Positions 1 to 64,000 of a DNA stretch of 64,000 bases are shown here, piece by piece. The translations under genes were made by a program, and so were the position numbers. Within the stretch, counting starts at the first letter, position 1. The number at the start of each line of letters is the position of its first letter. This stretch comes from Atribacterota bacterium (lineage in GTDB: Bacteria > Atribacterota > Phoenicimicrobiia > Phoenicimicrobiales > Stramentimicrobiaceae): the NCBI GenBank assembly GCA_040767965.1, contig JAXGNR010000009.1, positions 37,955 to 101,954 on the forward strand, written 5' to 3'. The notes beneath the pieces were generated by a model. That model was given only the letters and a program-made list of their open reading frames with translations, was not told where the DNA came from and ran no database searches.

Positions 1-124
1 ATTTGATCTAATTGAATGAAGTGCAGTGCGATAAAATCTATATTAGAAATAGGAATTTGGGATATAACATTATATTAATATTTTCTATTGTTTTCTATTT
101 TTTTGAAAAAGTAAGAGGTATAAT

Positions 125-650
125 ATGAGCAAAGTTACCAAAATTAGAGCATATAAGCAATCTAGTTAATAATTTTGTTACTAATATTTGTGCAACATTA
201 ATGTTAGTATTATTCGGGATAATACTATATGGAGTTTTTTATCGATATTTTTTAAATTACCCTCTGTCTTGGGTCATACCAATCGCAAGAATGCTGGTGG
301 TTTGGATTGGTATTAGCTATTTCGATAGCATTTAAAGAAGGGAACACATTGCTATCAATTATGTTGTTAATGTTTTTCCAGTACCAATACAAAAAATAAT
401 ACACAGTTTGGGATATATTCTCATTATTACATATCTTGTTTTGCTTATCTGGAAAGGTTTTCCAATTGCTTTCCAATCTGCTGAAACTGTCATGATATCG
501 AGAAAATAAGAATCCCACTAATTTGGTCTATGATCGCTATACCAATTGGTGCACTGGTTAATTTTATACACCTGTTGCCTCTACCTTTATTAATTGAGGA
601 ACGTATTGAGCAGTCTAGGAATGAGCAGAAAAATATCGCTTTAGATTTAT
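125..650 (+). pseudogene. TRAP transporter small permease (DctQ-like) remnant, frameshifted
   Basis: ATG at 125; hydrophobic DctQ-like segments spread over more than one frame directly upstream of a DctM remnant. Confidence 0.4.
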
Positions 651-686
651 AAGTAACAAATAAAAATAAGGAGCGAAAAGAAGAAG

Positions 687-1979
687 ATGTTTTTTATAGC
701 ATTATTATTAATAGTATTCGCATTGCTTATGGCTTTAGCAGTTCCTATTGGTTACGTGATAGGAATTACAGCCTCCTTTGGTTTATTATATATAGGTGGA
801 ACGGATTTTTTAAGAATATTAGTTACTCGATATAACAGTGGGCTCACTGGCTTTGTATTAGTAGCAGTACCTATGTTTACTTTAGCAGCTCAATTCATGA
901 ATCGCTCTGGTGTTACAGTATTGCTAATTAATTTTGCTAAAGTGTTTTTGGACGTCTTCGCGGGGGATTGGCTGTTGTCATTACTGCTGTTTGTGTTGTT
1001 TTTGGAATATTAACTGGTTCAGCGATGTAACTGAGACGATTGCAGTTGGAAGTATTTTGATTCCTAACATGAAAAAAGAAGGATATCCGGGGAGCATTCG
1101 CTGCTGCAGTAACAGGAACAGCTTCTGTTTTAGGCCCAATCATTCCTCCAAGTACAGTAATGATAGTTTAGCTACGATGATACCCGAGACATCAGTAATA
1201 TCCTTATTTGCCGCAGGCTTTTTACCTGGATTTTTGATAGCGGGTCTTATAATGCTTATTGTTATTTTCATTAGTTATCGCAAAGGTTATCCCAGAGGAG
1301 AAAGAGTAGCTGTAAAAGAAATTTTTAAAAGTGCGCTAAAAGCTATTATCCCTCTTATGACAGGGATAATCATGTTACTTCCTATATTTTATTAGGAATA
1401 ACTGATGTTACTGAAGCTTCTGCCGCAGGTGCTTTTTATGCTTTGTTATTGGTTTATTTTATTATAAAACATTAAAAATAAAAGATATTTTTGAATCAGC
1501 AAAAAACGCATCTAAGTTCTTGGGTGTTATTTATTTATTACTAGCTACAGCTAGTGTATTGGGTTGGATTATTGCAAAGTGGTCTTAGTACTATGGTATC
1601 AGACACAATAACCGGGTATAGTGGGAATCCAATTATGATACTTATTGCACTAAATATTTTTTTATTAATAGTGGGAATGTTTGTGGACACACTCCCAGCA
1701 GTAATTATACTAGCTCCAATTCTTATACCACCCCTGATAAGGATAGGATTTCATCCATTGCATGTGAGTATGTTATTATTAATTAATTTAAATATTGGGA
1801 ATGCTACACCTCCGGTAGGGATGACCCTTATGACTGCATCAAAAATTGCAGGGGTTTCTTATGAAAGCACAATAAAGCAAGGTTTTCCATTTATACTTTG
1901 CTTGATAATAGCACTTTTAATATTGACTTATTTCCCAGTGATTATTCTATTTGTACCAACTTTACTTGGTTTAATATAA
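687..1979 (+). pseudogene. TRAP transporter large permease (DctM-like), at least two frameshifts
   Basis: Three consecutive ORFs (687-1013, 934-1395, 1554-1979) in different frames together read like one DctM polytopic permease. Confidence 0.7.
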
Positions 1980-2399
1980 TTTTTTTAATCAAGCGAGAAC
2001 TCCCACCTATAAGGGCAGAGGTGAGAGCATGTATCTTTACCTTTCATCCGTACTTTAATTAACAATAAGTAAAAACTTAAAAAAATTATTCTGAATTTGT
2101 TTTTTAATAATTGTTTTGTTGTATTCCATTAACAAAAAGTATTAATTAGTGCTTATTAGTCGAAAGTTCAAAAGATCCAAAAGATGATGGGAAATAATAG
2201 TCTTGCATATAATAGAGAGGAGGTTCATTACCTAAAAGAAATTACTGCGGTAAATGTTGTATTGTAATTGGATAATTGTGGTGAATAAAGATTAAGTAAT
2301 ATAAGTAATAGATGAATAATAGTGAAAAGACATTGTGGCCTCATTAGATACAAAATACGCGCATGTTTTCTGAAGGAGAAAACAATAATGATAGAAAAA

Positions 2400-3604
2400 A
2401 CTATTTCCTTATCAGTCCATCGTCTCCTGCTCTACTCTTGGACATGAATAAGATAGAGCGAAACATAAAAATGTCTCGGCTAGCAGCCGATGCGAATGTT
2501 AGATTAAGGCCACATGTTAAGATTCATGAAAGTGCAGAAATTGCCAAATGCAAATTGATGCAGGAGCGTGTGGTGTAGAAGTAGGTCCTGTGGCTCAAGC
2601 GAGTGTATGGTAAATAATGGGATTAAGGATATAAAAATTGCTCACCACAGTTATTATGGCGGACACAAGGGTGAATCACTCAAAAGAATTCTTTTGAATG
2701 GCGATGTAAAAGTCACTGTTGTAATAGATATGATTGAACAAGCTGAACAAATATCTTGTATTGGTAAAATGCTTGGTCGAGAAGTTTTCTGTAAATATAA
2801 AGATTGATACAAGTATAGTAGCAGGTGGCATTTCACGTCATGGTATCAGAACTTGATGAAGAAGCCTTAATCACCGCAGCTAGGAAGGCTTCTAGATTCC
2901 ATATTAAAGTAACAGGAATTTACGCCCATGAAATGGGTGCTGAAGCAACAGATAAGTCTTTTAGATTTCATGCTTATAAAACTCTCGAGATAATGTCAAA
3001 CTTGGCTATAAAATTTAAAAATGCCGGTATTGAATTAAATGATGTTTCTGTTGGTGCTTCCCTGAATATCGCTATACATGCAAATATCTAAGGAAAGGTA
3101 AATTCGGGAGGTAAATGAACTTCATCCAGGGGAATTTTGTGATTGGCAGTCTTGTATACTGACATCTTGGTGGTAATAAAATAGAAAATTGCGCTCTCGA
3201 AGTATGTTGGTTACAGTAATGAGTACCGCTCATCCAGACTGGGTAATGATTGATGCAGGTTATAAAGGCTTTTTCTCCTGATTATATTTTGGGAGCTGAA
3301 TGAGCGAGCTATTTCTGGGAATACAAAGGTACACCTTTACGCTTTGGTCTTAGGTAAAGAACGCACAGATTTACGGGCAGCAACATTGTGAGTGCTGAGG
3401 TACATATTTATTATATGGATCACTAAACCAAAACTAAATATTGGTGACCGCTTGGAAATTATTCCAAACAACAGCACTTGTGCTATAAATATGCATGATC
3501 CTCTATATATGGAAGTAAGAAATGGCTTTATAGAGAGAGTAATTCCTATTACCTGTGGGGTAAAGGTAACTAGTGTTACGTTCCTAAAAAATCTTTACAT
3601 TTGA
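2400..3604 (+). pseudogene. D-serine deaminase-like / alanine racemase-domain protein (DSD1 family), degraded copy 1
   Basis: Fragments PALLLDMNKIERNI, RLRPHVKIHE and C-terminal GDRLEIIPNNSTCAINMHD parallel the neighbouring copy; several frame changes. Confidence 0.5.
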
Positions 3605-3740
3605 AATATTTTATCTGATACTTTGAGCAAGGATTGATTTAAGAGGAATATTATTATTGGGTTTTGATTAAATGATTCAATGTTTAATATTATATTTATA
3701 TTATTAATAGTAAAACTTTAATATATAAAAGGAGTTTTTA

Positions 3741-4850
3741 ATGGATAGATATATAATTGGTTCTCGAGTTGAAGATATCGAAACACCTGCTCTATTACTT
3801 GAGCTTGATAAACTTGAATACAAGCATAATAAAATGGCAGACTTAATAAGAAAAAACAATAAATATATTAGACCACATTTTAAAACACATAAGAATCCTT
3901 TTAGCGCACAAACAACTTTCAGCGGGGCTATTGGAATTACCTGCCAGAAATTATCAGAAACAGAGGTGCTGGCAAAATCTGGAATAAAAGATATCCTTAT
4001 TACAAATGAAGTGGTGGGGAAGCAAAAATAAGAAGATTAGTAAATTTAGCTGCTTATACTGATATCAAAGTTGCGATTGATAATGAGCAAAATGCAGAAG
4101 ATATTTCTGAGATAGCTTTAGACAAAGGTGTTGTAGTAAATTATTTGGTTGAAGTTAATATAGGAATGAATCGTTGTGGGATAAGAATAGGGGAGCCAGT
4201 TGTAAATTTTATAAAAAAAATAAATAAATTACAAGGTTTAAAATTTTTAGGGATCTTCGCTTATGAAGGCCACGCTGTATTTATAGAGTCATTGGAAGAA
4301 AGGTATAAAGAAACCAATATAGCCCTTGAAAAAGTTAGTCATACCAAAGAATTACTTGAAAAGGAATCCATATTTTTTGTCAAATAATTAGTTGTGCAGG
4401 AACAGGTACTTATATGATTGCAGGGCAACACCCAGATGTTACAGAAATTGAGGCAGGCAGTTATCTAACAATGGATAGCAAATATGAAAATATAGAGGGG
4501 GTTGGGGAAACCTTTAAAACAGCTTTAAGTGTACTTACTACTATTATAAGCATTCCAAGTAATGATAGGATAATTATTGATGCTGGTTTAAAATCTATAA
4601 GTAAAGATTTTGGTATGCCGTTCTCAAAGAACAATAGAGAGATCTAAAATTGTATAAGCTTTCAGAAGAACATGGAATATTTAAGGTAAATAAAAGATAA
4701 TAATAAAAATTTTTCTTTAGGGCAAAAAATAGAATTAATTCCTAGTCATGGTTGTACAACGATAAACTTACATGATCTTTATTATGGAATTAGATCCGGC
4801 ATTGTGGAATGCATTTTGCCAATAGAAGGAAGAGGAAAAAGCTATTAGGT
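3741..4850 (+). pseudogene. D-serine deaminase-like / alanine racemase-domain protein (DSD1 family), degraded copy 2
   Basis: N-terminus PALLLELDKLEYKHNKM...RPHFKTHK, then continuation in two other frames (4145-4387, 4414-4647) and C-terminal GQKIELIPSHGCTTINLHD; breaks sit at homopolymer runs. Confidence 0.6.
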
Positions 4851-5222
4851 AATAATTTTAAAAGCAAGAAAGTTATAGGGTTATAACAGGATCTATTGTT
4901 GACAATTTAACAAAGGAACTAGGGAGTAAGACTTATAACTACCAGATTCTCCCTAGTCCATATTTATTCTCCCAAATTCAGCTATTCACCAATCCTCTGG
5001 AGGCATTTTAACGGTTTCTTCCCGAGCAAGGTATCTTTATTTATTGAATGACACAAGAGACCGTTGTTCATGCTAAGCAATTTTTTGTCTTTATGGGCCT
5101 TAGAAATAACCGTTATGTAGTTTAAGAAATTTTATGCTATAATAATAAAAAATATCAATTAAAACATTTCTTAATAATATTCCGTTATTCAGAACCTATA
5201 ATTTTAAAGGGAGGCAATATAA

Positions 5223-5810
5223 ATGATTGCTTATAAAACAGAAAAACTTAACAATGCCATTTGTTATTTTGCCAATGAAGTTTATAAGCGAAGGAAGGAA
5301 TATTTGCCCCAAACATTATTATATAAATTGCTTTCTTATTTGGATTTCACCAGTATTGAAAAATTAGGAGTCCCAGCTTTAGAGCTAAAATATCGTGCTC
5401 TTAAGAATGGCCCAGTACCTGAAGAGATATATCAAAACAAAGATGCATACGAAACTGATTGCTTTAAATTTGAGAAGAGAAGCAATAGAAGATTTATTAT
5501 TATCTCAAAGAGGGAAGCTGATTTAGATTATTTTTCAGATTTTGAAATCGAGATAATGAATGATTTATTAAACAGATATATCGGCAAAGAAAATACTATG
5601 AAAGAAATCATTGATAATATCTGTAATGATAGTCACAAAGATATCAAAGCCTGGAAAGTAGCATATGACCGGGGAAAAAATAGTGAAATGAATTATAGTG
5701 ATACATTTGAAGCAATTGACCAAAAAGATCTTGAAAATTTATCTATATCTATAAATGAAGAAAGGTTTTTAGTTTATCGCGGCTTAAAAGAAAAAACTAA
5801 ATGCAATTAG
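5223..5810 (+). CDS. Panacea (DUF4065)-like domain protein, putative antitoxin
   Basis: 195 aa; motif KLLSYLDF...GVPALELKYRALKNGPVPEEIY resembles the DUF4065/SocA-type signature; RBS-like GGGAGG upstream. Confidence 0.55.
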   Translation: MIAYKTEKLNNAICYFANEVYKRRKEYLPQTLLYKLLSYLDFTSIEKLGVPALELKYRALKNGPVPEEIYQNKDAYETDCFKFEKRSNRRFIIISKREADLDYFSDFEIEIMNDLLNRYIGKENTMKEIIDNICNDSHKDIKAWKVAYDRGKNSEMNYSDTFEAIDQKDLENLSISINEERFLVYRGLKEKTKCN

Positions 5811-6145
5811 GTTCAGTATTTATTTGGAAAAATTTCCCCCACGGTAAAGATGGTACCATTAAAGATAGATATTTTGTATATGTTGGAGAAAGCCATTTCC
5901 CCGTTAACCCTGTACATATATTTTTAATTACTACAACAACTAGAAAAATGTATTATGCAACAGGTGGTTCTAGAGAAAAGCATAATATTTACAAGTTTAA
6001 AGCTGGTTCTTTTGGTTTTGTGGAAGATTGTATTTTAGATATTGATTTTCTTCAATCTAATATAAAAAAAAGTGCTTTTGACTCCTGTCAAAATGAAATA
6101 AAAGAGGTTGGTAAACTTCCGGAGAAAGAATTGAAAGAAATATAA
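5801..6145 (+). CDS. Small protein with MazF/PemK-like signature, putative toxin partner
   Basis: 114 aa; ATG overlaps the upstream stop by 10 nt; GSVFIWKNFPHGKDGTIKDRYFVYVG and ITTTTRK align by eye with MazF/EndoA N-terminal strands. Confidence 0.4.
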   Translation: MQLGSVFIWKNFPHGKDGTIKDRYFVYVGESHFPVNPVHIFLITTTTRKMYYATGGSREKHNIYKFKAGSFGFVEDCILDIDFLQSNIKKSAFDSCQNEIKEVGKLPEKELKEI

Positions 6146-6847
6146 TATATAATTTAATATTAAAATCTAAATACATAAACTTAAAGGCTAAACAAGATAT
6201 TTATATTAGCTATAACCACGCAAATATAATAGGTCTAAAGAGACCAAAAAGAAAATAAATAAAAAAGAATAAGTAAATAATGGAATCAGATACTGTCTTG
6301 AAAATCAACTCAAAACTATTCTTTAAGGATACGAAGAAATGTCCCCTGTATCGATTCTTTTTAGCTAGATGATAGATATTTTACTCTCTTACCGGAAATG
6401 TTTTAATAACTTAATACTATCTTCTTTCTTAGAGCTAGTGCTGTATAAGATGATTATAGCTGGTAATTTGAGCAAATTAATTAAACATGGATATCTTCTT
6501 CTCTTTTTTGAAGATTTCTAGTATTGCTATTAATTGCTTGTTTAACATCTCCTTACCCTCCCTGCCATAGTAAAGAGCTTTGTTCTCTCAATATAGAGGG
6601 GAGAAATCCCCTATAATTAAAATAATTTAGAGTACTTTTGCGTTTGAGGTATCGATAAAACTTGGAATACTTTTTTGATGAGGCAATTCAATATTTTGAC
6701 ATATTATTTAAACCATAATAAAATTGTAGCCATAAATAACTACATAATTATAGATATATTTACAAAAAAGAATCAAAATTAAGAAAAACATGGATACAGA
6801 GAACCGTTTCCTGTATCCTTCCTCAAAAATGTGAAGGAGGATTAAAC

Positions 6848-7864
6848 ATGGATATGCTTAAAGATAGCAGATATAATTTGAAGCCGGAGTTTCCGCCGCA
6901 TCTGTCTCTTGGAGTAAGCAAGGAAAAATTCATGCTGAAAACATGTGCAATCATGTCCATTCCATTGATCCTGGGGGTACTTGCAATTGGATGGCAAGCG
7001 CTTTGGCAGATCCTTATATCTTCCGGAACGGTTTTGATCCTGCATACTTTAATACAGTTTTGGGAAAGTCAGACAGAACGCCGTGTTTCATATCCTACAC
7101 CTGCATCACCGTTGGTACTGGCCTTGATAGTAGGTTTGAGTATGCCGGCTTCATCGCCATATACTGTGACTGTCGGAGTGGCTGCACTGGCTATGGTGAT
7201 ATTTAAATATTTACAAGGAAGAATTTTTACGCGCAAATTTGTAAATCCTGCTGCTGCTGCAAAAGCGGTGTTGTTGACAATGCTTTCACTTATGATATTT
7301 TTTGAAAATCCCCTTCGGGTAGGCATGCTCTACCATCCCCATCACTTGAATCTGGATTTGTTGTCTTCAGCTGGATTTGCTAGTGCGATTTCATTCTATG
7401 AAACTGATACTTTGACGGCTGTGCAGAGCCTGATCTTTTGGAAAACCCACGGTTGGATTGGTGGCGCTTCCGGGCTGGGAACGCTTGTTGCGGGAATAAT
7501 AGCCTGTTTCTGGATTAGACTTAAATGACGCATTCCCTTAGCTTTTCTTTCAGTAATGACTGTACTTTCAACAGGAATGGGGCTTTTTACGGGAGGAGAT
7601 CCTCTATCGCGTATTGCCCTGCATGTCTTTACCGGAAGTACTATTTTTCTGGCGTTTTTTATGGCTACCGAGCCTCAATCTACACCAATGCCGGAAAAAA
7701 GTCAGTACCTATTTGGTATCTCTTTAGCTGTACTTACTTTTGTTTTACAGCTGGCAGGAGTACTGGGTGGGTCTATTATTGCCCTGGTAATTTTAAATTT
7801 ATTCACTCCCTGGTTAGATAAAATTGGTCATAAAAGAGCTATAGGTATGAAAGGAGGCAAGTAG
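6848..7864 (+). pseudogene. rnfD: RnfD/NqrB-family membrane subunit interrupted by in-frame TGA at 7526-7528
   Basis: ORFs 6848-7528 and 7556-7864 are in the same frame; C-terminal FFMATEPQSTP matches the RnfD FFMATDP motif; combined length about 330 aa. Confidence 0.6.
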
Positions 7865-7865
7865 T

Positions 7866-9152
7866 ATGCGCAGGTATTATGAAGAAAAACAAGGCTTCAG
7901 GATTGATGCTAAAATGAAGTTAGGCCTGGAACAAAATGCCTTCGAAGTAATTCCAACACCTCCGGCGATAATAGTTTTCCTGGATCAACATGTTGGATTT
8001 CCTGGAAAGCCGCTGGTAAAAGAAGGAGACCGAGTCTTAACGGGCCAAAAAATATCTGATGGCGAGAAAAAGCTCACATTACCTGTGCACAGTCCTATTA
8101 CCGGTAGGGTGACCGGATTTGTTGAACTACGCCATCCTATTTCAGGAAAATTGAAGCACGCTGTAGCTATCGAAGCAGAAGGAGAAGAAGAGTGGATTCT
8201 TATGAAGCAGTATCCAAACTTTAAATCTTTAAGTAACCAGGAGATAATCAAACGAGTGCGGGAAGCCGGAATAGTAGGACTGGGTGGGGCTGCTTTTCCA
8301 ACATATATGAAATTATCCAGAGGATCTGATGTGGATCATCTGATTATAAATGCTAAAGAAAGTGATCCCAACCTTGCCTGTGATATTCGGTTGGCTCTTG
8401 AACAACCTGAAGAATTGATTAATGGGATCGAGATTATGGCTCGCGCTCTGGAGGTAGAGAAAGTTACTTTTGCTACCAGAACTGAAGAAGGTGAACTCCT
8501 TCAATTTGAAAAGCTTTTAAAAGAGCGAGGAATAAAAATTGCTCATATCAGACCTTCGTATTCGATAGGTAGTGAACGTCTGCTGGTACGTGAATTGTTG
8601 GGCAGAGAGGTGCCAGTCGATCAATACCCTCCGGATGTTGGTGTTGTGGTGCATAATGTGGCCACCTGTTTTGCAACCAGTGAAGCTGTTATTAAAGGTA
8701 AACCTCTTATTTCCAGAGGTATAACTTTTTATTCCAGTAAAACCGGAGGAAGAAACTTATGGGTAAGAATGGGCACTCCAATTGAACATATTCTGAACTA
8801 CATGAATATTTCTTCTGAGAACATAGATCGGGTTATCCTGGGATCAATAATGATGGGCAAAGGCGCACCTGATTTAAAAACACCCATGCTTAAGTGTTTT
8901 GCTGGCGTGGTAGCATTAACTTCCGATGAACATAGTTTATATAAAAACCCATCTCCGTGTATACGCTGTGGTTATTGTGATTCGATTTGTCCTGTGAATA
9001 TTTATCCATCTTTGCTTCTGGAAGCATTGGAAAAAGGCAGGACTGAGATCCTTGATTCTCTTAATATTAACTCATGTATAGACTGCAATCTTTGTTCTTA
9101 TGTATGCCCTTCTTCAATCAGAGTCAACCCCAAACAAAGAATGATGGGATAA
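7866..9152 (+). CDS. rnfC: RnfC-like electron transport subunit with two 4Fe-4S ferredoxin motifs
   Basis: 428 aa; GIVGLGGAAFPTYMKL motif; CIRCGYCDSICP and CIDCNLCSYVCP cysteine clusters; starts 2 nt after the rnfD-like ORF. Confidence 0.75.
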   Translation: MRRYYEEKQGFRIDAKMKLGLEQNAFEVIPTPPAIIVFLDQHVGFPGKPLVKEGDRVLTGQKISDGEKKLTLPVHSPITGRVTGFVELRHPISGKLKHAVAIEAEGEEEWILMKQYPNFKSLSNQEIIKRVREAGIVGLGGAAFPTYMKLSRGSDVDHLIINAKESDPNLACDIRLALEQPEELINGIEIMARALEVEKVTFATRTEEGELLQFEKLLKERGIKIAHIRPSYSIGSERLLVRELLGREVPVDQYPPDVGVVVHNVATCFATSEAVIKGKPLISRGITFYSSKTGGRNLWVRMGTPIEHILNYMNISSENIDRVILGSIMMGKGAPDLKTPMLKCFAGVVALTSDEHSLYKNPSPCIRCGYCDSICPVNIYPSLLLEALEKGRTEILDSLNINSCIDCNLCSYVCPSSIRVNPKQRMMG

Positions 9153-9524
9153 CTAACCGATTCTCCTTTTATTAAATTCTTAGAAAAATTTTATTTTTAT
9201 AAATAATTGATTTTTTAAAATAAAGAGAGTATATTGAAAACAATAATATATAACTATTAAATCATTAGCAATAGTTTAAATAATTATTAAAATATAAAAC
9301 TTTATATAGCATCATAATGTCTGTAATTAAACTGTTAAATATAAAGATAAAGACATATCTAAGTTTATTTATAGTTTAACTACGATATAAAGAAGATAAC
9401 CATATGTTTCATTTATTAAGAAAACTACACTATTAGATTAGCAAGAAAAATAAGTTAATGTTATGAATTCCCAATTCAAATTTAGAGCATATTTTAAGAA
9501 ATAGGAGGGTTTGCCTATTTAAAA

Positions 9525-9630
9525 AAGCTCTAAGCCGAGAAAGGTAAACCATCGGTAACGATGGGACGCAAAGTCAAGGGTCCCGCCTCAACTAATCCCC
9601 TCAATGGGACTGCCAGACTATCTGCTTACT
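9525..9630 (+). ncRNA. c-di-GMP-I (GEMM)-like riboswitch aptamer
   Basis: GGUAAACC-AUCG-GUAA-CGAU-GGGACGCAAAG-UCAAGGGUCC closely matches the Vibrio Vc2 core GGCAAACC...GAAA...GGGACGCAAAGCC; P2-like stem GGUCCC/GGGACU; about 130 nt upstream of a surface lipoprotein gene. Confidence 0.65.
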
Positions 9631-9757
9631 GCACCATGTTTATTTATGATTCGAAAAGATAAATCATATTCAAACTAAACCCATTACAGCCATATTCTAT
9701 GATGAACAATTATTTAATAATATTAAAGCATGTTATATAAAAAAGGAGGCTATTTAA

Positions 9758-11965
9758 TGAAATTAAGTAAAAAACTGGTTTCTGTTAGCATGTTTTTATT
9801 GATTTTATTATTTCTGTCGAGCTGCGGAATTATACCGCAAACACCTGAAGGAAAGATTTCCGGCCGGGTACTGATTCCCCTATTTGAAATGTCTAAGGAT
9901 GTTAGCGGATGGATTCCCACAGCCAATGCCGTAGTCACTATTGTTGATGCTTCTGGAGTAACCCATACAACAACTACTGATGAGGAAGGTTATTATAATT
10001 TTGAAGATATTACAGTCAATCCAAATACAGTTATTACTGCATCAGTCACTGTAGATGAAAATATTGTCATACTTAAAAATGTAATACCCCATGCAGTCAC
10101 AGCAGGTGAAGACTATAATGCCGGTGAAATGACTCCTGAATCAACAGCATTGGCTCTGGTGGTAGAAGAACTCCTGGCAGAAGGCATGGATCCGGAAGAT
10201 ATTGACCATGAAGAGATAGAATCAAATGATAATTTTTCAGATTTAGTAGAAAAAATTACTGAAGTACTAGAAGAGGGAGGAGATGTAACTACAGATCCTG
10301 ATATTGTTGATATAATAAACGACATTATCAACCCACCTGTACCTCCCTTCGCCACCATCACCTTCTCCAACTACAAAATTACCGATCTATAACCAGACTC
10401 AGAAGACATATCATGATACTATCCAGAAGGCGATCGATGCATCCGGTAGTGGTGATATCATTATTGTCTCTAAAGGAACTATATAATGAAAACATTGTTA
10501 TTGATAACAAAAACATAACCCTGAAAGCTCCGACCCTGCAGATTCCGTTGTTGTGGCTGCCACCATCATAGACGGACAGGACTTGAATTCGGTGATAAAG
10601 ATCCTAAACGGAGACAAATCAAACCTGGAGGGATTTACCATCCAGAATGGAAATGAACCTGATTATGGAGGTGGGGGTATCTTTATCCGGCAGTTCTCCT
10701 GTGATCAGATACAACATTATTGGGGATAATATTGATGATGATATTGACACAGGGAATTTTGGAGATTGTGGTGGTGGAATTGGTGTTGTTGAATATAGTG
10801 AAACACCACATATTTATGAAAACATTATTATTGGCAACTCAGCAGACTATGGCGGCGGAATGTATATAGATTATGGTTCTCCTCTTGTTGAAAATAATAC
10901 GATTAAAGAAAATACCAGTAAGTACGACGGCGGAGGAATTACAGTGTTTTTCAGCAAGGAAGAGGAATATTGCCCAACCATCAGGGATAATACTATTGAA
11001 TATAATGTGGCAGATAATGGTGGTGGAATTGCTGTGGATGATTTAGGGATGCTATAATTGAAAATAACGGAATCAACAACAACGAAGCAATTTTTGGTGG
11101 AGGGATTTATGTTTATTACAAAGCTGATGCAGATATAAAAGGAAATAATATTATTGAAAACAATAAGGCAGGATATGATGGTGGAGGTATTTATATTGAT
11201 TCAGATGGCATCATCACTATTACCTCAAATACTATCAATAACAATGTAGCAAATATTGCTTCAGGTTCTTACTCCGGTGGAGGAATTTATGTGAATGAAA
11301 CATTCATGGCGACAACTCCCACAATTGGGGGTACGACGGGAATTGATACTGATAATTTTAACATTATCTGTGGTAACAGCCCTGACCAGGTGGATCCTGA
11401 TGATTATCCTAATAATTATTATTATACAATTGGCGATACAGGACCTGCTGGTGGGATCATCTTCTATATTGATGAAGCGAGACAGTTTGATTGGACTTAT
11501 CTTGAATGTGCACCCTATGGCTGGTATGATGGAGGAGAGGATCCAATACTGGCTTGGGGACCATGGGATGGAACCTCGGGATCACCTGGAGATGGTGTAG
11601 GAACAGGGATTTATGATTATGAATCGGATCTTGGGCTGGGGGAGGCAAATACCACCCTCATTCTTGCTGAAACTGGAACATTCCCAGCTGCTGAAGCAGC
11701 AGCTGCATATACAGGTGGTAGCCAAACAGACTGGTTTCTGCCCTCGAAATCTGAATTGAGTCTGATGTATTCCAATCTGTATCTGGCAGGATTGGGAGGA
11801 TTTTCTGATGATTCCACTAATCCACAAGATTTCTATTGGTCTTCTGCAGAAACTTCTCCTAACTCGGAATGGAAATTAGCTTGGACTAATTGTTTTGCAA
11901 GTGCAGGGCTTGGAGGATTCGATAAGACTTTGTCTTTTCGTGTTAGACCAATCCGAGCTTTTTAG
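9758..11965 (+). pseudogene. Large surface lipoprotein (beta-helix repeats, DUF1566-like C-terminus), multiply frameshifted
   Basis: Lipoprotein signal MKLSKKLVSVSMFLLILLFLSSCG; repeated GGGI beta-helix-type motifs; C-terminal DWFLPSKSELSLMY resembles DUF1566; reading frame changes at least three times. Confidence 0.6.
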
Positions 11966-11992
11966 CGATTATTGTTTAATAGCATAAGAAAA

Positions 11993-12036
11993 AGAGAAGG
12001 GAAGATATGATTATCTCTTACTTCCCTTCCCTTTTC
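11993..12036 (+). terminator. Putative intrinsic terminator
   Basis: AAGGGAAG / CTTCCCTT stem followed by a T-rich tract after the lipoprotein remnant. Confidence 0.4.
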
Positions 12037-12212
12037 CTATGCTATATTCTTTTTATTCATTTCAAATTTTCTTTTTTGGTTAGTGCAATTATAGATGTTT
12101 TAGCAAGTTTAAGATAATTTAAAAAATGCAAATATAGAAACGAAGAAAAATGCAATGTATTTTTTCCTCACTACAATGATATAATGGAAAAAAATAAAAA
12201 AGGCAGGTATTT

Positions 12213-12569
12213 ATGGAAAGAGAAAAAATTAATCAGGAAAAGTTGATTGTATTATGGACTAGTGCTGATAAAGAAGTAGCATTGAATATGGTTTTTATGT
12301 ATACGCTGAATTCTAAAAAGAGACAATGGTGGAAAGAAGTTGACTTAATCGTGTGGGGTCCTTCAGCAAAGTTATTAACTGAAGACAAGGAATTACAAGA
12401 TTATATCTTAAGAATGAAAGAAGAAGGCGTTATATTAGAAGCCTGTAAAACCTGTGCTGACAATTATGGTGTAGCCAGACAGCTGGAAGAATTGGGAATT
12501 GATGTGAAATTAATGGGAATGCCCTTGACCGAATATCTGAAACAGGGATATCGGGTTATAACTTTCTAA
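12213..12569 (+). CDS. DsrE/DsrF-like family protein
   Basis: 118 aa; small alpha/beta protein with conserved Cys (EACKTCADNYG) typical of DsrE-like proteins. Confidence 0.55.
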   Translation: MEREKINQEKLIVLWTSADKEVALNMVFMYTLNSKKRQWWKEVDLIVWGPSAKLLTEDKELQDYILRMKEEGVILEACKTCADNYGVARQLEELGIDVKLMGMPLTEYLKQGYRVITF

Positions 12570-13084
12570 TACTACTTATTCATTATTTGATCTAAAAACT
12601 TAATAGAGAGATTAACTTCTAGCCCCTAATTAATATTACAACAGATGAAAAACCATATGGTAGTCATATTGCTGCTGAATATTTAGAAGCTGTAAGAATA
12701 GACAGATATATAAAAATATAAGGTGTCATTTTGGATTTTCACTATCCTAATATTATCCCATTTGCATCGATACACTTTATAATAACTTTTAAGAAGTATG
12801 AAGTATAGTAAGAAATAAATAAATTTCAGCAAATCATTGATAATGAAGATTATAAAAAATATAACAAAATTATTGATTCAGTAACCTATGCGGATATTAC
12901 TTTTGTAATAGGACTTGCAATATTTTTTCTCATTCTCTCTAAAAAGAAATTATCAAATTAAATTAAATAGCCTTTTATATATAATCGCTTTTTATTTTTA
13001 CTTGTAAATATATATAATTTCTCCTATTTTGAAACAGGAAGAGTATTCACAAATTGTTGGTATGAACTGTCTTTTTTCGTTTTT

Positions 13085-13113
13085 TTGACATTGATTTGTA
13101 ATGGAATTATAAT
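13085..13113 (+). promoter_or_regulatory. Sigma-70-type promoter (TTGACA, 17-nt spacer, TATAAT)
   Basis: Exact consensus hexamers at 13085-13090 and 13108-13113, about 180 nt upstream of the radical SAM gene. Confidence 0.5.
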
Positions 13114-13291
13114 ATAGTACAAAATAAACCACTACAAAGTAATCCTTACAAAAATTTCTAGCCAATAAATAAATCAGAAACAGAGCAATCATCAAAAATC
13201 CCAGGAATTCTTATTTTTAAAATAAGATTTTTGGAACTGTTTTTTGAAAAAAGTTATCTTGAGCTGTCAGGATAATGAAGGAGGTTCTGTA

Positions 13292-14797
13292 ATGAAAGTT
13301 TTATTTGTTTATCCTGCTTATCCGGAGACTTTCTGGAGTTACAAATATGCTCTCAGGTTTGTTTCTAAAAAAGCAGGTTTGCCACCATTAGGGCTATTAA
13401 CTGTAGCTGCCTTGCTTCCATCCTGGTGGGAGAAAAAATTAATTGATCTTTCTGCTGGAGATATACTGGAAGATAAAGATATCCAATGGGCAGATTATGT
13501 TTTTATCGGTGCCATGTCTGTTCAGAGAAAAACTGCCAGTGAGTTGATTAAAAGATGTAAACAGCTGGAAGCAACAATTGTGGCAGGAGGTCCCCTTTTT
13601 ACAACTTCTCCTCAAGATTTTGAGCAGGTTGATTATCTGATTTTAAATGAAGCAGAAATTACCCTTCCAGAATTTCTGAAGGATTTAAAAGAAGGTCATC
13701 CCAGAAGAATTTACTCCACTAATAAAAAAGCAGATTTAAACGATTCACCCATTCCTGCCTGGGAATTAGTTGATAATTTAAGAAAGTACAATACTTTGTG
13801 TTTTCAATATTCCCGAGGGTGCCCCTTTAATTGTGATTTTTGTGATGTTACCCTGCTTTTCGGTCATAAAGTAAGAACAAAATCTGTTCAACAACTTATT
13901 AAAGAATTGGATAAACTTTATCAGCTGGGTTGGCGGGAGGGTGTTTTTGTAGTTGATGATAACTTCATTGCCAATAAACAAAAATTAAGAGATGAGATCT
14001 TACCAGGATTAATTCAATGGAATAAAGAGAAGAAATATTGTTTTTCTTTTGGAACACAAGCCTCAATTAACATTGCTGATGAGGAAGATCTGATGGTAAT
14101 GATGACTGATGCAGGATTTAGCTCGGTATTTATAGGAATAGAGACACCTCATGAAGAGAGTCTGCAGGAATGCCATAAAAGTCAGAACAGAAATAGGAAT
14201 CTTATTGAATCTATTCATAAAGTGCAGCAGCATGGAATGCAGGTCACAGGAGGTTTTATCGTGGGGTTTGACCACGATCCTCCTCATATCTTTGATGAGA
14301 TGATTCATTTTATTCAAAAAAGCGGGATTGTGACTGCAATGGTCGGATTGCTGAATGCACCGATCGGAACCAGATTGTATCATCGTTTAATGAAAGAAAA
14401 ACGTTTTTTAAGATATTCCACTGGAAGCAATACTGATTTTACCATCAATTTTATACCAAAAATGGATTATCAGGAATTATTAAAAGGATATCAAAAAATA
14501 CTCTGCACCATTTATTCTCCAAAGTATTATTATAAAAGAGTTTTGTTTCTTATTAAAAATTTAGATATTAAAAATTTCCAGATTAAGGCCAGCCGTTTTC
14601 GCTGGATTTATCTGATGGCCTTCTTCAGATCGATCTGGCATTTGGGAATAAAAGAAAGAGGCAGAATATATTACTGGAAAACATTTTTCTGGACACTTTT
14701 TTACAGGCCTAAGCTTTTTCCAATAGCAATCAGCTATTCTATAACAGGATTTCATTTTCGTAAGATATTCAATTTAGATAACAAAAAAATGGCTTAG
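13292..14797 (+). CDS. B12-binding radical SAM protein with DUF4070-like C-terminus
   Basis: CPFNCDFC radical SAM motif; N-terminal cobalamin-binding-like domain; GGAGG RBS 8 nt before ATG 13292 (ORF track start 13244 probably too far upstream). Confidence 0.85.
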   Translation: MKVLFVYPAYPETFWSYKYALRFVSKKAGLPPLGLLTVAALLPSWWEKKLIDLSAGDILEDKDIQWADYVFIGAMSVQRKTASELIKRCKQLEATIVAGGPLFTTSPQDFEQVDYLILNEAEITLPEFLKDLKEGHPRRIYSTNKKADLNDSPIPAWELVDNLRKYNTLCFQYSRGCPFNCDFCDVTLLFGHKVRTKSVQQLIKELDKLYQLGWREGVFVVDDNFIANKQKLRDEILPGLIQWNKEKKYCFSFGTQASINIADEEDLMVMMTDAGFSSVFIGIETPHEESLQECHKSQNRNRNLIESIHKVQQHGMQVTGGFIVGFDHDPPHIFDEMIHFIQKSGIVTAMVGLLNAPIGTRLYHRLMKEKRFLRYSTGSNTDFTINFIPKMDYQELLKGYQKILCTIYSPKYYYKRVLFLIKNLDIKNFQIKASRFRWIYLMAFFRSIWHLGIKERGRIYYWKTFFWTLFYRPKLFPIAISYSITGFHFRKIFNLDNKKMA

Positions 14798-15062
14798 AAA
14801 GAGATTATCAAATTATATTCAGCTGAAACCTGTTTTTCCTGCTCTTATTATTTATGTTACCCAATTTATATATCTATGAAGTAAATATTAGTATATTATT
14901 GTTCAAAATAAATTATTTTATATCATATTCTTTCTACTTTTTCTTATAAAAAATGCAATAATCAAAAAGTCAAAGATAAAAATAAAATTGACCTTTCAAA
15001 ACATGAAGATATAAAATAAGCATAGAAAAGGAAAAAATTTTCGCATAAAAGGAGAAAATGAA

Positions 15063-15878
15063 ATGGTGAAAGTAGCAGTTGTGCAGATCAGCTCAGCTGG
15101 GACGGCTAAAGAAAGCCTAAATAATATGATATTCAATATTGAAGAAGCTGCAAGAAAAAGTAAAGATCTGGATGTTATTGTGTTTCCAGAATATTGTTAT
15201 TATCATCCAACAAATAGTTCAGAATCTGATAAAAACGGAGAATATGTTCCAGGTGCTTTTACAGAGAAAATTAGTGAGCTTGCCAGGAGATATCAGGTAA
15301 ATATTATTCCAGGAAGCTTTGTAGAAAAAGAGAAGAGCGGTAAGGTTTACAATACGAGCGTTTTTATTAATAGAGAAGGTAAGATTCTCGGGAAATATCA
15401 AAAAATCCATCTTTTTGATGCAATTAATATTAAAGAATCCGATAAAGTAAAAGCGGGAGAAAAAATATGTGTCATTGAGACGGATATTGGGAAAATAGGG
15501 ATAATGGTTTGTTATGATCTGCGTTTTCCAGAACTTGCAAGAAGTATGGTTTTAAAAGGAGCAGATATTTTATTTGTGCCATCAGATTTTCCTACAGGAA
15601 GCGTTCTTCCTCCAAGAACTGATCATTGGGATATCTTAGTAAGAAGTACTGCTTTGTATAATTTAACTTATGTGGTAGCAGCTAATCAATATGGTATGCT
15701 GCATGGGAGTTATCCCTTCGGACGTTCCTGTATAGTTGACCCTTGGGGAACAGTTATTTCATCAGCAAGTGGAAGAAATGAAATAATATTTGCCAACCTT
15801 GATATGGATTATCAAAAAGAAGTCAGAGAAAGTGTTGCAACCTGGTCAAACAGAAAACCGGAAATTTATGAATTATAG
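15063..15878 (+). CDS. Carbon-nitrogen hydrolase (nitrilase superfamily)
   Basis: 271 aa; VFPEY, catalytic-Cys context MVCYDLRFPE. Confidence 0.85.
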   Translation: MVKVAVVQISSAGTAKESLNNMIFNIEEAARKSKDLDVIVFPEYCYYHPTNSSESDKNGEYVPGAFTEKISELARRYQVNIIPGSFVEKEKSGKVYNTSVFINREGKILGKYQKIHLFDAINIKESDKVKAGEKICVIETDIGKIGIMVCYDLRFPELARSMVLKGADILFVPSDFPTGSVLPPRTDHWDILVRSTALYNLTYVVAANQYGMLHGSYPFGRSCIVDPWGTVISSASGRNEIIFANLDMDYQKEVRESVATWSNRKPEIYEL

Positions 15879-15907
15879 AAATCAGATATAATTCATAAAG
15901 AAGAAAA

Positions 15908-16624
15908 ATGAATAAAATGAATAATTTGATTGATAGAATTAAAGAAGCATTAATCGAAAACATTGAAGAAAAAACCAAAGCAAATGCGCAGCGGTTTTTT
16001 AAAGAACAGGTTAAAGTATATGGTGTTAAAACAGCAATATGTACGAAAATAGCCAATCAATTCTGGCCAGAAGTAAAGGTTTTGAAAAAGGCAGAAATTT
16101 TTCAGGTATGTGAAAATCTTTTGGCTTCAGATTATTGTGAGGAAGCATATATTGTAAGCTCCTGGCTTCCACGAATTTCTAACCAGTTTGAAAGCAATGA
16201 CTGGATTATGTTTAAGGGATGGATTGAGAAATATATCAACAATTGGGCGAAGTGTGACAGTTTTTGTAACCATACAATTGGAGATTTTTTGATGAAGTTT
16301 CCGGAATTTATTACTAGATTAAAAGAATGGACTTTATCAGATAATCGCTGGATAAAAAGAGCGGCAGCTGTGTCCCTTATTATACCAGCCAGAAATGGAT
16401 ATTTTTTAACTGAAATTTTTACTATCTGTGATCAATTATTAATTGATAAGGACGATCTGGTACAGAAAGGCTATGGATGGCTACTTAAAGTGACCGGTGA
16501 AATTTATCAAAAAGAAGTATTTACATATGTTTTGCAGAACAAGGAAAAGATGCCCCGGACCGCGTTAAGATATGCGATTGAAAAGATGCCGGAGGAAATG
16601 CGAAAAGAGGCAATGAAAAAATAA
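15908..16624 (+). CDS. DNA alkylation repair protein (AlkC/AlkD-like HEAT-repeat family)
   Basis: 238 aa; helical repeat protein with AQRFFKE and WIKRAAAVSLI segments typical of this family. Confidence 0.65.
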   Translation: MNKMNNLIDRIKEALIENIEEKTKANAQRFFKEQVKVYGVKTAICTKIANQFWPEVKVLKKAEIFQVCENLLASDYCEEAYIVSSWLPRISNQFESNDWIMFKGWIEKYINNWAKCDSFCNHTIGDFLMKFPEFITRLKEWTLSDNRWIKRAAAVSLIIPARNGYFLTEIFTICDQLLIDKDDLVQKGYGWLLKVTGEIYQKEVFTYVLQNKEKMPRTALRYAIEKMPEEMRKEAMKK

Positions 16625-16771
16625 TCTATTTGCAATTAATTAGTACGGCAATTAGTGCATGTTTAGGACAAATTATTGAATGGGAAAAATTAAATAAAAC
16701 TATTTTTACCATGTGGTTTATTAGGTTATTGAAATTTGGTATAAACTGGAAATGTATATGGAGAAATAATT

Positions 16772-17218
16772 ATGAAAGCAGAATTAATTGCTCCTTGTGG
16801 AATGAATTGCAGATTGTGTATAGCCTATCAGTTTATGAAAAAAGATTTAAACAAACAGGGATTTCATAAAAAATATTGTCCAGGATGCATACCCAGAGGA
16901 AAAAATTGTACCCATATGGGTGACCGCTGCGAACTGCTGAGGAAAGGAAGTATTCGGTTTTGCTATGATTGTCAGGAATTTCCCTGCAAAAGATTAAAGT
17001 CACTGGATAAAAGGTATCGTACAAAATATCATATGAGTATGATAGAAAATCTTGAATTTATAAGAGACCATAGCTTGGAGAAATTTCTGGAAAAGGAAGA
17101 GCATAAGTGGAAATGTCCACAGTGTGGCGAAGTGATATGCTGTCACAATGGATTATGTCTAAATTGCGAGTTTGATATATTTCTTCATAATAAAAAATAC
17201 CGATGGAATGAGAAGTAA
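16772..17218 (+). CDS. Cys-rich DUF3795-like protein
   Basis: 148 aa; CGMNCRLC, CPGC and CPQCGEVICC cysteine clusters. Confidence 0.55.
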   Translation: MKAELIAPCGMNCRLCIAYQFMKKDLNKQGFHKKYCPGCIPRGKNCTHMGDRCELLRKGSIRFCYDCQEFPCKRLKSLDKRYRTKYHMSMIENLEFIRDHSLEKFLEKEEHKWKCPQCGEVICCHNGLCLNCEFDIFLHNKKYRWNEK

Positions 17219-17220
17219 AG

Positions 17221-17421
17221 GTGCCTTATAGTCTTTCCAAAGGAATGCCAGGTATGGATTCTATTGTTGAATCTATTCTAGTTGACCAGCCAGATTTTGA
17301 TCAATCTGAAAAACTGAAGATAGAAATAGAAAAGAAAGTACTAGAATTTATCAATATTATTGCATCTTTCTTAAACAAAATAGATAAACCAGCTAAAGCG
17401 TTTAAAGCGTGCCGATATTAA
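17221..17421 (+). CDS. Hypothetical small protein
   Basis: 66-aa ORF with GTG start directly after the DUF3795 gene; no recognisable motif. Confidence 0.25.
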   Translation: MPYSLSKGMPGMDSIVESILVDQPDFDQSEKLKIEIEKKVLEFINIIASFLNKIDKPAKAFKACRY

Positions 17422-17627
17422 TTGATAAAAAATAAGGGATATGTTATTATATAAAAAATTTTGAAAAATTTATTGTAAAGATGTAAAAAAATGTATTTAT
17501 AGTTATTGAATAAAAATTAATTAAAAATCCGGATAAATTGTTACTTGCAGATTTTTAACTTTGCAATGAATTTTTTATAATAAAAATAAACTAAGCTGAA
17601 AAATATTGTTAAAAAATAAAATATAAT

Positions 17628-17667
17628 AGGTTACAATTGAAAAGATTCATTGTAACCTATTTTTTTG
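17628..17667 (+). terminator. Hairpin plus T-tract upstream of hflX (terminator or attenuator)
   Basis: GGTTACAAT / ATTGTAACC 9-bp stem followed by TTTTTTT. Confidence 0.35.
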
Positions 17668-17717
17668 TGGTTATTTTTACATATTCTGGATTATCATTAA
17701 GGAGAGATGGAATAATT

Positions 17718-18977
17718 ATGTTAAGAAAAGAAAAAGCCTTTTTAATAGGAGCAAATATAAATAGACAATACCACTTTGATGAGTCAATGAATGAACTTAA
17801 GAATTTAGCTCTTGCCTGTAATTACAAAGTGGTTGGACAGGCTGAGCAGAATTTAAAAGAGATTAATAATACTTTTTATATAGGTTCCGGGAAATTAGAG
17901 GAAATAAAATGCTATGCTGATGATGCAGAGGCAGACTTATTAATTTTTAATAATGAATTATCACCATCTCAGCTTAGAAATCTGGTTAAGGGATTGAAAT
18001 ACAAGATTATGGACAGGACTTCTCTAATATTAGAAATATTTGCCCGAAGAGCAAAAACAAGAGAAGCCAAACTTCAAGTAGAGCTTGCTAGAATGCAGTA
18101 TATGCTTCCGAGATTAATAGGACTTAATGAATCTATGGCACAGCAAACTGGCGGAGTAGGAACTACCACCAGAGGGGCAGGAGAAAAAGCCTTAGAGTTA
18201 GACCGGAGACAACTGGAGAGAAAAATATATGAATTGAATAAGGAATTAGAATCAATCAGCAATGAGCGTAAAATACAGCGAAAAAAAAGAAATAAAAGTA
18301 AATTGCCTACAGTTGCCCTGGTAGGTTATACTAATTCAGGAAAGTCTACCTTGATGAATACCTTGCTAGATTTAGCCAGAAAACCTTCAACTCAAAAAGT
18401 TCTGGAAAAAGATATGCTGTTTGCTACTCTTGATACTTCTGTAAGAAAGATATCTTTACCAGGTAGCAGGGATTTCCTGTTGTCAGATACGGTAGGTTTT
18501 GTTAATAATCTGCCACACAGCCTGGTTAAAGCTTTCCGTTCAACATTGGAGGAAGTAGTAACCGCAGATGTCCTGCTTCACATTGTTGATGTTTCAGATC
18601 CTGACTATGAACAGCAGGTTAAAGTTACTGATAAGACCTTACAGGAAATTGGAGCTGAAAATACTCCTGTGATATATGTTTTTAATAAAATCGATTTAAA
18701 CCCTGATTATAACACCCATATGAATGTTAATAATAAAGTATTTATCTCTGCCAGAGGGAAAATCGGACTGGAATATTTACTGGATCGGATTAACAGAGAA
18801 TTGTTTAAAGAATATATTGAATGCCAGATGTTTATTCCTTATAATCAGGGTAATTTATTGTCTTATTTAAATGAAAATACTTTCATAAAATCAGCAGTTC
18901 ATGAAAATAAAGGTACTTTATTAAGTTTAGAATGCAGAGAAAGCGATTACAATCGATTAAAGCAATTTATCTGTTAG
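17718..18977 (+). CDS. hflX: GTPase HflX
   Basis: G-motifs (GYTNSGKSTL, DTVGF, NKID); ATG 17718 with RBS AAGGAGAG preferred over the TTG at 17637. Confidence 0.85.
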   Translation: MLRKEKAFLIGANINRQYHFDESMNELKNLALACNYKVVGQAEQNLKEINNTFYIGSGKLEEIKCYADDAEADLLIFNNELSPSQLRNLVKGLKYKIMDRTSLILEIFARRAKTREAKLQVELARMQYMLPRLIGLNESMAQQTGGVGTTTRGAGEKALELDRRQLERKIYELNKELESISNERKIQRKKRNKSKLPTVALVGYTNSGKSTLMNTLLDLARKPSTQKVLEKDMLFATLDTSVRKISLPGSRDFLLSDTVGFVNNLPHSLVKAFRSTLEEVVTADVLLHIVDVSDPDYEQQVKVTDKTLQEIGAENTPVIYVFNKIDLNPDYNTHMNVNNKVFISARGKIGLEYLLDRINRELFKEYIECQMFIPYNQGNLLSYLNENTFIKSAVHENKGTLLSLECRESDYNRLKQFIC

Positions 18978-19021
18978 TTTTTCTTAATAGAATAAGTTAA
19001 GAGTTAGTATTGAGAGAAAAA

Positions 19022-19552
19022 ATGGAATATTCTATAGCTAAAATTCAAGCTCATGATTGGGAACAAATCAGAGAAATTTATTTAGAAGGCATAAAAACTG
19101 GTAATGCCACCTTTGAAAATACAGCTCCCAGCTGGGAAGACTGGCATGCTAATCATGTAAAATCATGTCGGCTGGCAGCTAAGAACGGACAAGAAATTTA
19201 TGGTTGGGCAGCCTTAAGTCCTTTTTCCAAAAGAAGTGTTTATTCAGGAGTAGCAGAAATAAGTATTTATATTAGAAAAAATCTGCAGAGAAAAGGAATC
19301 GGGAAAGCTTTACTAAAAGAGCTGATAAAAAAGTCTGAAGAAAGTGGATTCTGGACTTTACAGGCTAGTATTTTCCCTGAGAATAAATCCAGTATAATAC
19401 TTCATGAAAAATGTGGATTTAGAGTGGTTGGCACCAGAGAAAAGATTGGGAAGATGAATAATGGCTTATGGAGAGATGTTGTTTTAATGGAAAGAAGAAG
19501 CAGGCAAAAAGAGGTCAGTAGTATAGGTGAAAATATATGTCTAAAATTATAA
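19022..19552 (+). CDS. GNAT family N-acetyltransferase (phosphinothricin acetyltransferase-like)
   Basis: QRKGIGKALL acetyl-CoA binding motif. Confidence 0.8.
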   Translation: MEYSIAKIQAHDWEQIREIYLEGIKTGNATFENTAPSWEDWHANHVKSCRLAAKNGQEIYGWAALSPFSKRSVYSGVAEISIYIRKNLQRKGIGKALLKELIKKSEESGFWTLQASIFPENKSSIILHEKCGFRVVGTREKIGKMNNGLWRDVVLMERRSRQKEVSSIGENICLKL

Positions 19553-20076
19553 ATCAAAACAAATTCTTTACCCTTACTTTAATTGTTATTTTATTAGTAA
19601 CTTTGACAGGTTGTGGTTCGGTTGAAAAAGAACCTCAAACAAACACAACCGATACCGGGATTTCTCTAAATGAGAATGAGCTGAACAACAATGAAGAAAA
19701 CAAGTAATCTGATATTAATATTAATCACGTAGCAGTTATTAAAGGATCAAGTTACACCTCTAAAGAAGAAGTAGCTGTTTATCTGCATATATTCAAAATT
19801 CTTCCTCCCAACTATGTTACTAAAAGAGAGGCACAGGATCTGGGCTGGGATAATTCGAAAGGTAATTTGTGGGATGTCACTAACCGTAAATCTATTGGTG
19901 GTGATAGATTTTATAACAGGGAAGGGATTTTACCGGCCAAAGATGGACGTCTATATTATGAATGTGATATTAACTATTCGGGAGGATATCGTGGAGCCGA
20001 GCGCATTGTTTATTCTAATGACGGACTAATTTATTATACCGGTGATCATTATAACAGTTTTGAAAGACTATATTAG
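19537..20076 (+). pseudogene. Secreted barnase-like ribonuclease, in-frame TAA at 19705-19707
   Basis: Lipoprotein-type signal (LVTLTGCGS), then a stop, then in the same frame a domain matching barnase (PPNYVTKREAQDLGW...SIGGDRFYNREGILP...DINYSGGYRGAERIVYSNDGLIYYTGDHYNSF). Confidence 0.75.
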
Positions 20077-20084
20077 GAGAATAA

Positions 20085-20372
20085 ATGAAAGAAATTTGGT
20101 TAAATGGCGCAAAAATGACAGACCGGGAAAGCACGCATGCCTATCTTAAAAGAAAATTATCTTTACCTGATTACTATGGTAATAATTTAGATGCTCTCTG
20201 GGATTGCCTTTCTACTGATTTCTCACCAAAAAAAATAATTATATTTAATACAGAAAAATTAAGAGAAAACCTGGGTTCTTATGGGGAATTACTCATAAAT
20301 CTTTTACGTGAAATAGCCCGGGATAATGAGTTTATAAAGCTGATGGTTTATTTGCCATTTTCTAAACTGTGA
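20085..20372 (+). CDS. Barstar-like ribonuclease inhibitor
   Basis: LPDYYGNNLDALWDCL nearly identical to the barstar motif LPEYYGENLDALWDCL; 8 nt after the barnase ORF. Confidence 0.85.
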   Translation: MKEIWLNGAKMTDRESTHAYLKRKLSLPDYYGNNLDALWDCLSTDFSPKKIIIFNTEKLRENLGSYGELLINLLREIARDNEFIKLMVYLPFSKL

Positions 20373-20394
20373 AATAAATAAGGAGGGAATTAAA

Positions 20395-21471
20395 GTGGCT
20401 TCTAAAAAAAGAGCAGGTTTATTTTTAGCAGTTATTATAATAATGTTTTTTTTAATATCTTTCTTGGGAATTTCAGCAACTGAAAGTAAAGGACAACTTG
20501 CCGCAGTACAAATGAAGCTGAGAATTGAAGATTTTTACTCACAACAGGACTTCACAAAAAAAATAGAAAGTCTGCTAGGAGAAGTGGCTGCTAAAACAAA
20601 TCCTGATTTTCCTACCCTTGTTGTTTTCCCGGAAGATATCGGTTTAATGCTAATTGCCCAGGATAATCAGCAAACTTTAAGTGCAGTACATACAATCGAA
20701 GAAGCTATCAAGAAAATGACTATGAAACATCTTCTACCACTTGTCTGGTTTAGATTAAGATATAATCTTTCCTGGGTACCAGCCTTGTATTATTATAAAA
20801 ATAAAGAAATTGCCCAAACCTATTTTGAAACTTTCAGCAGTTTATCTAACAAATACCGGATGTATATAGTTGCTGGTTCTGTTTTACTGCCTCATTACGA
20901 AATAAGTAATGGTGAAGTGCTTTACCAGGAAGGCCCCTTAAGTCCGAAAATATATAATACTTCATATCTTTTTAATCCTGAAGGGAAGGTTGTTGGTTTT
21001 CAGGATAAAGTACATCTGCTGGAATTGGAACAGGAAGGTGGTCTACATCTGACTGCGGGAAATTTAGATGATATCAAAGTATTTGATACTGCAATAGGCA
21101 AAATAGGAATAGCAGTTTGTCTGGATAGCTTTAAAGAAGATGTTATAAATGAACTAAGAGAAAAGGAAGCAGAAATACTTATTCAGCCTTCAGCCAATCC
21201 GGTTCTCTGGGAAAAATGGCAACAGGTAGAATGGATGGAAAGTAGTTATAAATTTACTCATGAATTGCGCTATTTTCAATATGCAGTAAATCCTATGATG
21301 AATGGAGATTTTTTTGACCTTAGCTTTTATGGACAGTCAAGCATCATAAACAGGGAAAATACAGGTAATTTAAAAAACTACTTTGATTTATCGCCACAGG
21401 ATGGATTCCTGGCAATAAGTGATTCTGCTGACCTGGAAGAAATATTGGTAGTAGAAATTGAATTACCATAA
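20395..21471 (+). CDS. Carbon-nitrogen hydrolase family protein with N-terminal membrane anchor or signal
   Basis: 358 aa; hydrophobic N-terminus; catalytic-Cys context IAVCLDSF. Confidence 0.7.
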   Translation: MASKKRAGLFLAVIIIMFFLISFLGISATESKGQLAAVQMKLRIEDFYSQQDFTKKIESLLGEVAAKTNPDFPTLVVFPEDIGLMLIAQDNQQTLSAVHTIEEAIKKMTMKHLLPLVWFRLRYNLSWVPALYYYKNKEIAQTYFETFSSLSNKYRMYIVAGSVLLPHYEISNGEVLYQEGPLSPKIYNTSYLFNPEGKVVGFQDKVHLLELEQEGGLHLTAGNLDDIKVFDTAIGKIGIAVCLDSFKEDVINELREKEAEILIQPSANPVLWEKWQQVEWMESSYKFTHELRYFQYAVNPMMNGDFFDLSFYGQSSIINRENTGNLKNYFDLSPQDGFLAISDSADLEEILVVEIELP

Positions 21472-21524
21472 AAAAAAGAAAAATAGCATCGTGATAGTAT
21501 AAAGCATTAATGGAGATATAAAAA

Positions 21525-22769
21525 ATGGAATTAAAGATTGAAGGCATCAGTCATAATGGAGAAGGAGTAGATAGAAATAAAGGGAAAGTATTTTTTGTAC
21601 CTTATGCTGTTCCTGGAGAAATTGTTCAGGTTGATATTGTAGAAGAAAAGAAAAAATACTCCCGGGCGGTTTTAAGAGAAGTTATAAAGCAATCACCTCA
21701 CCGTACAGAACCAAAGTGTCCTTATTACTATCAATGTGGTGGATGTTCCTATCAGCATGTGGAATATGAACAACAACTACTGTTAAAGAAAAATATTACT
21801 GAAGAAACAGTAAAGAGAATAGGTGGAATATCGGTAAAAAATTTAAATACTATAGGAGTGCAAAACCCCTGGAATTACAGAAACAAGGTTGTCTGGCATA
21901 TCAACAAAAGCCCGGGGAACATAAAAATGGGTTTTTACAGATATCAGAGCAGGCAATTAATTTCAATAGATAGTTGTCCTTTACTTTTACCAAAATTAAA
22001 CCAGATTAGTGCTCTAGTTAAAAATTTGCTTCCAGGTATCAATCCGGGAGAAATTAGCTCAATTATGCTACGCCAGTCTTATAATACTAACCAGGTAATT
22101 CTTGAATTTGTTAACTGCAATCCGGATAAAAAAACAGAAAAGATCCTTTCTCAGGAGATTGATGTAATCTATGAGAAAAAAGATGGACAAATAAAACTTC
22201 TTACCGGTTCGGGATCAATAAAAGAGAAAGCGGGAAATTATTATTTTTTACTATATTCAGAGTATTTTTTTCAAGTAAAACCTCTGCAGTTTAGTCCAAT
22301 AATCAATGCAGTTGTCGAGTATTTGCATCTTAATAAACAAAATAATGTACTTGATACTTATTGTGGTGCAGGAATGTTTGCCTTGAATGTTTCTGAAAAA
22401 GCATTTTCAGTAGTTGGCATAGATTCCAGCGTTTCAGCAATTAAAAATGCCAGAAAGAATGCAGAGTTGAATGATATCAAAAATTGTCAGTTTATTACCG
22501 GTTTTTGCGAATCTGTTTTGCCCAGGACAGAAAGTTCTTTTGACAGAGTAATCATTGATCCGCCTCGAACCGGTCTTAAACCAGAAGTAATCAATTCTAT
22601 AGTTAATATTTCTCCAGAAAGGATTGTCTATGTATCCTGTAATCCTGCAACCCTGGCCAGAGATCTAAAACAGTTTCTTCTAAATCAATATCAGATACTT
22701 TCTATCCAACCTGTAGATATGTTCCCCCAAACAAGCCACATTGAAAATATTGCTGTACTGATAAGGTGA
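21525..22769 (+). CDS. rlmD: 23S rRNA (uracil-C5)-methyltransferase RlmD/RumA family
   Basis: TRAM domain, Fe-S cysteines CPYYYQCGGCSYQH, class I methyltransferase C-terminus; TGA stop. Confidence 0.85.
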   Translation: MELKIEGISHNGEGVDRNKGKVFFVPYAVPGEIVQVDIVEEKKKYSRAVLREVIKQSPHRTEPKCPYYYQCGGCSYQHVEYEQQLLLKKNITEETVKRIGGISVKNLNTIGVQNPWNYRNKVVWHINKSPGNIKMGFYRYQSRQLISIDSCPLLLPKLNQISALVKNLLPGINPGEISSIMLRQSYNTNQVILEFVNCNPDKKTEKILSQEIDVIYEKKDGQIKLLTGSGSIKEKAGNYYFLLYSEYFFQVKPLQFSPIINAVVEYLHLNKQNNVLDTYCGAGMFALNVSEKAFSVVGIDSSVSAIKNARKNAELNDIKNCQFITGFCESVLPRTESSFDRVIIDPPRTGLKPEVINSIVNISPERIVYVSCNPATLARDLKQFLLNQYQILSIQPVDMFPQTSHIENIAVLIR

Positions 22770-22862
22770 TAAAATTTAAATATTTATCATAAGGACAGAG
22801 TCTTTGATTGATAGATCTCAGTAAGATATAATTATAAATAATCTTTTAAGGATGGAAACATT

Positions 22863-23390
22863 ATGTCAGATAATTATACTAATCAGGCATTATTAGTAGT
22901 TGATATGCAGAAAGAAGGCCTTTCGAAAAGAAATGTTTTTAATAAACAGGAATTAATTAATAATGTAAATAATCTTATAAGTATTTTTCGTAAAAAGAAT
23001 AAACCTCTATTTTTTATCAGGCATAATAATGATTCTTATTTGAAGGAAAATACCGAAGGTTGGCAGTTTAGCGAAGAGTTGGATTTATTCGAAAATGATA
23101 TAATTATTGACAAAAGAAATATTAATGCCTTTAGAGAGCCAAAACTTTTGTCTTTACTTGAGGAAAGCAAAATAACAGAAGTTGTTATAATAGGACTAAT
23201 TTCTAATATGTGTGTCAGGGCAACATCTCTTGGCGGACTGGAATCAGGCTTTTCAGTTTTGCTTATCAGTGATGGCCACAGTACCTTTTATAAAGATGCC
23301 GAAAAGATTATCTCAGAATGCAATTTGCAACTGGCAAAACAAGGGGCTAAAGTAATTTCTACAGAAGAATTTATCAAAAAATATATTTAA
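22863..23390 (+). CDS. Isochorismatase-family cysteine hydrolase
   Basis: LLVVDMQ N-terminal motif; catalytic Cys in ISNMCVRAT. Confidence 0.8.
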   Translation: MSDNYTNQALLVVDMQKEGLSKRNVFNKQELINNVNNLISIFRKKNKPLFFIRHNNDSYLKENTEGWQFSEELDLFENDIIIDKRNINAFREPKLLSLLEESKITEVVIIGLISNMCVRATSLGGLESGFSVLLISDGHSTFYKDAEKIISECNLQLAKQGAKVISTEEFIKKYI

Positions 23391-23425
23391 TCTGTTAGGG
23401 TAGTATACAAATATACAAAATAAAA

Positions 23426-23456
23426 TAAGGGCTGTTAATAACAGCCCTTATTTTTA
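23426..23456. terminator. Bidirectional intrinsic terminator
   Basis: AAGGGCTGTT / AACAGCCCTT stem with A-run upstream and T-run downstream, between convergent genes. Confidence 0.6.
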
Positions 23457-23474
23457 TATGATGTGTGTGATTTT

Positions 23475-24680
23475 TTATTCTGCCATTAAGTCTAAAGTTT
23501 TTATTACTCTATGGTTGGCATTTTCAATTTTAACTATAGTCATAGAATGGGACAGGTCATTTATTTCATCACAAGTATATGGTTTACAAGTGTCTTCAGT
23601 GAAATTCTTCACTTCTTTTAAGGCATCTCTTATGGCTATTCTGGCATCTTTTACAGGCATAATCATCTTTTTCCCGTCGATTTCCTGAACGACTCCAGCT
23701 CTTTCGATGGCATCAGCCAGGATAATCATTGCATCATACATCCAGGTAGAAGCACTGACTCTATAGCCGAACCCATCATTTAATTTTTTATCTACGTATT
23801 GGACTACCGGGTTGGGGTCTGCAGGAGACATATCAATTACTGAATAGATTCCTTCAGCATCATCACCAGCAATTTTTACAGTTATATCCAAACTTCCGTA
23901 AGATGCACTTCCGACAAAGTCTACATCAAGACCTAATTGTTTTACTTGTCTTAAGATTATACCGTCATCTTCAGCATTTGCACTCCAGGAGAATATACAT
24001 TCAGCGCCACTTTGTTTGATAGCTAAAAGCTGAGCAGTATAATCTAAAGTACCTCTTTGAAATCTTTGTACGGTTAGTGGTTCTACTCCATATTCCTTCA
24101 AAGCTTTTATTGTTTCTTCATTTCCGCCCTGGCCAAAAGCTTCATCACTATGAATACTAGCGACTTTAGTGTGTCCAAGATCTTCTACTATATATTTTGC
24201 CATAATATTTGCCACATTTCTATCATTAGTTCTAAAACCAAACATCCATGGATTGCCAAGTTCCCTCACGGACCATGCAGAACCACCAAAAAGAGCAGGC
24301 ATTTCTGCTTCAGCTATCAAAGGGTTAAGGGCATGGTTAATGGTACTTTTTACCGTTATAAAGCAGGCAATTACATCGTGATCATATGCTAAAATGTTTG
24401 TAGAAGCAATAGCTCCCGGGTTAGTACCCTGGTTATCTTCATAAACTATTTTGACTGGAATTCCGTTAATTCCGCCATTTTCATTGATTTTTTCAACAGC
24501 TATTTGCCAGTTTCTTAGTTCGACATCACCTTCTAAAGCTGTAAGCCCGGTGATCATCATAGATCCACCGATTTCAATGAATTCTGGTGCTGGTTGCCAA
24601 TTGATCTCAGCGGTTGATGTGTTGAAAAATACTAGGGTGATTGAAAGTATAAGAAATAGACCAAAAATAAATTTCTTCAT
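23475..24680 (-). CDS. ABC transporter substrate-binding protein, branched-chain amino acid (Liv-type) family
   Basis: 401 aa with signal peptide; type 1 periplasmic binding fold motifs; no cognate permease adjacent. Confidence 0.75.
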   Translation of the reverse strand: MKKFIFGLFLILSITLVFFNTSTAEINWQPAPEFIEIGGSMMITGLTALEGDVELRNWQIAVEKINENGGINGIPVKIVYEDNQGTNPGAIASTNILAYDHDVIACFITVKSTINHALNPLIAEAEMPALFGGSAWSVRELGNPWMFGFRTNDRNVANIMAKYIVEDLGHTKVASIHSDEAFGQGGNEETIKALKEYGVEPLTVQRFQRGTLDYTAQLLAIKQSGAECIFSWSANAEDDGIILRQVKQLGLDVDFVGSASYGSLDITVKIAGDDAEGIYSVIDMSPADPNPVVQYVDKKLNDGFGYRVSASTWMYDAMIILADAIERAGVVQEIDGKKMIMPVKDARIAIRDALKEVKNFTEDTCKPYTCDEINDLSHSMTIVKIENANHRVIKTLDLMAE

Positions 24681-25124
24681 TATATTCTCCTTTTAATGTT
24701 TACAATTTTAATACTCATTCTTAGAAGATTTTTTGTCTATACAATCACCTCCTTAATACTTTACTTTTAGCAGCAATTTTGAGTTGTTTTAAATCTGCTT
24801 ATGATAATAAAAATATAAAGGTGGTACGACGTAGTGTTGTGATTGTAGCTCAAGTGAAGTTTACATAGGTTATTTAAATATATATTCATTTTAGTACATG
24901 TTATCGAAAATATCAAGAAAATTTATTTTACAGAAAAAGGAAAAATATTGAAAAAATTATTAAAATATGAAATAATCAAATAAATAATTATTCTAATGCA
25001 ATGAATTCACAAGAAATAAAATGGTTAAATAAAAAGTTAAAAGGGGGTGATTTTTATAGTAATTTTAATGTCCATTTGAATAATTAATGGACTTTTAAGA
25101 AGCTGCTTGAATGTGCATTGTTGT

Positions 25125-25154
25125 TTAATTAGAAATTCCAGAGATTCTAATTAA
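25125..25154. promoter_or_regulatory. Perfect 10-bp inverted repeat just upstream of the dctP RBS (candidate operator)
   Basis: TTAATTAGAA-N10-TTCTAATTAA ending about 15 nt before the GGAGG RBS. Confidence 0.3.
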
Positions 25155-25175
25155 ATTTTAATAAGGAGGTTAACA

Positions 25176-26219
25176 ATGTTATCAATAAGAAAGCAGCAAT
25201 TTTTAATTTTTGTAATGTTGGTTGTTTCGGTAGTTATTTTTTCTTTCTCCGTTTCCGCACAAGAAAAGATCATTTGGAGATCTTCAAGTTTTGGTCCTGC
25301 ATCCAATTATTCTCAAATCCATCACGATAAATGTTGTGAAGCAATTACTCAAGCAAGTGGTGGAAGAATGGAAGTAAAAGCATTTGTTGGTGGCTCTATT
25401 ATTCCAGAAACAAAAGAACTAGATGCTGTAATTGAAGGTGTAATCGATTTATGTTACACCTGCCCGATGTATAATTTAGACAAATGGCCAGCAGCTGGTT
25501 TAATTAGTTCACGACCAGGTGGGTTACCAGGTCAATACCTAATACAATGGTTTGATTATGGTGGCGGGTATGAACTAATGAACAAAATGATGGAAGGATA
25601 CAATGTTATGGTCATGCCAGGATTCTTGTCCCCTGAACCACCAGAAGTTTTCCTCCATTCAAAGAAAAAAATTGAAACACCTGATGATTTAAAAGGATTG
25701 AAAGTACGTACATCTGGTGATGGTGGAGAAATTCTTGCCAGAATGGGTGTTTCAACTATATTTTTACCTGGAGGTGAACTATACGAAGCAATGCAGAGAG
25801 GTACTATAGATGCTTTTGAATATGCTGGTTTATCAACCAATTGGAGTATGCATTTTGATGAAATTGCCGAGTATGTAATTTTGTCACCATTAAGAGCACC
25901 CAGCGATCCTCATGTCTGGTTTGTTAATAAGGATTCCTGGGAAGCACTTCCTGATGATCTAAAAGTGTTAGTTCAGAATGTAATAGCAAGATGGACTCAG
26001 GAACAGCAGAATTTTGAAAGCCATTATGATATTGAAGCACTGCAAAATTTTAAGGATGCTGGATGTGTAGTATATAACTTACCCAAAGAAGTAGAAGATG
26101 CACTTTCAAAAGAAGCTCAGGAATTTTATACTGAAAAAGCTGCTAAAGAGAGTCCCATATTTGGAGAAATTCTGGATTCTATGAATAATTATGGTAAATT
26201 ATCTGGACTTTGGGAATAA
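25176..26219 (+). CDS. dctP: TRAP transporter substrate-binding protein (DctP family)
   Basis: Signal peptide; DctP-like fold; followed by dctQ and dctM. Confidence 0.8.
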   Translation: MLSIRKQQFLIFVMLVVSVVIFSFSVSAQEKIIWRSSSFGPASNYSQIHHDKCCEAITQASGGRMEVKAFVGGSIIPETKELDAVIEGVIDLCYTCPMYNLDKWPAAGLISSRPGGLPGQYLIQWFDYGGGYELMNKMMEGYNVMVMPGFLSPEPPEVFLHSKKKIETPDDLKGLKVRTSGDGGEILARMGVSTIFLPGGELYEAMQRGTIDAFEYAGLSTNWSMHFDEIAEYVILSPLRAPSDPHVWFVNKDSWEALPDDLKVLVQNVIARWTQEQQNFESHYDIEALQNFKDAGCVVYNLPKEVEDALSKEAQEFYTEKAAKESPIFGEILDSMNNYGKLSGLWE

Positions 26220-26242
26220 ATTTCAAATAATTTTAATGTACT

Positions 26243-26788
26243 ATGAATAATCACAGGGAGTTAACAAGTATGATAACTTTAAAAAAAATAGTTAGAGTTA
26301 TTGATACATTCAGTAAATATGCCGGCTTATCTGCAAGATGGCTTGCTTGGCTCCTTGTCTTAGTAGGCGCATATGACACAATCATGAGGCATTTTTTTAA
26401 TGCGCCTACTATTTGGGCATATGAAACTATGTGTATGGCTGGTGGGGCTCTTTATGCTCTTGGATGGTCTTACTGCCATTTATATGATTCTCATGTTAGA
26501 GTAGATTTATTATACCGCCTGCTTCCTGACAGAAAAAAAGCTTTGATGGATGTGATAAGTTCTTTAGTATTTTTTTTCCCCTTAATGATAGTACTTGTGC
26601 AGGTTTCTACCAAATGGGCAATGAGAGCATGGAGAATCAATGAGATTATGATTTCAACTTATTGGTATCCCCCAGCCGGTCCTTTTAGGACAGTGGTTGC
26701 TATAGGATCTGTTTTGTTGCTCCTACAAGGTATAGCTAAGCTAATTCGTGACCTATATTTTGTAATAAGGGGTGAGCCATTTGATTGA
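26243..26788 (+). CDS. dctQ: TRAP transporter small permease (DctQ family)
   Basis: 181 aa, four predicted TM helices, between dctP and dctM. Confidence 0.75.
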   Translation: MNNHRELTSMITLKKIVRVIDTFSKYAGLSARWLAWLLVLVGAYDTIMRHFFNAPTIWAYETMCMAGGALYALGWSYCHLYDSHVRVDLLYRLLPDRKKALMDVISSLVFFFPLMIVLVQVSTKWAMRAWRINEIMISTYWYPPAGPFRTVVAIGSVLLLLQGIAKLIRDLYFVIRGEPFD

Positions 26789-28121
26789 ATTAAGTGAACA
26801 GGTTATTACAATTTTGATGTTAGGGGGAGTTCTTACCCTTGTTATGACTGGCTTTCCAATTGCTTTTGTTATAGCCAGCATAGCGCTTTTTATGGGAATA
26901 TTCTTATTTGGAGGAGAAATAACATATCATATTTTATATAGCAGACTTTATAGCATGTTGTTAAGTTATCCATTTCTTGCTGTTCCTCTTTTTACTTTTA
27001 TGGGTGTTATTCTTCAAATGTCTGGAATTGTTGAAGAGTTGTATACAGTACTATATGAAAGCATGAGTGGATTTAGAGGGGGTTTAGCAATTGTAACAAT
27101 AATATTTGGAACTATATTAGCAGCATGTTTAGGTGTAATAACCGCTTCTGTTACCATGTTGACATTAATCGCTCTTGCACCTATGGTAACTAGAGGGTAC
27201 AGCAAATCCCTTGCTTCAGGTTCAGTTGTTGCTGCTGGTACCCTTGGCATATTAATTCCTCCCAGTATTATGTTAGTTGTGTATGCACCTCAAGCTGGTC
27301 TTTCTATCGGACAAATGTTTATGGCTGCTTTTACTCCAGGATTAATTCTTTCAGCTTCCTATATAGCTTATGTTGGGATTCGATGTTATTTAAATCCTAA
27401 ATTAGGACCCCCGGTATCAGAAGAGAAAAAATCAAAATTACCTTTTGTGGCTAAATTAATAAAGCTATTGAAATCATTGCTTCCTCCTGTATTTATTATT
27501 CTAGCTGTTTTAGGGACTATATTTTTGGGAATAGCTCCTCCAACAGAAGCAGCAGCGATGGGAAGTCTGGCCGCTGTTTTATTAGCAGTAGTGTATCGAA
27601 AAATGACCTGGGATATTGCTAAGCGAGCAGCAATTGAAACACTTCGAGTCAGTTCTTTTGTACTTTTAATTGCAGGAATCTGTTATGCTTATGTTGGTGT
27701 TTTTATGAATGCCGGAGGCGGAAATGTTGTAAAGGAAGCAATTTTGTCTGTTCCTGGTGGGAAATGGGGTTCATTTTTTGTAATTATGTTAATCGTATTT
27801 TTACTGGGAATGTTCATTGAATGGATCGGTATCGTTTTTATTATTGTACCGATTTTGACACCTGTTATAACAGCTTTAGGTTTTGACCCACTTTGGGCTG
27901 GCATGATGGTTTGTATTAATTTACAGATGGCCTTTCAAACACCCCCTATGGCTATGTCGGTTTTTGTCTGTCAAGGGACTGCCCCTCCAGAGCTTGGTGT
28001 TACATTGCAGGACATTATAAAAGGGGTAATTCCTTTTATTGCAATTATTGCTTTTTGGTTGTTTATGTTTAGCATTTATCCTCAATTAATAACCTGGTTG
28101 CCAAATCTAATGATGAAATAA
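26772..28121 (+). CDS. dctM: TRAP transporter large permease (DctM family)
   Basis: 449 aa polytopic permease; true start may be a downstream ATG near 26816. Confidence 0.9.
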   Translation: MSHLIELSEQVITILMLGGVLTLVMTGFPIAFVIASIALFMGIFLFGGEITYHILYSRLYSMLLSYPFLAVPLFTFMGVILQMSGIVEELYTVLYESMSGFRGGLAIVTIIFGTILAACLGVITASVTMLTLIALAPMVTRGYSKSLASGSVVAAGTLGILIPPSIMLVVYAPQAGLSIGQMFMAAFTPGLILSASYIAYVGIRCYLNPKLGPPVSEEKKSKLPFVAKLIKLLKSLLPPVFIILAVLGTIFLGIAPPTEAAAMGSLAAVLLAVVYRKMTWDIAKRAAIETLRVSSFVLLIAGICYAYVGVFMNAGGGNVVKEAILSVPGGKWGSFFVIMLIVFLLGMFIEWIGIVFIIVPILTPVITALGFDPLWAGMMVCINLQMAFQTPPMAMSVFVCQGTAPPELGVTLQDIIKGVIPFIAIIAFWLFMFSIYPQLITWLPNLMMK

Positions 28122-28137
28122 TGTTATATTAGAAAGT

Positions 28138-28197
28138 AAGATAATAGTTTTAGTTGCAGCTGCATATTTTTTAAAATGCAACTAAAACTATTATCTT
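28138..28197 (+). terminator. Long perfect hairpin (about 20-bp stem) after dctM
   Basis: AAGATAATAGTTTTAGTTGCA ... TGCAACTAAAACTATTATCTT. Confidence 0.55.
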
Positions 28198-28444
28198 TAA
28201 AAATAATTTTCCAGTATTTTATTTTTTCAGCCTCTACAATATTTTCACTACAATAAATTTCCTCCAAGACCTTTGATAATTAAATAATATTTCTTTATTT
28301 AAGATACAATCTTTACCAGTTTTATTTTTGTAACTAATCTCAAGATCAAAATTTAACAAATATTTTTATTGAAATTTGAAAGAAAAAATTCCTCTTTTGC
28401 GTATTATCAGAAGAAGCAAATAAACCAATTGGAGGAAATTAATT

Positions 28445-29149
28445 ATGAAAATCAGGACAAATGTTATAATCAAATCTTTAATATCTATCATGATGACTTT
28501 ACTAATAACATTACTTTTAGTTTCTCATGCATCAGCACAAAGGGGTAATAATAATTTTGATAGAGGAATAAATATTGCTATTAACAATACAGATGCCGGA
28601 ACCTTAAATCAAGCAGAAATTGAAGGATTGCTGTTGATGAGAGAAGAGGAAAAATTAGCCAGAGATGTGTATACAGCATTATATGAAATTTGGAATCTGA
28701 GAGTATTTGAGTCTATTGGACAGGGAAGCGAAACAACCCATATGGATGCAATGAAGGCTCTTTTAGACCGTTATGGCTTGGAAGATCCAGTAAGGGATGA
28801 TATTCCCGGTGTTTTTCAAAATGAAGAATTACAAAAAGCTTATGATGAATTAATTCAAAAAGGAAGCCAATCAATGCAGGATGCCCTGTTGGTTGGTGCT
28901 TATATTGAAGATCTGGATATCTATGATTTACAAAGATTAATTCAAGAAACAGATAACGATGATATCAAGATTACTTACCAAAATTTATTAAAAGGTTCAC
29001 GTAATCATCTTAGGGCTTTTGACAGACAATTACAACGATACAATATCTCCTATGAAGCACAGTTCCTAAGTCAAGGAGAATATGACCGGATTGCAGCGAG
29101 CAGACAGGAAGCAGGAGGAGCCATCACTGATCCTGATTATATTTTTTAG
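28445..29149 (+). CDS. Secreted ferritin-like DUF2202 family protein
   Basis: Signal peptide; paired helical E-rich motifs (REEEKLARDVY, GAYIEDLDIY). Confidence 0.6.
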   Translation: MKIRTNVIIKSLISIMMTLLITLLLVSHASAQRGNNNFDRGINIAINNTDAGTLNQAEIEGLLLMREEEKLARDVYTALYEIWNLRVFESIGQGSETTHMDAMKALLDRYGLEDPVRDDIPGVFQNEELQKAYDELIQKGSQSMQDALLVGAYIEDLDIYDLQRLIQETDNDDIKITYQNLLKGSRNHLRAFDRQLQRYNISYEAQFLSQGEYDRIAASRQEAGGAITDPDYIF

Positions 29150-29182
29150 TGACTTTTCTTAAAACTTGAAGAAATTAATTGC

Positions 29183-29214
29183 AAAGCTACCTGAAATTCA
29201 GGTAGCTTTTTTGT
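29183..29214 (+). terminator. Intrinsic terminator
   Basis: AAAGCTACCTGA / TCAGGTAGCTTT stem followed by TTTTTTGTT. Confidence 0.6.
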
Positions 29215-29316
29215 TGCATGTGACAGATATGTAAAAGATGATTATAATGTTATTAATTTTCAATACAACAGCTGATTCTTTATAAACTGATAAATATAGG
29301 AAGGAATATTCTTATA

Positions 29317-29490
29317 TGAAATATATTTGTCCTTTAATTGTGGTAGAAGACGTAAACCGCTCCAGGTTTTTATATGAAAAAATATTAAGACAGAAGGTAA
29401 AAGCAGATTATGGGGAAAATGTAGTTATCGAAGGGGATATTCGTTCAACCTGGTGTCAATTATTTAAAAAAAGAAGATCTAAATTTTAAA
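29317..29490 (+). pseudogene. Possible truncated VOC/glyoxalase-family remnant
   Basis: 57-aa ORF with PLIVVEDVNRSRFLYEKIL resembling a glyoxalase N-terminal beta-alpha unit; too short for a full domain. Confidence 0.3.
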
Positions 29491-29497
29491 AATTATT

Positions 29498-30364
29498 ATG
29501 ATAGATAAAAAATATACAGAAATAGATTGTAAAACAGCATTAAACCGACTTAAAAGGAGAATGCCTTACAGGTGGGATTTGAATATTTATCGTGGTTGTG
29601 AACACGGTTGCAAATATTGTTATGCAATTTACTCTCACGATTATCTTGGTTTGAAGAGCTATTCTAAAGATATATTTATAAAAACAAATATTATTGATAA
29701 TTTGGAAAAAGAACTAAGCGACCCGGGATGGAAGAGAGAAATAATAAATATCGGGGGAGTGACAGACAGCTACCAGCCAGCAGAAGAACATTATAAGCTA
29801 ATGCCTGAAATACTAAAGCTTCTTATCAAATATAAAACTCCAGCCATTATTTCCACTAAATCAGATTTGATTTTAAGAGATTTTGATTTAATAGATAAAT
29901 TATCAAAATTAACATATATTAATATAGCCAGCACAATAACCACAACTGATGAAAAGATAAGAAAATTAATTGAACCTGGAGGAGTAGATTCAAAAAGACG
30001 TTTTGAAATGCTTAAATTATTCCGAAAAACAAATGCTTCAGTAGGCCTGCATGTGATGCCTATAATTCCATATCTTACAGACAATTTTAAAAATATTAAC
30101 ACACTCTTTTGTATGGCAAAAAATAGTGATGTTCACTATGTTTTAACAGGAACACTCTACTTAAGAGGTAAAACAAGAATCATATTTTTTGATTTTATAA
30201 AAGAAAAATTCCCGGATTTTTATCAGAAAATAAATACTCTATATAAGACTGGAGGAGCAGGCAAGGAGTATAAAGACTCTCTATATAAAGCTGTCAATAA
30301 ACTAAGAGAAAAATATTCTCTTTCTGGTAGTTATTCAATTATTATGAAGGAAAAGTTAAAATAA
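29498..30364 (+). CDS. Radical SAM protein, SplB/DNA-photolyase-like (COG1533-type)
   Basis: 288 aa; CEHGCKYCYA CxxxCxxC motif. Confidence 0.7.
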   Translation: MIDKKYTEIDCKTALNRLKRRMPYRWDLNIYRGCEHGCKYCYAIYSHDYLGLKSYSKDIFIKTNIIDNLEKELSDPGWKREIINIGGVTDSYQPAEEHYKLMPEILKLLIKYKTPAIISTKSDLILRDFDLIDKLSKLTYINIASTITTTDEKIRKLIEPGGVDSKRRFEMLKLFRKTNASVGLHVMPIIPYLTDNFKNINTLFCMAKNSDVHYVLTGTLYLRGKTRIIFFDFIKEKFPDFYQKINTLYKTGGAGKEYKDSLYKAVNKLREKYSLSGSYSIIMKEKLK

Positions 30365-30421
30365 AATTGTTTGATAAATTTTTAGATAATTAAAAATAGA
30401 AATAGTTTGGAGGTTAAAATA

Positions 30422-30745
30422 ATGATTTCAAAAAGAATGAAGATATGCATATCCATGGGGATCATTTTGGGATTATTGTGCATTATTGGAGCCTTAATCA
30501 GATCCGGATTTAAAGCTGACACTATTTATTTGTTTTCTTTATGGTATAATCGCCTCCTAATGGGAATCATGATTGGGTTGGCCTCTTATACTAATAATTT
30601 ACCCAAGTTGCTTATTCGAGGGACTGTATTGGGTTTTCTTGTTTCTTTTGCATTTTACAGTGCAATTGGATTTCATGATGTTATAAGCTTCCTGGCTGGG
30701 ATTGTTTACGGGGTAATTATTGAGGCAATAGCTTATAAATACTGA
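30422..30745 (+). CDS. Small integral membrane protein
   Basis: About 107 aa with three hydrophobic helices; GGAGG RBS before ATG 30422. Confidence 0.5.
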   Translation: MISKRMKICISMGIILGLLCIIGALIRSGFKADTIYLFSLWYNRLLMGIMIGLASYTNNLPKLLIRGTVLGFLVSFAFYSAIGFHDVISFLAGIVYGVIIEAIAYKY

Positions 30746-31014
30746 TAATAAATAAATATTTAGTGTGTCTTAATATATGTTCAAAAAATACCACAAAATA
30801 TATAAAAAATAATAAAGTCATTAATGGCTCTTAATAGCAGATAGCAGATTATTCATGGTAATTATTTAGATATTTTATTAAAGACAGTTAATTAATTAAA
30901 ATAAGAGGCTAAAAAATTTCAGGGCTGCAAAGAATAGATAGATTAAACCTTTTAACATTTTATATAATAAATGTATCAAAATAGAATAAAGTTAAAAAGG
31001 AAATAGAAAAATAG

Positions 31015-31782
31015 ATGAGTAAAAAACAATGGTATGAAAAATTATTTGAGAATTATGCGGAAAAATATGATAAAGAGAGCTTCACTCAGGGGACAACAGG
31101 CGAATGTGATTTTATCGAGCAGGAGTTAGGGTATAATAAATCTTTAAAAATATTAGATGTAGGATGTGGAACCGGCAGACACACAATTGAGTTAGTGAAA
31201 AGAGGTTATAATATTACAGGGATAGACTTATCCGAATCACAGTTAAAAAGGGCAAGAGAAAAAGCAGAGAAAAATGGTCTTATGATTAATTTTCAGCAGC
31301 AGGATGCCAGGGATCTTTATTTAGATACCTGCTTTGACGTGGCAATCATGCTCTGCGAGGGTGGATTTCCACTGATGGAAACAGATGAGATGAATTATGA
31401 AATACTCCAGAATGTTACCAGGGTATTGAAAAGTAAAGCTAAATTTATTTTTACCACATTAAATGGATTATTCCCTTTATTTAATTCGCCGGAGAAATTT
31501 TGTGCATCCTTAGCTGAGGAGGGAAATGCTACTTATCATGACAATACTTTTGACTTAATGACTTTTCGAGATCATACTATTATCGAAATCGAAGATGATG
31601 ATGGTCATAAGAAAACTATTGAAAGCAATGAAAGATATTATATTCCAAGTGAAATTGTCTGGCTGTTAAAATCTCTTGGCTATCAGAAAATTGATATTTT
31701 TGGGGCAAAATTAGGTGCTTATTCGCGAAATGATAAATTAACTGCAGAAGATTTTGAAATGCTGGTCATCGCTGAGAAGTGA
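31015..31782 (+). CDS. Class I SAM-dependent methyltransferase
   Basis: LDVGCGTGRHT motif I. Confidence 0.8.
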   Translation: MSKKQWYEKLFENYAEKYDKESFTQGTTGECDFIEQELGYNKSLKILDVGCGTGRHTIELVKRGYNITGIDLSESQLKRAREKAEKNGLMINFQQQDARDLYLDTCFDVAIMLCEGGFPLMETDEMNYEILQNVTRVLKSKAKFIFTTLNGLFPLFNSPEKFCASLAEEGNATYHDNTFDLMTFRDHTIIEIEDDDGHKKTIESNERYYIPSEIVWLLKSLGYQKIDIFGAKLGAYSRNDKLTAEDFEMLVIAEK

Positions 31783-32088
31783 ATAGTAGTGAAAATATAA
31801 CAAAATAATGTTATCCAAAGATCTAGAACTAATATTAAAAATATAAAATAATTTAAAAATAAAGCACAGATACAGATTTAGTGTTTTAAATCAGAAATTT
31901 CTAACTGAGACAATAATATTTACCCTTAATTTTTTTATAAAATTGTTTAAAGTTTAAAGAATTAATTTTTTAAGTAGCATATTTTTAATAATAAAGTATA
32001 ATAGAAAAAATTATTATTTTTAATTTATCTTAAAATGATATGAAAGGAAATTCTTGTAAATCATGTTTTGTAAGAATGATCAATACTA

Positions 32089-33228
32089 GTGCAAGTTCGT
32101 GAATTAGAAAAGAATAAAAAAGACCTGGTTCCTTTTATCAATTTTGCCTGGGAAATATATAAAAATGACCCTCACTGGGTTGCACCGTTAAAGAATGATT
32201 TATTGAAATTGTTTCTTGGACAGGATTCTAGCAGAAAAATCCATTGTGGTCCTCATTCTTTTTTCATGGTTTGGGAAAATAATCTTCCATTAGGCCGCAT
32301 TCTGGTGGGCATTAATCAGAAAAAAAACTCCAGAGGAAACCGAAAAACAGGATATTTTGGTTACCTGGAGATGGTTAACTCATTTGAAGTTTTGAAAATT
32401 CTAATGGATTCTGCAATTGTCTGGCTTCAAAAACATGATATCAAAACAATTATTGGTCCACTCTGCCCGGATGATGATGTGGAAGGCAGAGGTTTGTTGA
32501 TAAAAGGCTTTGATAGTCCTCCGGTTTTAATGAATTCCTATAACCCGACTTATTATCAAAAGCTTATAGAAGAGTATGGATTTATTAAGGATACTGATTT
32601 TTATGCCTATTATTCAAATAATATCCCAACGCTGAAAGCAAGAGTAGAAAAAGTATCTGCTTTTGCGATGAAGAAATATAATTTTACAATTGAAAAAATT
32701 AATTTAGATTTGTTAGACCGAGAGATAAAAGATATTGTGGAAGTCATTAATAAAATTATTAGCGATAGCAAGGAGGAAGAAAACGGATTTGAGTATGCTA
32801 ATCCACCAACTCATGAAGAATTTGCTTTAGAGGTAAAGAAATATATTCCATTTATCGATCGAGACTTGATTTATATAGCTCGTTCAGAAGATAAGCCCAT
32901 TGGTTTTGTTTTTGCCTTTCCTGACTATAATCAGGTATTGAAAAGAATGAATGGCAGTTTATTCCCCTTGGGGATAATGAAATACTTATGGTATAAAAGA
33001 AAGATTAAAGGAATGAGGGGACTGGCTCAGTTTGTTATTCCGGAATTTCGCAATAAGGCTGTCAGTGCTGCTATTTTTCAGCAAATATTAGAAGCAGCAG
33101 AGCGTAAAAAATATGAATATATTGAAGGCTCATTAATTAGCGAAAACAACCTTCGTTCTCGCAGGGTTATGGAAAATGCCGGTCTTCTACCTTATAAAAT
33201 CTATCGCGTCTATCAAAAGGATTATTAA
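32089..33228 (+). CDS. GNAT-like N-acyltransferase family protein
   Basis: 379 aa; resembles large GNAT-fold acyltransferases; assignment tentative. Confidence 0.5.
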   Translation: MQVRELEKNKKDLVPFINFAWEIYKNDPHWVAPLKNDLLKLFLGQDSSRKIHCGPHSFFMVWENNLPLGRILVGINQKKNSRGNRKTGYFGYLEMVNSFEVLKILMDSAIVWLQKHDIKTIIGPLCPDDDVEGRGLLIKGFDSPPVLMNSYNPTYYQKLIEEYGFIKDTDFYAYYSNNIPTLKARVEKVSAFAMKKYNFTIEKINLDLLDREIKDIVEVINKIISDSKEEENGFEYANPPTHEEFALEVKKYIPFIDRDLIYIARSEDKPIGFVFAFPDYNQVLKRMNGSLFPLGIMKYLWYKRKIKGMRGLAQFVIPEFRNKAVSAAIFQQILEAAERKKYEYIEGSLISENNLRSRRVMENAGLLPYKIYRVYQKDY

Positions 33229-33587
33229 ATTAAAATTACTTTGGATATTTTTTTCTTTTCATTTCAACTCTAAAGACATGATTTCTAAAATAATTCCAGG
33301 TTTGAAAATAAAAACTATCTATATAACAAAAATAATTTTACTAAAAGAAAGACTTTTTAAAAAAATTATAATAAAATAAAAATAAGCTAATCGAAAATAT
33401 CTTCAAAAAACTTCCAGAGTATGAACAAAGATAATTCAACAATATCAATGAAAAGATTGAGTAAGAATAAAAAGGAATATTATATATATATTTTTATGAA
33501 AGAGAGGAGGTTAATTTATTCAAAATTTCTCATTATTTTTTATAAACAAGGTAATGTATTTTAAAAAATAATCTTTGGAGGTTAAAA

Positions 33588-34443
33588 ATGAAATATTTAA
33601 GGTTATTTCTATCTTTTATTATTTTTTTTCTGATTATATCAACTATATCTGCTTTTGCTGCTGATATTCCTGAACATTCATTTTATTCGCCCCTTCCTGG
33701 ATCAGTGTGCTGAAAAATATGTCAAAATATACTAACTTTGATTCATACAAATTTTATGTCACAAATGAAGAAACCCAAAAGAGAGAAGAAGAGGTTAAGG
33801 GGGGTAAAAAATGGCAACTGTTTATGAAGTTCGCACACCTTCCGGAGATAGAGTCAGGTGGGATATCTAAATTAGAGTTTTTTGAAAATTAAAGCTGCAG
33901 CCCTTGAGAGAGGGCGGCAAGGTCGTCTTTGAGGACCAGGGACAGATGGTTCTGACCATACCCAGGGAAGATGGAGGAATTACCTGGTGCCGGGTTAGCG
34001 GCAATGCGGGATTAGGCCAGCAGGACTTAGTTGTTATAGATGAAGAAGGTTTTAAAAAATCCCTTACCTTTGGTCCTGCTGAATTAAAAGAAGCATTGGA
34101 CAGTGAAGGAAGAATAATACTCTATGATATTCTGTTTGACTATGACAAGGATACCTTGAAACAGGAATCTGATAAACAGTTGCAACATATCGTTACATTA
34201 CTATTGCAAAATCCTGAATTAAAGGTTGAGATACAGGGTCATACTGATGACGAAGGAGAAGAAGGATATAATTTAACCCTATCAGATAAAAGGGCAAATA
34301 CTGTGCTCCAATATCTACAATTATTCGGAATTGGTTCAGAAAGACTTCTATCCAAAGGATATGGTGAATCCCAGCCGGTTGCTACCAATGACACTGAAGA
34401 GGGCAGGGCAAAGAATCGTCGGGTAGAATTGGTCAAGATGTAA
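33588..34443 (+). pseudogene. OmpA-family protein, frameshifted
   Basis: Signal peptide ORF from ATG 33588 ends early; downstream frames carry an OmpA C-terminal domain (NRRVELV, TDDEG...YNLTLSDKRA). Confidence 0.65.
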
Positions 34444-34447
34444 ATTA

Positions 34448-34490
34448 ACATAAGCCTCTCATTTAATCATTGAGAGGCTTATGTTTTGTG
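34448..34490. terminator. Bidirectional intrinsic terminator
   Basis: ATAAGCCTCTCA / TGAGAGGCTTAT stem between convergent genes. Confidence 0.55.
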
Positions 34491-35581
34491 TAAAGACAAA
34501 TAGTGTAATGAGTAGCTATGCCAGCTAAAAATCCAAAAAACATATTTGTTACTAAAGCAACCAGGATAGTGGCCAGCATAGGAATTAAATTTTTGCTGGT
34601 CTTTACTTCTCTGGTGAATTTTAACAACTCCACTCCTACCATAAACATCATAGATCCAATAATTGCCAATGGAAAAACTGAAAATAGACTGGCAATAGAG
34701 GCTGAAAGAAATAATCCAAGGAATATTTCTATCAATCCTTCCAGGATATTGGCACCACCAGTTCTGGCTCCAAAATAGTACTGACCTGCTAATCCACCTG
34801 CACCATGACAGGTAGGCATTCCACCCAAAAAAGGAAGGATTGTGTTCATAATTCCCTGGTTCCAGGCAAGTTGTTTTTCACTTACATTTTTTTCAGGCCA
34901 ATATTTTTTAATCAAGGAAGATGTAGCAATGGTAGCATTTGTAGCTGTAAGTGGAACTTGTGCAAACCCAGCTAAGAGCAATGTCTGCCATACTTCTTTT
35001 ATGGAAAAGGTAGTAAAAGAAGGCATAACCAGAGAAGGAGCACTAAGTTGGTCAAATTGTCCCTGTATCAGCATTATTAATAACCCGATTACCATTAATA
35101 CAATTGCAGCTGGTGTATACCTGTTTTGCCTGAACAATAATACAATGATAATGGCAGCAATGCTGATAATCCAGTTTGTAGAGATCATTTTATAAGCTTG
35201 GAACATTAATAATATTCCCAGGGTTACTTGAATTCCCCGGATTACGGAATTTGGTGTTATTTTGGAGATTCGCTCAATAATCCCAGTTGTTGCAAGTAAA
35301 ATCCATATTATCCCCATTCCAAACCCGGAGGCATAGACCATGGAAGGAGTCCATTGCTGTGCAATTGCCACAATAGCTATAATTTTCATAGGTTCTATGG
35401 GTACTGGAAGCCGGTAAACCAATCCGGTTACTATATTACATAAGCCCATCATCACCAAAAAACTGGCTGGATCCAACCCGCAAACCACAATATAACCAAT
35501 GGCTAAAGGTAAAAGGGTACCAAAATCTCCCATTGAACCTGCCAGTTCTCTCAGGTTAAATTCAAAGGATTTTATTCTCAT
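34463..35581 (-). CDS. Putative sulfate/molybdate transporter (MOT/SulP-like)
   Basis: 372 aa polytopic membrane protein; last gene of the minus-strand uptake operon. Confidence 0.55.
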   Translation of the reverse strand: MRIKSFEFNLRELAGSMGDFGTLLPLAIGYIVVCGLDPASFLVMMGLCNIVTGLVYRLPVPIEPMKIIAIVAIAQQWTPSMVYASGFGMGIIWILLATTGIIERISKITPNSVIRGIQVTLGILLMFQAYKMISTNWIISIAAIIIVLLFRQNRYTPAAIVLMVIGLLIMLIQGQFDQLSAPSLVMPSFTTFSIKEVWQTLLLAGFAQVPLTATNATIATSSLIKKYWPEKNVSEKQLAWNQGIMNTILPFLGGMPTCHGAGGLAGQYYFGARTGGANILEGLIEIFLGLFLSASIASLFSVFPLAIIGSMMFMVGVELLKFTREVKTSKNLIPMLATILVALVTNMFFGFLAGIATHYTICLYTKHKPLND

Positions 35582-35694
35582 TTTTTATCTCCCCAAAATG
35601 ATTTATTAGTATTGATTATAATAAATGTTTTTTAAATATAAAAAAAGATAAAAACTATTTTATACTTTTTATTTTTTAAATTATATCGTTACAA

Positions 35695-36465
35695 CTAACA
35701 AACAACACTAACAACTCTTTTGGCTTCTTCAACATAGACTGTTTTAATAGAAAGTCCATATAAATTAGAAAGAGTTTCGGCATTGATTGTTTCTGCAGAT
35801 TGTCCAACACCCAGGATCCCCTTACGATTGAGAATAGCAACTTTACCATTCAGAATAATAGCATGTTCCGGATTATGTGTTGTCATAATTAATGCATACC
35901 CTTCATCAGCCAGTTGGCTAATCATCTGTACTGCACGGTGCTGATTACCATAATCTAAGTGAGCTGTGGGTTCGTCAAGCAAGATTATTTTTGGTTGTTG
36001 AGTGATTACTCTGGCAATTAACACCATTTGTCTTTCACCACCGGAAATTTCAGTATACGGTTTATCTCTGAGATGGGAAATACCGAGACGTTCCAGCGAT
36101 TCATCAGCAATTCTATAATCTATTTTTCCAGGAGTTTTAAAAGCACCAATATAGGGAGTTCTACCCATAACAGTAAATTCTCTGACTGTAAAGGCATAAG
36201 CAGGGATATGAATTTGTGGAACGTAACCAATTATCTGGGCAACATCACGAATATTCATCTTTGAAAGAGACTGTCCGTTTAATCGAATTTCACCCGATTT
36301 TGGTTTGTAAATATTTGCAATGCAGTTGAGAAGTGTTGATTTTCCACACCCGTTAGGACCTAATATAGAGAGTATTTCACCATCATCTAGTTGAAAGCTA
36401 ACATTTTGGAAAATTGATCGTCCGTTATGGTATTTAAAACTGAGATTATTTATTTCAAGAAGCAT
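35695..36465 (-). CDS. ABC transporter ATP-binding protein (FecE/BtuD-type)
   Basis: Walker A GPNGCGKST, signature SGGERQ, Walker B ILLDEP. Confidence 0.9.
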   Translation of the reverse strand: MLLEINNLSFKYHNGRSIFQNVSFQLDDGEILSILGPNGCGKSTLLNCIANIYKPKSGEIRLNGQSLSKMNIRDVAQIIGYVPQIHIPAYAFTVREFTVMGRTPYIGAFKTPGKIDYRIADESLERLGISHLRDKPYTEISGGERQMVLIARVITQQPKIILLDEPTAHLDYGNQHRAVQMISQLADEGYALIMTTHNPEHAIILNGKVAILNRKGILGVGQSAETINAETLSNLYGLSIKTVYVEEAKRVVSVVC

Positions 36466-37550
36466 TATACCTGTCTCCTTTGTTTAAAAAGGATAAATAT
36501 AAAAAAGGGAGCCCCGATTACTCCGGTCAAAATTCCAAGCATAAGCTCAGCTGAAGTAAGAGTTCTACATAATATATCTATGATAAGCATAAATATCCCT
36601 CCAAAAATCATAGCGATTGGTAGCATTTTTTTATTATCTGAACCAATAATCATTCTGGCAGTATGTGGAATAACCAAACCAACCCATCCAACTGTACCTG
36701 ATAGACAAACAGAACTTGCTGTGATTAAGGTAGAAGATACAATGAATATTCCGCGAGTGGTACTGAGATTAATACCAAGCGTTTTTGCCTCATTATCACC
36801 CAGAGAGAGCACATTAAGTCTATATCTTAAAAGAATGATTATAATCATTGGCAGCAAAATTGTAGGTAATATAGGGATCATTGCATTAAAAGATACTTTG
36901 GCAAAAGAGCCCATCATCCAATAGGTAATTTCAGCTAATTGGGTGTCTGTATCTGCTACAAATTTTAAAATATTCATTATTGAAGACATTAGACTACCAA
37001 TAACTATTCCTGATAATACTAATACGATAGTAGACTGGTTTCGGATCAGTCTGGGTATGGTTACAGTTATAGCCACAGCAATCAACCCACCGGCAAATGC
37101 GCTAAGTTGAATCAATGCACTATCTTGATTTAAAAGGATCGCGGTAGCAGCCCCTACAGAAGCACCAGCTGATACACCTAACAGGTCAGGAGATACCATT
37201 GGGTTTTTAAAAATACTTTGGTAGGTGGCTCCGGAAAGCGCCAATGCTGCTCCAATGATAATGGCAGCAATTGTTCTAGGCAAACGCAGATTCATAACTA
37301 CAGCCTCTTGAATGCTATCCCAATTGTTGTCCATCGTTAAAATTTTTGAAAAAACAATCCGGAAAGTTTCCCTAAAAGGCACAGTATATTGTCCTATTGC
37401 CAGTGATATTCCTAAAACTATAAATAATAAAGCCAGAGAAAACAAAAAAATGCCATGATACTTAAAGATATCAAATATATTTTTCTTTTCTAAAACAACC
37501 TCTCCATTTAAACTGGAGAGGTTGTTTCTGTTTTGATTTATCTTTTTCAT
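36465..37550 (-). CDS. ABC transporter permease (FecCD/BtuC family)
   Basis: 361 aa polytopic permease. Confidence 0.9.
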   Translation of the reverse strand: MKKINQNRNNLSSLNGEVVLEKKNIFDIFKYHGIFLFSLALLFIVLGISLAIGQYTVPFRETFRIVFSKILTMDNNWDSIQEAVVMNLRLPRTIAAIIIGAALALSGATYQSIFKNPMVSPDLLGVSAGASVGAATAILLNQDSALIQLSAFAGGLIAVAITVTIPRLIRNQSTIVLVLSGIVIGSLMSSIMNILKFVADTDTQLAEITYWMMGSFAKVSFNAMIPILPTILLPMIIIILLRYRLNVLSLGDNEAKTLGINLSTTRGIFIVSSTLITASSVCLSGTVGWVGLVIPHTARMIIGSDNKKMLPIAMIFGGIFMLIIDILCRTLTSAELMLGILTGVIGAPFFIFILFKQRRQV

Positions 37551-37575
37551 TTATATTAATAATAAGTTGTTTATT

Positions 37576-38730
37576 TTACTGTACTGGAAATTCAGCTGAG
37601 CCATCAGGACGAAGACCATCAAGCATATATTCTGCCTGTGTCTGTGTTAGCTCATAGCCAGTATATATGCTATAAAAATCCCTGATTTCTTCAATCATTG
37701 CTTTTCTGTTAATAACGTTTACCCAGGCAATTTCAGGTTGGATGCGCATCAGAGCATAGTGGATTTGTAGTTGACTTTCCAGCCCAAAACGGTCCCAGTT
37801 AAAACAACCATAAGGGTTTGTGTATAATCTTTCATTAGATAAAGCCTTTAAATCTTTCCAGCCATCAGTGCTTTCCAGAACGTTTTTATTTATATGCTGA
37901 TAAACACCTGCACATATTATTACATCAGGATTTAAATCCCAGATAGCCTCTGGAGTTACTTCTCCGGAGCTTAGCTTCATTACCTCCGCAGCATTATTAC
38001 CTCCTGCAGATTCGATCCAATCAGAAATGATACTTCCTGCAGCCATAGTAGTGGTTACACTATCTGTTTGCCCAGCAATGTAATAGACGACCGGGCGATC
38101 ATTTTCTGCCAGACCTGAAGTTACCTTTCTTATCCCGGATAATTTGCTTTCAACTGCAGAACACCAATGATTAAGTTTTTCCTGATATTCCCCCCCAAGC
38201 ACTTCACCAAGGACAGTGTATGCCTTAACCATACTTTCATAGTCACTGAAATTGATATTTATAGCAGGAATACCAACATCACGAATTTGTTGAGCAAGAC
38301 CGCTGGCTGCAGTGGTTGGATGTATGATAACCAGATCAGGTTCTAAGTTTATCAGATTTTCAATTGCTGGAGTTATACCTCCCAGAGCGGGAATATTGAC
38401 ACAATCCGGATAAAAAAGTTGGGTCCAGGAGTTCATTGTTCCCGGATTGTTGACAGCCAGTCCAACTATTAGATCCCCAGCTCCCATTACAAAAAATGAG
38501 GATGTTCCTGCCGGCCATAAGTTAACAATTCTCTTAATTTCACCGGTTATGGTTACTGTATCACCACTCATATCCGTAACTGTAACTGTTTTATCAGCAG
38601 CGACAGAATTTATAACGGAAAACGCAATTGCAGTAAAGAAAATAAGTAGCAAAGCAAGTGTTTTAATTGTGATAGTGGTTTTTTTTGTTTTCATTATATT
38701 ACTTCTCCTTTTTATTGTTATATTCATCAT
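37576..38730 (-). CDS. ABC transporter substrate-binding protein, class 8 (BtuF/FhuD-like)
   Basis: Signal peptide after MKTKKTT; true start may be the internal Met. Confidence 0.8.
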   Translation of the reverse strand: MMNITIKRRSNIMKTKKTTITIKTLALLLIFFTAIAFSVINSVAADKTVTVTDMSGDTVTITGEIKRIVNLWPAGTSSFFVMGAGDLIVGLAVNNPGTMNSWTQLFYPDCVNIPALGGITPAIENLINLEPDLVIIHPTTAASGLAQQIRDVGIPAININFSDYESMVKAYTVLGEVLGGEYQEKLNHWCSAVESKLSGIRKVTSGLAENDRPVVYYIAGQTDSVTTTMAAGSIISDWIESAGGNNAAEVMKLSSGEVTPEAIWDLNPDVIICAGVYQHINKNVLESTDGWKDLKALSNERLYTNPYGCFNWDRFGLESQLQIHYALMRIQPEIAWVNVINRKAMIEEIRDFYSIYTGYELTQTQAEYMLDGLRPDGSAEFPVQ

Positions 38731-38809
38731 ATATTTTGATTATAAATAAATATTATTTAATAGACTAAATAAATCATATTAAGCATATTAAATATAAATA
38801 TTACAGAAT

Positions 38810-40120
38810 TTATTCTAAAGGATCTTTGCCAAATATTTCACTGCGTGGTAAAAAGCCGGCAGCTTCTTTATCTATTTCCAAAAACATTCTGGTAAATTCT
38901 TTTGCGGCCTCTTTGTGCAATGCAGCCCTTGGAATTGTTAAAGCATGAGCAATAGGTGTAGCTATTACAGATGTATTTTCATCTATGGCAAAAGTAACCC
39001 GGGCATATTTTTCAGCCAAAGAAGGATTGGCAAGATTCATTATTTCTGGTAGCTCTGCATAGTTTTTACCAAATACTTTGACTGCTGAACGATACATAAA
39101 AAGATATTTAGCCTGTTTTTGATTACCAAATAGACCAGGATTTTTTTCCATACCGATATGACCTGGATGATTCATCAGGCGATTTGTAAGTCCTGGTTTG
39201 TAATAATCTGCCAGCAGCATTGTCATTACAGCTCGATAACCGCTGGGGTCACCATAGGGATTGCCATGTTTGAATGTTGCATCTTCAGCAAGCAATTTTT
39301 CTTCCCAATTATCATTGTCTATATCTTCTCCTATTATTACCATTTCATTACCTGCCCAGATGCGGTATCCTTCAGCATAATCAGGCATCATCATAGAATT
39401 TATTATAGTATCATCCGCTGAAATCAATAGATCGCATGCTTTTCCACTTATGCAATCACGTATAAGATCTACTGATCCACCAGGTGTATAAATAACAGGC
39501 AGTTCAGGATGTAATTCATTCCATTTTTCAACAATAGTTTTTACCAGTCCCATTGATACACCTGCACAAAATACATTTAGTCTATAAGGGGCAAGTTCTG
39601 CTTCAAGTGAGGAGAGGGCTTCTGCTTTTTCTTTACGAACATCAGTAACTTTTTGGGCCAGTATACCTAAAAAATTACGCAGCATAATACCTTGTGGTTT
39701 ACTATATTTTTCTCCATAATACCTGGTAACCATTTCTCCGCTCATTCGCAACAGGTAAAGGTCAAATGTCTCATTTTTTGGTCCACCAGGGGGAGGACCT
39801 TTGATTTTTATTCTGGGAGCTCTACTCTTGTTCATTTCAGATAAACAAGGAATTTCTCCCATCATCATGCCCGGCTCAGTAGGTTTAGGCATATTGTATT
39901 GATCTAATCTGGGTTCTAAAAGTTCAAGTGGTTTTCCTTTAAGCACTACACAAAACATGCCTTCATTTATATCAATTGGCAAAGTTTTATATTGACCAGC
40001 TTCCCGACGTACCATTTCAGGTTTCATCACCTCTAACAGCGAGATCAGTTCTTCTTCATCGATATTTTGAAACAGAGTCATGGTTTTTAATTCAGGTAGA
40101 AAATCCCGATAATTTAACAT
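38810..40120 (-). CDS. Two-domain protein: N-terminal cNMP-binding-like region plus ModA/WtpA-like solute-binding domain
   Basis: 436 aa; no signal peptide; FCAGVSMG...GGSVDL...SGKACDLLISAD resembles molybdate/tungstate-binding proteins; first gene after the structured leader. Confidence 0.45.
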   Translation of the reverse strand: MLNYRDFLPELKTMTLFQNIDEEELISLLEVMKPEMVRREAGQYKTLPIDINEGMFCVVLKGKPLELLEPRLDQYNMPKPTEPGMMMGEIPCLSEMNKSRAPRIKIKGPPPGGPKNETFDLYLLRMSGEMVTRYYGEKYSKPQGIMLRNFLGILAQKVTDVRKEKAEALSSLEAELAPYRLNVFCAGVSMGLVKTIVEKWNELHPELPVIYTPGGSVDLIRDCISGKACDLLISADDTIINSMMMPDYAEGYRIWAGNEMVIIGEDIDNDNWEEKLLAEDATFKHGNPYGDPSGYRAVMTMLLADYYKPGLTNRLMNHPGHIGMEKNPGLFGNQKQAKYLFMYRSAVKVFGKNYAELPEIMNLANPSLAEKYARVTFAIDENTSVIATPIAHALTIPRAALHKEAAKEFTRMFLEIDKEAAGFLPRSEIFGKDPLE

Positions 40121-40161
40121 ATTACCTCCTGAACATATATTTTATGTATTTGTTTTAAAAA

Positions 40162-40330
40162 TAAAAAAAACGCCTTGGAAAGGCGTTATAAAAAAAGCTG
40201 TACAGAATACAGCCTTTAAAATGTTTCCTTTCCAAATGGGAGGCATGGTGGCTAATCCGTGCCCTCGAATACAGTTTTTTCTGTATTACCGTTTGGCAAT
40301 TCCATTTCCAATTGCCAAATCGGAAACAAA
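40162..40330 (-). promoter_or_regulatory. Structured 5' leader with two tandem intrinsic terminators (riboswitch or attenuator candidate, class unassigned)
   Basis: On the minus strand, hairpins at 40197-40213 and 40170-40187 are each followed by a U-run; upstream GC-rich stems; about 45 nt before the RBS and start at 40120. Confidence 0.45.
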
Positions 40331-40681
40331 CAATATTTATATTTTATAAGTTATATCAAACTACATATTGATTATGTTATCAAAAATAGAAATTAATAAA
40401 CTAATAGGAATGCTAACATCTTTTATTTGTCAAGTCAAGCCCTTTTTATTAGAAGTAACTACTGGCTATTAGGCTATTTTAAAATCATTTAAAGAAATCT
40501 ATCTGAGAATTTTAAAAAAGGTTACAGTTAGCATTGACATATTATTTAATGCTAATTTTTATTTGGGCTAAGCCAAATGTAGAATAATATAAATTCTTAT
40601 AGATAATAATATTAGAATTAATTTTTTATTTCAAATATGTTAAACTTAAACATTTAAGAAAAATAGAAAGGATAAAAAATA

Positions 40682-41482
40682 ATGACAAAATTATTGATAA
40701 CCGGACCAAAAGGCAATATGGGTCAGGAGATAGTTCGAGTTGCCTACAATAGATCTGAAATAGAGATTGTAGGGGGAGTAGGACCTGCGGGCAGGGATTA
40801 TATAGGTAAAGATTTAGGAGTTTTATCAGGTTTAGGGCAAGAAATTAATGCAAAGGTATATGATGACATAAATAGCATAATTGGACTTTGTGATGTTGTA
40901 GTTGATTGTACAAATCCGGAGGTTACTATTAAAATTTTAAAAAGCTGCCTTGAAAATGGCAAAGCTCTGGTCACGGGAACTACGGGATTTTCAGACCAGG
41001 ATAAGAAAATATTAAAGGATGCAAGTAAACAGATACCCGTTTTGGTTGCTTCAAATACATCAAGAAAAGCTCATATTTTTTTCGATCTTATAAAAAAATT
41101 GAGCAAAAAAACAGGCAGAGAAGCTGATATTGATATAGTGGAAATGCATGAGAATAAAAAATTGGATGCTCCCAGTGGTACTGCCAAAGAAATTGCTGCA
41201 ATGATTGCTGCTGAATTAGATTTAGATCTGAGTCAGGCAGTTGAATATGGGAGAAAAGGGAAAGGAATTAGAAAATCTAATTCTATTTGCTTTCACTCTA
41301 TCAGGAGTGGTAATTATCCAACTTCCCATCGAGTAATTTTTGGTTATCAAAATGAAAAAATAGAATTGCACTTTGATGGATACAACATGAATTCCTGTGC
41401 TGAAGGAATTGTGGATGCTGTCTCCTATATAAGTGATAAGAAACCAGGATTTTATAGAATAGAGGATGTTTTTAATTTATAA
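40682..41482 (+). CDS. dapB: 4-hydroxy-tetrahydrodipicolinate reductase
   Basis: IEMHENKKLDAPSGTA matches the DapB E(x)HHxxKxDAPSGTA motif. Confidence 0.8.
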   Translation: MTKLLITGPKGNMGQEIVRVAYNRSEIEIVGGVGPAGRDYIGKDLGVLSGLGQEINAKVYDDINSIIGLCDVVVDCTNPEVTIKILKSCLENGKALVTGTTGFSDQDKKILKDASKQIPVLVASNTSRKAHIFFDLIKKLSKKTGREADIDIVEMHENKKLDAPSGTAKEIAAMIAAELDLDLSQAVEYGRKGKGIRKSNSICFHSIRSGNYPTSHRVIFGYQNEKIELHFDGYNMNSCAEGIVDAVSYISDKKPGFYRIEDVFNL

Positions 41483-41686
41483 AATGCTTGACATGGTTTA
41501 ATTAATAAACTAGTATATTCAAAAATATTATAAAAACAGCGCTTTATTTTACAAATAAGTTTTCGCATTTTAAAAACATGGAAATAAAAAGTTTACCAAA
41601 GAGAAATTATTAATTATATTAGAAATATTTAAAAGATAAAAAAATAAGCTGTTTTCCAGAAAGTATACAGTAAAGGAGCAAGATAA

Positions 41687-41875
41687 ATGAGATATGATGA
41701 TTGGTATGTTAATTTACCTTTCTATAAAAAGTTAAATATACAAGATGAATTTAATTTTAATAACTGGGGAATATTAACTGAAAGTCAGAAGAATAATGTT
41801 TATAACGCAATGCTGTATGAACTTTATATTGATGGACCAGTAGAATTCTACCAGGAAGAGGAATGGGAAGAATAA
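41687..41875 (+). CDS. Hypothetical small protein
   Basis: 62-aa ORF with RBS-like AAAGGAG upstream; no recognisable motif. Confidence 0.3.
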   Translation: MRYDDWYVNLPFYKKLNIQDEFNFNNWGILTESQKNNVYNAMLYELYIDGPVEFYQEEEWEE

Positions 41876-42265
41876 CTGATATTGAGCTTATTTAACAGAT
41901 AATATGAAAAAATTCTCTCCATATTTTTCAAAACAATAAAGATAATAAAAAAGCAATAGAACAATATTGTATTGATTATCCAACCAATTTTACAACTACA
42001 AGTATTTTTTATATTAGAATATAAATATCCCGAAATTCCCGATTTATAATATATCAAAATATTTTTAAATTACTCCTGGAAAGCTGATTAGATCTGAGGA
42101 AATTAATCATAATTTTATTAACTATAAATAAAATATTAAATCACCATATTATCACCATATTTATTAGTATTGGCTAGTATTGGCTAAATAAGATATTTAA
42201 TTAAATGATATAATGTTTTTATAGAATATTAAAGTTGATAAATTATTGAATTCGGATATCAAGAG

Positions 42266-43615
42266 GTGAATTTAATGAAAATTATTATTATCGGCGCTGG
42301 CAAAGTAGGTATCCAAATAGCTAAAACTCTTTCTCTGGAAGATAATGATATTACCATAATAGATCAGAAAGAAAATATCAGACAGGAGATAGATGATACT
42401 ATTGATATTATGGCAGTTGTTGGTAATGGAGCTGATGTAGATGTTTTGGAAAGCGCAGGTATTAAAGAGGCGGAAATGCTTATTGCGGTAACTCAATCTG
42501 ATGAAATCAATATAATAGCATGCATGATGGCTCAGCAATATGGAGTAGCTAAAAAAATTGCCCGAATCAGAAAAAGAGAATATTTAAACAAAAAATTTCT
42601 TTCTAAAGAGAAGCTGGGCATAGATTATATTATTAATCCTGAACTGGTTACAGTAAATGAAATTGTTAAACTTCTAAATACCCCTGCCAATGTCAGTGAA
42701 GTGCTTGATATTGCAAATGGTGAGATTTCTCTTTTTGGAATGAAAATTGAAGAGGATTGTCAATGTACAAGCGAAAAGATTAAAAATATTCCTTTTGGAG
42801 AAGGTACTTTGATGGTATCTATTTATCGCGGCAATAAGTTAATTATTCCGGATGGAGAAGAAAAATTGTTAGTAGATGACAGAATATACGTATTAATGAA
42901 AAAAGGCAGATACAATGATTTACAATTATTCTGTAAAAATAAAACCTGTGTCTTAAAAAATGTTATTATCTTTGGCGGAAGCAATATTGGCATTCAGATT
43001 GCTTCTTTATTGAGCAAAGCCGGGATTATTACCAAAATAATTGAAATTAATAAGCAAAAATGTGAGGAAATATCTGAAATCTTACCAGATACGTTAATTA
43101 TTAATGGAGATGGCACTAATATAGATTTACTCAAAGAAGAAAATATCGACACAGTTGATGGATTTGTGGCTGTAACCGGTTACGATGAAGAAAATCTATT
43201 GGTATCTTTACTGGCAAAACATCTTGGCAGTAATAAAGTTATTGCAAAAATCAGCAGAGCTAACTATATTCCTATTTTAAAAAAAATCGGCATTGATGCA
43301 GTGGTTAATCAGCAATTAACAACTACTTCGGCTATATTAGATATCTTAAAAAAAGAAGAAGGAAACTATGTTGCTTTATTAAAAGAGGGTGAATCTGAAA
43401 TTGCAGAATTAGTTGCTCAAAAAAGAAGTAGAATTCTTAATAAGTCTTTAGATAGAACAAATCTTCCCAAAAATACAATTATTGGAGCAATTATCAGAAA
43501 TGAAGAAGTTTTTGTTCCTCATGGGGACGATTTCATTGAAGAAGGGGATAGGGTAATATTATTCACTAAATCTGCAGAAATTAAACAAATAGAGCAGCTT
43601 TTTTATGAAAGATGA
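42266..43615 (+). CDS. trkA: Trk potassium uptake protein TrkA (two RCK domains)
   Basis: Rossmann motifs IIIGAGKVG and IFGGSNIG. Confidence 0.85.
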   Translation: MNLMKIIIIGAGKVGIQIAKTLSLEDNDITIIDQKENIRQEIDDTIDIMAVVGNGADVDVLESAGIKEAEMLIAVTQSDEINIIACMMAQQYGVAKKIARIRKREYLNKKFLSKEKLGIDYIINPELVTVNEIVKLLNTPANVSEVLDIANGEISLFGMKIEEDCQCTSEKIKNIPFGEGTLMVSIYRGNKLIIPDGEEKLLVDDRIYVLMKKGRYNDLQLFCKNKTCVLKNVIIFGGSNIGIQIASLLSKAGIITKIIEINKQKCEEISEILPDTLIINGDGTNIDLLKEENIDTVDGFVAVTGYDEENLLVSLLAKHLGSNKVIAKISRANYIPILKKIGIDAVVNQQLTTTSAILDILKKEEGNYVALLKEGESEIAELVAQKRSRILNKSLDRTNLPKNTIIGAIIRNEEVFVPHGDDFIEEGDRVILFTKSAEIKQIEQLFYER

Positions 43616-43683
43616 TAGAATTTAAATCTATTTTTTAAAATACGACTAGAGAATAAGGGAAAAATGTAACAGGAGGATGTTAA

Positions 43684-44013
43684 ATGTCAGAAAGAAGCAG
43701 AGTCAGAATTACTGTGGCAAAAATGTTAAGTACTGATGATGTATTTGGTGATAATCGTGAACAGGAAACCATTGATGATTATGTAACCAAATGTCCTAAA
43801 TTCCAGGAAGGACAGGAATTTATCGTGGAAAAGAATCTTGAAAAACCAGATAATTTTTGCAGCTGGGCCTGGAATGATATTCAAAGAGATGTAGTGGTGT
43901 TGAGTTTTGGAGGTAAATTCCCCTGGATGAAAGATAATTTATCTGTCAATTATAGCTGCTGCACAGATGGATTAAGACCGGTTGTTTTCAGACTGGAAAA
44001 AATTGAGGAATAA
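43684..44013 (+). CDS. TIGR04076-like Cys-rich small protein
   Basis: 109 aa; CPKFQEGQEF, FCSWAWNDI, LSFGGKFPW, CCTDGLRPVVF. Confidence 0.55.
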   Translation: MSERSRVRITVAKMLSTDDVFGDNREQETIDDYVTKCPKFQEGQEFIVEKNLEKPDNFCSWAWNDIQRDVVVLSFGGKFPWMKDNLSVNYSCCTDGLRPVVFRLEKIEE

Positions 44014-44095
44014 CTAACCAGAAGAATCTTTTTATGGATTAATAAAAAATATTAATAGATTACAAGGGAGGGGGAATTTCCGAAAGAGATCCTCT

Positions 44096-44845
44096 CTAAA
44101 ACATTAATTGTAAGGCAGCAATTACAGTCATAGTTATAATAAATATTCTGTATTTTTTTTCGTTGATCCTTTTGGCAATGAATACACCGAGAAAAGAACC
44201 AAGAAATATAATGGGAATAACCAGTGGAATAATCTTGAGAGTTTGCCAGTTAATTGTATTCCATAAAAAGACATGAAAGGGAAGTTTTATCCAGTTCACT
44301 GCAAAAAAGAATACTGCTGTTACTGCAATATATTTATTTTTTTTGTATTGCATAGCCAGCAAATAAACTGCAAAAATTGGTCCTGCTGCATTGCCTATCA
44401 TAGAAGAAAAACCGCTTAATACTCCTATTAGAATATATAAAACCTTACTACTGCTAGGGATATTTGTACCATTTTTATTATTTTTAATTTCTTTATGAAT
44501 TAAAAAGGCAACACAAATAAGGATAACAATACTCATTATAAATTTAAATTGACTGTCATTAATTGAATTCCCCAGAATTGCACCTAAAATTACACCGGTT
44601 GCTGCTGGTAATAAAAGTCTAAAAACTTCTGTTAATTTTACATATTTTTTATAGAAATAAACACCAAATATGTCTCCAATCATTAGAATTGGAAGAATCA
44701 CTCCTGTGGATGCCTTCGCTCCAAAAATATGAGCCATTACAGCGACAGAAGGCAAGTTTATTCCTGGAAGCCCTGATTTGCCCATACCAATTGATAAAGC
44801 TACAAAAAAGAGTGCTACTAATTCAGCAATAGTAAAGCCTAACAT
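44096..44845 (-). CDS. TauE/SafE-family sulfite exporter-like membrane protein
   Basis: 249 aa polytopic protein with internal repeat typical of TauE/SafE. Confidence 0.75.
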   Translation of the reverse strand: MLGFTIAELVALFFVALSIGMGKSGLPGINLPSVAVMAHIFGAKASTGVILPILMIGDIFGVYFYKKYVKLTEVFRLLLPAATGVILGAILGNSINDSQFKFIMSIVILICVAFLIHKEIKNNKNGTNIPSSSKVLYILIGVLSGFSSMIGNAAGPIFAVYLLAMQYKKNKYIAVTAVFFFAVNWIKLPFHVFLWNTINWQTLKIIPLVIPIIFLGSFLGVFIAKRINEKKYRIFIITMTVIAALQLMF

Positions 44846-45223
44846 CTAAATAATTGTACCTCTTGCCATTTTAATCTTTCTAAAATAATATTAATTTTAA
44901 AGACAATTTATTTACTGAGATATTTTTGTTTCAAATATATATTCAGTTTAAAAATGATTCACAATTGAATATAATTTTATCGGTAAATATGTTCAACGAA
45001 ACTATTCTATGATATTTCTAATCAGAATGTCAACCGGATAAGTGCATTAACACCCAATAATTATTGTATTATAATTTATTAGGAGATGGATTGGAGATAT
45101 ATTCAATAAATATAAATTAGAAAAAAACAGTATATCTATAAGTTATCTGATTGAAAGTAGAATTTTGGTTGATTACATATAGATAAAAAATGGTTTTTTA
45201 CAAAAAAGAAAGAGGTAAATTTA

Positions 45224-46087
45224 GTGAAAAATGTTGTATCTGCACATTGGCTCCAAAAACATATTGATGATAAAAATATAGTAATCTTAGATTGCCGTTT
45301 TGATTTATATAATTCTGGATATGGGGGAAAAGCTTATCAGAAAAGCCATATAAAAAATGCAATTTTCTTAAATCTTGATAAAGAACTGGTAGGTTTGCAG
45401 GCAAAACATGGCGGAGCAAGACCACTGCCTGGCTTAAAACAAATAATCTCAGTCCTTAAAAGATATAATATTAACAAGAATAGCATCGTCATTGGTTATG
45501 ATGATCAAATGAATGCTGCTGCCAGGGTATGGTGGAGTTTAAAATATTTCGGATATAATAATTGTTACCTTTTAGATGGAGGCTTTAAAAACTGGGAAAC
45601 CAGTAGTTATCCGATTACCAGTGAGATCAAAAAATCTGCAATAAATTCAGAAAATATTGATATAAGTGTGAACGAAGATATGGTTTGCGAAATAGAGTAT
45701 GTCAAATTCAAAAAAGATCTTTCACATGTAGTTTTAATTGATGGAAGGGAAGAGATAAGATATACCGGAGAAAAAGAGAATCTTTATAAAAAAGCAGGTC
45801 ATATTCCTGGTGCTGTTAATTTCCCCGGCAGTAAAAATTTTCAAAAAAACGGATTATTAAAAGAGAAAAAAGAAATATCCAGGATGTGGAACTGGCTAAA
45901 ACCATATCAGGAAATAATCCTGTATTGTGGTTCAGGTATTGCTGCAAGTGTAAATTTCCTTGTATTAGATGAGCTTGGCTATTCCCCAAAGCTTTATATT
46001 GGTGGTTTTAGTGATTGGATTAGTTATTCTGAAAATGAAATTGCCAGAGGGAAGGAAGAAAAACAAAAGGGTAATTTAACTCATTAG
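45224..46087 (+). CDS. Rhodanese-domain sulfurtransferase (tandem rhodanese)
   Basis: GTG start; active-site-type loop LYCGSGIAAS in the second domain. Confidence 0.8.
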   Translation: MKNVVSAHWLQKHIDDKNIVILDCRFDLYNSGYGGKAYQKSHIKNAIFLNLDKELVGLQAKHGGARPLPGLKQIISVLKRYNINKNSIVIGYDDQMNAAARVWWSLKYFGYNNCYLLDGGFKNWETSSYPITSEIKKSAINSENIDISVNEDMVCEIEYVKFKKDLSHVVLIDGREEIRYTGEKENLYKKAGHIPGAVNFPGSKNFQKNGLLKEKKEISRMWNWLKPYQEIILYCGSGIAASVNFLVLDELGYSPKLYIGGFSDWISYSENEIARGKEEKQKGNLTH

Positions 46088-46308
46088 ATATTGACAAACA
46101 TAAAGAAATGGTAAATACTTTTAATAGTCTGCCTGAAAAAAAATATTATTACAGAATACCACAACTCCGAATTATCTAACCTAATGATAAAATACTATTT
46201 TTTTCTATGGTTAGATAATCAGTTATTATTTGTAAAATAACCAAGGGCAATTAAGGAAACTTAATTGCCTCCCATAATTGGAAAGGAGGGATACTTTGCA
46301 TGAAGTTC

Positions 46309-46340
46309 GTTTCCTGTAACAAGGAAGCGTTTTTTGTTTT
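46309..46340 (+). terminator. Intrinsic terminator
   Basis: CGTTTCC / GGAAGCG stem followed by TTTTTTGTTTT. Confidence 0.45.
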
Positions 46341-46385
46341 AAATATATTTTAATACTAAAAAATCAAAAAATTAGGAGTATAGAT

Positions 46386-47231
46386 ATGGAATTTGTAACA
46401 TTAAATAACGATATAAAAATGCCCATGTTAGGGTATGGTGTATTTCAGATTGCAGATGAAAAAATATGCGAACAATGCGTATCTGATGCCATTAAGGCCG
46501 GCTATCGTTCCATTGATACAGCAGCAGCTTATTTAAACGAAGAAGCAGTAGGAAGAGGTATTGAAAAAAGTGGAATACCCAGAGAAGAACTCTTTATAAC
46601 AACTAAAGTCTGGGTACAGGATGCCGGTTATGAAAATGCTAAAAAAGCTTTTGAAAAATCCATGCAAAAATTGCAGCTGGATTACCTTGACCTATATTTA
46701 GTTCACTGGCCTTTTAGTGATTATTATGGTTCCTGGAGGGCAATGGAGGAACTTTATAAAGAAGGAAGAATCAGGGCAATTGGTGTTTCTAATTTTTCCA
46801 GAGATCGCCTGTTTGATTTAATATTAAATAGCGAGATAGTGCCAGCAGTTAACCAGGTTGAAGTACATCCGTTTAATCAGCAGATAGAACAAAAGAAGAT
46901 CATGGATGACTTAAAAGTACAGATGGAATCCTGGGGGCCACTGGCACAGGGTAAAAACAATATTTTTAAAGATGAAATATTGTCTGCCATTGGAAAGAAG
47001 TACAGCAAAACTGTGGCTCAGGTAATCCTGCGCTGGCATATTCAACGTGGAGTTGTTGCTATTCCCAAATCTGCTACCAAAGAAAGAATTATAGAAAATT
47101 ATAATATATGGGACTTTCAATTAAGCCAGGAAGATATGGATGCTATTAAATCTTTTGATACAGGCAAACCTTTCCTGGACGGCACCAGCTTAGAGACTGT
47201 TAAAAGATTAAACAGCAGTAAGATCCATTAA
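46386..47231 (+). CDS. Aldo/keto reductase
   Basis: 281 aa; IDTAAAY and LVHWP motifs. Confidence 0.9.
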   Translation: MEFVTLNNDIKMPMLGYGVFQIADEKICEQCVSDAIKAGYRSIDTAAAYLNEEAVGRGIEKSGIPREELFITTKVWVQDAGYENAKKAFEKSMQKLQLDYLDLYLVHWPFSDYYGSWRAMEELYKEGRIRAIGVSNFSRDRLFDLILNSEIVPAVNQVEVHPFNQQIEQKKIMDDLKVQMESWGPLAQGKNNIFKDEILSAIGKKYSKTVAQVILRWHIQRGVVAIPKSATKERIIENYNIWDFQLSQEDMDAIKSFDTGKPFLDGTSLETVKRLNSSKIH

Positions 47232-47332
47232 CCATTAGCAGAATAATATTGAAAAATGTTTAATGAAAATATTGTTTTTACATCTACTAGATCTATTAAA
47301 ATAGGTTAAGGGTAATTTAAAAGCAGGGGAAA

Positions 47333-48790
47333 ATGGTTATAAAAAAGAAGAGAGTTATCCTGATTGTATGGGATGGACTAAGATCGGATTTTGTCAACAA
47401 AAGATTTACTCCAAACCTTTTTGAATTTGCCAGCAAAGGTGTTTTGTTTAAAAATCATCATTCAGTGTTTCCCAGCTGTACACGAGTGAACTGTGCATCA
47501 ATGGTTACCGGATGCTATCCCGATATGCATGGACTGATGGGCAATCAAATCTATATTTGTGATAAAAATCAGGATTTAAAGGTAATTTCAACCAGCAACT
47601 ACAAGCTTCTCAAGGAGTATAACAGACAAACTAAAGGGAATATGCTCCGAAAAACATCTATTACAGAAATTTTGAATGACCATCAAAAGAAATCTTTAGT
47701 ACTAAGTACTGGTTCGGGTGGTTCTGCTTATATCTTTGACCACAAAGAAAGCGGAGTGGTTATCAACAGCTCTTTTTGTTTCCCTGCAGAAATTTCTGAA
47801 CAATTAAGAAAAAAGATAGGGCCTTTCCCTGTTGAAGAAGTACCAAATAAAGAGCAAAACAAATATTTAGTACAGTCGTTTTTTAATTACTTTTTACCGG
47901 AAATGGACCCGGATTTAACTATTCTTTATTTGTGTGAACCGGATAAAACTCAGCACTATTATGGTATTGGTACTGTTCAATCCTGTCAGACAATTAAAGA
48001 CAATGACGACCTTTTTGGAGAATTTTTAATCGGACTTCAACAGTATAATTCTGTTAATGAAACAGATATCTTGATTACCTCTGACCATGGCGGTTCAACT
48101 ATTACAGGTACTGTTAACCCAGTCGATCTGTTAATTGAGGGTGGTTTTAAAGAAAATGAAAATTCAGACGATTTAACCATTGTTTCTTCAGATGGAAGCA
48201 TTGGTATATACCTGAAAAATTGGCAAAAAAATAAAATAATAGAAATAATTAAATACTTACAAGAACATGAATGGGTCGGACCCATCTTTTCAAAGACAGG
48301 AAGAGGAAAACTAGGATTAACTCCAGAGATAATGAATCTGGAGTTAATCAGATATAAAAATAATTTAGCTCCAGATTTATTGTTGTCTCTGAATTGGAAT
48401 ACAGGAAAAAATAAAAATGGCTTTCCCTGTGGAACCTATGCAGATACCTCCGTTTACCCTGTTGGCGGTGGAATGCATGGCTCTTTCAGCCCTTATGATA
48501 TGCACAATATTTTAATAGCGACAGGACCATCATTTCAATCCGGGTTGATAAGTAATTATCCTTCAGGAAATATCGACCTTGCTCCAACGATTTTATATTT
48601 ATTAGGATTAACCAACTCAGGAATGGACGGGCGCATCCTCGAAGAAGCATTTACTGGTTCTATCTTATTTTCAAAGGAACAATGGGAAGAGAAGATAATT
48701 GAAACAGAAGGTATTTCCTATAAACAAAGACTTGTAGTAAAAGAATTCGCAGGAAGGGAATATTTTACAATGTGTGAAGTAAACAAATGA
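47333..48790 (+). CDS. Alkaline-phosphatase-superfamily protein (nucleotide pyrophosphatase/phosphodiesterase-like)
   Basis: VWDGLRSD metal-binding N-terminal motif; SDHGG motif. Confidence 0.7.
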   Translation: MVIKKKRVILIVWDGLRSDFVNKRFTPNLFEFASKGVLFKNHHSVFPSCTRVNCASMVTGCYPDMHGLMGNQIYICDKNQDLKVISTSNYKLLKEYNRQTKGNMLRKTSITEILNDHQKKSLVLSTGSGGSAYIFDHKESGVVINSSFCFPAEISEQLRKKIGPFPVEEVPNKEQNKYLVQSFFNYFLPEMDPDLTILYLCEPDKTQHYYGIGTVQSCQTIKDNDDLFGEFLIGLQQYNSVNETDILITSDHGGSTITGTVNPVDLLIEGGFKENENSDDLTIVSSDGSIGIYLKNWQKNKIIEIIKYLQEHEWVGPIFSKTGRGKLGLTPEIMNLELIRYKNNLAPDLLLSLNWNTGKNKNGFPCGTYADTSVYPVGGGMHGSFSPYDMHNILIATGPSFQSGLISNYPSGNIDLAPTILYLLGLTNSGMDGRILEEAFTGSILFSKEQWEEKIIETEGISYKQRLVVKEFAGREYFTMCEVNK

Positions 48791-48846
48791 GCAATGAGAA
48801 ATTTTTGATTTTTAAGTTTTTTCAGGGAAGAAAAGTTATCACTTAT

Positions 48847-51800
48847 TTAAAATCTTAAATTTAAACCGAATTTAAAGCGATAATCGCTATCATTTATTGA
48901 AAAGCCTTCAAATTGAGTATTCAGTGACAGATCCGAAGAAACCTGATAATCAATACTGATGATTTTTTCACCTTGGAAATCTAAAGGGGTGGTATAACTA
49001 ATAAAAAAGTCATCACTTATATTTTTCCCTACCTCTAATTTTAAACTTGACAGATTCATCTTTTCAAATAAAAAGATACTGTCATCATCAGAAAATAAAT
49101 TTTCAGTTGATAATCTTAAAAAATCTAAACCAAGCTGTTGTGCCAATCCACTTTCTATTTGACGCAGTAAATTTATCTGAATGCTTTGAAACAGGATTTC
49201 TATCAATTCCTGAGAGAGTAACTGATTTAATTCTCCCTCAGAAAGGCCTTCAATGTTTCTTCCCAGGGCCAGTAGAGAGATTATTTCAGTCTCCAGCATT
49301 ACAGGCTGGGATGATAAACGTACCTGGGGCTGGGCTAAGTTACCGGAAACATCTATCATTATTAGAACATCCTGAACCATAGTCTCTGCCCTGGCGTTAA
49401 TATTAATATCATTAACTGTAAAGCCGTTAATTGCAGCTCGTCCTTCAGTGATATTAAATTGTCTTTCTAAATAAACCAGAGAACCTCTTCTTAAATTAAT
49501 GTTTCCCTGAATAGAAAGATCATCCAGTTGCCCGGTTAAAAGAGCGTTTCCGGTTATATAAATTTCGGCATTTGGAAGCCTCAATGTAAAAGGATCAGCA
49601 ATAACAATATTCATATCCAGCTGAACAGGTAGCGCAGGAGATTGACTATCCTGAGATTCAGGAATGAGCTCATCCAGATTAAATGCTTGTAGCTGGTTAA
49701 GATTCAAATGACCATTAGTTAAGTATAATTGGCTTTCTATCTCTAAAGCTGGCCATGAACCTTTAGTTTCTGCAGTAAAAATGATTTCACTTTCAATAAT
49801 ATTTTGAAAAGAAATCTTCTGCTGGATATTTTTAATAGAAATAGAAATATTTTCGGGATAAAAAGAAATGAATTCAAAATGACCTTCTAAAGTAAATTGA
49901 TTTTCAAATGCTGTTAATGGAATTGGTAAAATTATTACTTCATTATCATTAATCTCTATTCTGGTATCAACTTGTTCTAATTTAACCGGGAAATCTTTTA
50001 ATGACAGACCTCCTTCCTGAATATCAATATAGCCATTTAAAAGAGGCATACTGCTGGTACCGGTTAAACTAAGGTTCAGATCAATATTACCTGTATAATT
50101 TGCAAAGATATCTTTCCAGAAAAGATTTAATATATTCAAATCAGCTTGTTCCATTTTAATTTGAAAATCTAGCGGAAAATCCAACCCGGAAGAGGGAATG
50201 GCAGAAACCCGATCCTCTATAAAGAAAGAATCCAAGGGTAGATTGCCTTGTGCTACGATCTGATATTCTTCTTCTAAAGAAAGAATGAAATCTCTTACTT
50301 CTAAATTTCTATTCTGACTATTCCAGTAAAAATCGGCATGCAGGTCTTCAAATTTGAATTCTCTAAAATCACCTTCCTGCATTCGGGCTACTATTAAAAT
50401 CTCCGGCTGGGTAAGGATACCTTTTAAAGTTCCTTCAATATCCATGATTCCATTAGCCGTTTCTTGAGTGTCAATAAGCTGCAGCAGAGTTTTTATATCA
50501 AGTTGTTCTGCTTGGAAATTTATATCCAAAACCTGATCTAATCCAATACTTCCTTCTGCTCTCAGCTGACCAGCAGGTTGAATAAAGTGAAAATCAGAAA
50601 TAAAAAATCTTTGTTCCTGGTAAGAAATTTCTGCTTCTATTTCAGAAGCTAAAGAACTGTCTGGTATTTGAGGAAGAATCTGGAGAGATAGCTCCATCTG
50701 CTGCTTATCTTTATCCCCACTAAAAGCCACTCTTCCGTTTATATTTGAAGGTAAAAATTCTTTTAAACTATTATCTTCTAAAGGATAAAAAGATTCAACC
50801 AAATCAATAATATATTCAGAGGAAAATTCCGTTTCTCCGGAAAATTGGAAATCTTCTCCTATTTTTATTTTCCCATAAACCAGCAATTCCATCATTTCAT
50901 TTTTTAAATCTAATTCTTCCAGTAGTAGAGAATAAGTGTAACCATTTATGTTCAACAATGCAGATAAACTATCTTCACTTTCAACAGGGTAAAGGATGCT
51001 TTTTTCAGGCTGTAAGATAAAATTTGCTCTGCCATTTCCTAAAGGATAATTATCATAAAGGATTTCTTCTAATAAAAAATTCCCTGATAAAGTTAATACA
51101 GGCCATATTCCTTGAATTATCCCATTCCCGGATGTTGATCCGGATAGTGGAGTAGAAAATGTAAAAATTTGACCCAGATTTTCAATATTGATAGATTCTA
51201 ATTGATAGACAAGATCAACTTCAGGTGCATCAATTGTATTCAGGTTTATATTTCCAGAACTGGTAAGGTTTAATTCCTGATTTTTTATAGAAAAATCTTG
51301 CAAGGAAATGATATTATTTTGTAATGACAGGATTCCGTTTAAATTACCTAAATAATATTCTTGAAAAGATAGTTCCTGCAACCTGAATTCGGCAATAATA
51401 TCAGGATTACTGGCATTGCCGGTGATAGCAGCTTCTATCTCTGCACTACCTGCAATTTTTTGGTCAAAAGCCAAAACATTTATCAGATTGGAGATTTCCG
51501 GTGTTTGATATTCAATATTTAAGGCAAAGCGGGCAGTTTCAGCAAAGCTTATATTTCCTTCAATAAGTGCCAGATCATCTAACAATTCTATTTTGCCTTG
51601 CTGGATAGAAATAGTGTTTTTTGCAAGATTGACAGTTGATTTTAGCTCACCTGCCAAAGGATCAGCCAACAGGATATTGTTGATAACAAGTGAATCTATG
51701 GTAAATTGACCTTCAAGCTCCAGGAGGCTGCTGTTTCCCCAGGTATTTTCTATTTTAAAATTACTATCAAGATTTCCGGAAATATCTTTCAAACACGAAA

Positions 51801-53193
51801 ATTGATTAAACGCAGGGTGGTGCAAAGAGAAATTTGTTGTTTTTAAAAGTATTTGATAATAAGGTAATTCTTCAGACCAATCAATATGTCCCTGAACTGC
51901 CAAAGAAGATTCTGCATCTGCAGCAGTTAACGAATGAATAACAAGTCCATTTTTATTTACTGAAAATTCTAAATCAATATTTTGAAAATCAACATTTTCA
52001 ATATTAATTTTAGGAGAATATGCTTCTGCTCCTATCTGGAATTCCTCTGGCTGTCCTTGTATGGTGGCACTTAAATCAATATCTCCCTGAAAAGAAAAAT
52101 CTTCAAAGTCTGGCCAAAACAAAATTAAATCGCTTTTTAAAACAGCAGAATTTAAAATGGTACTTTTCAAATCAAGATCAACATATACTTCAGGTTCTGT
52201 TGAGATTAATCCGCTTAACTCAATGGTATTTCCCTTATAAAGTCCTTCTAGTTTAGAAATGGTTATTTCAGGTTTCAGGATATTTATAGAACCATGAATA
52301 TTATCAAGAGGAATTTCTTCTAAAAATAAAGGATTTGCCTGGACTTGATACAGGATTATCTCGCCCTGCCAAAAAGGAGTTTCGTCATCGTTTCCAGAAG
52401 ACAAGTTTAAATTAAGGTTAAGATCGAATTTCCCTTTATTTATATTGAATTCCTTCCCGATTTCCAGATAGTGCTGAAAATGGGTTAGGTCAGCATTCTT
52501 TAAAGTGAAGTTAATTGTATAATAGGGTTGATCAGCATAAATATTTCCATTTAAAATAAGTGTTGTGCTGTCTTCTTTATGATTTCCTTGAAAATCAAAG
52601 ATAATTTCAGGCAAATTTGACAAATCCAGATATCCATTAATATTTTCTACTTGTGTAGTTAATGCTTCTCTCTCATAAAAATATATCAGTTCATCATGCA
52701 AGGTTAAATGGCTATCCTGAAAATAAACGCGGTCTATAAATATATTCTGCTGATCTTCTCCAAATTCAAGATCAAATTTTTTTAATAAATCAAATTGACC
52801 GTCAATTTCTCTGACGACTTCCAGATAGGTATTGTAAATAGTGATGGCATGTATGTCGAGTTCCCAATTTTTCCAATCAAGAAGAGATAATACCAAATTG
52901 AAGTCAATTTTAACTTTTTCTGCCTGCAGTAAAATATCTTTTTTATCAGCTTGATCATTAAAAACAATAATTTTATTTACCTGCAACGATTGTAAAGAAA
53001 TATTATCCAGAGAATCAATCTCTACTCTTTTCCCCAGACTGCCTTCAAGCTGTGCTATCAGGAGAGATTTAATTTTGGGTTGTAAAAAATCACTATTTAA
53101 AAAATAATAAAAGACACCAATAATTAAGAGTATTGCTAATGCAAATATTAGAGAAAATATTATAAATTTACTATTTATTTTTATACTTATCAA
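48847..53193 (-). CDS. tamB: TamB/AsmA-like translocation and assembly module protein
   Basis: 1448 aa; N-terminal signal-anchor; long beta-rich repetitive body; intact single frame. Confidence 0.75.
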   Translation of the reverse strand: MISIKINSKFIIFSLIFALAILLIIGVFYYFLNSDFLQPKIKSLLIAQLEGSLGKRVEIDSLDNISLQSLQVNKIIVFNDQADKKDILLQAEKVKIDFNLVLSLLDWKNWELDIHAITIYNTYLEVVREIDGQFDLLKKFDLEFGEDQQNIFIDRVYFQDSHLTLHDELIYFYEREALTTQVENINGYLDLSNLPEIIFDFQGNHKEDSTTLILNGNIYADQPYYTINFTLKNADLTHFQHYLEIGKEFNINKGKFDLNLNLNLSSGNDDETPFWQGEIILYQVQANPLFLEEIPLDNIHGSINILKPEITISKLEGLYKGNTIELSGLISTEPEVYVDLDLKSTILNSAVLKSDLILFWPDFEDFSFQGDIDLSATIQGQPEEFQIGAEAYSPKINIENVDFQNIDLEFSVNKNGLVIHSLTAADAESSLAVQGHIDWSEELPYYQILLKTTNFSLHHPAFNQFSCLKDISGNLDSNFKIENTWGNSSLLELEGQFTIDSLVINNILLADPLAGELKSTVNLAKNTISIQQGKIELLDDLALIEGNISFAETARFALNIEYQTPEISNLINVLAFDQKIAGSAEIEAAITGNASNPDIIAEFRLQELSFQEYYLGNLNGILSLQNNIISLQDFSIKNQELNLTSSGNINLNTIDAPEVDLVYQLESINIENLGQIFTFSTPLSGSTSGNGIIQGIWPVLTLSGNFLLEEILYDNYPLGNGRANFILQPEKSILYPVESEDSLSALLNINGYTYSLLLEELDLKNEMMELLVYGKIKIGEDFQFSGETEFSSEYIIDLVESFYPLEDNSLKEFLPSNINGRVAFSGDKDKQQMELSLQILPQIPDSSLASEIEAEISYQEQRFFISDFHFIQPAGQLRAEGSIGLDQVLDINFQAEQLDIKTLLQLIDTQETANGIMDIEGTLKGILTQPEILIVARMQEGDFREFKFEDLHADFYWNSQNRNLEVRDFILSLEEEYQIVAQGNLPLDSFFIEDRVSAIPSSGLDFPLDFQIKMEQADLNILNLFWKDIFANYTGNIDLNLSLTGTSSMPLLNGYIDIQEGGLSLKDFPVKLEQVDTRIEINDNEVIILPIPLTAFENQFTLEGHFEFISFYPENISISIKNIQQKISFQNIIESEIIFTAETKGSWPALEIESQLYLTNGHLNLNQLQAFNLDELIPESQDSQSPALPVQLDMNIVIADPFTLRLPNAEIYITGNALLTGQLDDLSIQGNINLRRGSLVYLERQFNITEGRAAINGFTVNDININARAETMVQDVLIMIDVSGNLAQPQVRLSSQPVMLETEIISLLALGRNIEGLSEGELNQLLSQELIEILFQSIQINLLRQIESGLAQQLGLDFLRLSTENLFSDDDSIFLFEKMNLSSLKLEVGKNISDDFFISYTTPLDFQGEKIISIDYQVSSDLSLNTQFEGFSINDSDYRFKFGLNLRF

Positions 53194-53502
53194 AATTATC
53201 CCTTATTATCCCTTAATATATTCATTGATAAAACTAATATTAACCGGCAGAATATTATTTTATATTTTTTAAAATTCCACATAAATAGCAGGCAGAATAA
53301 CTATAAATATTATAGCATATCAATTTTTTGATTATCAGATAATGCACTTGTGTAAGATTTACTGTTAATTTTTTTAAAAAATTAATGAAAATATGTCGAA
53401 AAAGAGGTGGTTTTCTACAAAGCTAAAAATATATCATAAATAGCTTTAGTACAGCTTTTTGAATATATTTTTAGCTTTGTAATTGTTTCTAATAAGATAT
53501 AT

Positions 53503-54246
53503 TCAGTCTTTTAAGTAAAATTCTGCTATTACCGATGCTCTTATACTTACTTCATCAGGCTCTATTGGGGTTGGAGCAGAAGCAAAAGAGATTTCCCTTT
53601 GCATGGCAGTATCCTGAAAACGAAATGGCTGGTAATTAGTGTTTTCTTCTCTTAAATTTGCCAGTGTCGCAATCTCTTCATTGATGCTTTCTGCTATTGC
53701 TTTTGCCTTTTGGAATGCCTGTTGGGTAGCTTTCTGCAGTGCTTGCAGTATTAAATCTTGCGGATCTGTCAATTCAAAATTAATATAATTAACACTATTG
53801 ACCCCTGAAGCCACAGCCAGGTCTATTATTTCACCAATTGTATCAATTTCACCGGTAGTTATTATCATTTCATTAGTAACCTGATAGAAGATCGGATTTT
53901 CATTTATTTCTGATTGCTCCATGGCTGTTTCCCGGTAGCTATACAATTGATAAGAACCAGTTTTGATATTGTTTTCAGGTATGCCAGCCTCCAGTAAAGA
54001 TTTTTTTACTTCATTGGCAATAACAGCATTTTCAGCAACAGCATTATCTGCTGATTTATTTCTAGTCCCTATTGCTAAGCTTATTCTTGCCAGATCTGGT
54101 TGTGCTTTCAATTCTGCTTGTCCATATGTTTGAATTTTTCTATCAGCCAAAGATGAGGTTGCTGCATTAACGATTTTACCATGAACATTAAATGTTAAAA
54201 TAATTATCAAAATAAATAAAATAAAGATGAGATATTTTTTTCTCAT
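53503..54246 (-). CDS. SIMPL-domain (DUF541) periplasmic protein
   Basis: Signal peptide from MRKKYLIF; ORF track start 54318 likely too far upstream. Confidence 0.65.
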   Translation of the reverse strand: MRKKYLIFILFILIIILTFNVHGKIVNAATSSLADRKIQTYGQAELKAQPDLARISLAIGTRNKSADNAVAENAVIANEVKKSLLEAGIPENNIKTGSYQLYSYRETAMEQSEINENPIFYQVTNEMIITTGEIDTIGEIIDLAVASGVNSVNYINFELTDPQDLILQALQKATQQAFQKAKAIAESINEEIATLANLREENTNYQPFRFQDTAMQREISFASAPTPIEPDEVSIRASVIAEFYLKD

Positions 54247-54575
54247 TGGATTATCCTCCCAAAATGAAATTTTCAGATTATATTCTGTCGTGAAAGTTAA
54301 AAAACATATCATGCTCATAAATTATCATTTTTTTGATTTTCTGTAAATATTCTATATCTTTTGATTGATTAAATTAGCATTTTTGGGTTAACTTAAACCA
54401 GGTTTGAGAGGGCAAAAGAAATTAAAGGGATTTTCTTTCAAAATTTTCAAAAAATATATTGATTTTTTAAAATAAAATATAAAAGTCTATTTTGAATAAA
54501 GAATTTAATTTTGCTATACTTAGTCAAAATTTAATAAATATTCAGAAAAATATTTTAAAAATAATAGAGGTGGAA

Positions 54576-55040
54576 ATGATGAGTAAAATTGAAGAAAAAA
54601 TAAAGTCTTTAGGAATTAATTTGCCTGCGGTATCGCCTCCAATTGGTTCTTTTGTGCCATGCGTACAAACAGGAAACCTTGTTTATACTTCTGGCCAGGT
54701 TTGCATGCGTAATGGTGTATTGGCATATAAAGGAAAAGTAGGAAAAGAAGTAACTATCGAAGAGGGTTCTGAAGCCGCCAGAATAGCTATTATTAATGCC
54801 CTGGCTATATTAAAAGAACATTTAGGAAGTTTAGATAGAGTAAAAAGAATTGTTAAATTATTAGGTTTGGTGGCATGTGTTCCTGAGTTTGACAAACAGC
54901 CCAGCGTAATCAATGGTGCATCTGATTTACTTTTAGCTATTTTTAAAGAAAAAGGACAGCATGCCCGTTCTGCTATAGGAGTCAGTGCTTTACCCAATAA
55001 TTCTCCGGTAGAAATTGAAATGATTGTTGAAGTAGAATAA
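54576..55040 (+). CDS. RidA/YjgF-family protein
   Basis: RBS AGAGGTGG before ATG 54576; RidA-like C-terminus ...SPVEIEMIVEV. Confidence 0.75.
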   Translation: MMSKIEEKIKSLGINLPAVSPPIGSFVPCVQTGNLVYTSGQVCMRNGVLAYKGKVGKEVTIEEGSEAARIAIINALAILKEHLGSLDRVKRIVKLLGLVACVPEFDKQPSVINGASDLLLAIFKEKGQHARSAIGVSALPNNSPVEIEMIVEVE

Positions 55041-55070
55041 GAATTAATTTAACTGGAAGAAATTACTGAT

Positions 55071-56225
55071 ATGCAGAAGAACCGATTTAAAAAATTACTT
55101 TTATTTTCAATAATAATTGTTATTTTATTAATTAATTCCAGCCCATGCAGCAGCACTTCTTTTGAAGATGATTATTTTATAGAAGAATTAATTAGCGGAA
55201 CAGCAAAAGGAGAGGTTGTTGAAATTTTAGATGAAGAAAAAATTATCGATGAGCATTCATTTGCTAGAACAATTCAAATTATCAAAGCTAAAATCACTAC
55301 CGGAACACATAAAGGAAAAATAGTACAAGTACAAAATATTATTGACGAGAGGATGGCTTATAACTTAAAGGTAGATCAGAGAGATAAAATTGTACTGTAT
55401 CTGGAAGAAGATCCTGAAGGGAATATTGTCAATGCTTATGTGGATGAATTAGTAAGAGATATCTATTTACTTTATCTCCTGCTAATTTTTATATTATCAT
55501 TATCTATAATAGGTGGTTTAAAAGGGATAAAAGCAATTATTACATTAGGTTTGACTATCATAGTCATTTTAAAAATACTTTTTCCTTTGGTTTTAGCTGG
55601 CTATAATCCTATAGTTGTTTCAGTATCAATTTGTATTCTTGTTATTGCAACTACAATTTTTATTGTTGGAGGTTTCAATAAGAAAAGTCTGGCTGCTATT
55701 ACAGGTACTATTGCAGGGGTAGCCCTGGCAGGAGTACTGGTGCTATTGTTTGGGCATTCTGCCAGACTAACCGGATTAGCAAATCAGGAAGCTCAGATGC
55801 TGATGTTTATTTCTGAGGAAATAAAATTTAATTTCCAGGGGATTTTGTTTGCCAGTATCATTATTGGCTCTTTAGGGGCAATAATGGATGTGGGAATGTC
55901 TGTTGCTTCAGCGACAAATGAGATACAAGAAGCAAATCCCAATCTAACATCTGCATATTTAATCAAGGCGGGGATGAATGTAGGACGTGATATTATGGGA
56001 ACAATGTCAAATACCTTAATACTTGCTTATGCAGGTGGGACAATTCACCTCCTTCTTTTATTTGTGGTATACGAAGTTCCGGTAATGGATATTATAAATC
56101 AAGACTTTATAGCATCTGAAATTGTAAGAGCATTGGCAGGCAGCATTGGCCTTATTTTTTCAGTTCCCTTTACAGCTATAAGTGCTGGAATTATTTATAA
56201 AAAGATTTTCAAGAAAAACCATTGA
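55071..56225 (+). CDS. YibE/F-family membrane protein
   Basis: 384 aa; extracytoplasmic N-terminal domain then multiple TM helices. Confidence 0.65.
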   Translation: MQKNRFKKLLLFSIIIVILLINSSPCSSTSFEDDYFIEELISGTAKGEVVEILDEEKIIDEHSFARTIQIIKAKITTGTHKGKIVQVQNIIDERMAYNLKVDQRDKIVLYLEEDPEGNIVNAYVDELVRDIYLLYLLLIFILSLSIIGGLKGIKAIITLGLTIIVILKILFPLVLAGYNPIVVSVSICILVIATTIFIVGGFNKKSLAAITGTIAGVALAGVLVLLFGHSARLTGLANQEAQMLMFISEEIKFNFQGILFASIIIGSLGAIMDVGMSVASATNEIQEANPNLTSAYLIKAGMNVGRDIMGTMSNTLILAYAGGTIHLLLLFVVYEVPVMDIINQDFIASEIVRALAGSIGLIFSVPFTAISAGIIYKKIFKKNH

Positions 56226-56394
56226 ATTATAAATTGTTAAAAATAAATTTAGAATTGTCCAGTGATTAATAAAATAAAATTATTATTAAAAATTTTAATA
56301 TTTATTGTTATTATTTCTTGATAAAACTATTGACATGTATGTTATAATTTCTAAAAGTTTTAAAATATCGAAAAATGCAAATCAGGGGAGAAGT

Positions 56395-56633
56395 AACAAT
56401 TTTTTTGTGAAATGGACCCCTTAGCTTCAAACTGAAAGATTACTAAAATTCAAGTAGGTTATGACGGTTTTCCCCCGTGAAAAAGGAAAGGGTATCGGTA
56501 AACATTACCCGTACCTTCATAAGTGGATTTTTGTGATAATAGATAATATTTATTTTACATAAAGATCCATTAGAGTGGCACCACGGAATACAATCCTTTC
56601 GTCTCTAGCAGATGAAAGGTTTTTTATTTTTTA
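56395..56633 (+). ncRNA. T-box-like leader 1 (tRNA-sensing riboswitch), trp operon
   Basis: T-box-like sequence TTAGAGTGGCACCACGG at 56570-56586 (consensus AATTAGGGTGGTACCGCGG); terminator hairpin CCTTTC/GAAAGG plus T-run at 56595-56633. Confidence 0.55.
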
Positions 56634-56775
56634 GGAACAAGTTTACCCGTACCCTATTAAGAGGCATCTTCTGGTAAAAAATTGCCAGAGCTGCAATTTG
56701 GGTGGCAACGCGGATTATTAATTCTCCGTCCCTATAGTTATTTAATAGCTATAGAGGCGGAGAATTTTTTTTGGA
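56634..56775 (+). ncRNA. T-box-like leader 2 (tandem), trp operon
   Basis: AATTTGGGTGGCAACGCGG at 56694-56712; terminator CTCCGTCCCTATAG/CTATAGAGGCGGAG plus T8 at 56733-56772; shares ACCCGTACC with leader 1. Confidence 0.55.
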
Positions 56776-56803
56776 TATTAAAAACCATTGGAGGAAAATA
56801 TAA

Positions 56804-58318
56804 ATGAAAGAAAAGGTTTATTTACCTGACAAAGAAAATTTATTTAATACAAGCGAAGATCTAAATTTACTTATTGTCTACCATAAAATGCTTGCTGATA
56901 CTGAAACTCCTATTAGTGTGTTTGAAAAAGTGGGCCAGTCAGGTTTTAGTTATTTACTGGAAAGTGCAGAAGGAGGAGATAAATTAGCTCGTTATTCCTT
57001 TATTGGAATTAATCCCTTTTTAGTTTTCCAGAGTAAGGGTAAAAATATAACTATCCATAAGGAAAAGAAAACAGAAAATCATACAGGTAACCCTTTTGAT
57101 ATATTACGGCAAACGATGAATAATTTTAAAACAAAACTTCCAATAGAAGGATTGCCCCGTTTTTTTGGAGGAGGAGTTGGTTATTTTGGTTATGACATGA
57201 TTAGATTTATTGAAGATATCCCTCACAGCACTAAAGATGATCTGAACATTCCTGATTGCCTGTTGAGGTATGCTGGAATAATAATTGTTTTTGATCATTT
57301 AACTCATCAAATGTGGATTATTGCCAATACTTCTTTTGATAAAGACATTTTTCCAAAAGAAGAGGCATATCTTGATTCTACCAATCGGATAGATAGAATA
57401 ATCTCAAAATTAAATAATCACGATTCTGAATTCCGACCTGAAAACAAATCTGCAGTTAATGGAATTAAAGGAGATCCTTCAAAATTAAAAACCAATAGTA
57501 ATTTAAAAAAAGAAGAATTTATAAAAAAAGTAGAAAAAGCAAGAGAATACATTAAGCAAGGTGATGCTTTTCAGATTGTATTATCTCAACGCTTAAACAG
57601 AAAAAATACTGAAGATCCTTTTAAGATTTACCGTTCTTTGCGAAGTTTGAATCCATCCCCTTATATGTACTATCTGAATTATGGAGACATTCAGATAGTG
57701 GGAGCTTCTCCTGAACCTTTAGTCAGGTTGACTGAAGATCTGGTAGAAAGTAAGCCTTTGGCTGGAACACGTCATAGAGGGATAAATATACAAGAAGATT
57801 TAGCTCTGGAAAAAGACTTGCTGGCAGATGAAAAAGAAAAAGCTGAGCATACCATGTTAGTTGATTTGGCCAGAAATGATCTGGGTCGCATCTGTATCCC
57901 GGGCAGCGTTCAGGTTAGTCAATATCTGAAAGTTGAAAAATTTTCTCATGTTATGCACTTAGTATCTGAGGTACAGGGAATTATTGAAAAGAAAAAAGAT
58001 GCCCTAGATGCTTTAGAAGCCAGCTTTCCTGCAGGAACCGTTTCTGGTGCCCCAAAAATAAGAGCAATAGAGATTATTGATGAACTGGAGGAGAACGATA
58101 GAGGGCCTTATGCTGGAGCAGTCGGTTATCTTGGCTTTAATGGAAATATGGATACTTGTATTACTATTCGAACTATTGTTTTTAAGAATAATGAGGCCTA
58201 TATCCAGGCAGGTGCCGGGATAGTATACGATTCAATTCCAGAAAAGGAGTACCAGGAAACTTTGAACAAAGCACAAGCTTTGTTCAAAGCTATTGAATTA
58301 GCAGAGAATGATAAATAG
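56804..58318 (+). CDS. trpE: Anthranilate synthase component I
   Basis: 504 aa; chorismate-binding C-terminus (GAGIVYDS). Confidence 0.95.
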   Translation: MKEKVYLPDKENLFNTSEDLNLLIVYHKMLADTETPISVFEKVGQSGFSYLLESAEGGDKLARYSFIGINPFLVFQSKGKNITIHKEKKTENHTGNPFDILRQTMNNFKTKLPIEGLPRFFGGGVGYFGYDMIRFIEDIPHSTKDDLNIPDCLLRYAGIIIVFDHLTHQMWIIANTSFDKDIFPKEEAYLDSTNRIDRIISKLNNHDSEFRPENKSAVNGIKGDPSKLKTNSNLKKEEFIKKVEKAREYIKQGDAFQIVLSQRLNRKNTEDPFKIYRSLRSLNPSPYMYYLNYGDIQIVGASPEPLVRLTEDLVESKPLAGTRHRGINIQEDLALEKDLLADEKEKAEHTMLVDLARNDLGRICIPGSVQVSQYLKVEKFSHVMHLVSEVQGIIEKKKDALDALEASFPAGTVSGAPKIRAIEIIDELEENDRGPYAGAVGYLGFNGNMDTCITIRTIVFKNNEAYIQAGAGIVYDSIPEKEYQETLNKAQALFKAIELAENDK

Positions 58319-58350
58319 AATAATCAGCTAAATAAAAGGAGGAGATAAAA

Positions 58351-58953
58351 ATGATTTTAGTAATTGATAATTATGATTCTTTTACTTACAACCTTGTCCA
58401 GTACTTAAGCGAGTTTGGTATTCCTGTAGAGGTATTTAGAAATAATAAGATAGAAATAGCTGAAATTATGCAAAAGGACCTTTTAGGAATTGTAATTTCT
58501 CCCGGACCAGGAACTCCGGATGATGCAGGTATTTCAATTGAATTGATAAAAATAGCAGGACCTGAAATTCCAATCCTGGGTGTATGTTTAGGGCATCAGG
58601 CAATTGCTGTTGCTTATGGAGGAAGAGTACTTCCCAGTATAAAACTAATGCATGGCAAACCTTCTGATATTCATCATCAACAAAAAGGTATTTATGAAGG
58701 TATAGAGAGTCCTTTTTTAGCAGGTAGATATCACTCTTTAATGGTTGATATTGACTCTTTTCCTGATTGTCTCGAGATAAATGCCCGAACTGATGACAAT
58801 ATTATAATGGGTATCCAGCATAAAGAATATCCAGTGATTGGAGTGCAATATCACCCGGAATCTATTTTAACAAAAATGGGAAAAATTTTATTAAAAAATT
58901 TCATTAGTTTTGCTAAAGAACATAAAAAAGACATCATCAGAATGAAACGATAG
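58351..58953 (+). CDS. trpG: Anthranilate synthase component II (glutamine amidotransferase)
   Basis: GVCLGHQ catalytic Cys; HPES. Confidence 0.9.
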   Translation: MILVIDNYDSFTYNLVQYLSEFGIPVEVFRNNKIEIAEIMQKDLLGIVISPGPGTPDDAGISIELIKIAGPEIPILGVCLGHQAIAVAYGGRVLPSIKLMHGKPSDIHHQQKGIYEGIESPFLAGRYHSLMVDIDSFPDCLEINARTDDNIIMGIQHKEYPVIGVQYHPESILTKMGKILLKNFISFAKEHKKDIIRMKR

Positions 58954-58997
58954 TAAAAATATTTAAAAATATTTTCTAAAAAAGAAAGGAGGGTAAT

Positions 58998-60023
58998 ATG
59001 TACCAGACAATTCAGAATAAATTATTATTTGGAAAAGATTTAGCTGAAAAAGAAGCTAATCAATTAATGAATGAGATTATGCAAGGAGAGCTAACCTCAG
59101 CACAAATTGCCAGTTTCTTAACCGCCCTGCGAATTAAAGGAGAAACAATAGAAGAAATTATCGGTTGTGCTCTGGCCATGAGGGAAAATGCAGTCCGTAT
59201 AAAAAAAGAATTCCCTTTTGCTATAGATACCTGTGGAACTGGAGGAGATGAGAAAGGAACTTTTAACATCTCTACTGTTACTGCATTTGTGGTTGCAGGT
59301 GCCGGATTAAAAGTTGCAAAGCATGGTAATAGAAGTGTATCAAGCAAAAGTGGAAGTGCAGATGTATTAGAAGCTTTAGGAATAAATATTAATTTAACAC
59401 CCTTGCAGGTTGAAGAATGTTTGGAAAAAATAGGGATAGCTTTTTTCTTTGCTCCCATTTTCCACCCTGCAATGAAATTTGCTGTTACCCCGAGAAAAGA
59501 AATCGGATTTCGCACAATATTTAATCTGTTAGGGCCATTAACTAATCCGGCAGGAGTAAAACACCAGGTGTTAGGTGTATATAATCCTGCTTTAACAGAA
59601 GAAATTGCTCACACATTAAAGGCCTTGGGAGTTCAGGAGGCTATGGTAGTATGCAGCGAAAAAGGAATGGATGAAATATCACTTTCAGAAATTACTAAAA
59701 TCAGTCATGTTAAGAATGGGAAGGTGAAAACTTTTTATCTCAACCCGGAAGAAACAGGCTTTAGAAAATGTGATTTAAAGGAGCTATCTGGAGGAGATGC
59801 TCAGAGAAATGCAGAAATTGCAATGGAAATACTAACAGGAATCAAAAAAGATTCTATGTTAAATGTAGTATTGATAAATGCCTCTGCCGCTTTAATGATA
59901 GGAGGGCTTGCAGAAGATTTTTCTACAGGTATAGCAATTGCAAAAAATAGCATCGAATCGGGTGCTGCACTGGGAAAGATGTATGAATTGCGAGAATTAA
60001 GTTTAAGAGGTATTACTGCATGA
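58998..60023 (+). CDS. trpD: Anthranilate phosphoribosyltransferase
   Basis: DTCGTGGD and KHGNRS motifs. Confidence 0.95.
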   Translation: MYQTIQNKLLFGKDLAEKEANQLMNEIMQGELTSAQIASFLTALRIKGETIEEIIGCALAMRENAVRIKKEFPFAIDTCGTGGDEKGTFNISTVTAFVVAGAGLKVAKHGNRSVSSKSGSADVLEALGININLTPLQVEECLEKIGIAFFFAPIFHPAMKFAVTPRKEIGFRTIFNLLGPLTNPAGVKHQVLGVYNPALTEEIAHTLKALGVQEAMVVCSEKGMDEISLSEITKISHVKNGKVKTFYLNPEETGFRKCDLKELSGGDAQRNAEIAMEILTGIKKDSMLNVVLINASAALMIGGLAEDFSTGIAIAKNSIESGAALGKMYELRELSLRGITA

Positions 60024-60838
60024 ATATACTTGATAAGATTATTAGCAATAAAAAAAATGAAATTGAGCAGGATAAAAAACAATATTCTTTGCAATTTATC
60101 AAAAATAAGATTTCTAGAGAAAGCACCCCCAATCGCGATTTTTTTGGCAGTATAAGCAATTCAAAAACAGTTGCGCTTATTGCTGAGGTTAAATTTGCTT
60201 CACCTTCAGCTGGGACAATTAATCATAGAGATAATTTCCAAGACATTATTCGCAACTATGAAAAAGGAGGCGCTACAGCAATATCTGTTTTGACAGAAAA
60301 AAGATTTTTTCAGGGAAGGGAAGATGATATTGCTAAGGCGAAGCAAATTTCTAATTTTCCGGTTTTAAGAAAAGATTTTATTATAGATGAATATCAGGTC
60401 TATCAATCACGTTTTTTGGGTGCAGATGCAATTCTGTTGATTGCCTGCTTGCTGGAGACATCAAAAATCAGTCATTACCAGGAAATCGCTTTTACCTTAG
60501 GAATGGATTGCTTGATAGAGATACATACTGAAAATGAGTTAGAGAAAATTCTTCCTTTGCAGCCAAAAATGATTGGAATAAATAATAGAAAGTTAGAAGA
60601 TTTTTCTGTGGATCTTTCTATCAGTAAAAGAATAAGCTCTCATATTCCTGGCGATTCTATTTTAATAAGCGAAAGCGGTATAAAAGAAAGACAGGATATT
60701 GAAGAATTAAGTAATTATGGATTTGATGCAGTGCTGGTAGGTAGTTCTTTAATGACTAATCCACATACTCAAAATTTATTAAAAGAATTAGCAGGAGTAT
60801 TAAAAAAAGATAAAGGAATTTCTATAAATGTTAATTAA
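60020..60838 (+). CDS. trpC: Indole-3-glycerol phosphate synthase
   Basis: IAEVKFASPS and RKDFIIDEYQ motifs; 4-nt overlap with trpD. Confidence 0.9.
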   Translation: MNILDKIISNKKNEIEQDKKQYSLQFIKNKISRESTPNRDFFGSISNSKTVALIAEVKFASPSAGTINHRDNFQDIIRNYEKGGATAISVLTEKRFFQGREDDIAKAKQISNFPVLRKDFIIDEYQVYQSRFLGADAILLIACLLETSKISHYQEIAFTLGMDCLIEIHTENELEKILPLQPKMIGINNRKLEDFSVDLSISKRISSHIPGDSILISESGIKERQDIEELSNYGFDAVLVGSSLMTNPHTQNLLKELAGVLKKDKGISINVN

Positions 60839-61460
60839 AATATGTGGAATTAAAAATAAAAAAATAGCTCATTGGGCAGTAGAGGCAGGGGCTGATGCTT
60901 TAGGATTTGTTTTTGCACCCAGTTCTCGTTGTATCACTCCTTTTAAAGCAAAAGAAATTATAAAATCTTTACCACAGAATATCTTAAAAATCGGGGTTTT
61001 TGTAAATGAAGATATTGTTAAAGTAAGAGAAGTACAGCAATTCTGCGGGATTACGAACTTACAATTTCATGGCCAGGAAAGTGCTGAATACTGTAAACAA
61101 TTTGGAGTCCCTCTTATAAAAGCTATCAAGGTTAAAGTAAATGGAGAATTTGTTCCCGAACCTATAAATTACCAGAAGTCTGTCCAGTATTTTTTAGCTG
61201 ATACTTATCAGCATAAGAAAGAAGGAGGAACCGGAAAAACTTTCCCCTGGCAAATGGCTTTACCTTTAAAGGAATATGGGCCAGTAATTTTAGCAGGTGG
61301 ATTAAACCCTGAAAATATTTACCATGCTATTGATTTTGTCCAGCCAGAAGGAGTAGATGTAAGTAGTGGAGTAGAAACACATAATTCCAAAGATATTCAA
61401 AAAATAAAAAATTTTATTCAAGAAATATGGAGATGGGAAAATGAAAACAATCATACCTGA
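60828..61460 (+). CDS. trpF: Phosphoribosylanthranilate isomerase
   Basis: MLIKICGI N-terminus; position between trpC and trpB. Confidence 0.9.
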
Positions 61461-62637
61461 TAAAAAAGGTTATTTTGGGCAATTTGGCGGAAAATTTGTT
61501 CCAGAAACGCTTATGCCAGCTTTAAAAGACCTGGAAGAAGCCTATTATATTGCCAAAGAAGATGAATTCTTTCAAAAAGAATTGCAGAGTTACTTTAAGA
61601 ATTACATTGGAAGACCTTCTCTTTTATATTATGCGGAAAATTTATCTAAAAAACTGGGGAAAGCTAAAATTTATCTTAAAAGAGAAGATCTGAATCATAC
61701 CGGAGCTCACAAGATTAATAATACTATTGGTCAGATTCTTTTGGCTCAAAGAATGGGCAAGAAACGTATTATTGCTGAAACCGGTGCTGGACAACACGGA
61801 GTAGCTACTGCTACAGTAGCCGCTTTGTTTGGTATGTCATGTGCTGTTTATATGGGAGAAACAGATATTAAACGTCAGGAGTTAAATGTTTTTCGGATTA
61901 AATTATTAGGTGCAGAGGTAATACCGGTTAAATCGGGTAATAGCACCTTAAAAGATGCGGTGAATGAAGCAATTCGTGATTGGGTTACAAATATTGAGAA
62001 TACGCATTATATGATAGGTTCGGTTGTTGGACCACATCCTTATCCTATGATAGTCAGGGATTTTCAGGCAATTATTGGCCAAGAAGCCAGAGAGCAAATT
62101 TTACTGAAGGAAGGACGTTTACCAGATTATCTGTTAGCTTGCGTAGGAGGTGGAAGTAATTCTATAGGTCTTTTCTATCCATTTTTGGATGATAAGCGTG
62201 TAGAAATATATGGTGTTGAAGCAGCCGGATATGGTATTGATACTAATGAACATGCTGCTACATTAGAGGCTGGCAGTATCGGAATTTTACATGGGGCTAA
62301 AAGTTACCTTCTGCAGGATGATTTTGGACAGATTAAGGAAGCTTATTCTGTTTCAGCTGGTCTTGATTATCCTGGAATAGGCCCTGAACATTCTTATCTT
62401 AAAGATACCAGCAGAGTTAACTATGTTTCAGTGACTGACAAAGAAGCAATAGAATCTTTTAAGATGCTTTCCAGGACTGAAGGAATTATACCGGCTTTGG
62501 AAAGCTCACATGCTTTAGCTTATCTTTTAAAATTGATTCCTAAGACAAAAAAAGAAGATATTGTTATTGTTTGTCTTTCTGGTAGAGGTGATAAAGATAC
62601 TAATGTAGTAATCGAAAAACTGGAGGGGAAAGTATGA
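61441..62637 (+). CDS. trpB: Tryptophan synthase beta chain
   Basis: [12 protein letters not shown]-lysine motif; GGGSNS. Confidence 0.95.
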
Positions 62638-63428
62638 AGATAGAAAAAAAACTGCGTTACCTGAAAGAAAATAATAAAAAAGCCTTAATTACCTATATTA
62701 CAGCAGGAGATCCTTCGTTAGAGATAACCGAAAAATTAGTTTATGTGCTGGATAAAGCAGGGGCAGATATAATTGAGTTAGGTATTCCTTTTTCCGACCC
62801 TCTGGCAGATGGGCCGGTTATCCAAAAAGCTTCACAAAGAGCATTAGAGAAGAAAGTAAATATTTTTAAGATATTATCTATGGTTAATAATATTAGAGAA
62901 AAAATTACTATACCCTTTATCCTTATGAGTTATTATAACCCCATTTATCACTACGGATTAAATTCTTTTGCAGATGATGCCCAAGAGGCTGGTGTTGATG
63001 GCTTTATTATTCCAGATTTGCCATTTGAAGAAAGTGATGAATTTAAAAGGATCATTGAACAAAAAGGTTTAGAATTAATTTCTTTTATAGCTCCCACCAG
63101 CACTCCAGAAAGGATTGCCATGATTGCTGAAAATGCTCGAGGATTTATTTATTGTGTTTCAGTAACCGGAATTACTGGAATTAGAAAAGAAACTTCACTG
63201 AAAACTGCTCAATTATTGGAAAAAATTAGACTTTATACAGATTTGCCTTTAGCAGTAGGCTTCGGCATAAGTGGTCCTGAACAAGCAAAAGAGGTTTCTA
63301 AATTTGCAGATGCGGTTATTGTGGGAAGTGGTATTGTAAATATAATTGAGGAAACACAAAATGATTTAGCGAAAATGCTTTTTCAAATAAATAGCTTTGT
63401 AAGTCATCTAAAAAAATCTATATTATAA
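62634..63428 (+). CDS. trpA: Tryptophan synthase alpha chain
   Basis: [14 protein letters not shown] motif; 4-nt overlap with trpB. Confidence 0.95.
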
Positions 63429-63623
63429 GATAAAAATTGTTAAATATTAAAATAATAGAAGTAAAATAATAAATAGCAAATAAGGGATAACCTGGTTAAT
63501 GATATTATGATAAAATTAAATTATTAAAATATAAAAATTTTTGTAGTTTAAGTGTGTTCTTTGAATAATATCAGCTTTGTTTATTCTTTTTAATATTTTC
63601 AATTATAAAAGAAAGGATTTTTT

Positions 63624-63869
63624 ATGATAAATTTAGAAAAAAAAGTAAAGATAAACCCTTTGGAATTAATGAAAAAAACTAAAAATTTTTTTGGTTCCGG
63701 GGGTCAAGGGTTAATGATTATCTCAGAAAATGATTGTAATATCACTTTTCAGGGAGGTGGAGGCCACCTTAGTGTTACTTTAAAAGAGGATGACCAGGGT
63801 TTCACAAGAGTTCAAATAGAAAGTAGAGAATGGGATTACCAGGCTAAGAAATTTTTGGCAGGTTTATAA
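63624..63869 (+). CDS. Hypothetical small protein
   Basis: 81-aa ORF with Gly-rich stretches (FGSGGQG, FQGGGGH); no family recognised. Confidence 0.3.
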   Translation: MINLEKKVKINPLELMKKTKNFFGSGGQGLMIISENDCNITFQGGGGHLSVTLKEDDQGFTRVQIESREWDYQAKKFLAGL

Positions 63870-64000
63870 AACAAATTTTAAGATATAACATTTAAAGTTG
63901 AATATAAAATCTTTATCTCATAGGTTATAATTTATTGCAAAATCAAAATTGGAAACCATTTGAATATAATAAAAATGCTAGATTTGTGTCAAATCTAGGA

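Follow-up and report, generated by a model that had tools for sequence, protein, structure and literature searches.

An uncharacterised intracellular protein combining a CRP-type sensor domain with a normally extracellular tungstate/molybdate-binding domain

Why should an operon for an ABC importer, which already includes a secreted binding protein, begin with a gene for a second binding-protein-like domain that has no signal peptide and is fused to a cyclic-nucleotide-binding-like domain? The question was raised by a preliminary description, made by eye, of 64,000 nucleotides of DNA from an Atribacterota bacterium (hereafter the window, to which all coordinates refer). The open reading frame (ORF) in question (38810-40120, minus strand) starts with ATG, is preceded by a ribosome-binding site (AGGAGG) 6 nt 5' of this codon and encodes a protein of 436 aa. 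The ORF was recovered as described, and all peptide strings quoted for it were present in its translation: LFQNIDEEELISLLEVMKP (aa 16-34), FCAGVSMG (aa 184-191), GGSVDL (aa 214-219) and SGKACDLLISAD (aa 225-236). The 118 full-length relatives found in the databases, with identity down to 42%, argue that neither the ORF nor the leader features presented below are due to chance. The start of the protein is also conserved, M1 and Y4 being kept among 35 homologues.

Carriers of the fusion gene belong to Atribacterota, Clostridia, Dehalococcoidales and Spirochaetia. Most are uncultured (Atribacterota, Syntrophomonadaceae, Dehalococcoidales, Spirochaetia), and the two cultured carriers are Christensenella sp. 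MSJ-20 and Mangrovibacter yixingensis. Annotation pipelines label the genes as 'substrate-binding domain-containing protein' or 'molybdate/tungstate transport system substrate-binding protein', which wrongly implies a periplasmic transporter component. No description of the family was found in the literature on cytoplasmic ModA/WtpA-like proteins, on Moco riboswitches with type II transporters or on WtpA with riboswitches. The protein is an uncharacterised intracellular protein in which a CRP-type sensor domain is joined to a tungstate/molybdate-binding domain that is normally extracellular.

Domains and cellular location of the fusion protein

The N-terminal domain (aa 1-179; 39584..40120, minus strand) consists of a CRP/FNR-type cyclic-nucleotide-binding-like beta-roll closed by a helix of 43 residues (aa 137-179). 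It matched the CRP/FNR family (hhalign 99.3%), with the sensor domain of HcpR from P. gingivalis (5v30/9day) as closest structure. The fold (CNB beta-roll with C-helix) and the homology to the family are thus both recognisable. As in CRP/FNR proteins, N-terminal helices are followed by a beta-roll with the G-E position of the 'phosphate-binding cassette' (E89 invariant, G88 mostly kept) and by a long C-helix, the element through which CRP proteins dimerise. Unlike in these proteins, the loop following the cassette appears expanded (low confidence), with a basic, Pro-rich insertion of about 14 residues, no match to Pfam PF00027 was obtained in aa 1-179, even at E 10, and no cNMP-contacting (phosphate-binding) Arg is conserved across the family. 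Binding of cyclic nucleotides by this domain is therefore unlikely: the resemblance noted in the preliminary description holds for the fold and not for the ligand.

A further difference from CRP/FNR proteins is that the binding-protein domain replaces the HTH output domain. No HTH or other nucleic-acid-binding domain was found in the 436-aa protein, and an HTH is kept in distant relatives only, such as P0154 (HTH_Crp_2, E 1.4e-13). Paralogues made of standalone or tandem N-domains exist, and one standalone gene adjoins moeA (locus L076). The domain order is swapped in the fusion P0141, the gene of which lies beside a Peripla_BP_2 gene, and probably in P0102 too; the existence of such swapped fusions indicates that the two domains work together. 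Among the N-domain-only and other N-domain fusion proteins, the neighbourhoods of P0154, P0136, P0128 and P0119 were uninformative owing to short contigs. The homology to CRP regulators, the HTH of P0154 and the N-domain paralogues would fit a CRP-family regulator whose HTH was exchanged for a Mo/W-sensing domain and which would act on transcription or RNA by an indirect route, such as the formation of heterodimers that titrate a CRP-type partner. Such a role is very improbable, as the protein has no nucleic-acid-binding domain of its own, the operon is already controlled by a riboswitch (see below), and no CRP-type partner gene is conserved near the fusion loci.

The C-terminal domain (aa 180-436 plus stop codon; 38810..39583, minus strand) displays the WtpA/ModA-type class II periplasmic-binding-protein fold (SBP_bac_11) and is homologous to solved WtpA structures. 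Homology and fold comparison thus bear out the ModA/WtpA-like assignment; an unrelated fold was found for neither half of the protein, and both domain calls survived testing. In the alignment with A. fulgidus AF_0094, D153, E218, S70 and Y236, which together with S42 we take to be the numbers of its ligand residues, correspond to D291, E325, S216 and Y343, respectively. These four putative oxyanion ligands, assigned by sequence alignment, are highly conserved across 119 sequences (D291 119/119, S216 116/117, Y343 116/116, E325 as E/D 101/117). The fusion accordingly retains Asp and Glu carboxylates with Ser/Tyr hydrogen-bond donors, and a two-carboxylate principle has been described for WtpA-class proteins (PMC11350598). 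From these residues we infer that the ligand is molybdate or tungstate.

Several features set the domain apart from archaeal WtpA. The S42 position is occupied by V188, and by Val or Cys across the fusion family; C229, H321 and H392 are family-specific invariants; and a short HPGHxGM(E/D) motif stands in for a WtpA segment of about 45 residues beside the second carboxylate ligand. The scores are also well short of the equivalog cut-offs set for WtpA in NCBIfam (NF003196, 129.7 bits vs 355; TIGR03730, 128.3 vs 242.75). The invariant Cys and His, the changed Ser position and the lost segment suggest that the pocket has been remodelled and that the ligand could differ. Together with the low equivalog scores, they are the main argument for a pocket holding another species, which the fusion would process or chaperone; thiomolybdate or thiotungstate, an importer-borne metal-chelate, a metal cation, and a pterin or Moco precursor are candidates. 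We consider this unlikely, given that the four key ligand positions of WtpA are retained; further points on both sides come from the importer genes.

With respect to location, no hydrophobic N-terminal stretch was detected in the first 40 aa of the 436-aa protein (Kyte-Doolittle), where the maximum 12-residue mean was 0.92; the secreted binding protein encoded next to it reached 2.88. Hydropathy and the conserved start thus agree with the claimed lack of a signal peptide. No signal peptide, lipobox or TM segment was found among the approximately 118 relatives. C-only relatives of 250-280 aa also have no signal peptide and begin right at the first beta-strand; the nearest canonical WtpA match, P0118, has a lipoprotein signal. 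In the fusion, the folded CRP-like domain begins at residue 1. The predicted cytoplasmic location of the 436-aa protein was thereby confirmed. That the location was misjudged and the fusion is an exported second extracellular binding protein of the importer is hardly credible: all of its nearest characterised relatives are located outside the cell, but the lack of export signals throughout the family, the CRP-like domain starting at residue 1 and the abrupt start of the C-only forms speak against export. Moreover, WtpA-type proteins dock on type I permeases, not on type II permeases such as the one encoded here.

Riboswitch leader, importer genes and conservation of the module

The leader that the preliminary description had placed in control of the operon proved to contain a variant of the Moco RNA motif (RF01055; 40209..40337, minus strand). 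The aptamer was missed when the whole window was searched with Rfam at the gathering threshold and was found in a local search by E-value (33.8 bits vs a gathering score of 36; E 3.1e-6). Its P3 stem is present, and its P4 loop reads AUUAGCC instead of a GNRA tetraloop. The same variant was found upstream of the homologous operon in 10 loci (L007-L010, L012, L013, L015-L017, L019), with near-identical copies in L007, L013 and L019 scoring 36.0-36.4 bits. RNAalifold analysis of the 11 variant leaders returned the five Moco stems with 33 pairs, 10 of them showing compensatory changes, and the cores UCCGA, GCCUCCC and GGAAAGGA were invariant. The variants represent a subclass of Moco riboswitches at or below the Rfam threshold that is currently missed. 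Between aptamer and start codon, an expression platform (40161..40214, minus strand) comprises two tandem terminator-like hairpins (about 40214-40190 and 40187-40161), each followed by a U-run. Both were read from the sequence, the second being flagged by a terminator scan as well, and they would act as riboswitch terminators.

The Moco motif was detected at the gathering threshold upstream of the module in 11 loci, and the variant in the window and in 7 more. With Rfam, it was not found in L002, L003, L014, L018, L022, L029, L033-L036 and L038-L042. The riboswitch is thus missing from about a third of the loci, and its control of the module is frequent and not universal.

The fusion gene is followed on the minus strand by genes for a secreted class-8 substrate-binding protein (37576..38730; Peripla_BP_2, PF01497, 6.6e-18) with a hydrophobic N-terminal signal segment, a FecCD-family permease of a type II ABC importer (36465..37550; PF01032, 1.3e-86) and an ABC ATPase of 256 aa (35695..36465; PF00005, 8.9e-37), for which the domain search returned only ABC_tran and no C-terminal regulatory domain. 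The last gene, located 113 nt from the ATPase gene, encodes a MOT1-family (SulP-related) putative molybdate transporter (34463..35581; MFS_MOT1, PF16983, 9.9e-54) with a weaker Sulfate_transp match. The separate secreted binding protein and the MOT/SulP-like final gene were therefore correctly recognised by eye. For the ABC genes, the label MolBC-A-like fits better than 'BtuFCD-like': among solved structures, the permease is closest to HI1471 (MolB of H. influenzae, 1.8e-64), followed by a haem permease (4.5e-50). Transport of cobalamin by a BtuFCD-type system was rejected in view of the Moco riboswitch, the MolB-like permease and the MOT1 gene. Likewise, where sensing or uptake of an oxyanion or a cofactor had been proposed, the Moco riboswitch leader favours Mo/W over cobalamin. 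The riboswitch and the MOT1 neighbour suggest that the ABC genes encode a MolABC-type importer with Mo/W as putative substrate. No Moco-biosynthesis or Mo/W-enzyme genes that could tell which metal is used were found in the wider 64-kb window.

These genes also bear on the possibility of another ligand in the WtpA-like pocket. The usual cargo of type II importers is bulky chelates or cofactors, and the secreted binding protein of the operon is closer to 4ovk (1.5e-23, its best PDB relative), a protein to which no ligand is assigned, than to MolA (HI_1472, 5e-8). Both points would favour such a ligand; against it, the permease is nearest to the sole type II importer known for a bare oxyanion, and MOT1, from a family of molybdate carriers, shares the operon.

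Of the 50 informative loci, 44 (88%) carry Peripla_BP_2/FecCD genes no more than 6 kb from the fusion gene, with the importer genes lying downstream in 32, upstream in 10 and divergent in 2 of the 44. In the 'fusion-last' arrangement, it often lies about 20-30 nt after the ATPase gene. The fusion gene is thus a conserved fourth component of the MolABC-type module. The MOT1 gene, for which no match was obtained in 80 other loci examined, is specific to the window and stands outside the conserved module. The importer is absent nearby in 6 informative loci; members without it occur at L003 and L030 and, beside pstSCAB-phoU, at L035. C-only forms lie directly under a Moco riboswitch at L005 and L032, and a MoeA-PBP_like fusion is encoded near the homologue at L002. 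Members without importer, C-only and N-only forms indicate that the fusion is a soluble protein and not an obligate subunit of the transporter.

Possible roles of the fusion protein

The role that we favour, tentatively and at somewhat less than even chance, is that of a dimeric cytoplasmic receptor for Mo/W oxyanions, which buffers or hands off the imported metal. Scarcity of Moco would lead the Moco riboswitch to switch on the whole module. The fusion protein, soluble in the cytoplasm and probably dimeric through its long CRP-type helix, would bind molybdate or tungstate in its WtpA-type domain by means of the 'octahedral' ligands, Asp plus Glu, that archaeal WtpA uses. By trapping and buffering the oxyanion inside the cell, it would make uptake by the low-affinity importer, and here also by the reversible MOT1 carrier, effectively one-way and maintain a supply of the oxyanion from which the cofactor can be made. 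The CRP-like domain would serve for dimerisation and would bring in a second regulatory input that controls binding or release. In favour of the receptor count the WtpA homology with its conserved ligand positions in 119 members, the lack of a signal peptide, the linkage to the importer genes, the Moco riboswitch upstream of the module, the members and single-domain forms that occur apart from the importer, the swapped fusions, and the MolB-like permease and MOT1 gene of the window. Against it count the Val/Cys at the S42 position, the replaced segment of about 45 residues, the family's own invariant Cys and His, and the lack of a riboswitch in about a third of the loci. Furthermore, buffering leaves the CRP-like domain without a specific role. 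To our knowledge, every CNB-domain protein described so far is a regulator, in better agreement with a feedback role, and the tight, near-universal adjacency to ABC genes also fits a subunit regulating the transporter.

Such a feedback (trans-inhibition) sensor is the main rival and appears possible, if less probable than the receptor. The dimer would dock under the two ATPase subunits and, once its WtpA-like domains are filled with cytoplasmic molybdate or tungstate, lock the transporter off, a control in trans comparable to that exerted in cis by TOBE in ModC or by the SBP-like C-terminal domain in NrtC/CmpC. The ATPase, with its 256 aa, offers no regulatory domain of its own; the fusion gene adjoins ABC genes in 88% of the informative loci, often about 20-30 nt after the ATPase gene; and a CRP-like architecture is typical of allosteric regulators. 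At L035 the fusion gene comes after phoU, whose product negatively regulates a different oxyanion ABC importer. The 6 informative loci without importer and the separate C-only and N-only forms do not favour this sensor, and the swapped domain order of P0141 is hard to square with a fixed docking geometry. In addition, no homology links the cytoplasmic domain with the operon's own class-8 protein, unlike the situation in NrtC/CmpC.

For the CRP-like domain, a more speculative role, which we rate as quite improbable, is that it senses an intermediate of Moco synthesis and gates either the holding and release of oxyanion by the WtpA-like domain or the shut-off of the MolABC-type importer. Cyclic pyranopterin monophosphate, a GTP-derived cyclic phosphate and hence cyclic-nucleotide-like, would be the candidate signal, with MPT or Moco as alternatives. 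If this were true, the fusion would found a new class of intracellular metal-oxyanion receptors that are gated by a ligand, and metal supply would be coupled to pterin supply at the protein level, besides the riboswitch.

Comparison with known systems

Archaeal WtpA/ModA proteins, formerly 'UPF0100' (AF_0094, MJ1186 of M. jannaschii, WtpA of P. furiosus), provide the closest match to the C-terminal domain. In contrast to them, the fusion is cytoplasmic, has no signal peptide or lipobox, carries a CRP-like domain and accompanies a type II (FecCD) permease instead of a type I permease (WtpB/ModB), in addition to the differences in the pocket given above.

The downstream genes resemble MolBC-A of H. 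influenzae (HI1470/71/72) in the kinship of the permease, an NBD without regulatory domain and a class-8 binding protein. They differ in that the kinship of the binding protein with MolA is distant, the operon stands under a Moco riboswitch, and a cytoplasmic CRP-like/WtpA-like protein is undescribed for MolBC-A. In the H. influenzae cluster, HI1469, annotated as modA, adjoins molABC (PMC3928620, PMC4031551). The regulation of MolBC-A is not understood, and a factor coupling cytoplasmic molybdate to the importer is required (PMC4031551), which is an argument for the feedback sensor. The fusion could be this missing cytoplasmic regulator of type II Mo/W importers.

A binding-protein fold acting inside the cell as sensor of a transported oxyanion has a parallel in NrtC and CmpC, the ATPases of cyanobacterial nitrate and bicarbonate importers, which carry a cytoplasmic SBP-homologous regulatory domain. 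Their domain forms part of the ATPase polypeptide and shares homology with the binding protein of the same transporter, whereas the fusion is a separate polypeptide with a CRP-like domain, and its binding-protein domain (SBP_bac_11) is unrelated in fold class to the binding protein of the operon (Peripla_BP_2); CmpC is mentioned in PMC11349869.

Finally, soluble intracellular Mo/W binders, often encoded near uptake genes, are found among TOBE/molbindin proteins such as Mop, ModG and Tub of E. limosum (PMC11980592), and PBP_like domains (PF12727) fused to MoeA or HTH likewise bind molybdate or tungstate inside the cell. TOBE is an unrelated fold: no Pfam match to TOBE was obtained in the fusion, a class II binding protein, and none to PF12727. 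The tungsten storage protein Tub, being a TOBE protein, was rejected as a relative. We know of no CRP-like partner domain in TOBE/molbindin or PBP_like proteins. How imported molybdate and tungstate are dealt with in the cell has been described chiefly for TOBE/molbindin proteins and ModE. The fusion family would add a different solution, in which a binding-protein fold from the 'outside' has been put to use in the cytoplasm and coupled to a CRP-type sensor, in little-studied anaerobes whose metabolism depends centrally on tungsten and molybdenum enzymes. Together with the MolABC-type importer and the Moco riboswitch, the fusion suggests a new intracellular receptor for trace metals.

Gene cluster and location of the 436-aa protein

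The ORF at 38810-40120 (-) encodes 436 aa, and every peptide string quoted in the preliminary description was found in its translation. It starts with ATG just downstream of an AGGAGG ribosome-binding site and is the first gene of a cluster. The separate secreted class-8 binding protein was recovered as a Peripla_BP_2 protein with a signal sequence (37576-38730, -). It is followed by a FecCD permease (36465-37550, -) and a 256-aa ABC ATPase (35695-36465, -) overlapping the permease stop, in which a regulatory domain was sought and not found. The last gene, proposed to be MOT/SulP-like, codes for an MFS_MOT1 transporter (34463-35581, -; PF16983, E 1e-53). The 113-nt gap ahead of it contains a promoter-like site, so that its co-transcription with the cluster is not certain; it is joined to the module in the window only, being absent from all of about 80 related loci.

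As claimed earlier, the 436-aa protein has no signal peptide. No hydrophobic N-terminal segment was detected, the maximal 12-residue hydropathy within the first 40 aa being 0.92 against 2.88 for the adjoining secreted binding protein. The start is kept among homologues, with M1 and Y4 invariant in 35 sequences.

Among proteins of solved structure, the permease was closest to HI1471 (MolB) from the type II molybdate/tungstate importer of H. influenzae (1.8e-64), compared with about 1e-50 for haem and B12 permeases. The binding protein matched MolA weakly (5e-8), and its better matches were binding proteins of unknown ligand.

A WtpA-like domain fused to a CRP-like domain

Residues 180-436 matched Pfam SBP_bac_11 (1.3e-14). 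Matches to the WtpA equivalog models of NCBIfam (about 1e-37) stayed far under the cut-offs of those models. With a family profile, E-values ranged from 5e-48 to 2e-31 for archaeal WtpA/ModA proteins of solved structure and were 1e-6 at best for bacterial ModA, in agreement with the ModA/WtpA-like domain proposed at the outset. Putative ligand positions were assigned by HMMER alignment to AF_0094 and their conservation was counted in a 119-sequence family alignment. Of the ligand residues of A. fulgidus WtpA, D153 corresponds to D291 (kept in 119/119), E218 to E325 (E or D in 101/117), S70 to S216 (116/117), Y236 to Y343 (116/116) and S42 to V188, which is not conserved (Val/Cys). In the WtpA class, one Asp and one Glu carboxylate produce a distorted octahedral coordination of the oxyanion (PMC11350598). 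Unlike in WtpA, a short HPGHxGM(E/D) motif replaces about 45 residues between two aligned blocks, and C229, H321, H392, W200 and N258 are invariant residues peculiar to the family. From homology, aligned ligand positions and these differences, the domain is truly homologous to WtpA, its core putative ligand set being kept and its pocket remodelled. That the remodelled pocket would take up a chelate or some other Mo/W species is considered improbable. Shorter forms consisting of the C-domain also lack signal peptides and can stand directly behind a Moco riboswitch (L005, L032).

The N-domain profile gave just 63 matches among 1.84 billion representative proteins, including standalone proteins of 176-190 aa and CRP-type regulators with PF00027 and HTH_Crp_2 (P0154, 1.4e-13; P0174 and P0176, weakly). 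Alignment with five weaker CRP-type matches by hhalign (99.3% probability, E 4e-20) extended over 142 columns and took in the long C-helix. The cNMP-binding-like N-terminus of the preliminary description thus stands as to fold and ancestry, which are CRP-like, whereas binding of a cyclic nucleotide is unlikely from the sequence: the position of the phosphate-binding cassette is occupied by an invariant EPGMMMGEIPxLS motif, followed by an expanded, basic, Pro-rich loop (low confidence) in which no conserved Arg was found in the family alignment. Helix 137-179, 43 residues long, is rich in invariant polar positions (Q143, N149, Q156, K157, D160, R162) and is, by analogy with CRP, probably the dimer interface.

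Other N-domain architectures (among them P0102) include tandem duplications (P0119, P0120), fusions to an NTP_transf_5 nucleotidyltransferase domain (P0136, P0138) and a reversed-order fusion with SBP_bac_11 (P0141; L046 8001-9398), in which the WtpA-like domain comes first and the N-domain last, adjoined by a Peripla_BP_2 gene. A standalone N-domain gene (L076 645-1244) precedes moeA, coding for molybdopterin molybdenumtransferase (1592-2884), a single hint that the N-domain lineage is connected with metal insertion into the cofactor. Altogether, the analysis shows a cytoplasmic WtpA-type domain with an intact putative ligand set, joined to a CRP-type sensor/dimerisation domain that may stand on either side of it.

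Linkage to the importer and to Moco riboswitches

The protein has 118 relatives in a collection of 5.8 billion proteins, and among about 185,000 species genomes its family is present in 36, belonging to Atribacterota, several Clostridia families, Dehalococcoidales and Spirochaetia. An Atribacterota MAG protein is 82% identical; two carriers are cultured (Christensenella sp. MSJ-20 and Mangrovibacter yixingensis). Co-occurrence was assessed by BLAST of the window proteins against the ORFs of 83 loci. Peripla_BP_2/FecCD genes were located within 6 kb of the fusion gene in 44/50 loci with informative flanks, a count in which some organisms may appear twice as only identical contigs were de-duplicated. 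They lie downstream in 32 loci, upstream on the same strand in 10 and divergently in 2. This very tight linkage, the descent of the N-domain from regulators and the fact that MolBC-A is acknowledged to have no known regulator (PMC4031551) would all suit a trans-acting feedback sensor of the importer, one of two mechanisms that fit, held with rather low confidence.

The leader of the preliminary description was identified as a Moco RNA motif ahead of the fusion gene (40209-40337, -), scoring 33.8 bits (GA 36) with E 3e-6 in a local Rfam search. It contains the P3 stem; Regulski et al. (PMC2408646) reported that examples with this stem are associated with Moco metabolism, and those lacking it with tungsten-cofactor metabolism. 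The leader is a variant whose P2 is short and whose P4 loop is AUUAGCC instead of the GNRA tetraloop; this variant also stands immediately before the homologous operon in ten loci (L007-L010, L012, L013, L015-L017, L019). The RNAalifold consensus of the 11 variant leaders displayed the five-stem Moco architecture, and compensatory changes at 10 pairs support this fold. As their scores (33.8-36.4 bits) lie at or just under GA, which three of the ten non-window loci barely meet, this variant subclass is partly missed by standard annotation. In L001, L005, L011, L021, L023, L024, L027 and L032 the module stands behind a classical, high-scoring Moco riboswitch (54-80 bits), and the Rfam search of further loci left some without any detectable motif. 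The fusion gene is shown to be co-inherited with a MolB-like type II importer, commonly under a Moco riboswitch.

A second, strong Moco riboswitch (46153-46304, +; 80.9 bits) is located just downstream of a two-domain rhodanese gene (45224-46087). The two genes behind it (46386-47231, 47333-48790) code for a DkgA-like aldo/keto reductase and for a member of the alkaline-phosphatase superfamily (type I phosphodiesterase), neither with a recognised Moco-related function. Between both Moco-riboswitch loci lie genes for a TIGR04076-family small Cys-containing protein (43684-44013, +) and a TauE/SafE-type membrane protein (44096-44845, -). Elsewhere, a c-di-GMP-I riboswitch (9533-9625, +; 48.7 bits) precedes an ORF of 220 aa (9730-10392) in which a CarboxypepD_reg-like domain scored weakly.

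Proposed function and known analogues

Based on domain make-up, importer linkage and the Moco riboswitch, we conclude that the 436-aa protein is a putative intracellular binder of molybdate and/or tungstate working with the importer. It may act as a trap, buffer or hand-off protein for the oxyanion inside the cell. This role is tentatively ranked slightly ahead of the feedback sensor; it is favoured by fusion genes without a transporter, C-domain-only forms and the moeA and MoeA-PBP_like neighbours in L076 and L002. Fusion loci without a nearby importer are L003, L030, L035, L002, L057 and L066. In L003 and L030, BLAST of the locus ORFs revealed no transporter near the fusion gene; tandem standalone N-domain paralogues lie immediately upstream (6881-7399 and 7449-7970; 7035-7559 and 7608-8129, respectively), and a tungsten-type (AFOR-type) aldehyde:ferredoxin oxidoreductase gene is found about 6 kb away. 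In the cultured enterobacterium M. yixingensis (L035 3083-9323), a PstS/PstC/PstA/PstB/PhoU-like operon directly before the fusion gene takes the place of the type II importer. In L002, a MoeA-PBP_like gene is among the neighbours.

A literature search for the fusion architecture or the clade found no paper describing either, and databases label the family as generic substrate-binding protein. Cytoplasmic Mo/W binders and cytoplasmic sensors with a binding-protein fold are both already known kinds. A feedback sensor would resemble the TOBE domain of ModC or the SBP-like domains of NrtC/CmpC, and for the buffer role the TOBE/molbindin protein Tub offers a functional analogue (PMC11980592).

Follow-up and report, generated by a model that had tools for sequence, protein, structure and literature searches.

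The leader of a minus-strand uptake operon in the window, by which we mean the whole 64,000-nucleotide stretch of Atribacterota DNA that was analysed, very likely carries an aptamer of the Moco class coupled to an OFF-type expression platform that is based on its second hairpin, the terminator T2. Judged by core, architecture and regulon, the leader is a real, conserved riboswitch of that class, with Moco as its presumed ligand. It lies in a divergent intergenic space (minus strand 40329..40161; dapB begins on the plus strand at 40682) and consists of a multi-stem RNA and, 3' of it, two hairpins that each carry a U-run, the last U-rich stretch ending at ~40161, 41 nt upstream of the ATG at 40120. 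The sequence-only reading had described these stems and two U-tract hairpins, placing their end about 45 nt before the start codon, and had proposed that this is how a riboswitch attenuating the transcription of an uptake operon related to a metal cofactor would be laid out; the arrangement was confirmed, and the proposal is supported by an RF01055 match and by covariation of orthologous leaders. Read on the minus strand, the 5' part of the leader is UUGUUUCCGA-UUUGGCAAUU GGAAAUGG AAUUGCCAAA-CGGU-AAUACAG AAAAAA CUGUAUU and the 3' part is CGA-GGGCACGG AUUAGCCA CCAUGCCU-CCCAUUUGGAAAGGAAAC, after which come the hairpins H1 and T2 and the gene start. Folding of the 220-nt leader yields -65 kcal/mol, where 200 dinucleotide shuffles give -41.8 +/- 4.5 kcal/mol (z = -5.11; 0/200 as good). 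The elements of the leader outside the two hairpins are as follows.

40410..40438, minus strand: tentative sigma-70-like promoter, TTGACT, 17-nt spacer, TAGCAT, with TG ahead of the -10 (consensus scan only)
40327..40223, minus strand: multi-stem region (sequence reading)
40223..40327, minus strand: aptamer, compact variant of the Moco class, P1 5' strand to P1 3' strand, ~105 nt (RF01055 match, variant model, covariation)
40322..40327, minus strand: P1 5' strand GUUUCC, pairing with GGAAAC at 40228..40223 (99% paired across the 17 leaders, with two-sided changes at 2 pairs)
40292..40319, minus strand: P2, a plain uninterrupted 10-bp hairpin with the 8-nt loop GGAAAUGG and without the 11-nt tetraloop receptor (8/9 aligned pairs change on both sides)
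40268..40287, minus strand: P3, AAUACAG-AAAAAA-CUGUAUU (98.3% paired; 3 pairs change on both sides)
40241..40264, minus strand: P4, GGGCACGG / CCAUGCCU, with one C.A mismatch, the 8-nt loop AUUAGCCA and no GNRA tetraloop (model alignment, covariation, folding)
40227..40244, minus strand: conserved core GCCUCCC-AUU-UGGAAAGG, the end of P4, P5 and the junction (fits the invariant RF01055 consensus)
40118..40130, minus strand: ribosome-binding site AGGAGG (40130..40125) and ATG (40120..40118) of gene 1 (sequence and ORF list)

The promoter scan returned 9 sites where 5.3 were expected and so argues only weakly for the site at 40410..40438. A second candidate at 40359..40332 is less plausible, as transcription would then start inside P1. 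The single-sequence minimum free energy (MFE) fold lengthens P2 by CCG/CGG, but this extension was ruled out; leaders L168 and L174 have CUG and CAG there without a compensating change.

The aptamer had been called unclassified by the sequence-only reading, which left its class to a model search; once that search was run, the leader proved to be a structural subtype of a known class. It matches the Moco/Wco riboswitch model RF01055 at 40209..40337 (-) over model positions 1-135, the full length, with 33.8 bits and a local E of 3.4e-6. The gathering score of RF01055 is 36 bits, so that the match lies just below it, appears only when the leader alone is searched in E-value mode, and is missed by default annotation; the score is also about 40 bits below that of a normal member. 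At gathering level, the Rfam scan of the window found nothing at the leader; its only two riboswitches lie elsewhere, one a canonical Moco RNA (46153) and the other of the c-di-GMP-I class. Cobalamin and other riboswitch models did not match the leader, RF00174 giving nothing even at E <= 10, which agrees with the earlier remark that the cobalamin B12 box is absent. Matches of Phe_leader, ncS54, AaHKsRNA20, snoRNAs and CRISPR-DR46 over the hairpins (E = 0.02-8) were far under their thresholds and were treated as chance likenesses to a hairpin plus U-run.

All core motifs of RF01055 are present in the leader, namely UCCGA, AGGG, GCCUCCC and UGGAAAGGA. In the model alignment, UCCGA (at the P1/P2 junction), AGGG (before P4), GCCUCC(C) and UGGAAAGG(A) are placed on the consensus with high posterior probability, and they are invariant in 17 variant leaders. 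The full-length alignment also recovers the architecture of the class, P1-P5 around a multi-helix junction, and the operon is of the kind that the class typically precedes (molybdate/tungstate transport, cofactor synthesis, Mo/W enzymes). The OFF-type expression platform is likewise represented, by T2 with its U-run and a predicted antiterminator built from the P1 3' strand and the core. The leader departs from the class in two typical features, the tetraloop/receptor contact and a score above the gathering threshold.

Orthologous leaders were collected by way of the 436-aa product of gene 1, which has more than 100 relatives, from species-representative genomes, from the encoding contigs of relatives and from a metagenome pattern scan. 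The resulting variant set holds 17 distinct leaders including that of the window, all before one orthologous gene family, with record labels of Atribacterota, Lutispora, Clostridiaceae, Syntrophomonadaceae, Alkaliphilus and Ca. Stramentimicrobium or from unassigned metagenome contigs. The comparative alignment that the sequence-only reading had suggested did reveal covariation. For P1-P5 on this alignment (A2), 97.9% of cells are paired, compared with 91.7% in shuffles and about 40% in slid registers, and 17 of the 36 pairs change on both sides, a number reached in 0/500 shuffles. The layout before the gene 1 orthologue is identical in 17/17 variant leaders, whatever their upstream neighbours. 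The variant model R1 matches the window at 40221..40329 with 120.9 bits. Against RF01055, three of the 17 compact leaders score 36.0-36.4 bits and 12, including that of the window, score 29.2-35.3 bits, and L011 and L181 are not listed for RF01055 at E <= 0.01. The metagenome scan with the pattern GCCTCCC N{2,7} GGAAAGGAAAC was too unspecific, giving almost only canonical GC-rich soil Moco RNAs among the matches listed; these also included a single variant, L140, which nearly duplicates L011, and the canonical relative L060. A scan of viral contigs with CGGTAATA...GGG...GCCTCCC returned 60 stretches, none of which fit the variant model.

The same gene is preceded in other organisms by canonical RF01055 aptamers, in Spirochaetia (L014-L018), L179, Dehalococcoidales (L005) and L178, and these score 70-80 bits, in contrast to about 29-36 bits for the compact leaders. 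The one orthologous operon thus occurs with three aptamer types according to lineage, a P3-less type with a GCCUUCC/GAAAAGG core (L014-L018, L179), a canonical type with P3 (L005, L178) and the compact kissing-loop type (17 leaders). The leader of the window resembles the P3-containing Moco riboswitch in its full conserved core, P1-P5, P3, Mo/W transport genes and terminator-type OFF platform, but it lacks the GNRA loop on P4 and the receptor in P2 and has complementary P2 and P4 loops instead. Canonical relatives show CCUAAG...UAUGG at the position where the compact variant has the plain P2 hairpin, and GGAAAC at the P4 loop where the leader has AUUAGCCA. L060, L005 and L178 share the CCGAUU...AAACGG skeleton of the variant yet have the receptor and a GAAA loop, which confines the difference to distal P2 and the P4 loop. 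In the founding Moco RNA set, a GNRA tetraloop was present in 176/176 sequences, and the 11-nt receptor was present in 170 and absent in only 6 (Regulski 2008, PMC2408646). We take the tetraloop/receptor to be a typical rather than a strictly universal Moco feature, lying outside the conserved core. The P3-less Tuco/Wco subtype, which controls the orthologous operon in L014-L018 and L179 (70-80 bits), has no P3, keeps the tetraloop and receptor, and has the core GCCUUCC...GAAAAGG, whereas the window RNA has a covarying P3 (AAUACAG/CUGUAUU) and the core GCCUCCC...GGAAAGG.

The canonical Moco RNA in the same window (46153..46304 (+), 80.9 bits) carries the receptor in P2 (CCUAAU...CUAUGG) and a GAAA loop on P4 (GGAAAC), two elements that dock on each other. 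It is followed by a terminator-like hairpin and then by genes at 46386..47231 and 47333..48790, whose products are an aldo/keto reductase resembling DkgA and a protein of the type-I phosphodiesterase/sulfatase fold. Neither gene is an obvious member of a Moco regulon.

Complementarity between the P2 loop (UGGY) and the P4 loop (RCCN) of the compact leaders fits an antiparallel helix of 3-4 bp, for which the proposed strands are given below.

40302..40304, minus strand: UGG, 3' end of the P2 loop, proposed kissing strand (GG invariant in 17/17; pairs with the CC of the P4 loop)
40249..40251, minus strand: P4-loop CCA, the strand proposed to pair with UGG of the P2 loop (CC invariant in 17/17)

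In register 0, this pairing is 92.6% complete, with 6 cells changed on both sides compared with 0-1 in slid registers, and its covariation score, 0.298, is reached by none of 500 shuffles (0.178 +/- 0.030). Over the 17 leaders, pair 32-82 is C-G in 11, U-A in 5 and A.G in 1, the window, and pair 29-85 is U-A in 8, U-G in 4, C-G in 1 (L181, with CGGU facing ACCG) and unpaired or other in 4. In the window, the A to which the loss of the third kissing pair is due forms a tenth P2 pair instead, and UGG/CCA remains. The five U-A leaders also have in common a C-G pair in P2 (columns 13-39), and they therefore probably form one clade; the covariation of the kissing pairs, as read from the alignment, probably stems from no more than one or two independent events, roughly one double change and one single-sided improvement. 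A register shifted by +3, in which the P2-loop UGG meets the CCA of the P4 3' arm, was 82% paired and was set aside, showing no covariation and conflicting with the P4 stem. On this comparative evidence, we lean toward the view that P2/P4 loop-loop pairing replaces the lost contact between GAAA tetraloop and 11-nt receptor. Such an exchange would account for the low RF01055 score of the compact leader. No description of a loop-loop version of the Moco class was found in the searchable literature. Peripheral contacts are exchanged in other RNAs as well: some GEMM-I/c-di-GMP-I RNAs have a tetraloop receptor and others lack it, and purine, lysine and cobalamin riboswitches use loop-loop contacts. 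The likeness is one of analogy only, in that a helix-clamping long-range contact is exchanged or lost and the ligand core is kept. A GEMM parallel for the peripheral contact was drawn by Regulski 2008 (PMC2408646) itself.

Between P1 and the gene start, the two hairpins and the strands that could pair with the aptamer are placed as follows.

40194..40217, minus strand: hairpin H1, AAAGGCUGUAU-UCU-GUACAGCUUU, core -8.2 kcal/mol (ViennaRNA), terminator-like and apparently not ligand-controlled
40163..40187, minus strand: terminator T2, AACGCCUUUCCAAGGCGUU (40187..40169) plus a U8 run (40170..40163) (terminator scan; -8.8 kcal/mol, ViennaRNA)
40175..40183, minus strand: CCUUUCCAA, T2 5' arm and loop, predicted antiterminator 3' strand (perfect complement of UUGGAAAGG at 40235..40227)
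40235..40227, minus strand: UUGGAAAGG, predicted antiterminator 5' strand within the aptamer core (complementarity to the T2 5' arm)

The sequence-only reading had proposed two tandem terminators, and here its claim held in part. T2 is conserved, its hairpin and U-run being kept in 17/17 leaders and its complementarity to the aptamer likewise, and it was the only hairpin detected by the terminator scan (1 site, 0.4 expected). A hairpin between P1 and T2 is present in most of the 17 leaders, but a U-run after it is found only in the Atribacterota-like clade of the window (window U7, L003 U5, L006 U7, L007 U6, L165 U8), and H1 is predicted to form whatever the state of the aptamer. The U7 run of H1 (40196..40190) begins inside the H1 3' arm and reaches 4 nt beyond 40194; the scan probably missed H1 since an A/U extension of its stem consumes part of the U-run.

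The duplex of CCUUUCCAA with UUGGAAAGG has an energy of -11.9 kcal/mol in the window, compared with -4.0 kcal/mol for shuffles, of which 0/500 were as good. Across the 17 leaders, the median energy of the corresponding duplex of aptamer 3' strand and T2 5' arm is about -9.6 kcal/mol, where shuffles give about -4.3 kcal/mol, and in 15 leaders its energy does not exceed the 5% level of the shuffles. Compensating differences are seen in L009, where UUCGGAAAG faces CUUUCCGAA, and in L168, where the P1 strand ends in G and AAAGGAAAGU faces ACUUUCCUUU. In the ensemble of the window, the antiterminator has a pair probability of 0.63, and P1 and T2 have 0.36 each; the unconstrained MFE structures of the leaders show P1, H1 and T2 in some and an antiterminator enclosing H1 in others.

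These alternatives suggest a simple scheme. With the cofactor bound, P1 and the core would be locked and UUGGAAAGGAAAC occupied, so that T2 would form and RNA polymerase would stop at the U8 run before the operon. Without the cofactor, the T2 5' arm and loop (CCUUUCCAA) would invade and pair with UUGGAAAGG, T2 would not form, and the operon would be transcribed. The T2 3' arm could then additionally pair with AUGCCU of P4; this pairing is in the MFE structure of the window, and it was set aside as a general feature, exceeding shuffles in only ~4/17 leaders. The leader would in this way be an OFF riboswitch acting on transcription, a direction that agrees with Regulski 2008 (PMC2408646), where OFF switching is described for the Moco class, and terminator platforms too.

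H1 would lie inside the loop closed by the antiterminator and would form in both states. Its pair probability is ~1.0 across the whole ensemble of the window, so that no control of H1 by the ligand emerges from nearest-neighbour folding. Tentatively, polymerase may pause at H1, or H1 may attenuate in a leaky, constitutive way before the T2 decision. H1 is the weakest part of the model. The simple scheme does not explain read-through past a hairpin with a U7 run. The H1 5' arm CUGUAUU (H1, 40194..40217) repeats the P3 3' arm (P3, 40268..40287) letter for letter on the minus strand, and the two hairpins could exchange strands. Pairing of the P3 5' arm with the H1 5' arm was considered as an antiterminator for H1 and rejected; the complementarity is beyond shuffles in only 6/17 leaders, and the pairing is costlier in energy than two local hairpins.

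The operon downstream of the leader comprises five genes.

38810..40120, minus strand: gene 1, 436 aa, N-terminal ~180 aa without a known domain followed by an archaeal-type ModA/WtpA molybdate/tungstate-binding fold (Pfam, NCBIfam, structure model)
37576..38730, minus strand: Peripla_BP_2 binding protein (domain search)
36465..37550, minus strand: FecCD permease (domain search)
35695..36465, minus strand: ABC ATPase (domain search)
34463..35581, minus strand: MFS_MOT1 / SulP-like molybdate transporter homologue (PF16983 at 9.9e-54)

The domain matches bear out the content that had been read from the translations, a ModA-like fusion, a binding protein, a FecCD permease, an ATPase and a MOT/SulP-like transporter. 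On these assignments, the operon is one for Mo/W oxyanion acquisition, which fits the riboswitch class. The binding fold of gene 1 is indicated by Pfam SBP_bac_11, by NCBIfam WtpA at 1e-37, which is below the cut-off of that family, and by an AF2 model with a pLDDT of 85.6 that matches 2onr (1e-21) and 3cfz in Foldseek. A Pfam search of residues 1-180 gave no match even at E <= 10. No signal peptide was seen in this N-terminal region, and the product looks cytoplasmic; in the AF2 model, the N terminus comprises two helices and a small beta region, residues 91-114 are disordered, and a long helix spans 137-179. The fusion is kept in more than 100 proteins with record labels spanning several phyla, and in L177 the gene 1 orthologue is followed by MoeA. 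The type-II molybdate/tungstate importer MolA/MolB/MolC (HI1470-1472) is made up of Peripla_BP_2, FecCD permease and ATPase components. The operon combines the same three, a likeness by component type, but differs from MolABC in adding the cytoplasmic-looking ModA/WtpA-fold fusion protein and a MOT1-like transporter.

Gene content and aptamer type also bear on the ligand. The compact subtype could use the same scaffold for another ligand, sensing the tungsten cofactor or another pterin and not Moco, and would then work beside the canonical Moco riboswitch 6 kb away, keeping the Mo and W branches apart. Two different architectures do coexist in one genome, and WtpA, which binds tungstate, is the closest match to the binding domain of gene 1. 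The aptamers before the orthologous operons of Spirochaetia and L179 are, moreover, of the P3-less type tied to the tungsten cofactor (Regulski 2008, PMC2408646). We nevertheless consider a change of ligand unlikely. All core nucleotides are as in the canonical P3-containing type, and the differences are peripheral, in distal P2 and the P4 loop, at the canonical tetraloop-receptor site and not in the core. The WtpA/ModA and MolA-type systems, moreover, transport both oxyanions, molybdate and tungstate. P3 is also present, a feature that correlates with Moco rather than with tungsten-cofactor genes (Regulski 2008, PMC2408646). We similarly doubt that the compact subtype is a distinct functional class on the Moco scaffold, with a clamp tuned to another ligand (the tungsten cofactor, a metal-free or a dinucleotide pterin) or to another concentration range and with H1 as a second checkpoint through its copy of the P3 strand; were this so, one cell could regulate oxyanion uptake separately from other Moco-controlled genes.

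A riboswitch of the Moco class also has to be weighed against readings in which the leader senses nothing. A decaying aptamer, its sensing lost and its two hairpins left as constitutive attenuators or plain terminators, would be in keeping with the Rfam score below threshold, with the C.A mismatch in P4 and the A.G kissing pair of the window, and with the formation of H1 in every predicted state. Decay seems very improbable, however, when the compact architecture recurs in 17 distinct leaders from several labelled lineages, with compensatory changes in P1-P4, invariant core nucleotides, and a complementarity of terminator and aptamer that is maintained through compensating changes. The sequence-only reading had itself named the possibility that the hairpins only end an unrelated minus-strand transcript. 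In that case, or if they ended a free-standing small RNA, they would not be the expression platform of the operon; the weak, sub-threshold matches of small-RNA models over the hairpins (E = 0.02-0.5) point this way, and a riboswitch-terminated leader may persist as a short RNA. The neighbour dapB is divergent on the plus strand, however, so that no minus-strand gene runs into the region and none upstream needs these terminators. With the hairpins directly 3' of the aptamer, T2 complementary to it, and the same layout before the same gene in every variant leader, we give this explanation almost no weight.

A Moco-class subfamily in anaerobes labelled Atribacterota, Clostridia and Syntrophomonadaceae scores at or just below the Rfam threshold and for this reason is omitted by genome annotation, a systematic blind spot; adding the compact leaders to the RF01055 seed alignment would fix the gap. 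No solved structure of a Moco riboswitch and no direct binding data were found within the searchable literature, and a 2023 review attributes the small number of Moco riboswitch studies to the oxygen-sensitive ligand. A natural aptamer of ~105 nt with a simple loop-loop clamp would be a useful construct for structural work, and the swap of contacts would indicate which peripheral helices must come together. The compact, the canonical P3-containing and the P3-less aptamers on one uptake operon could serve as a natural test set for the long-standing question of specificity toward Moco versus the tungsten cofactor.

Elsewhere in the window, which has a GC content of ~0.33 and whose nearest protein relatives are labelled Atribacterota, the c-di-GMP-I riboswitch lies at 9533..9625 (+) with 48.7 bits, upstream of an ORF at 9730..10392 that gave a weak CarboxypepD_reg-like match only. 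A TamB-like protein of 1448 aa (48847..53193 (-)) and an OmpA-family protein (33904..34443 (+)) point to a diderm envelope, and a complete trpEGDCFBA-like operon is found at 56804..63428 (+).
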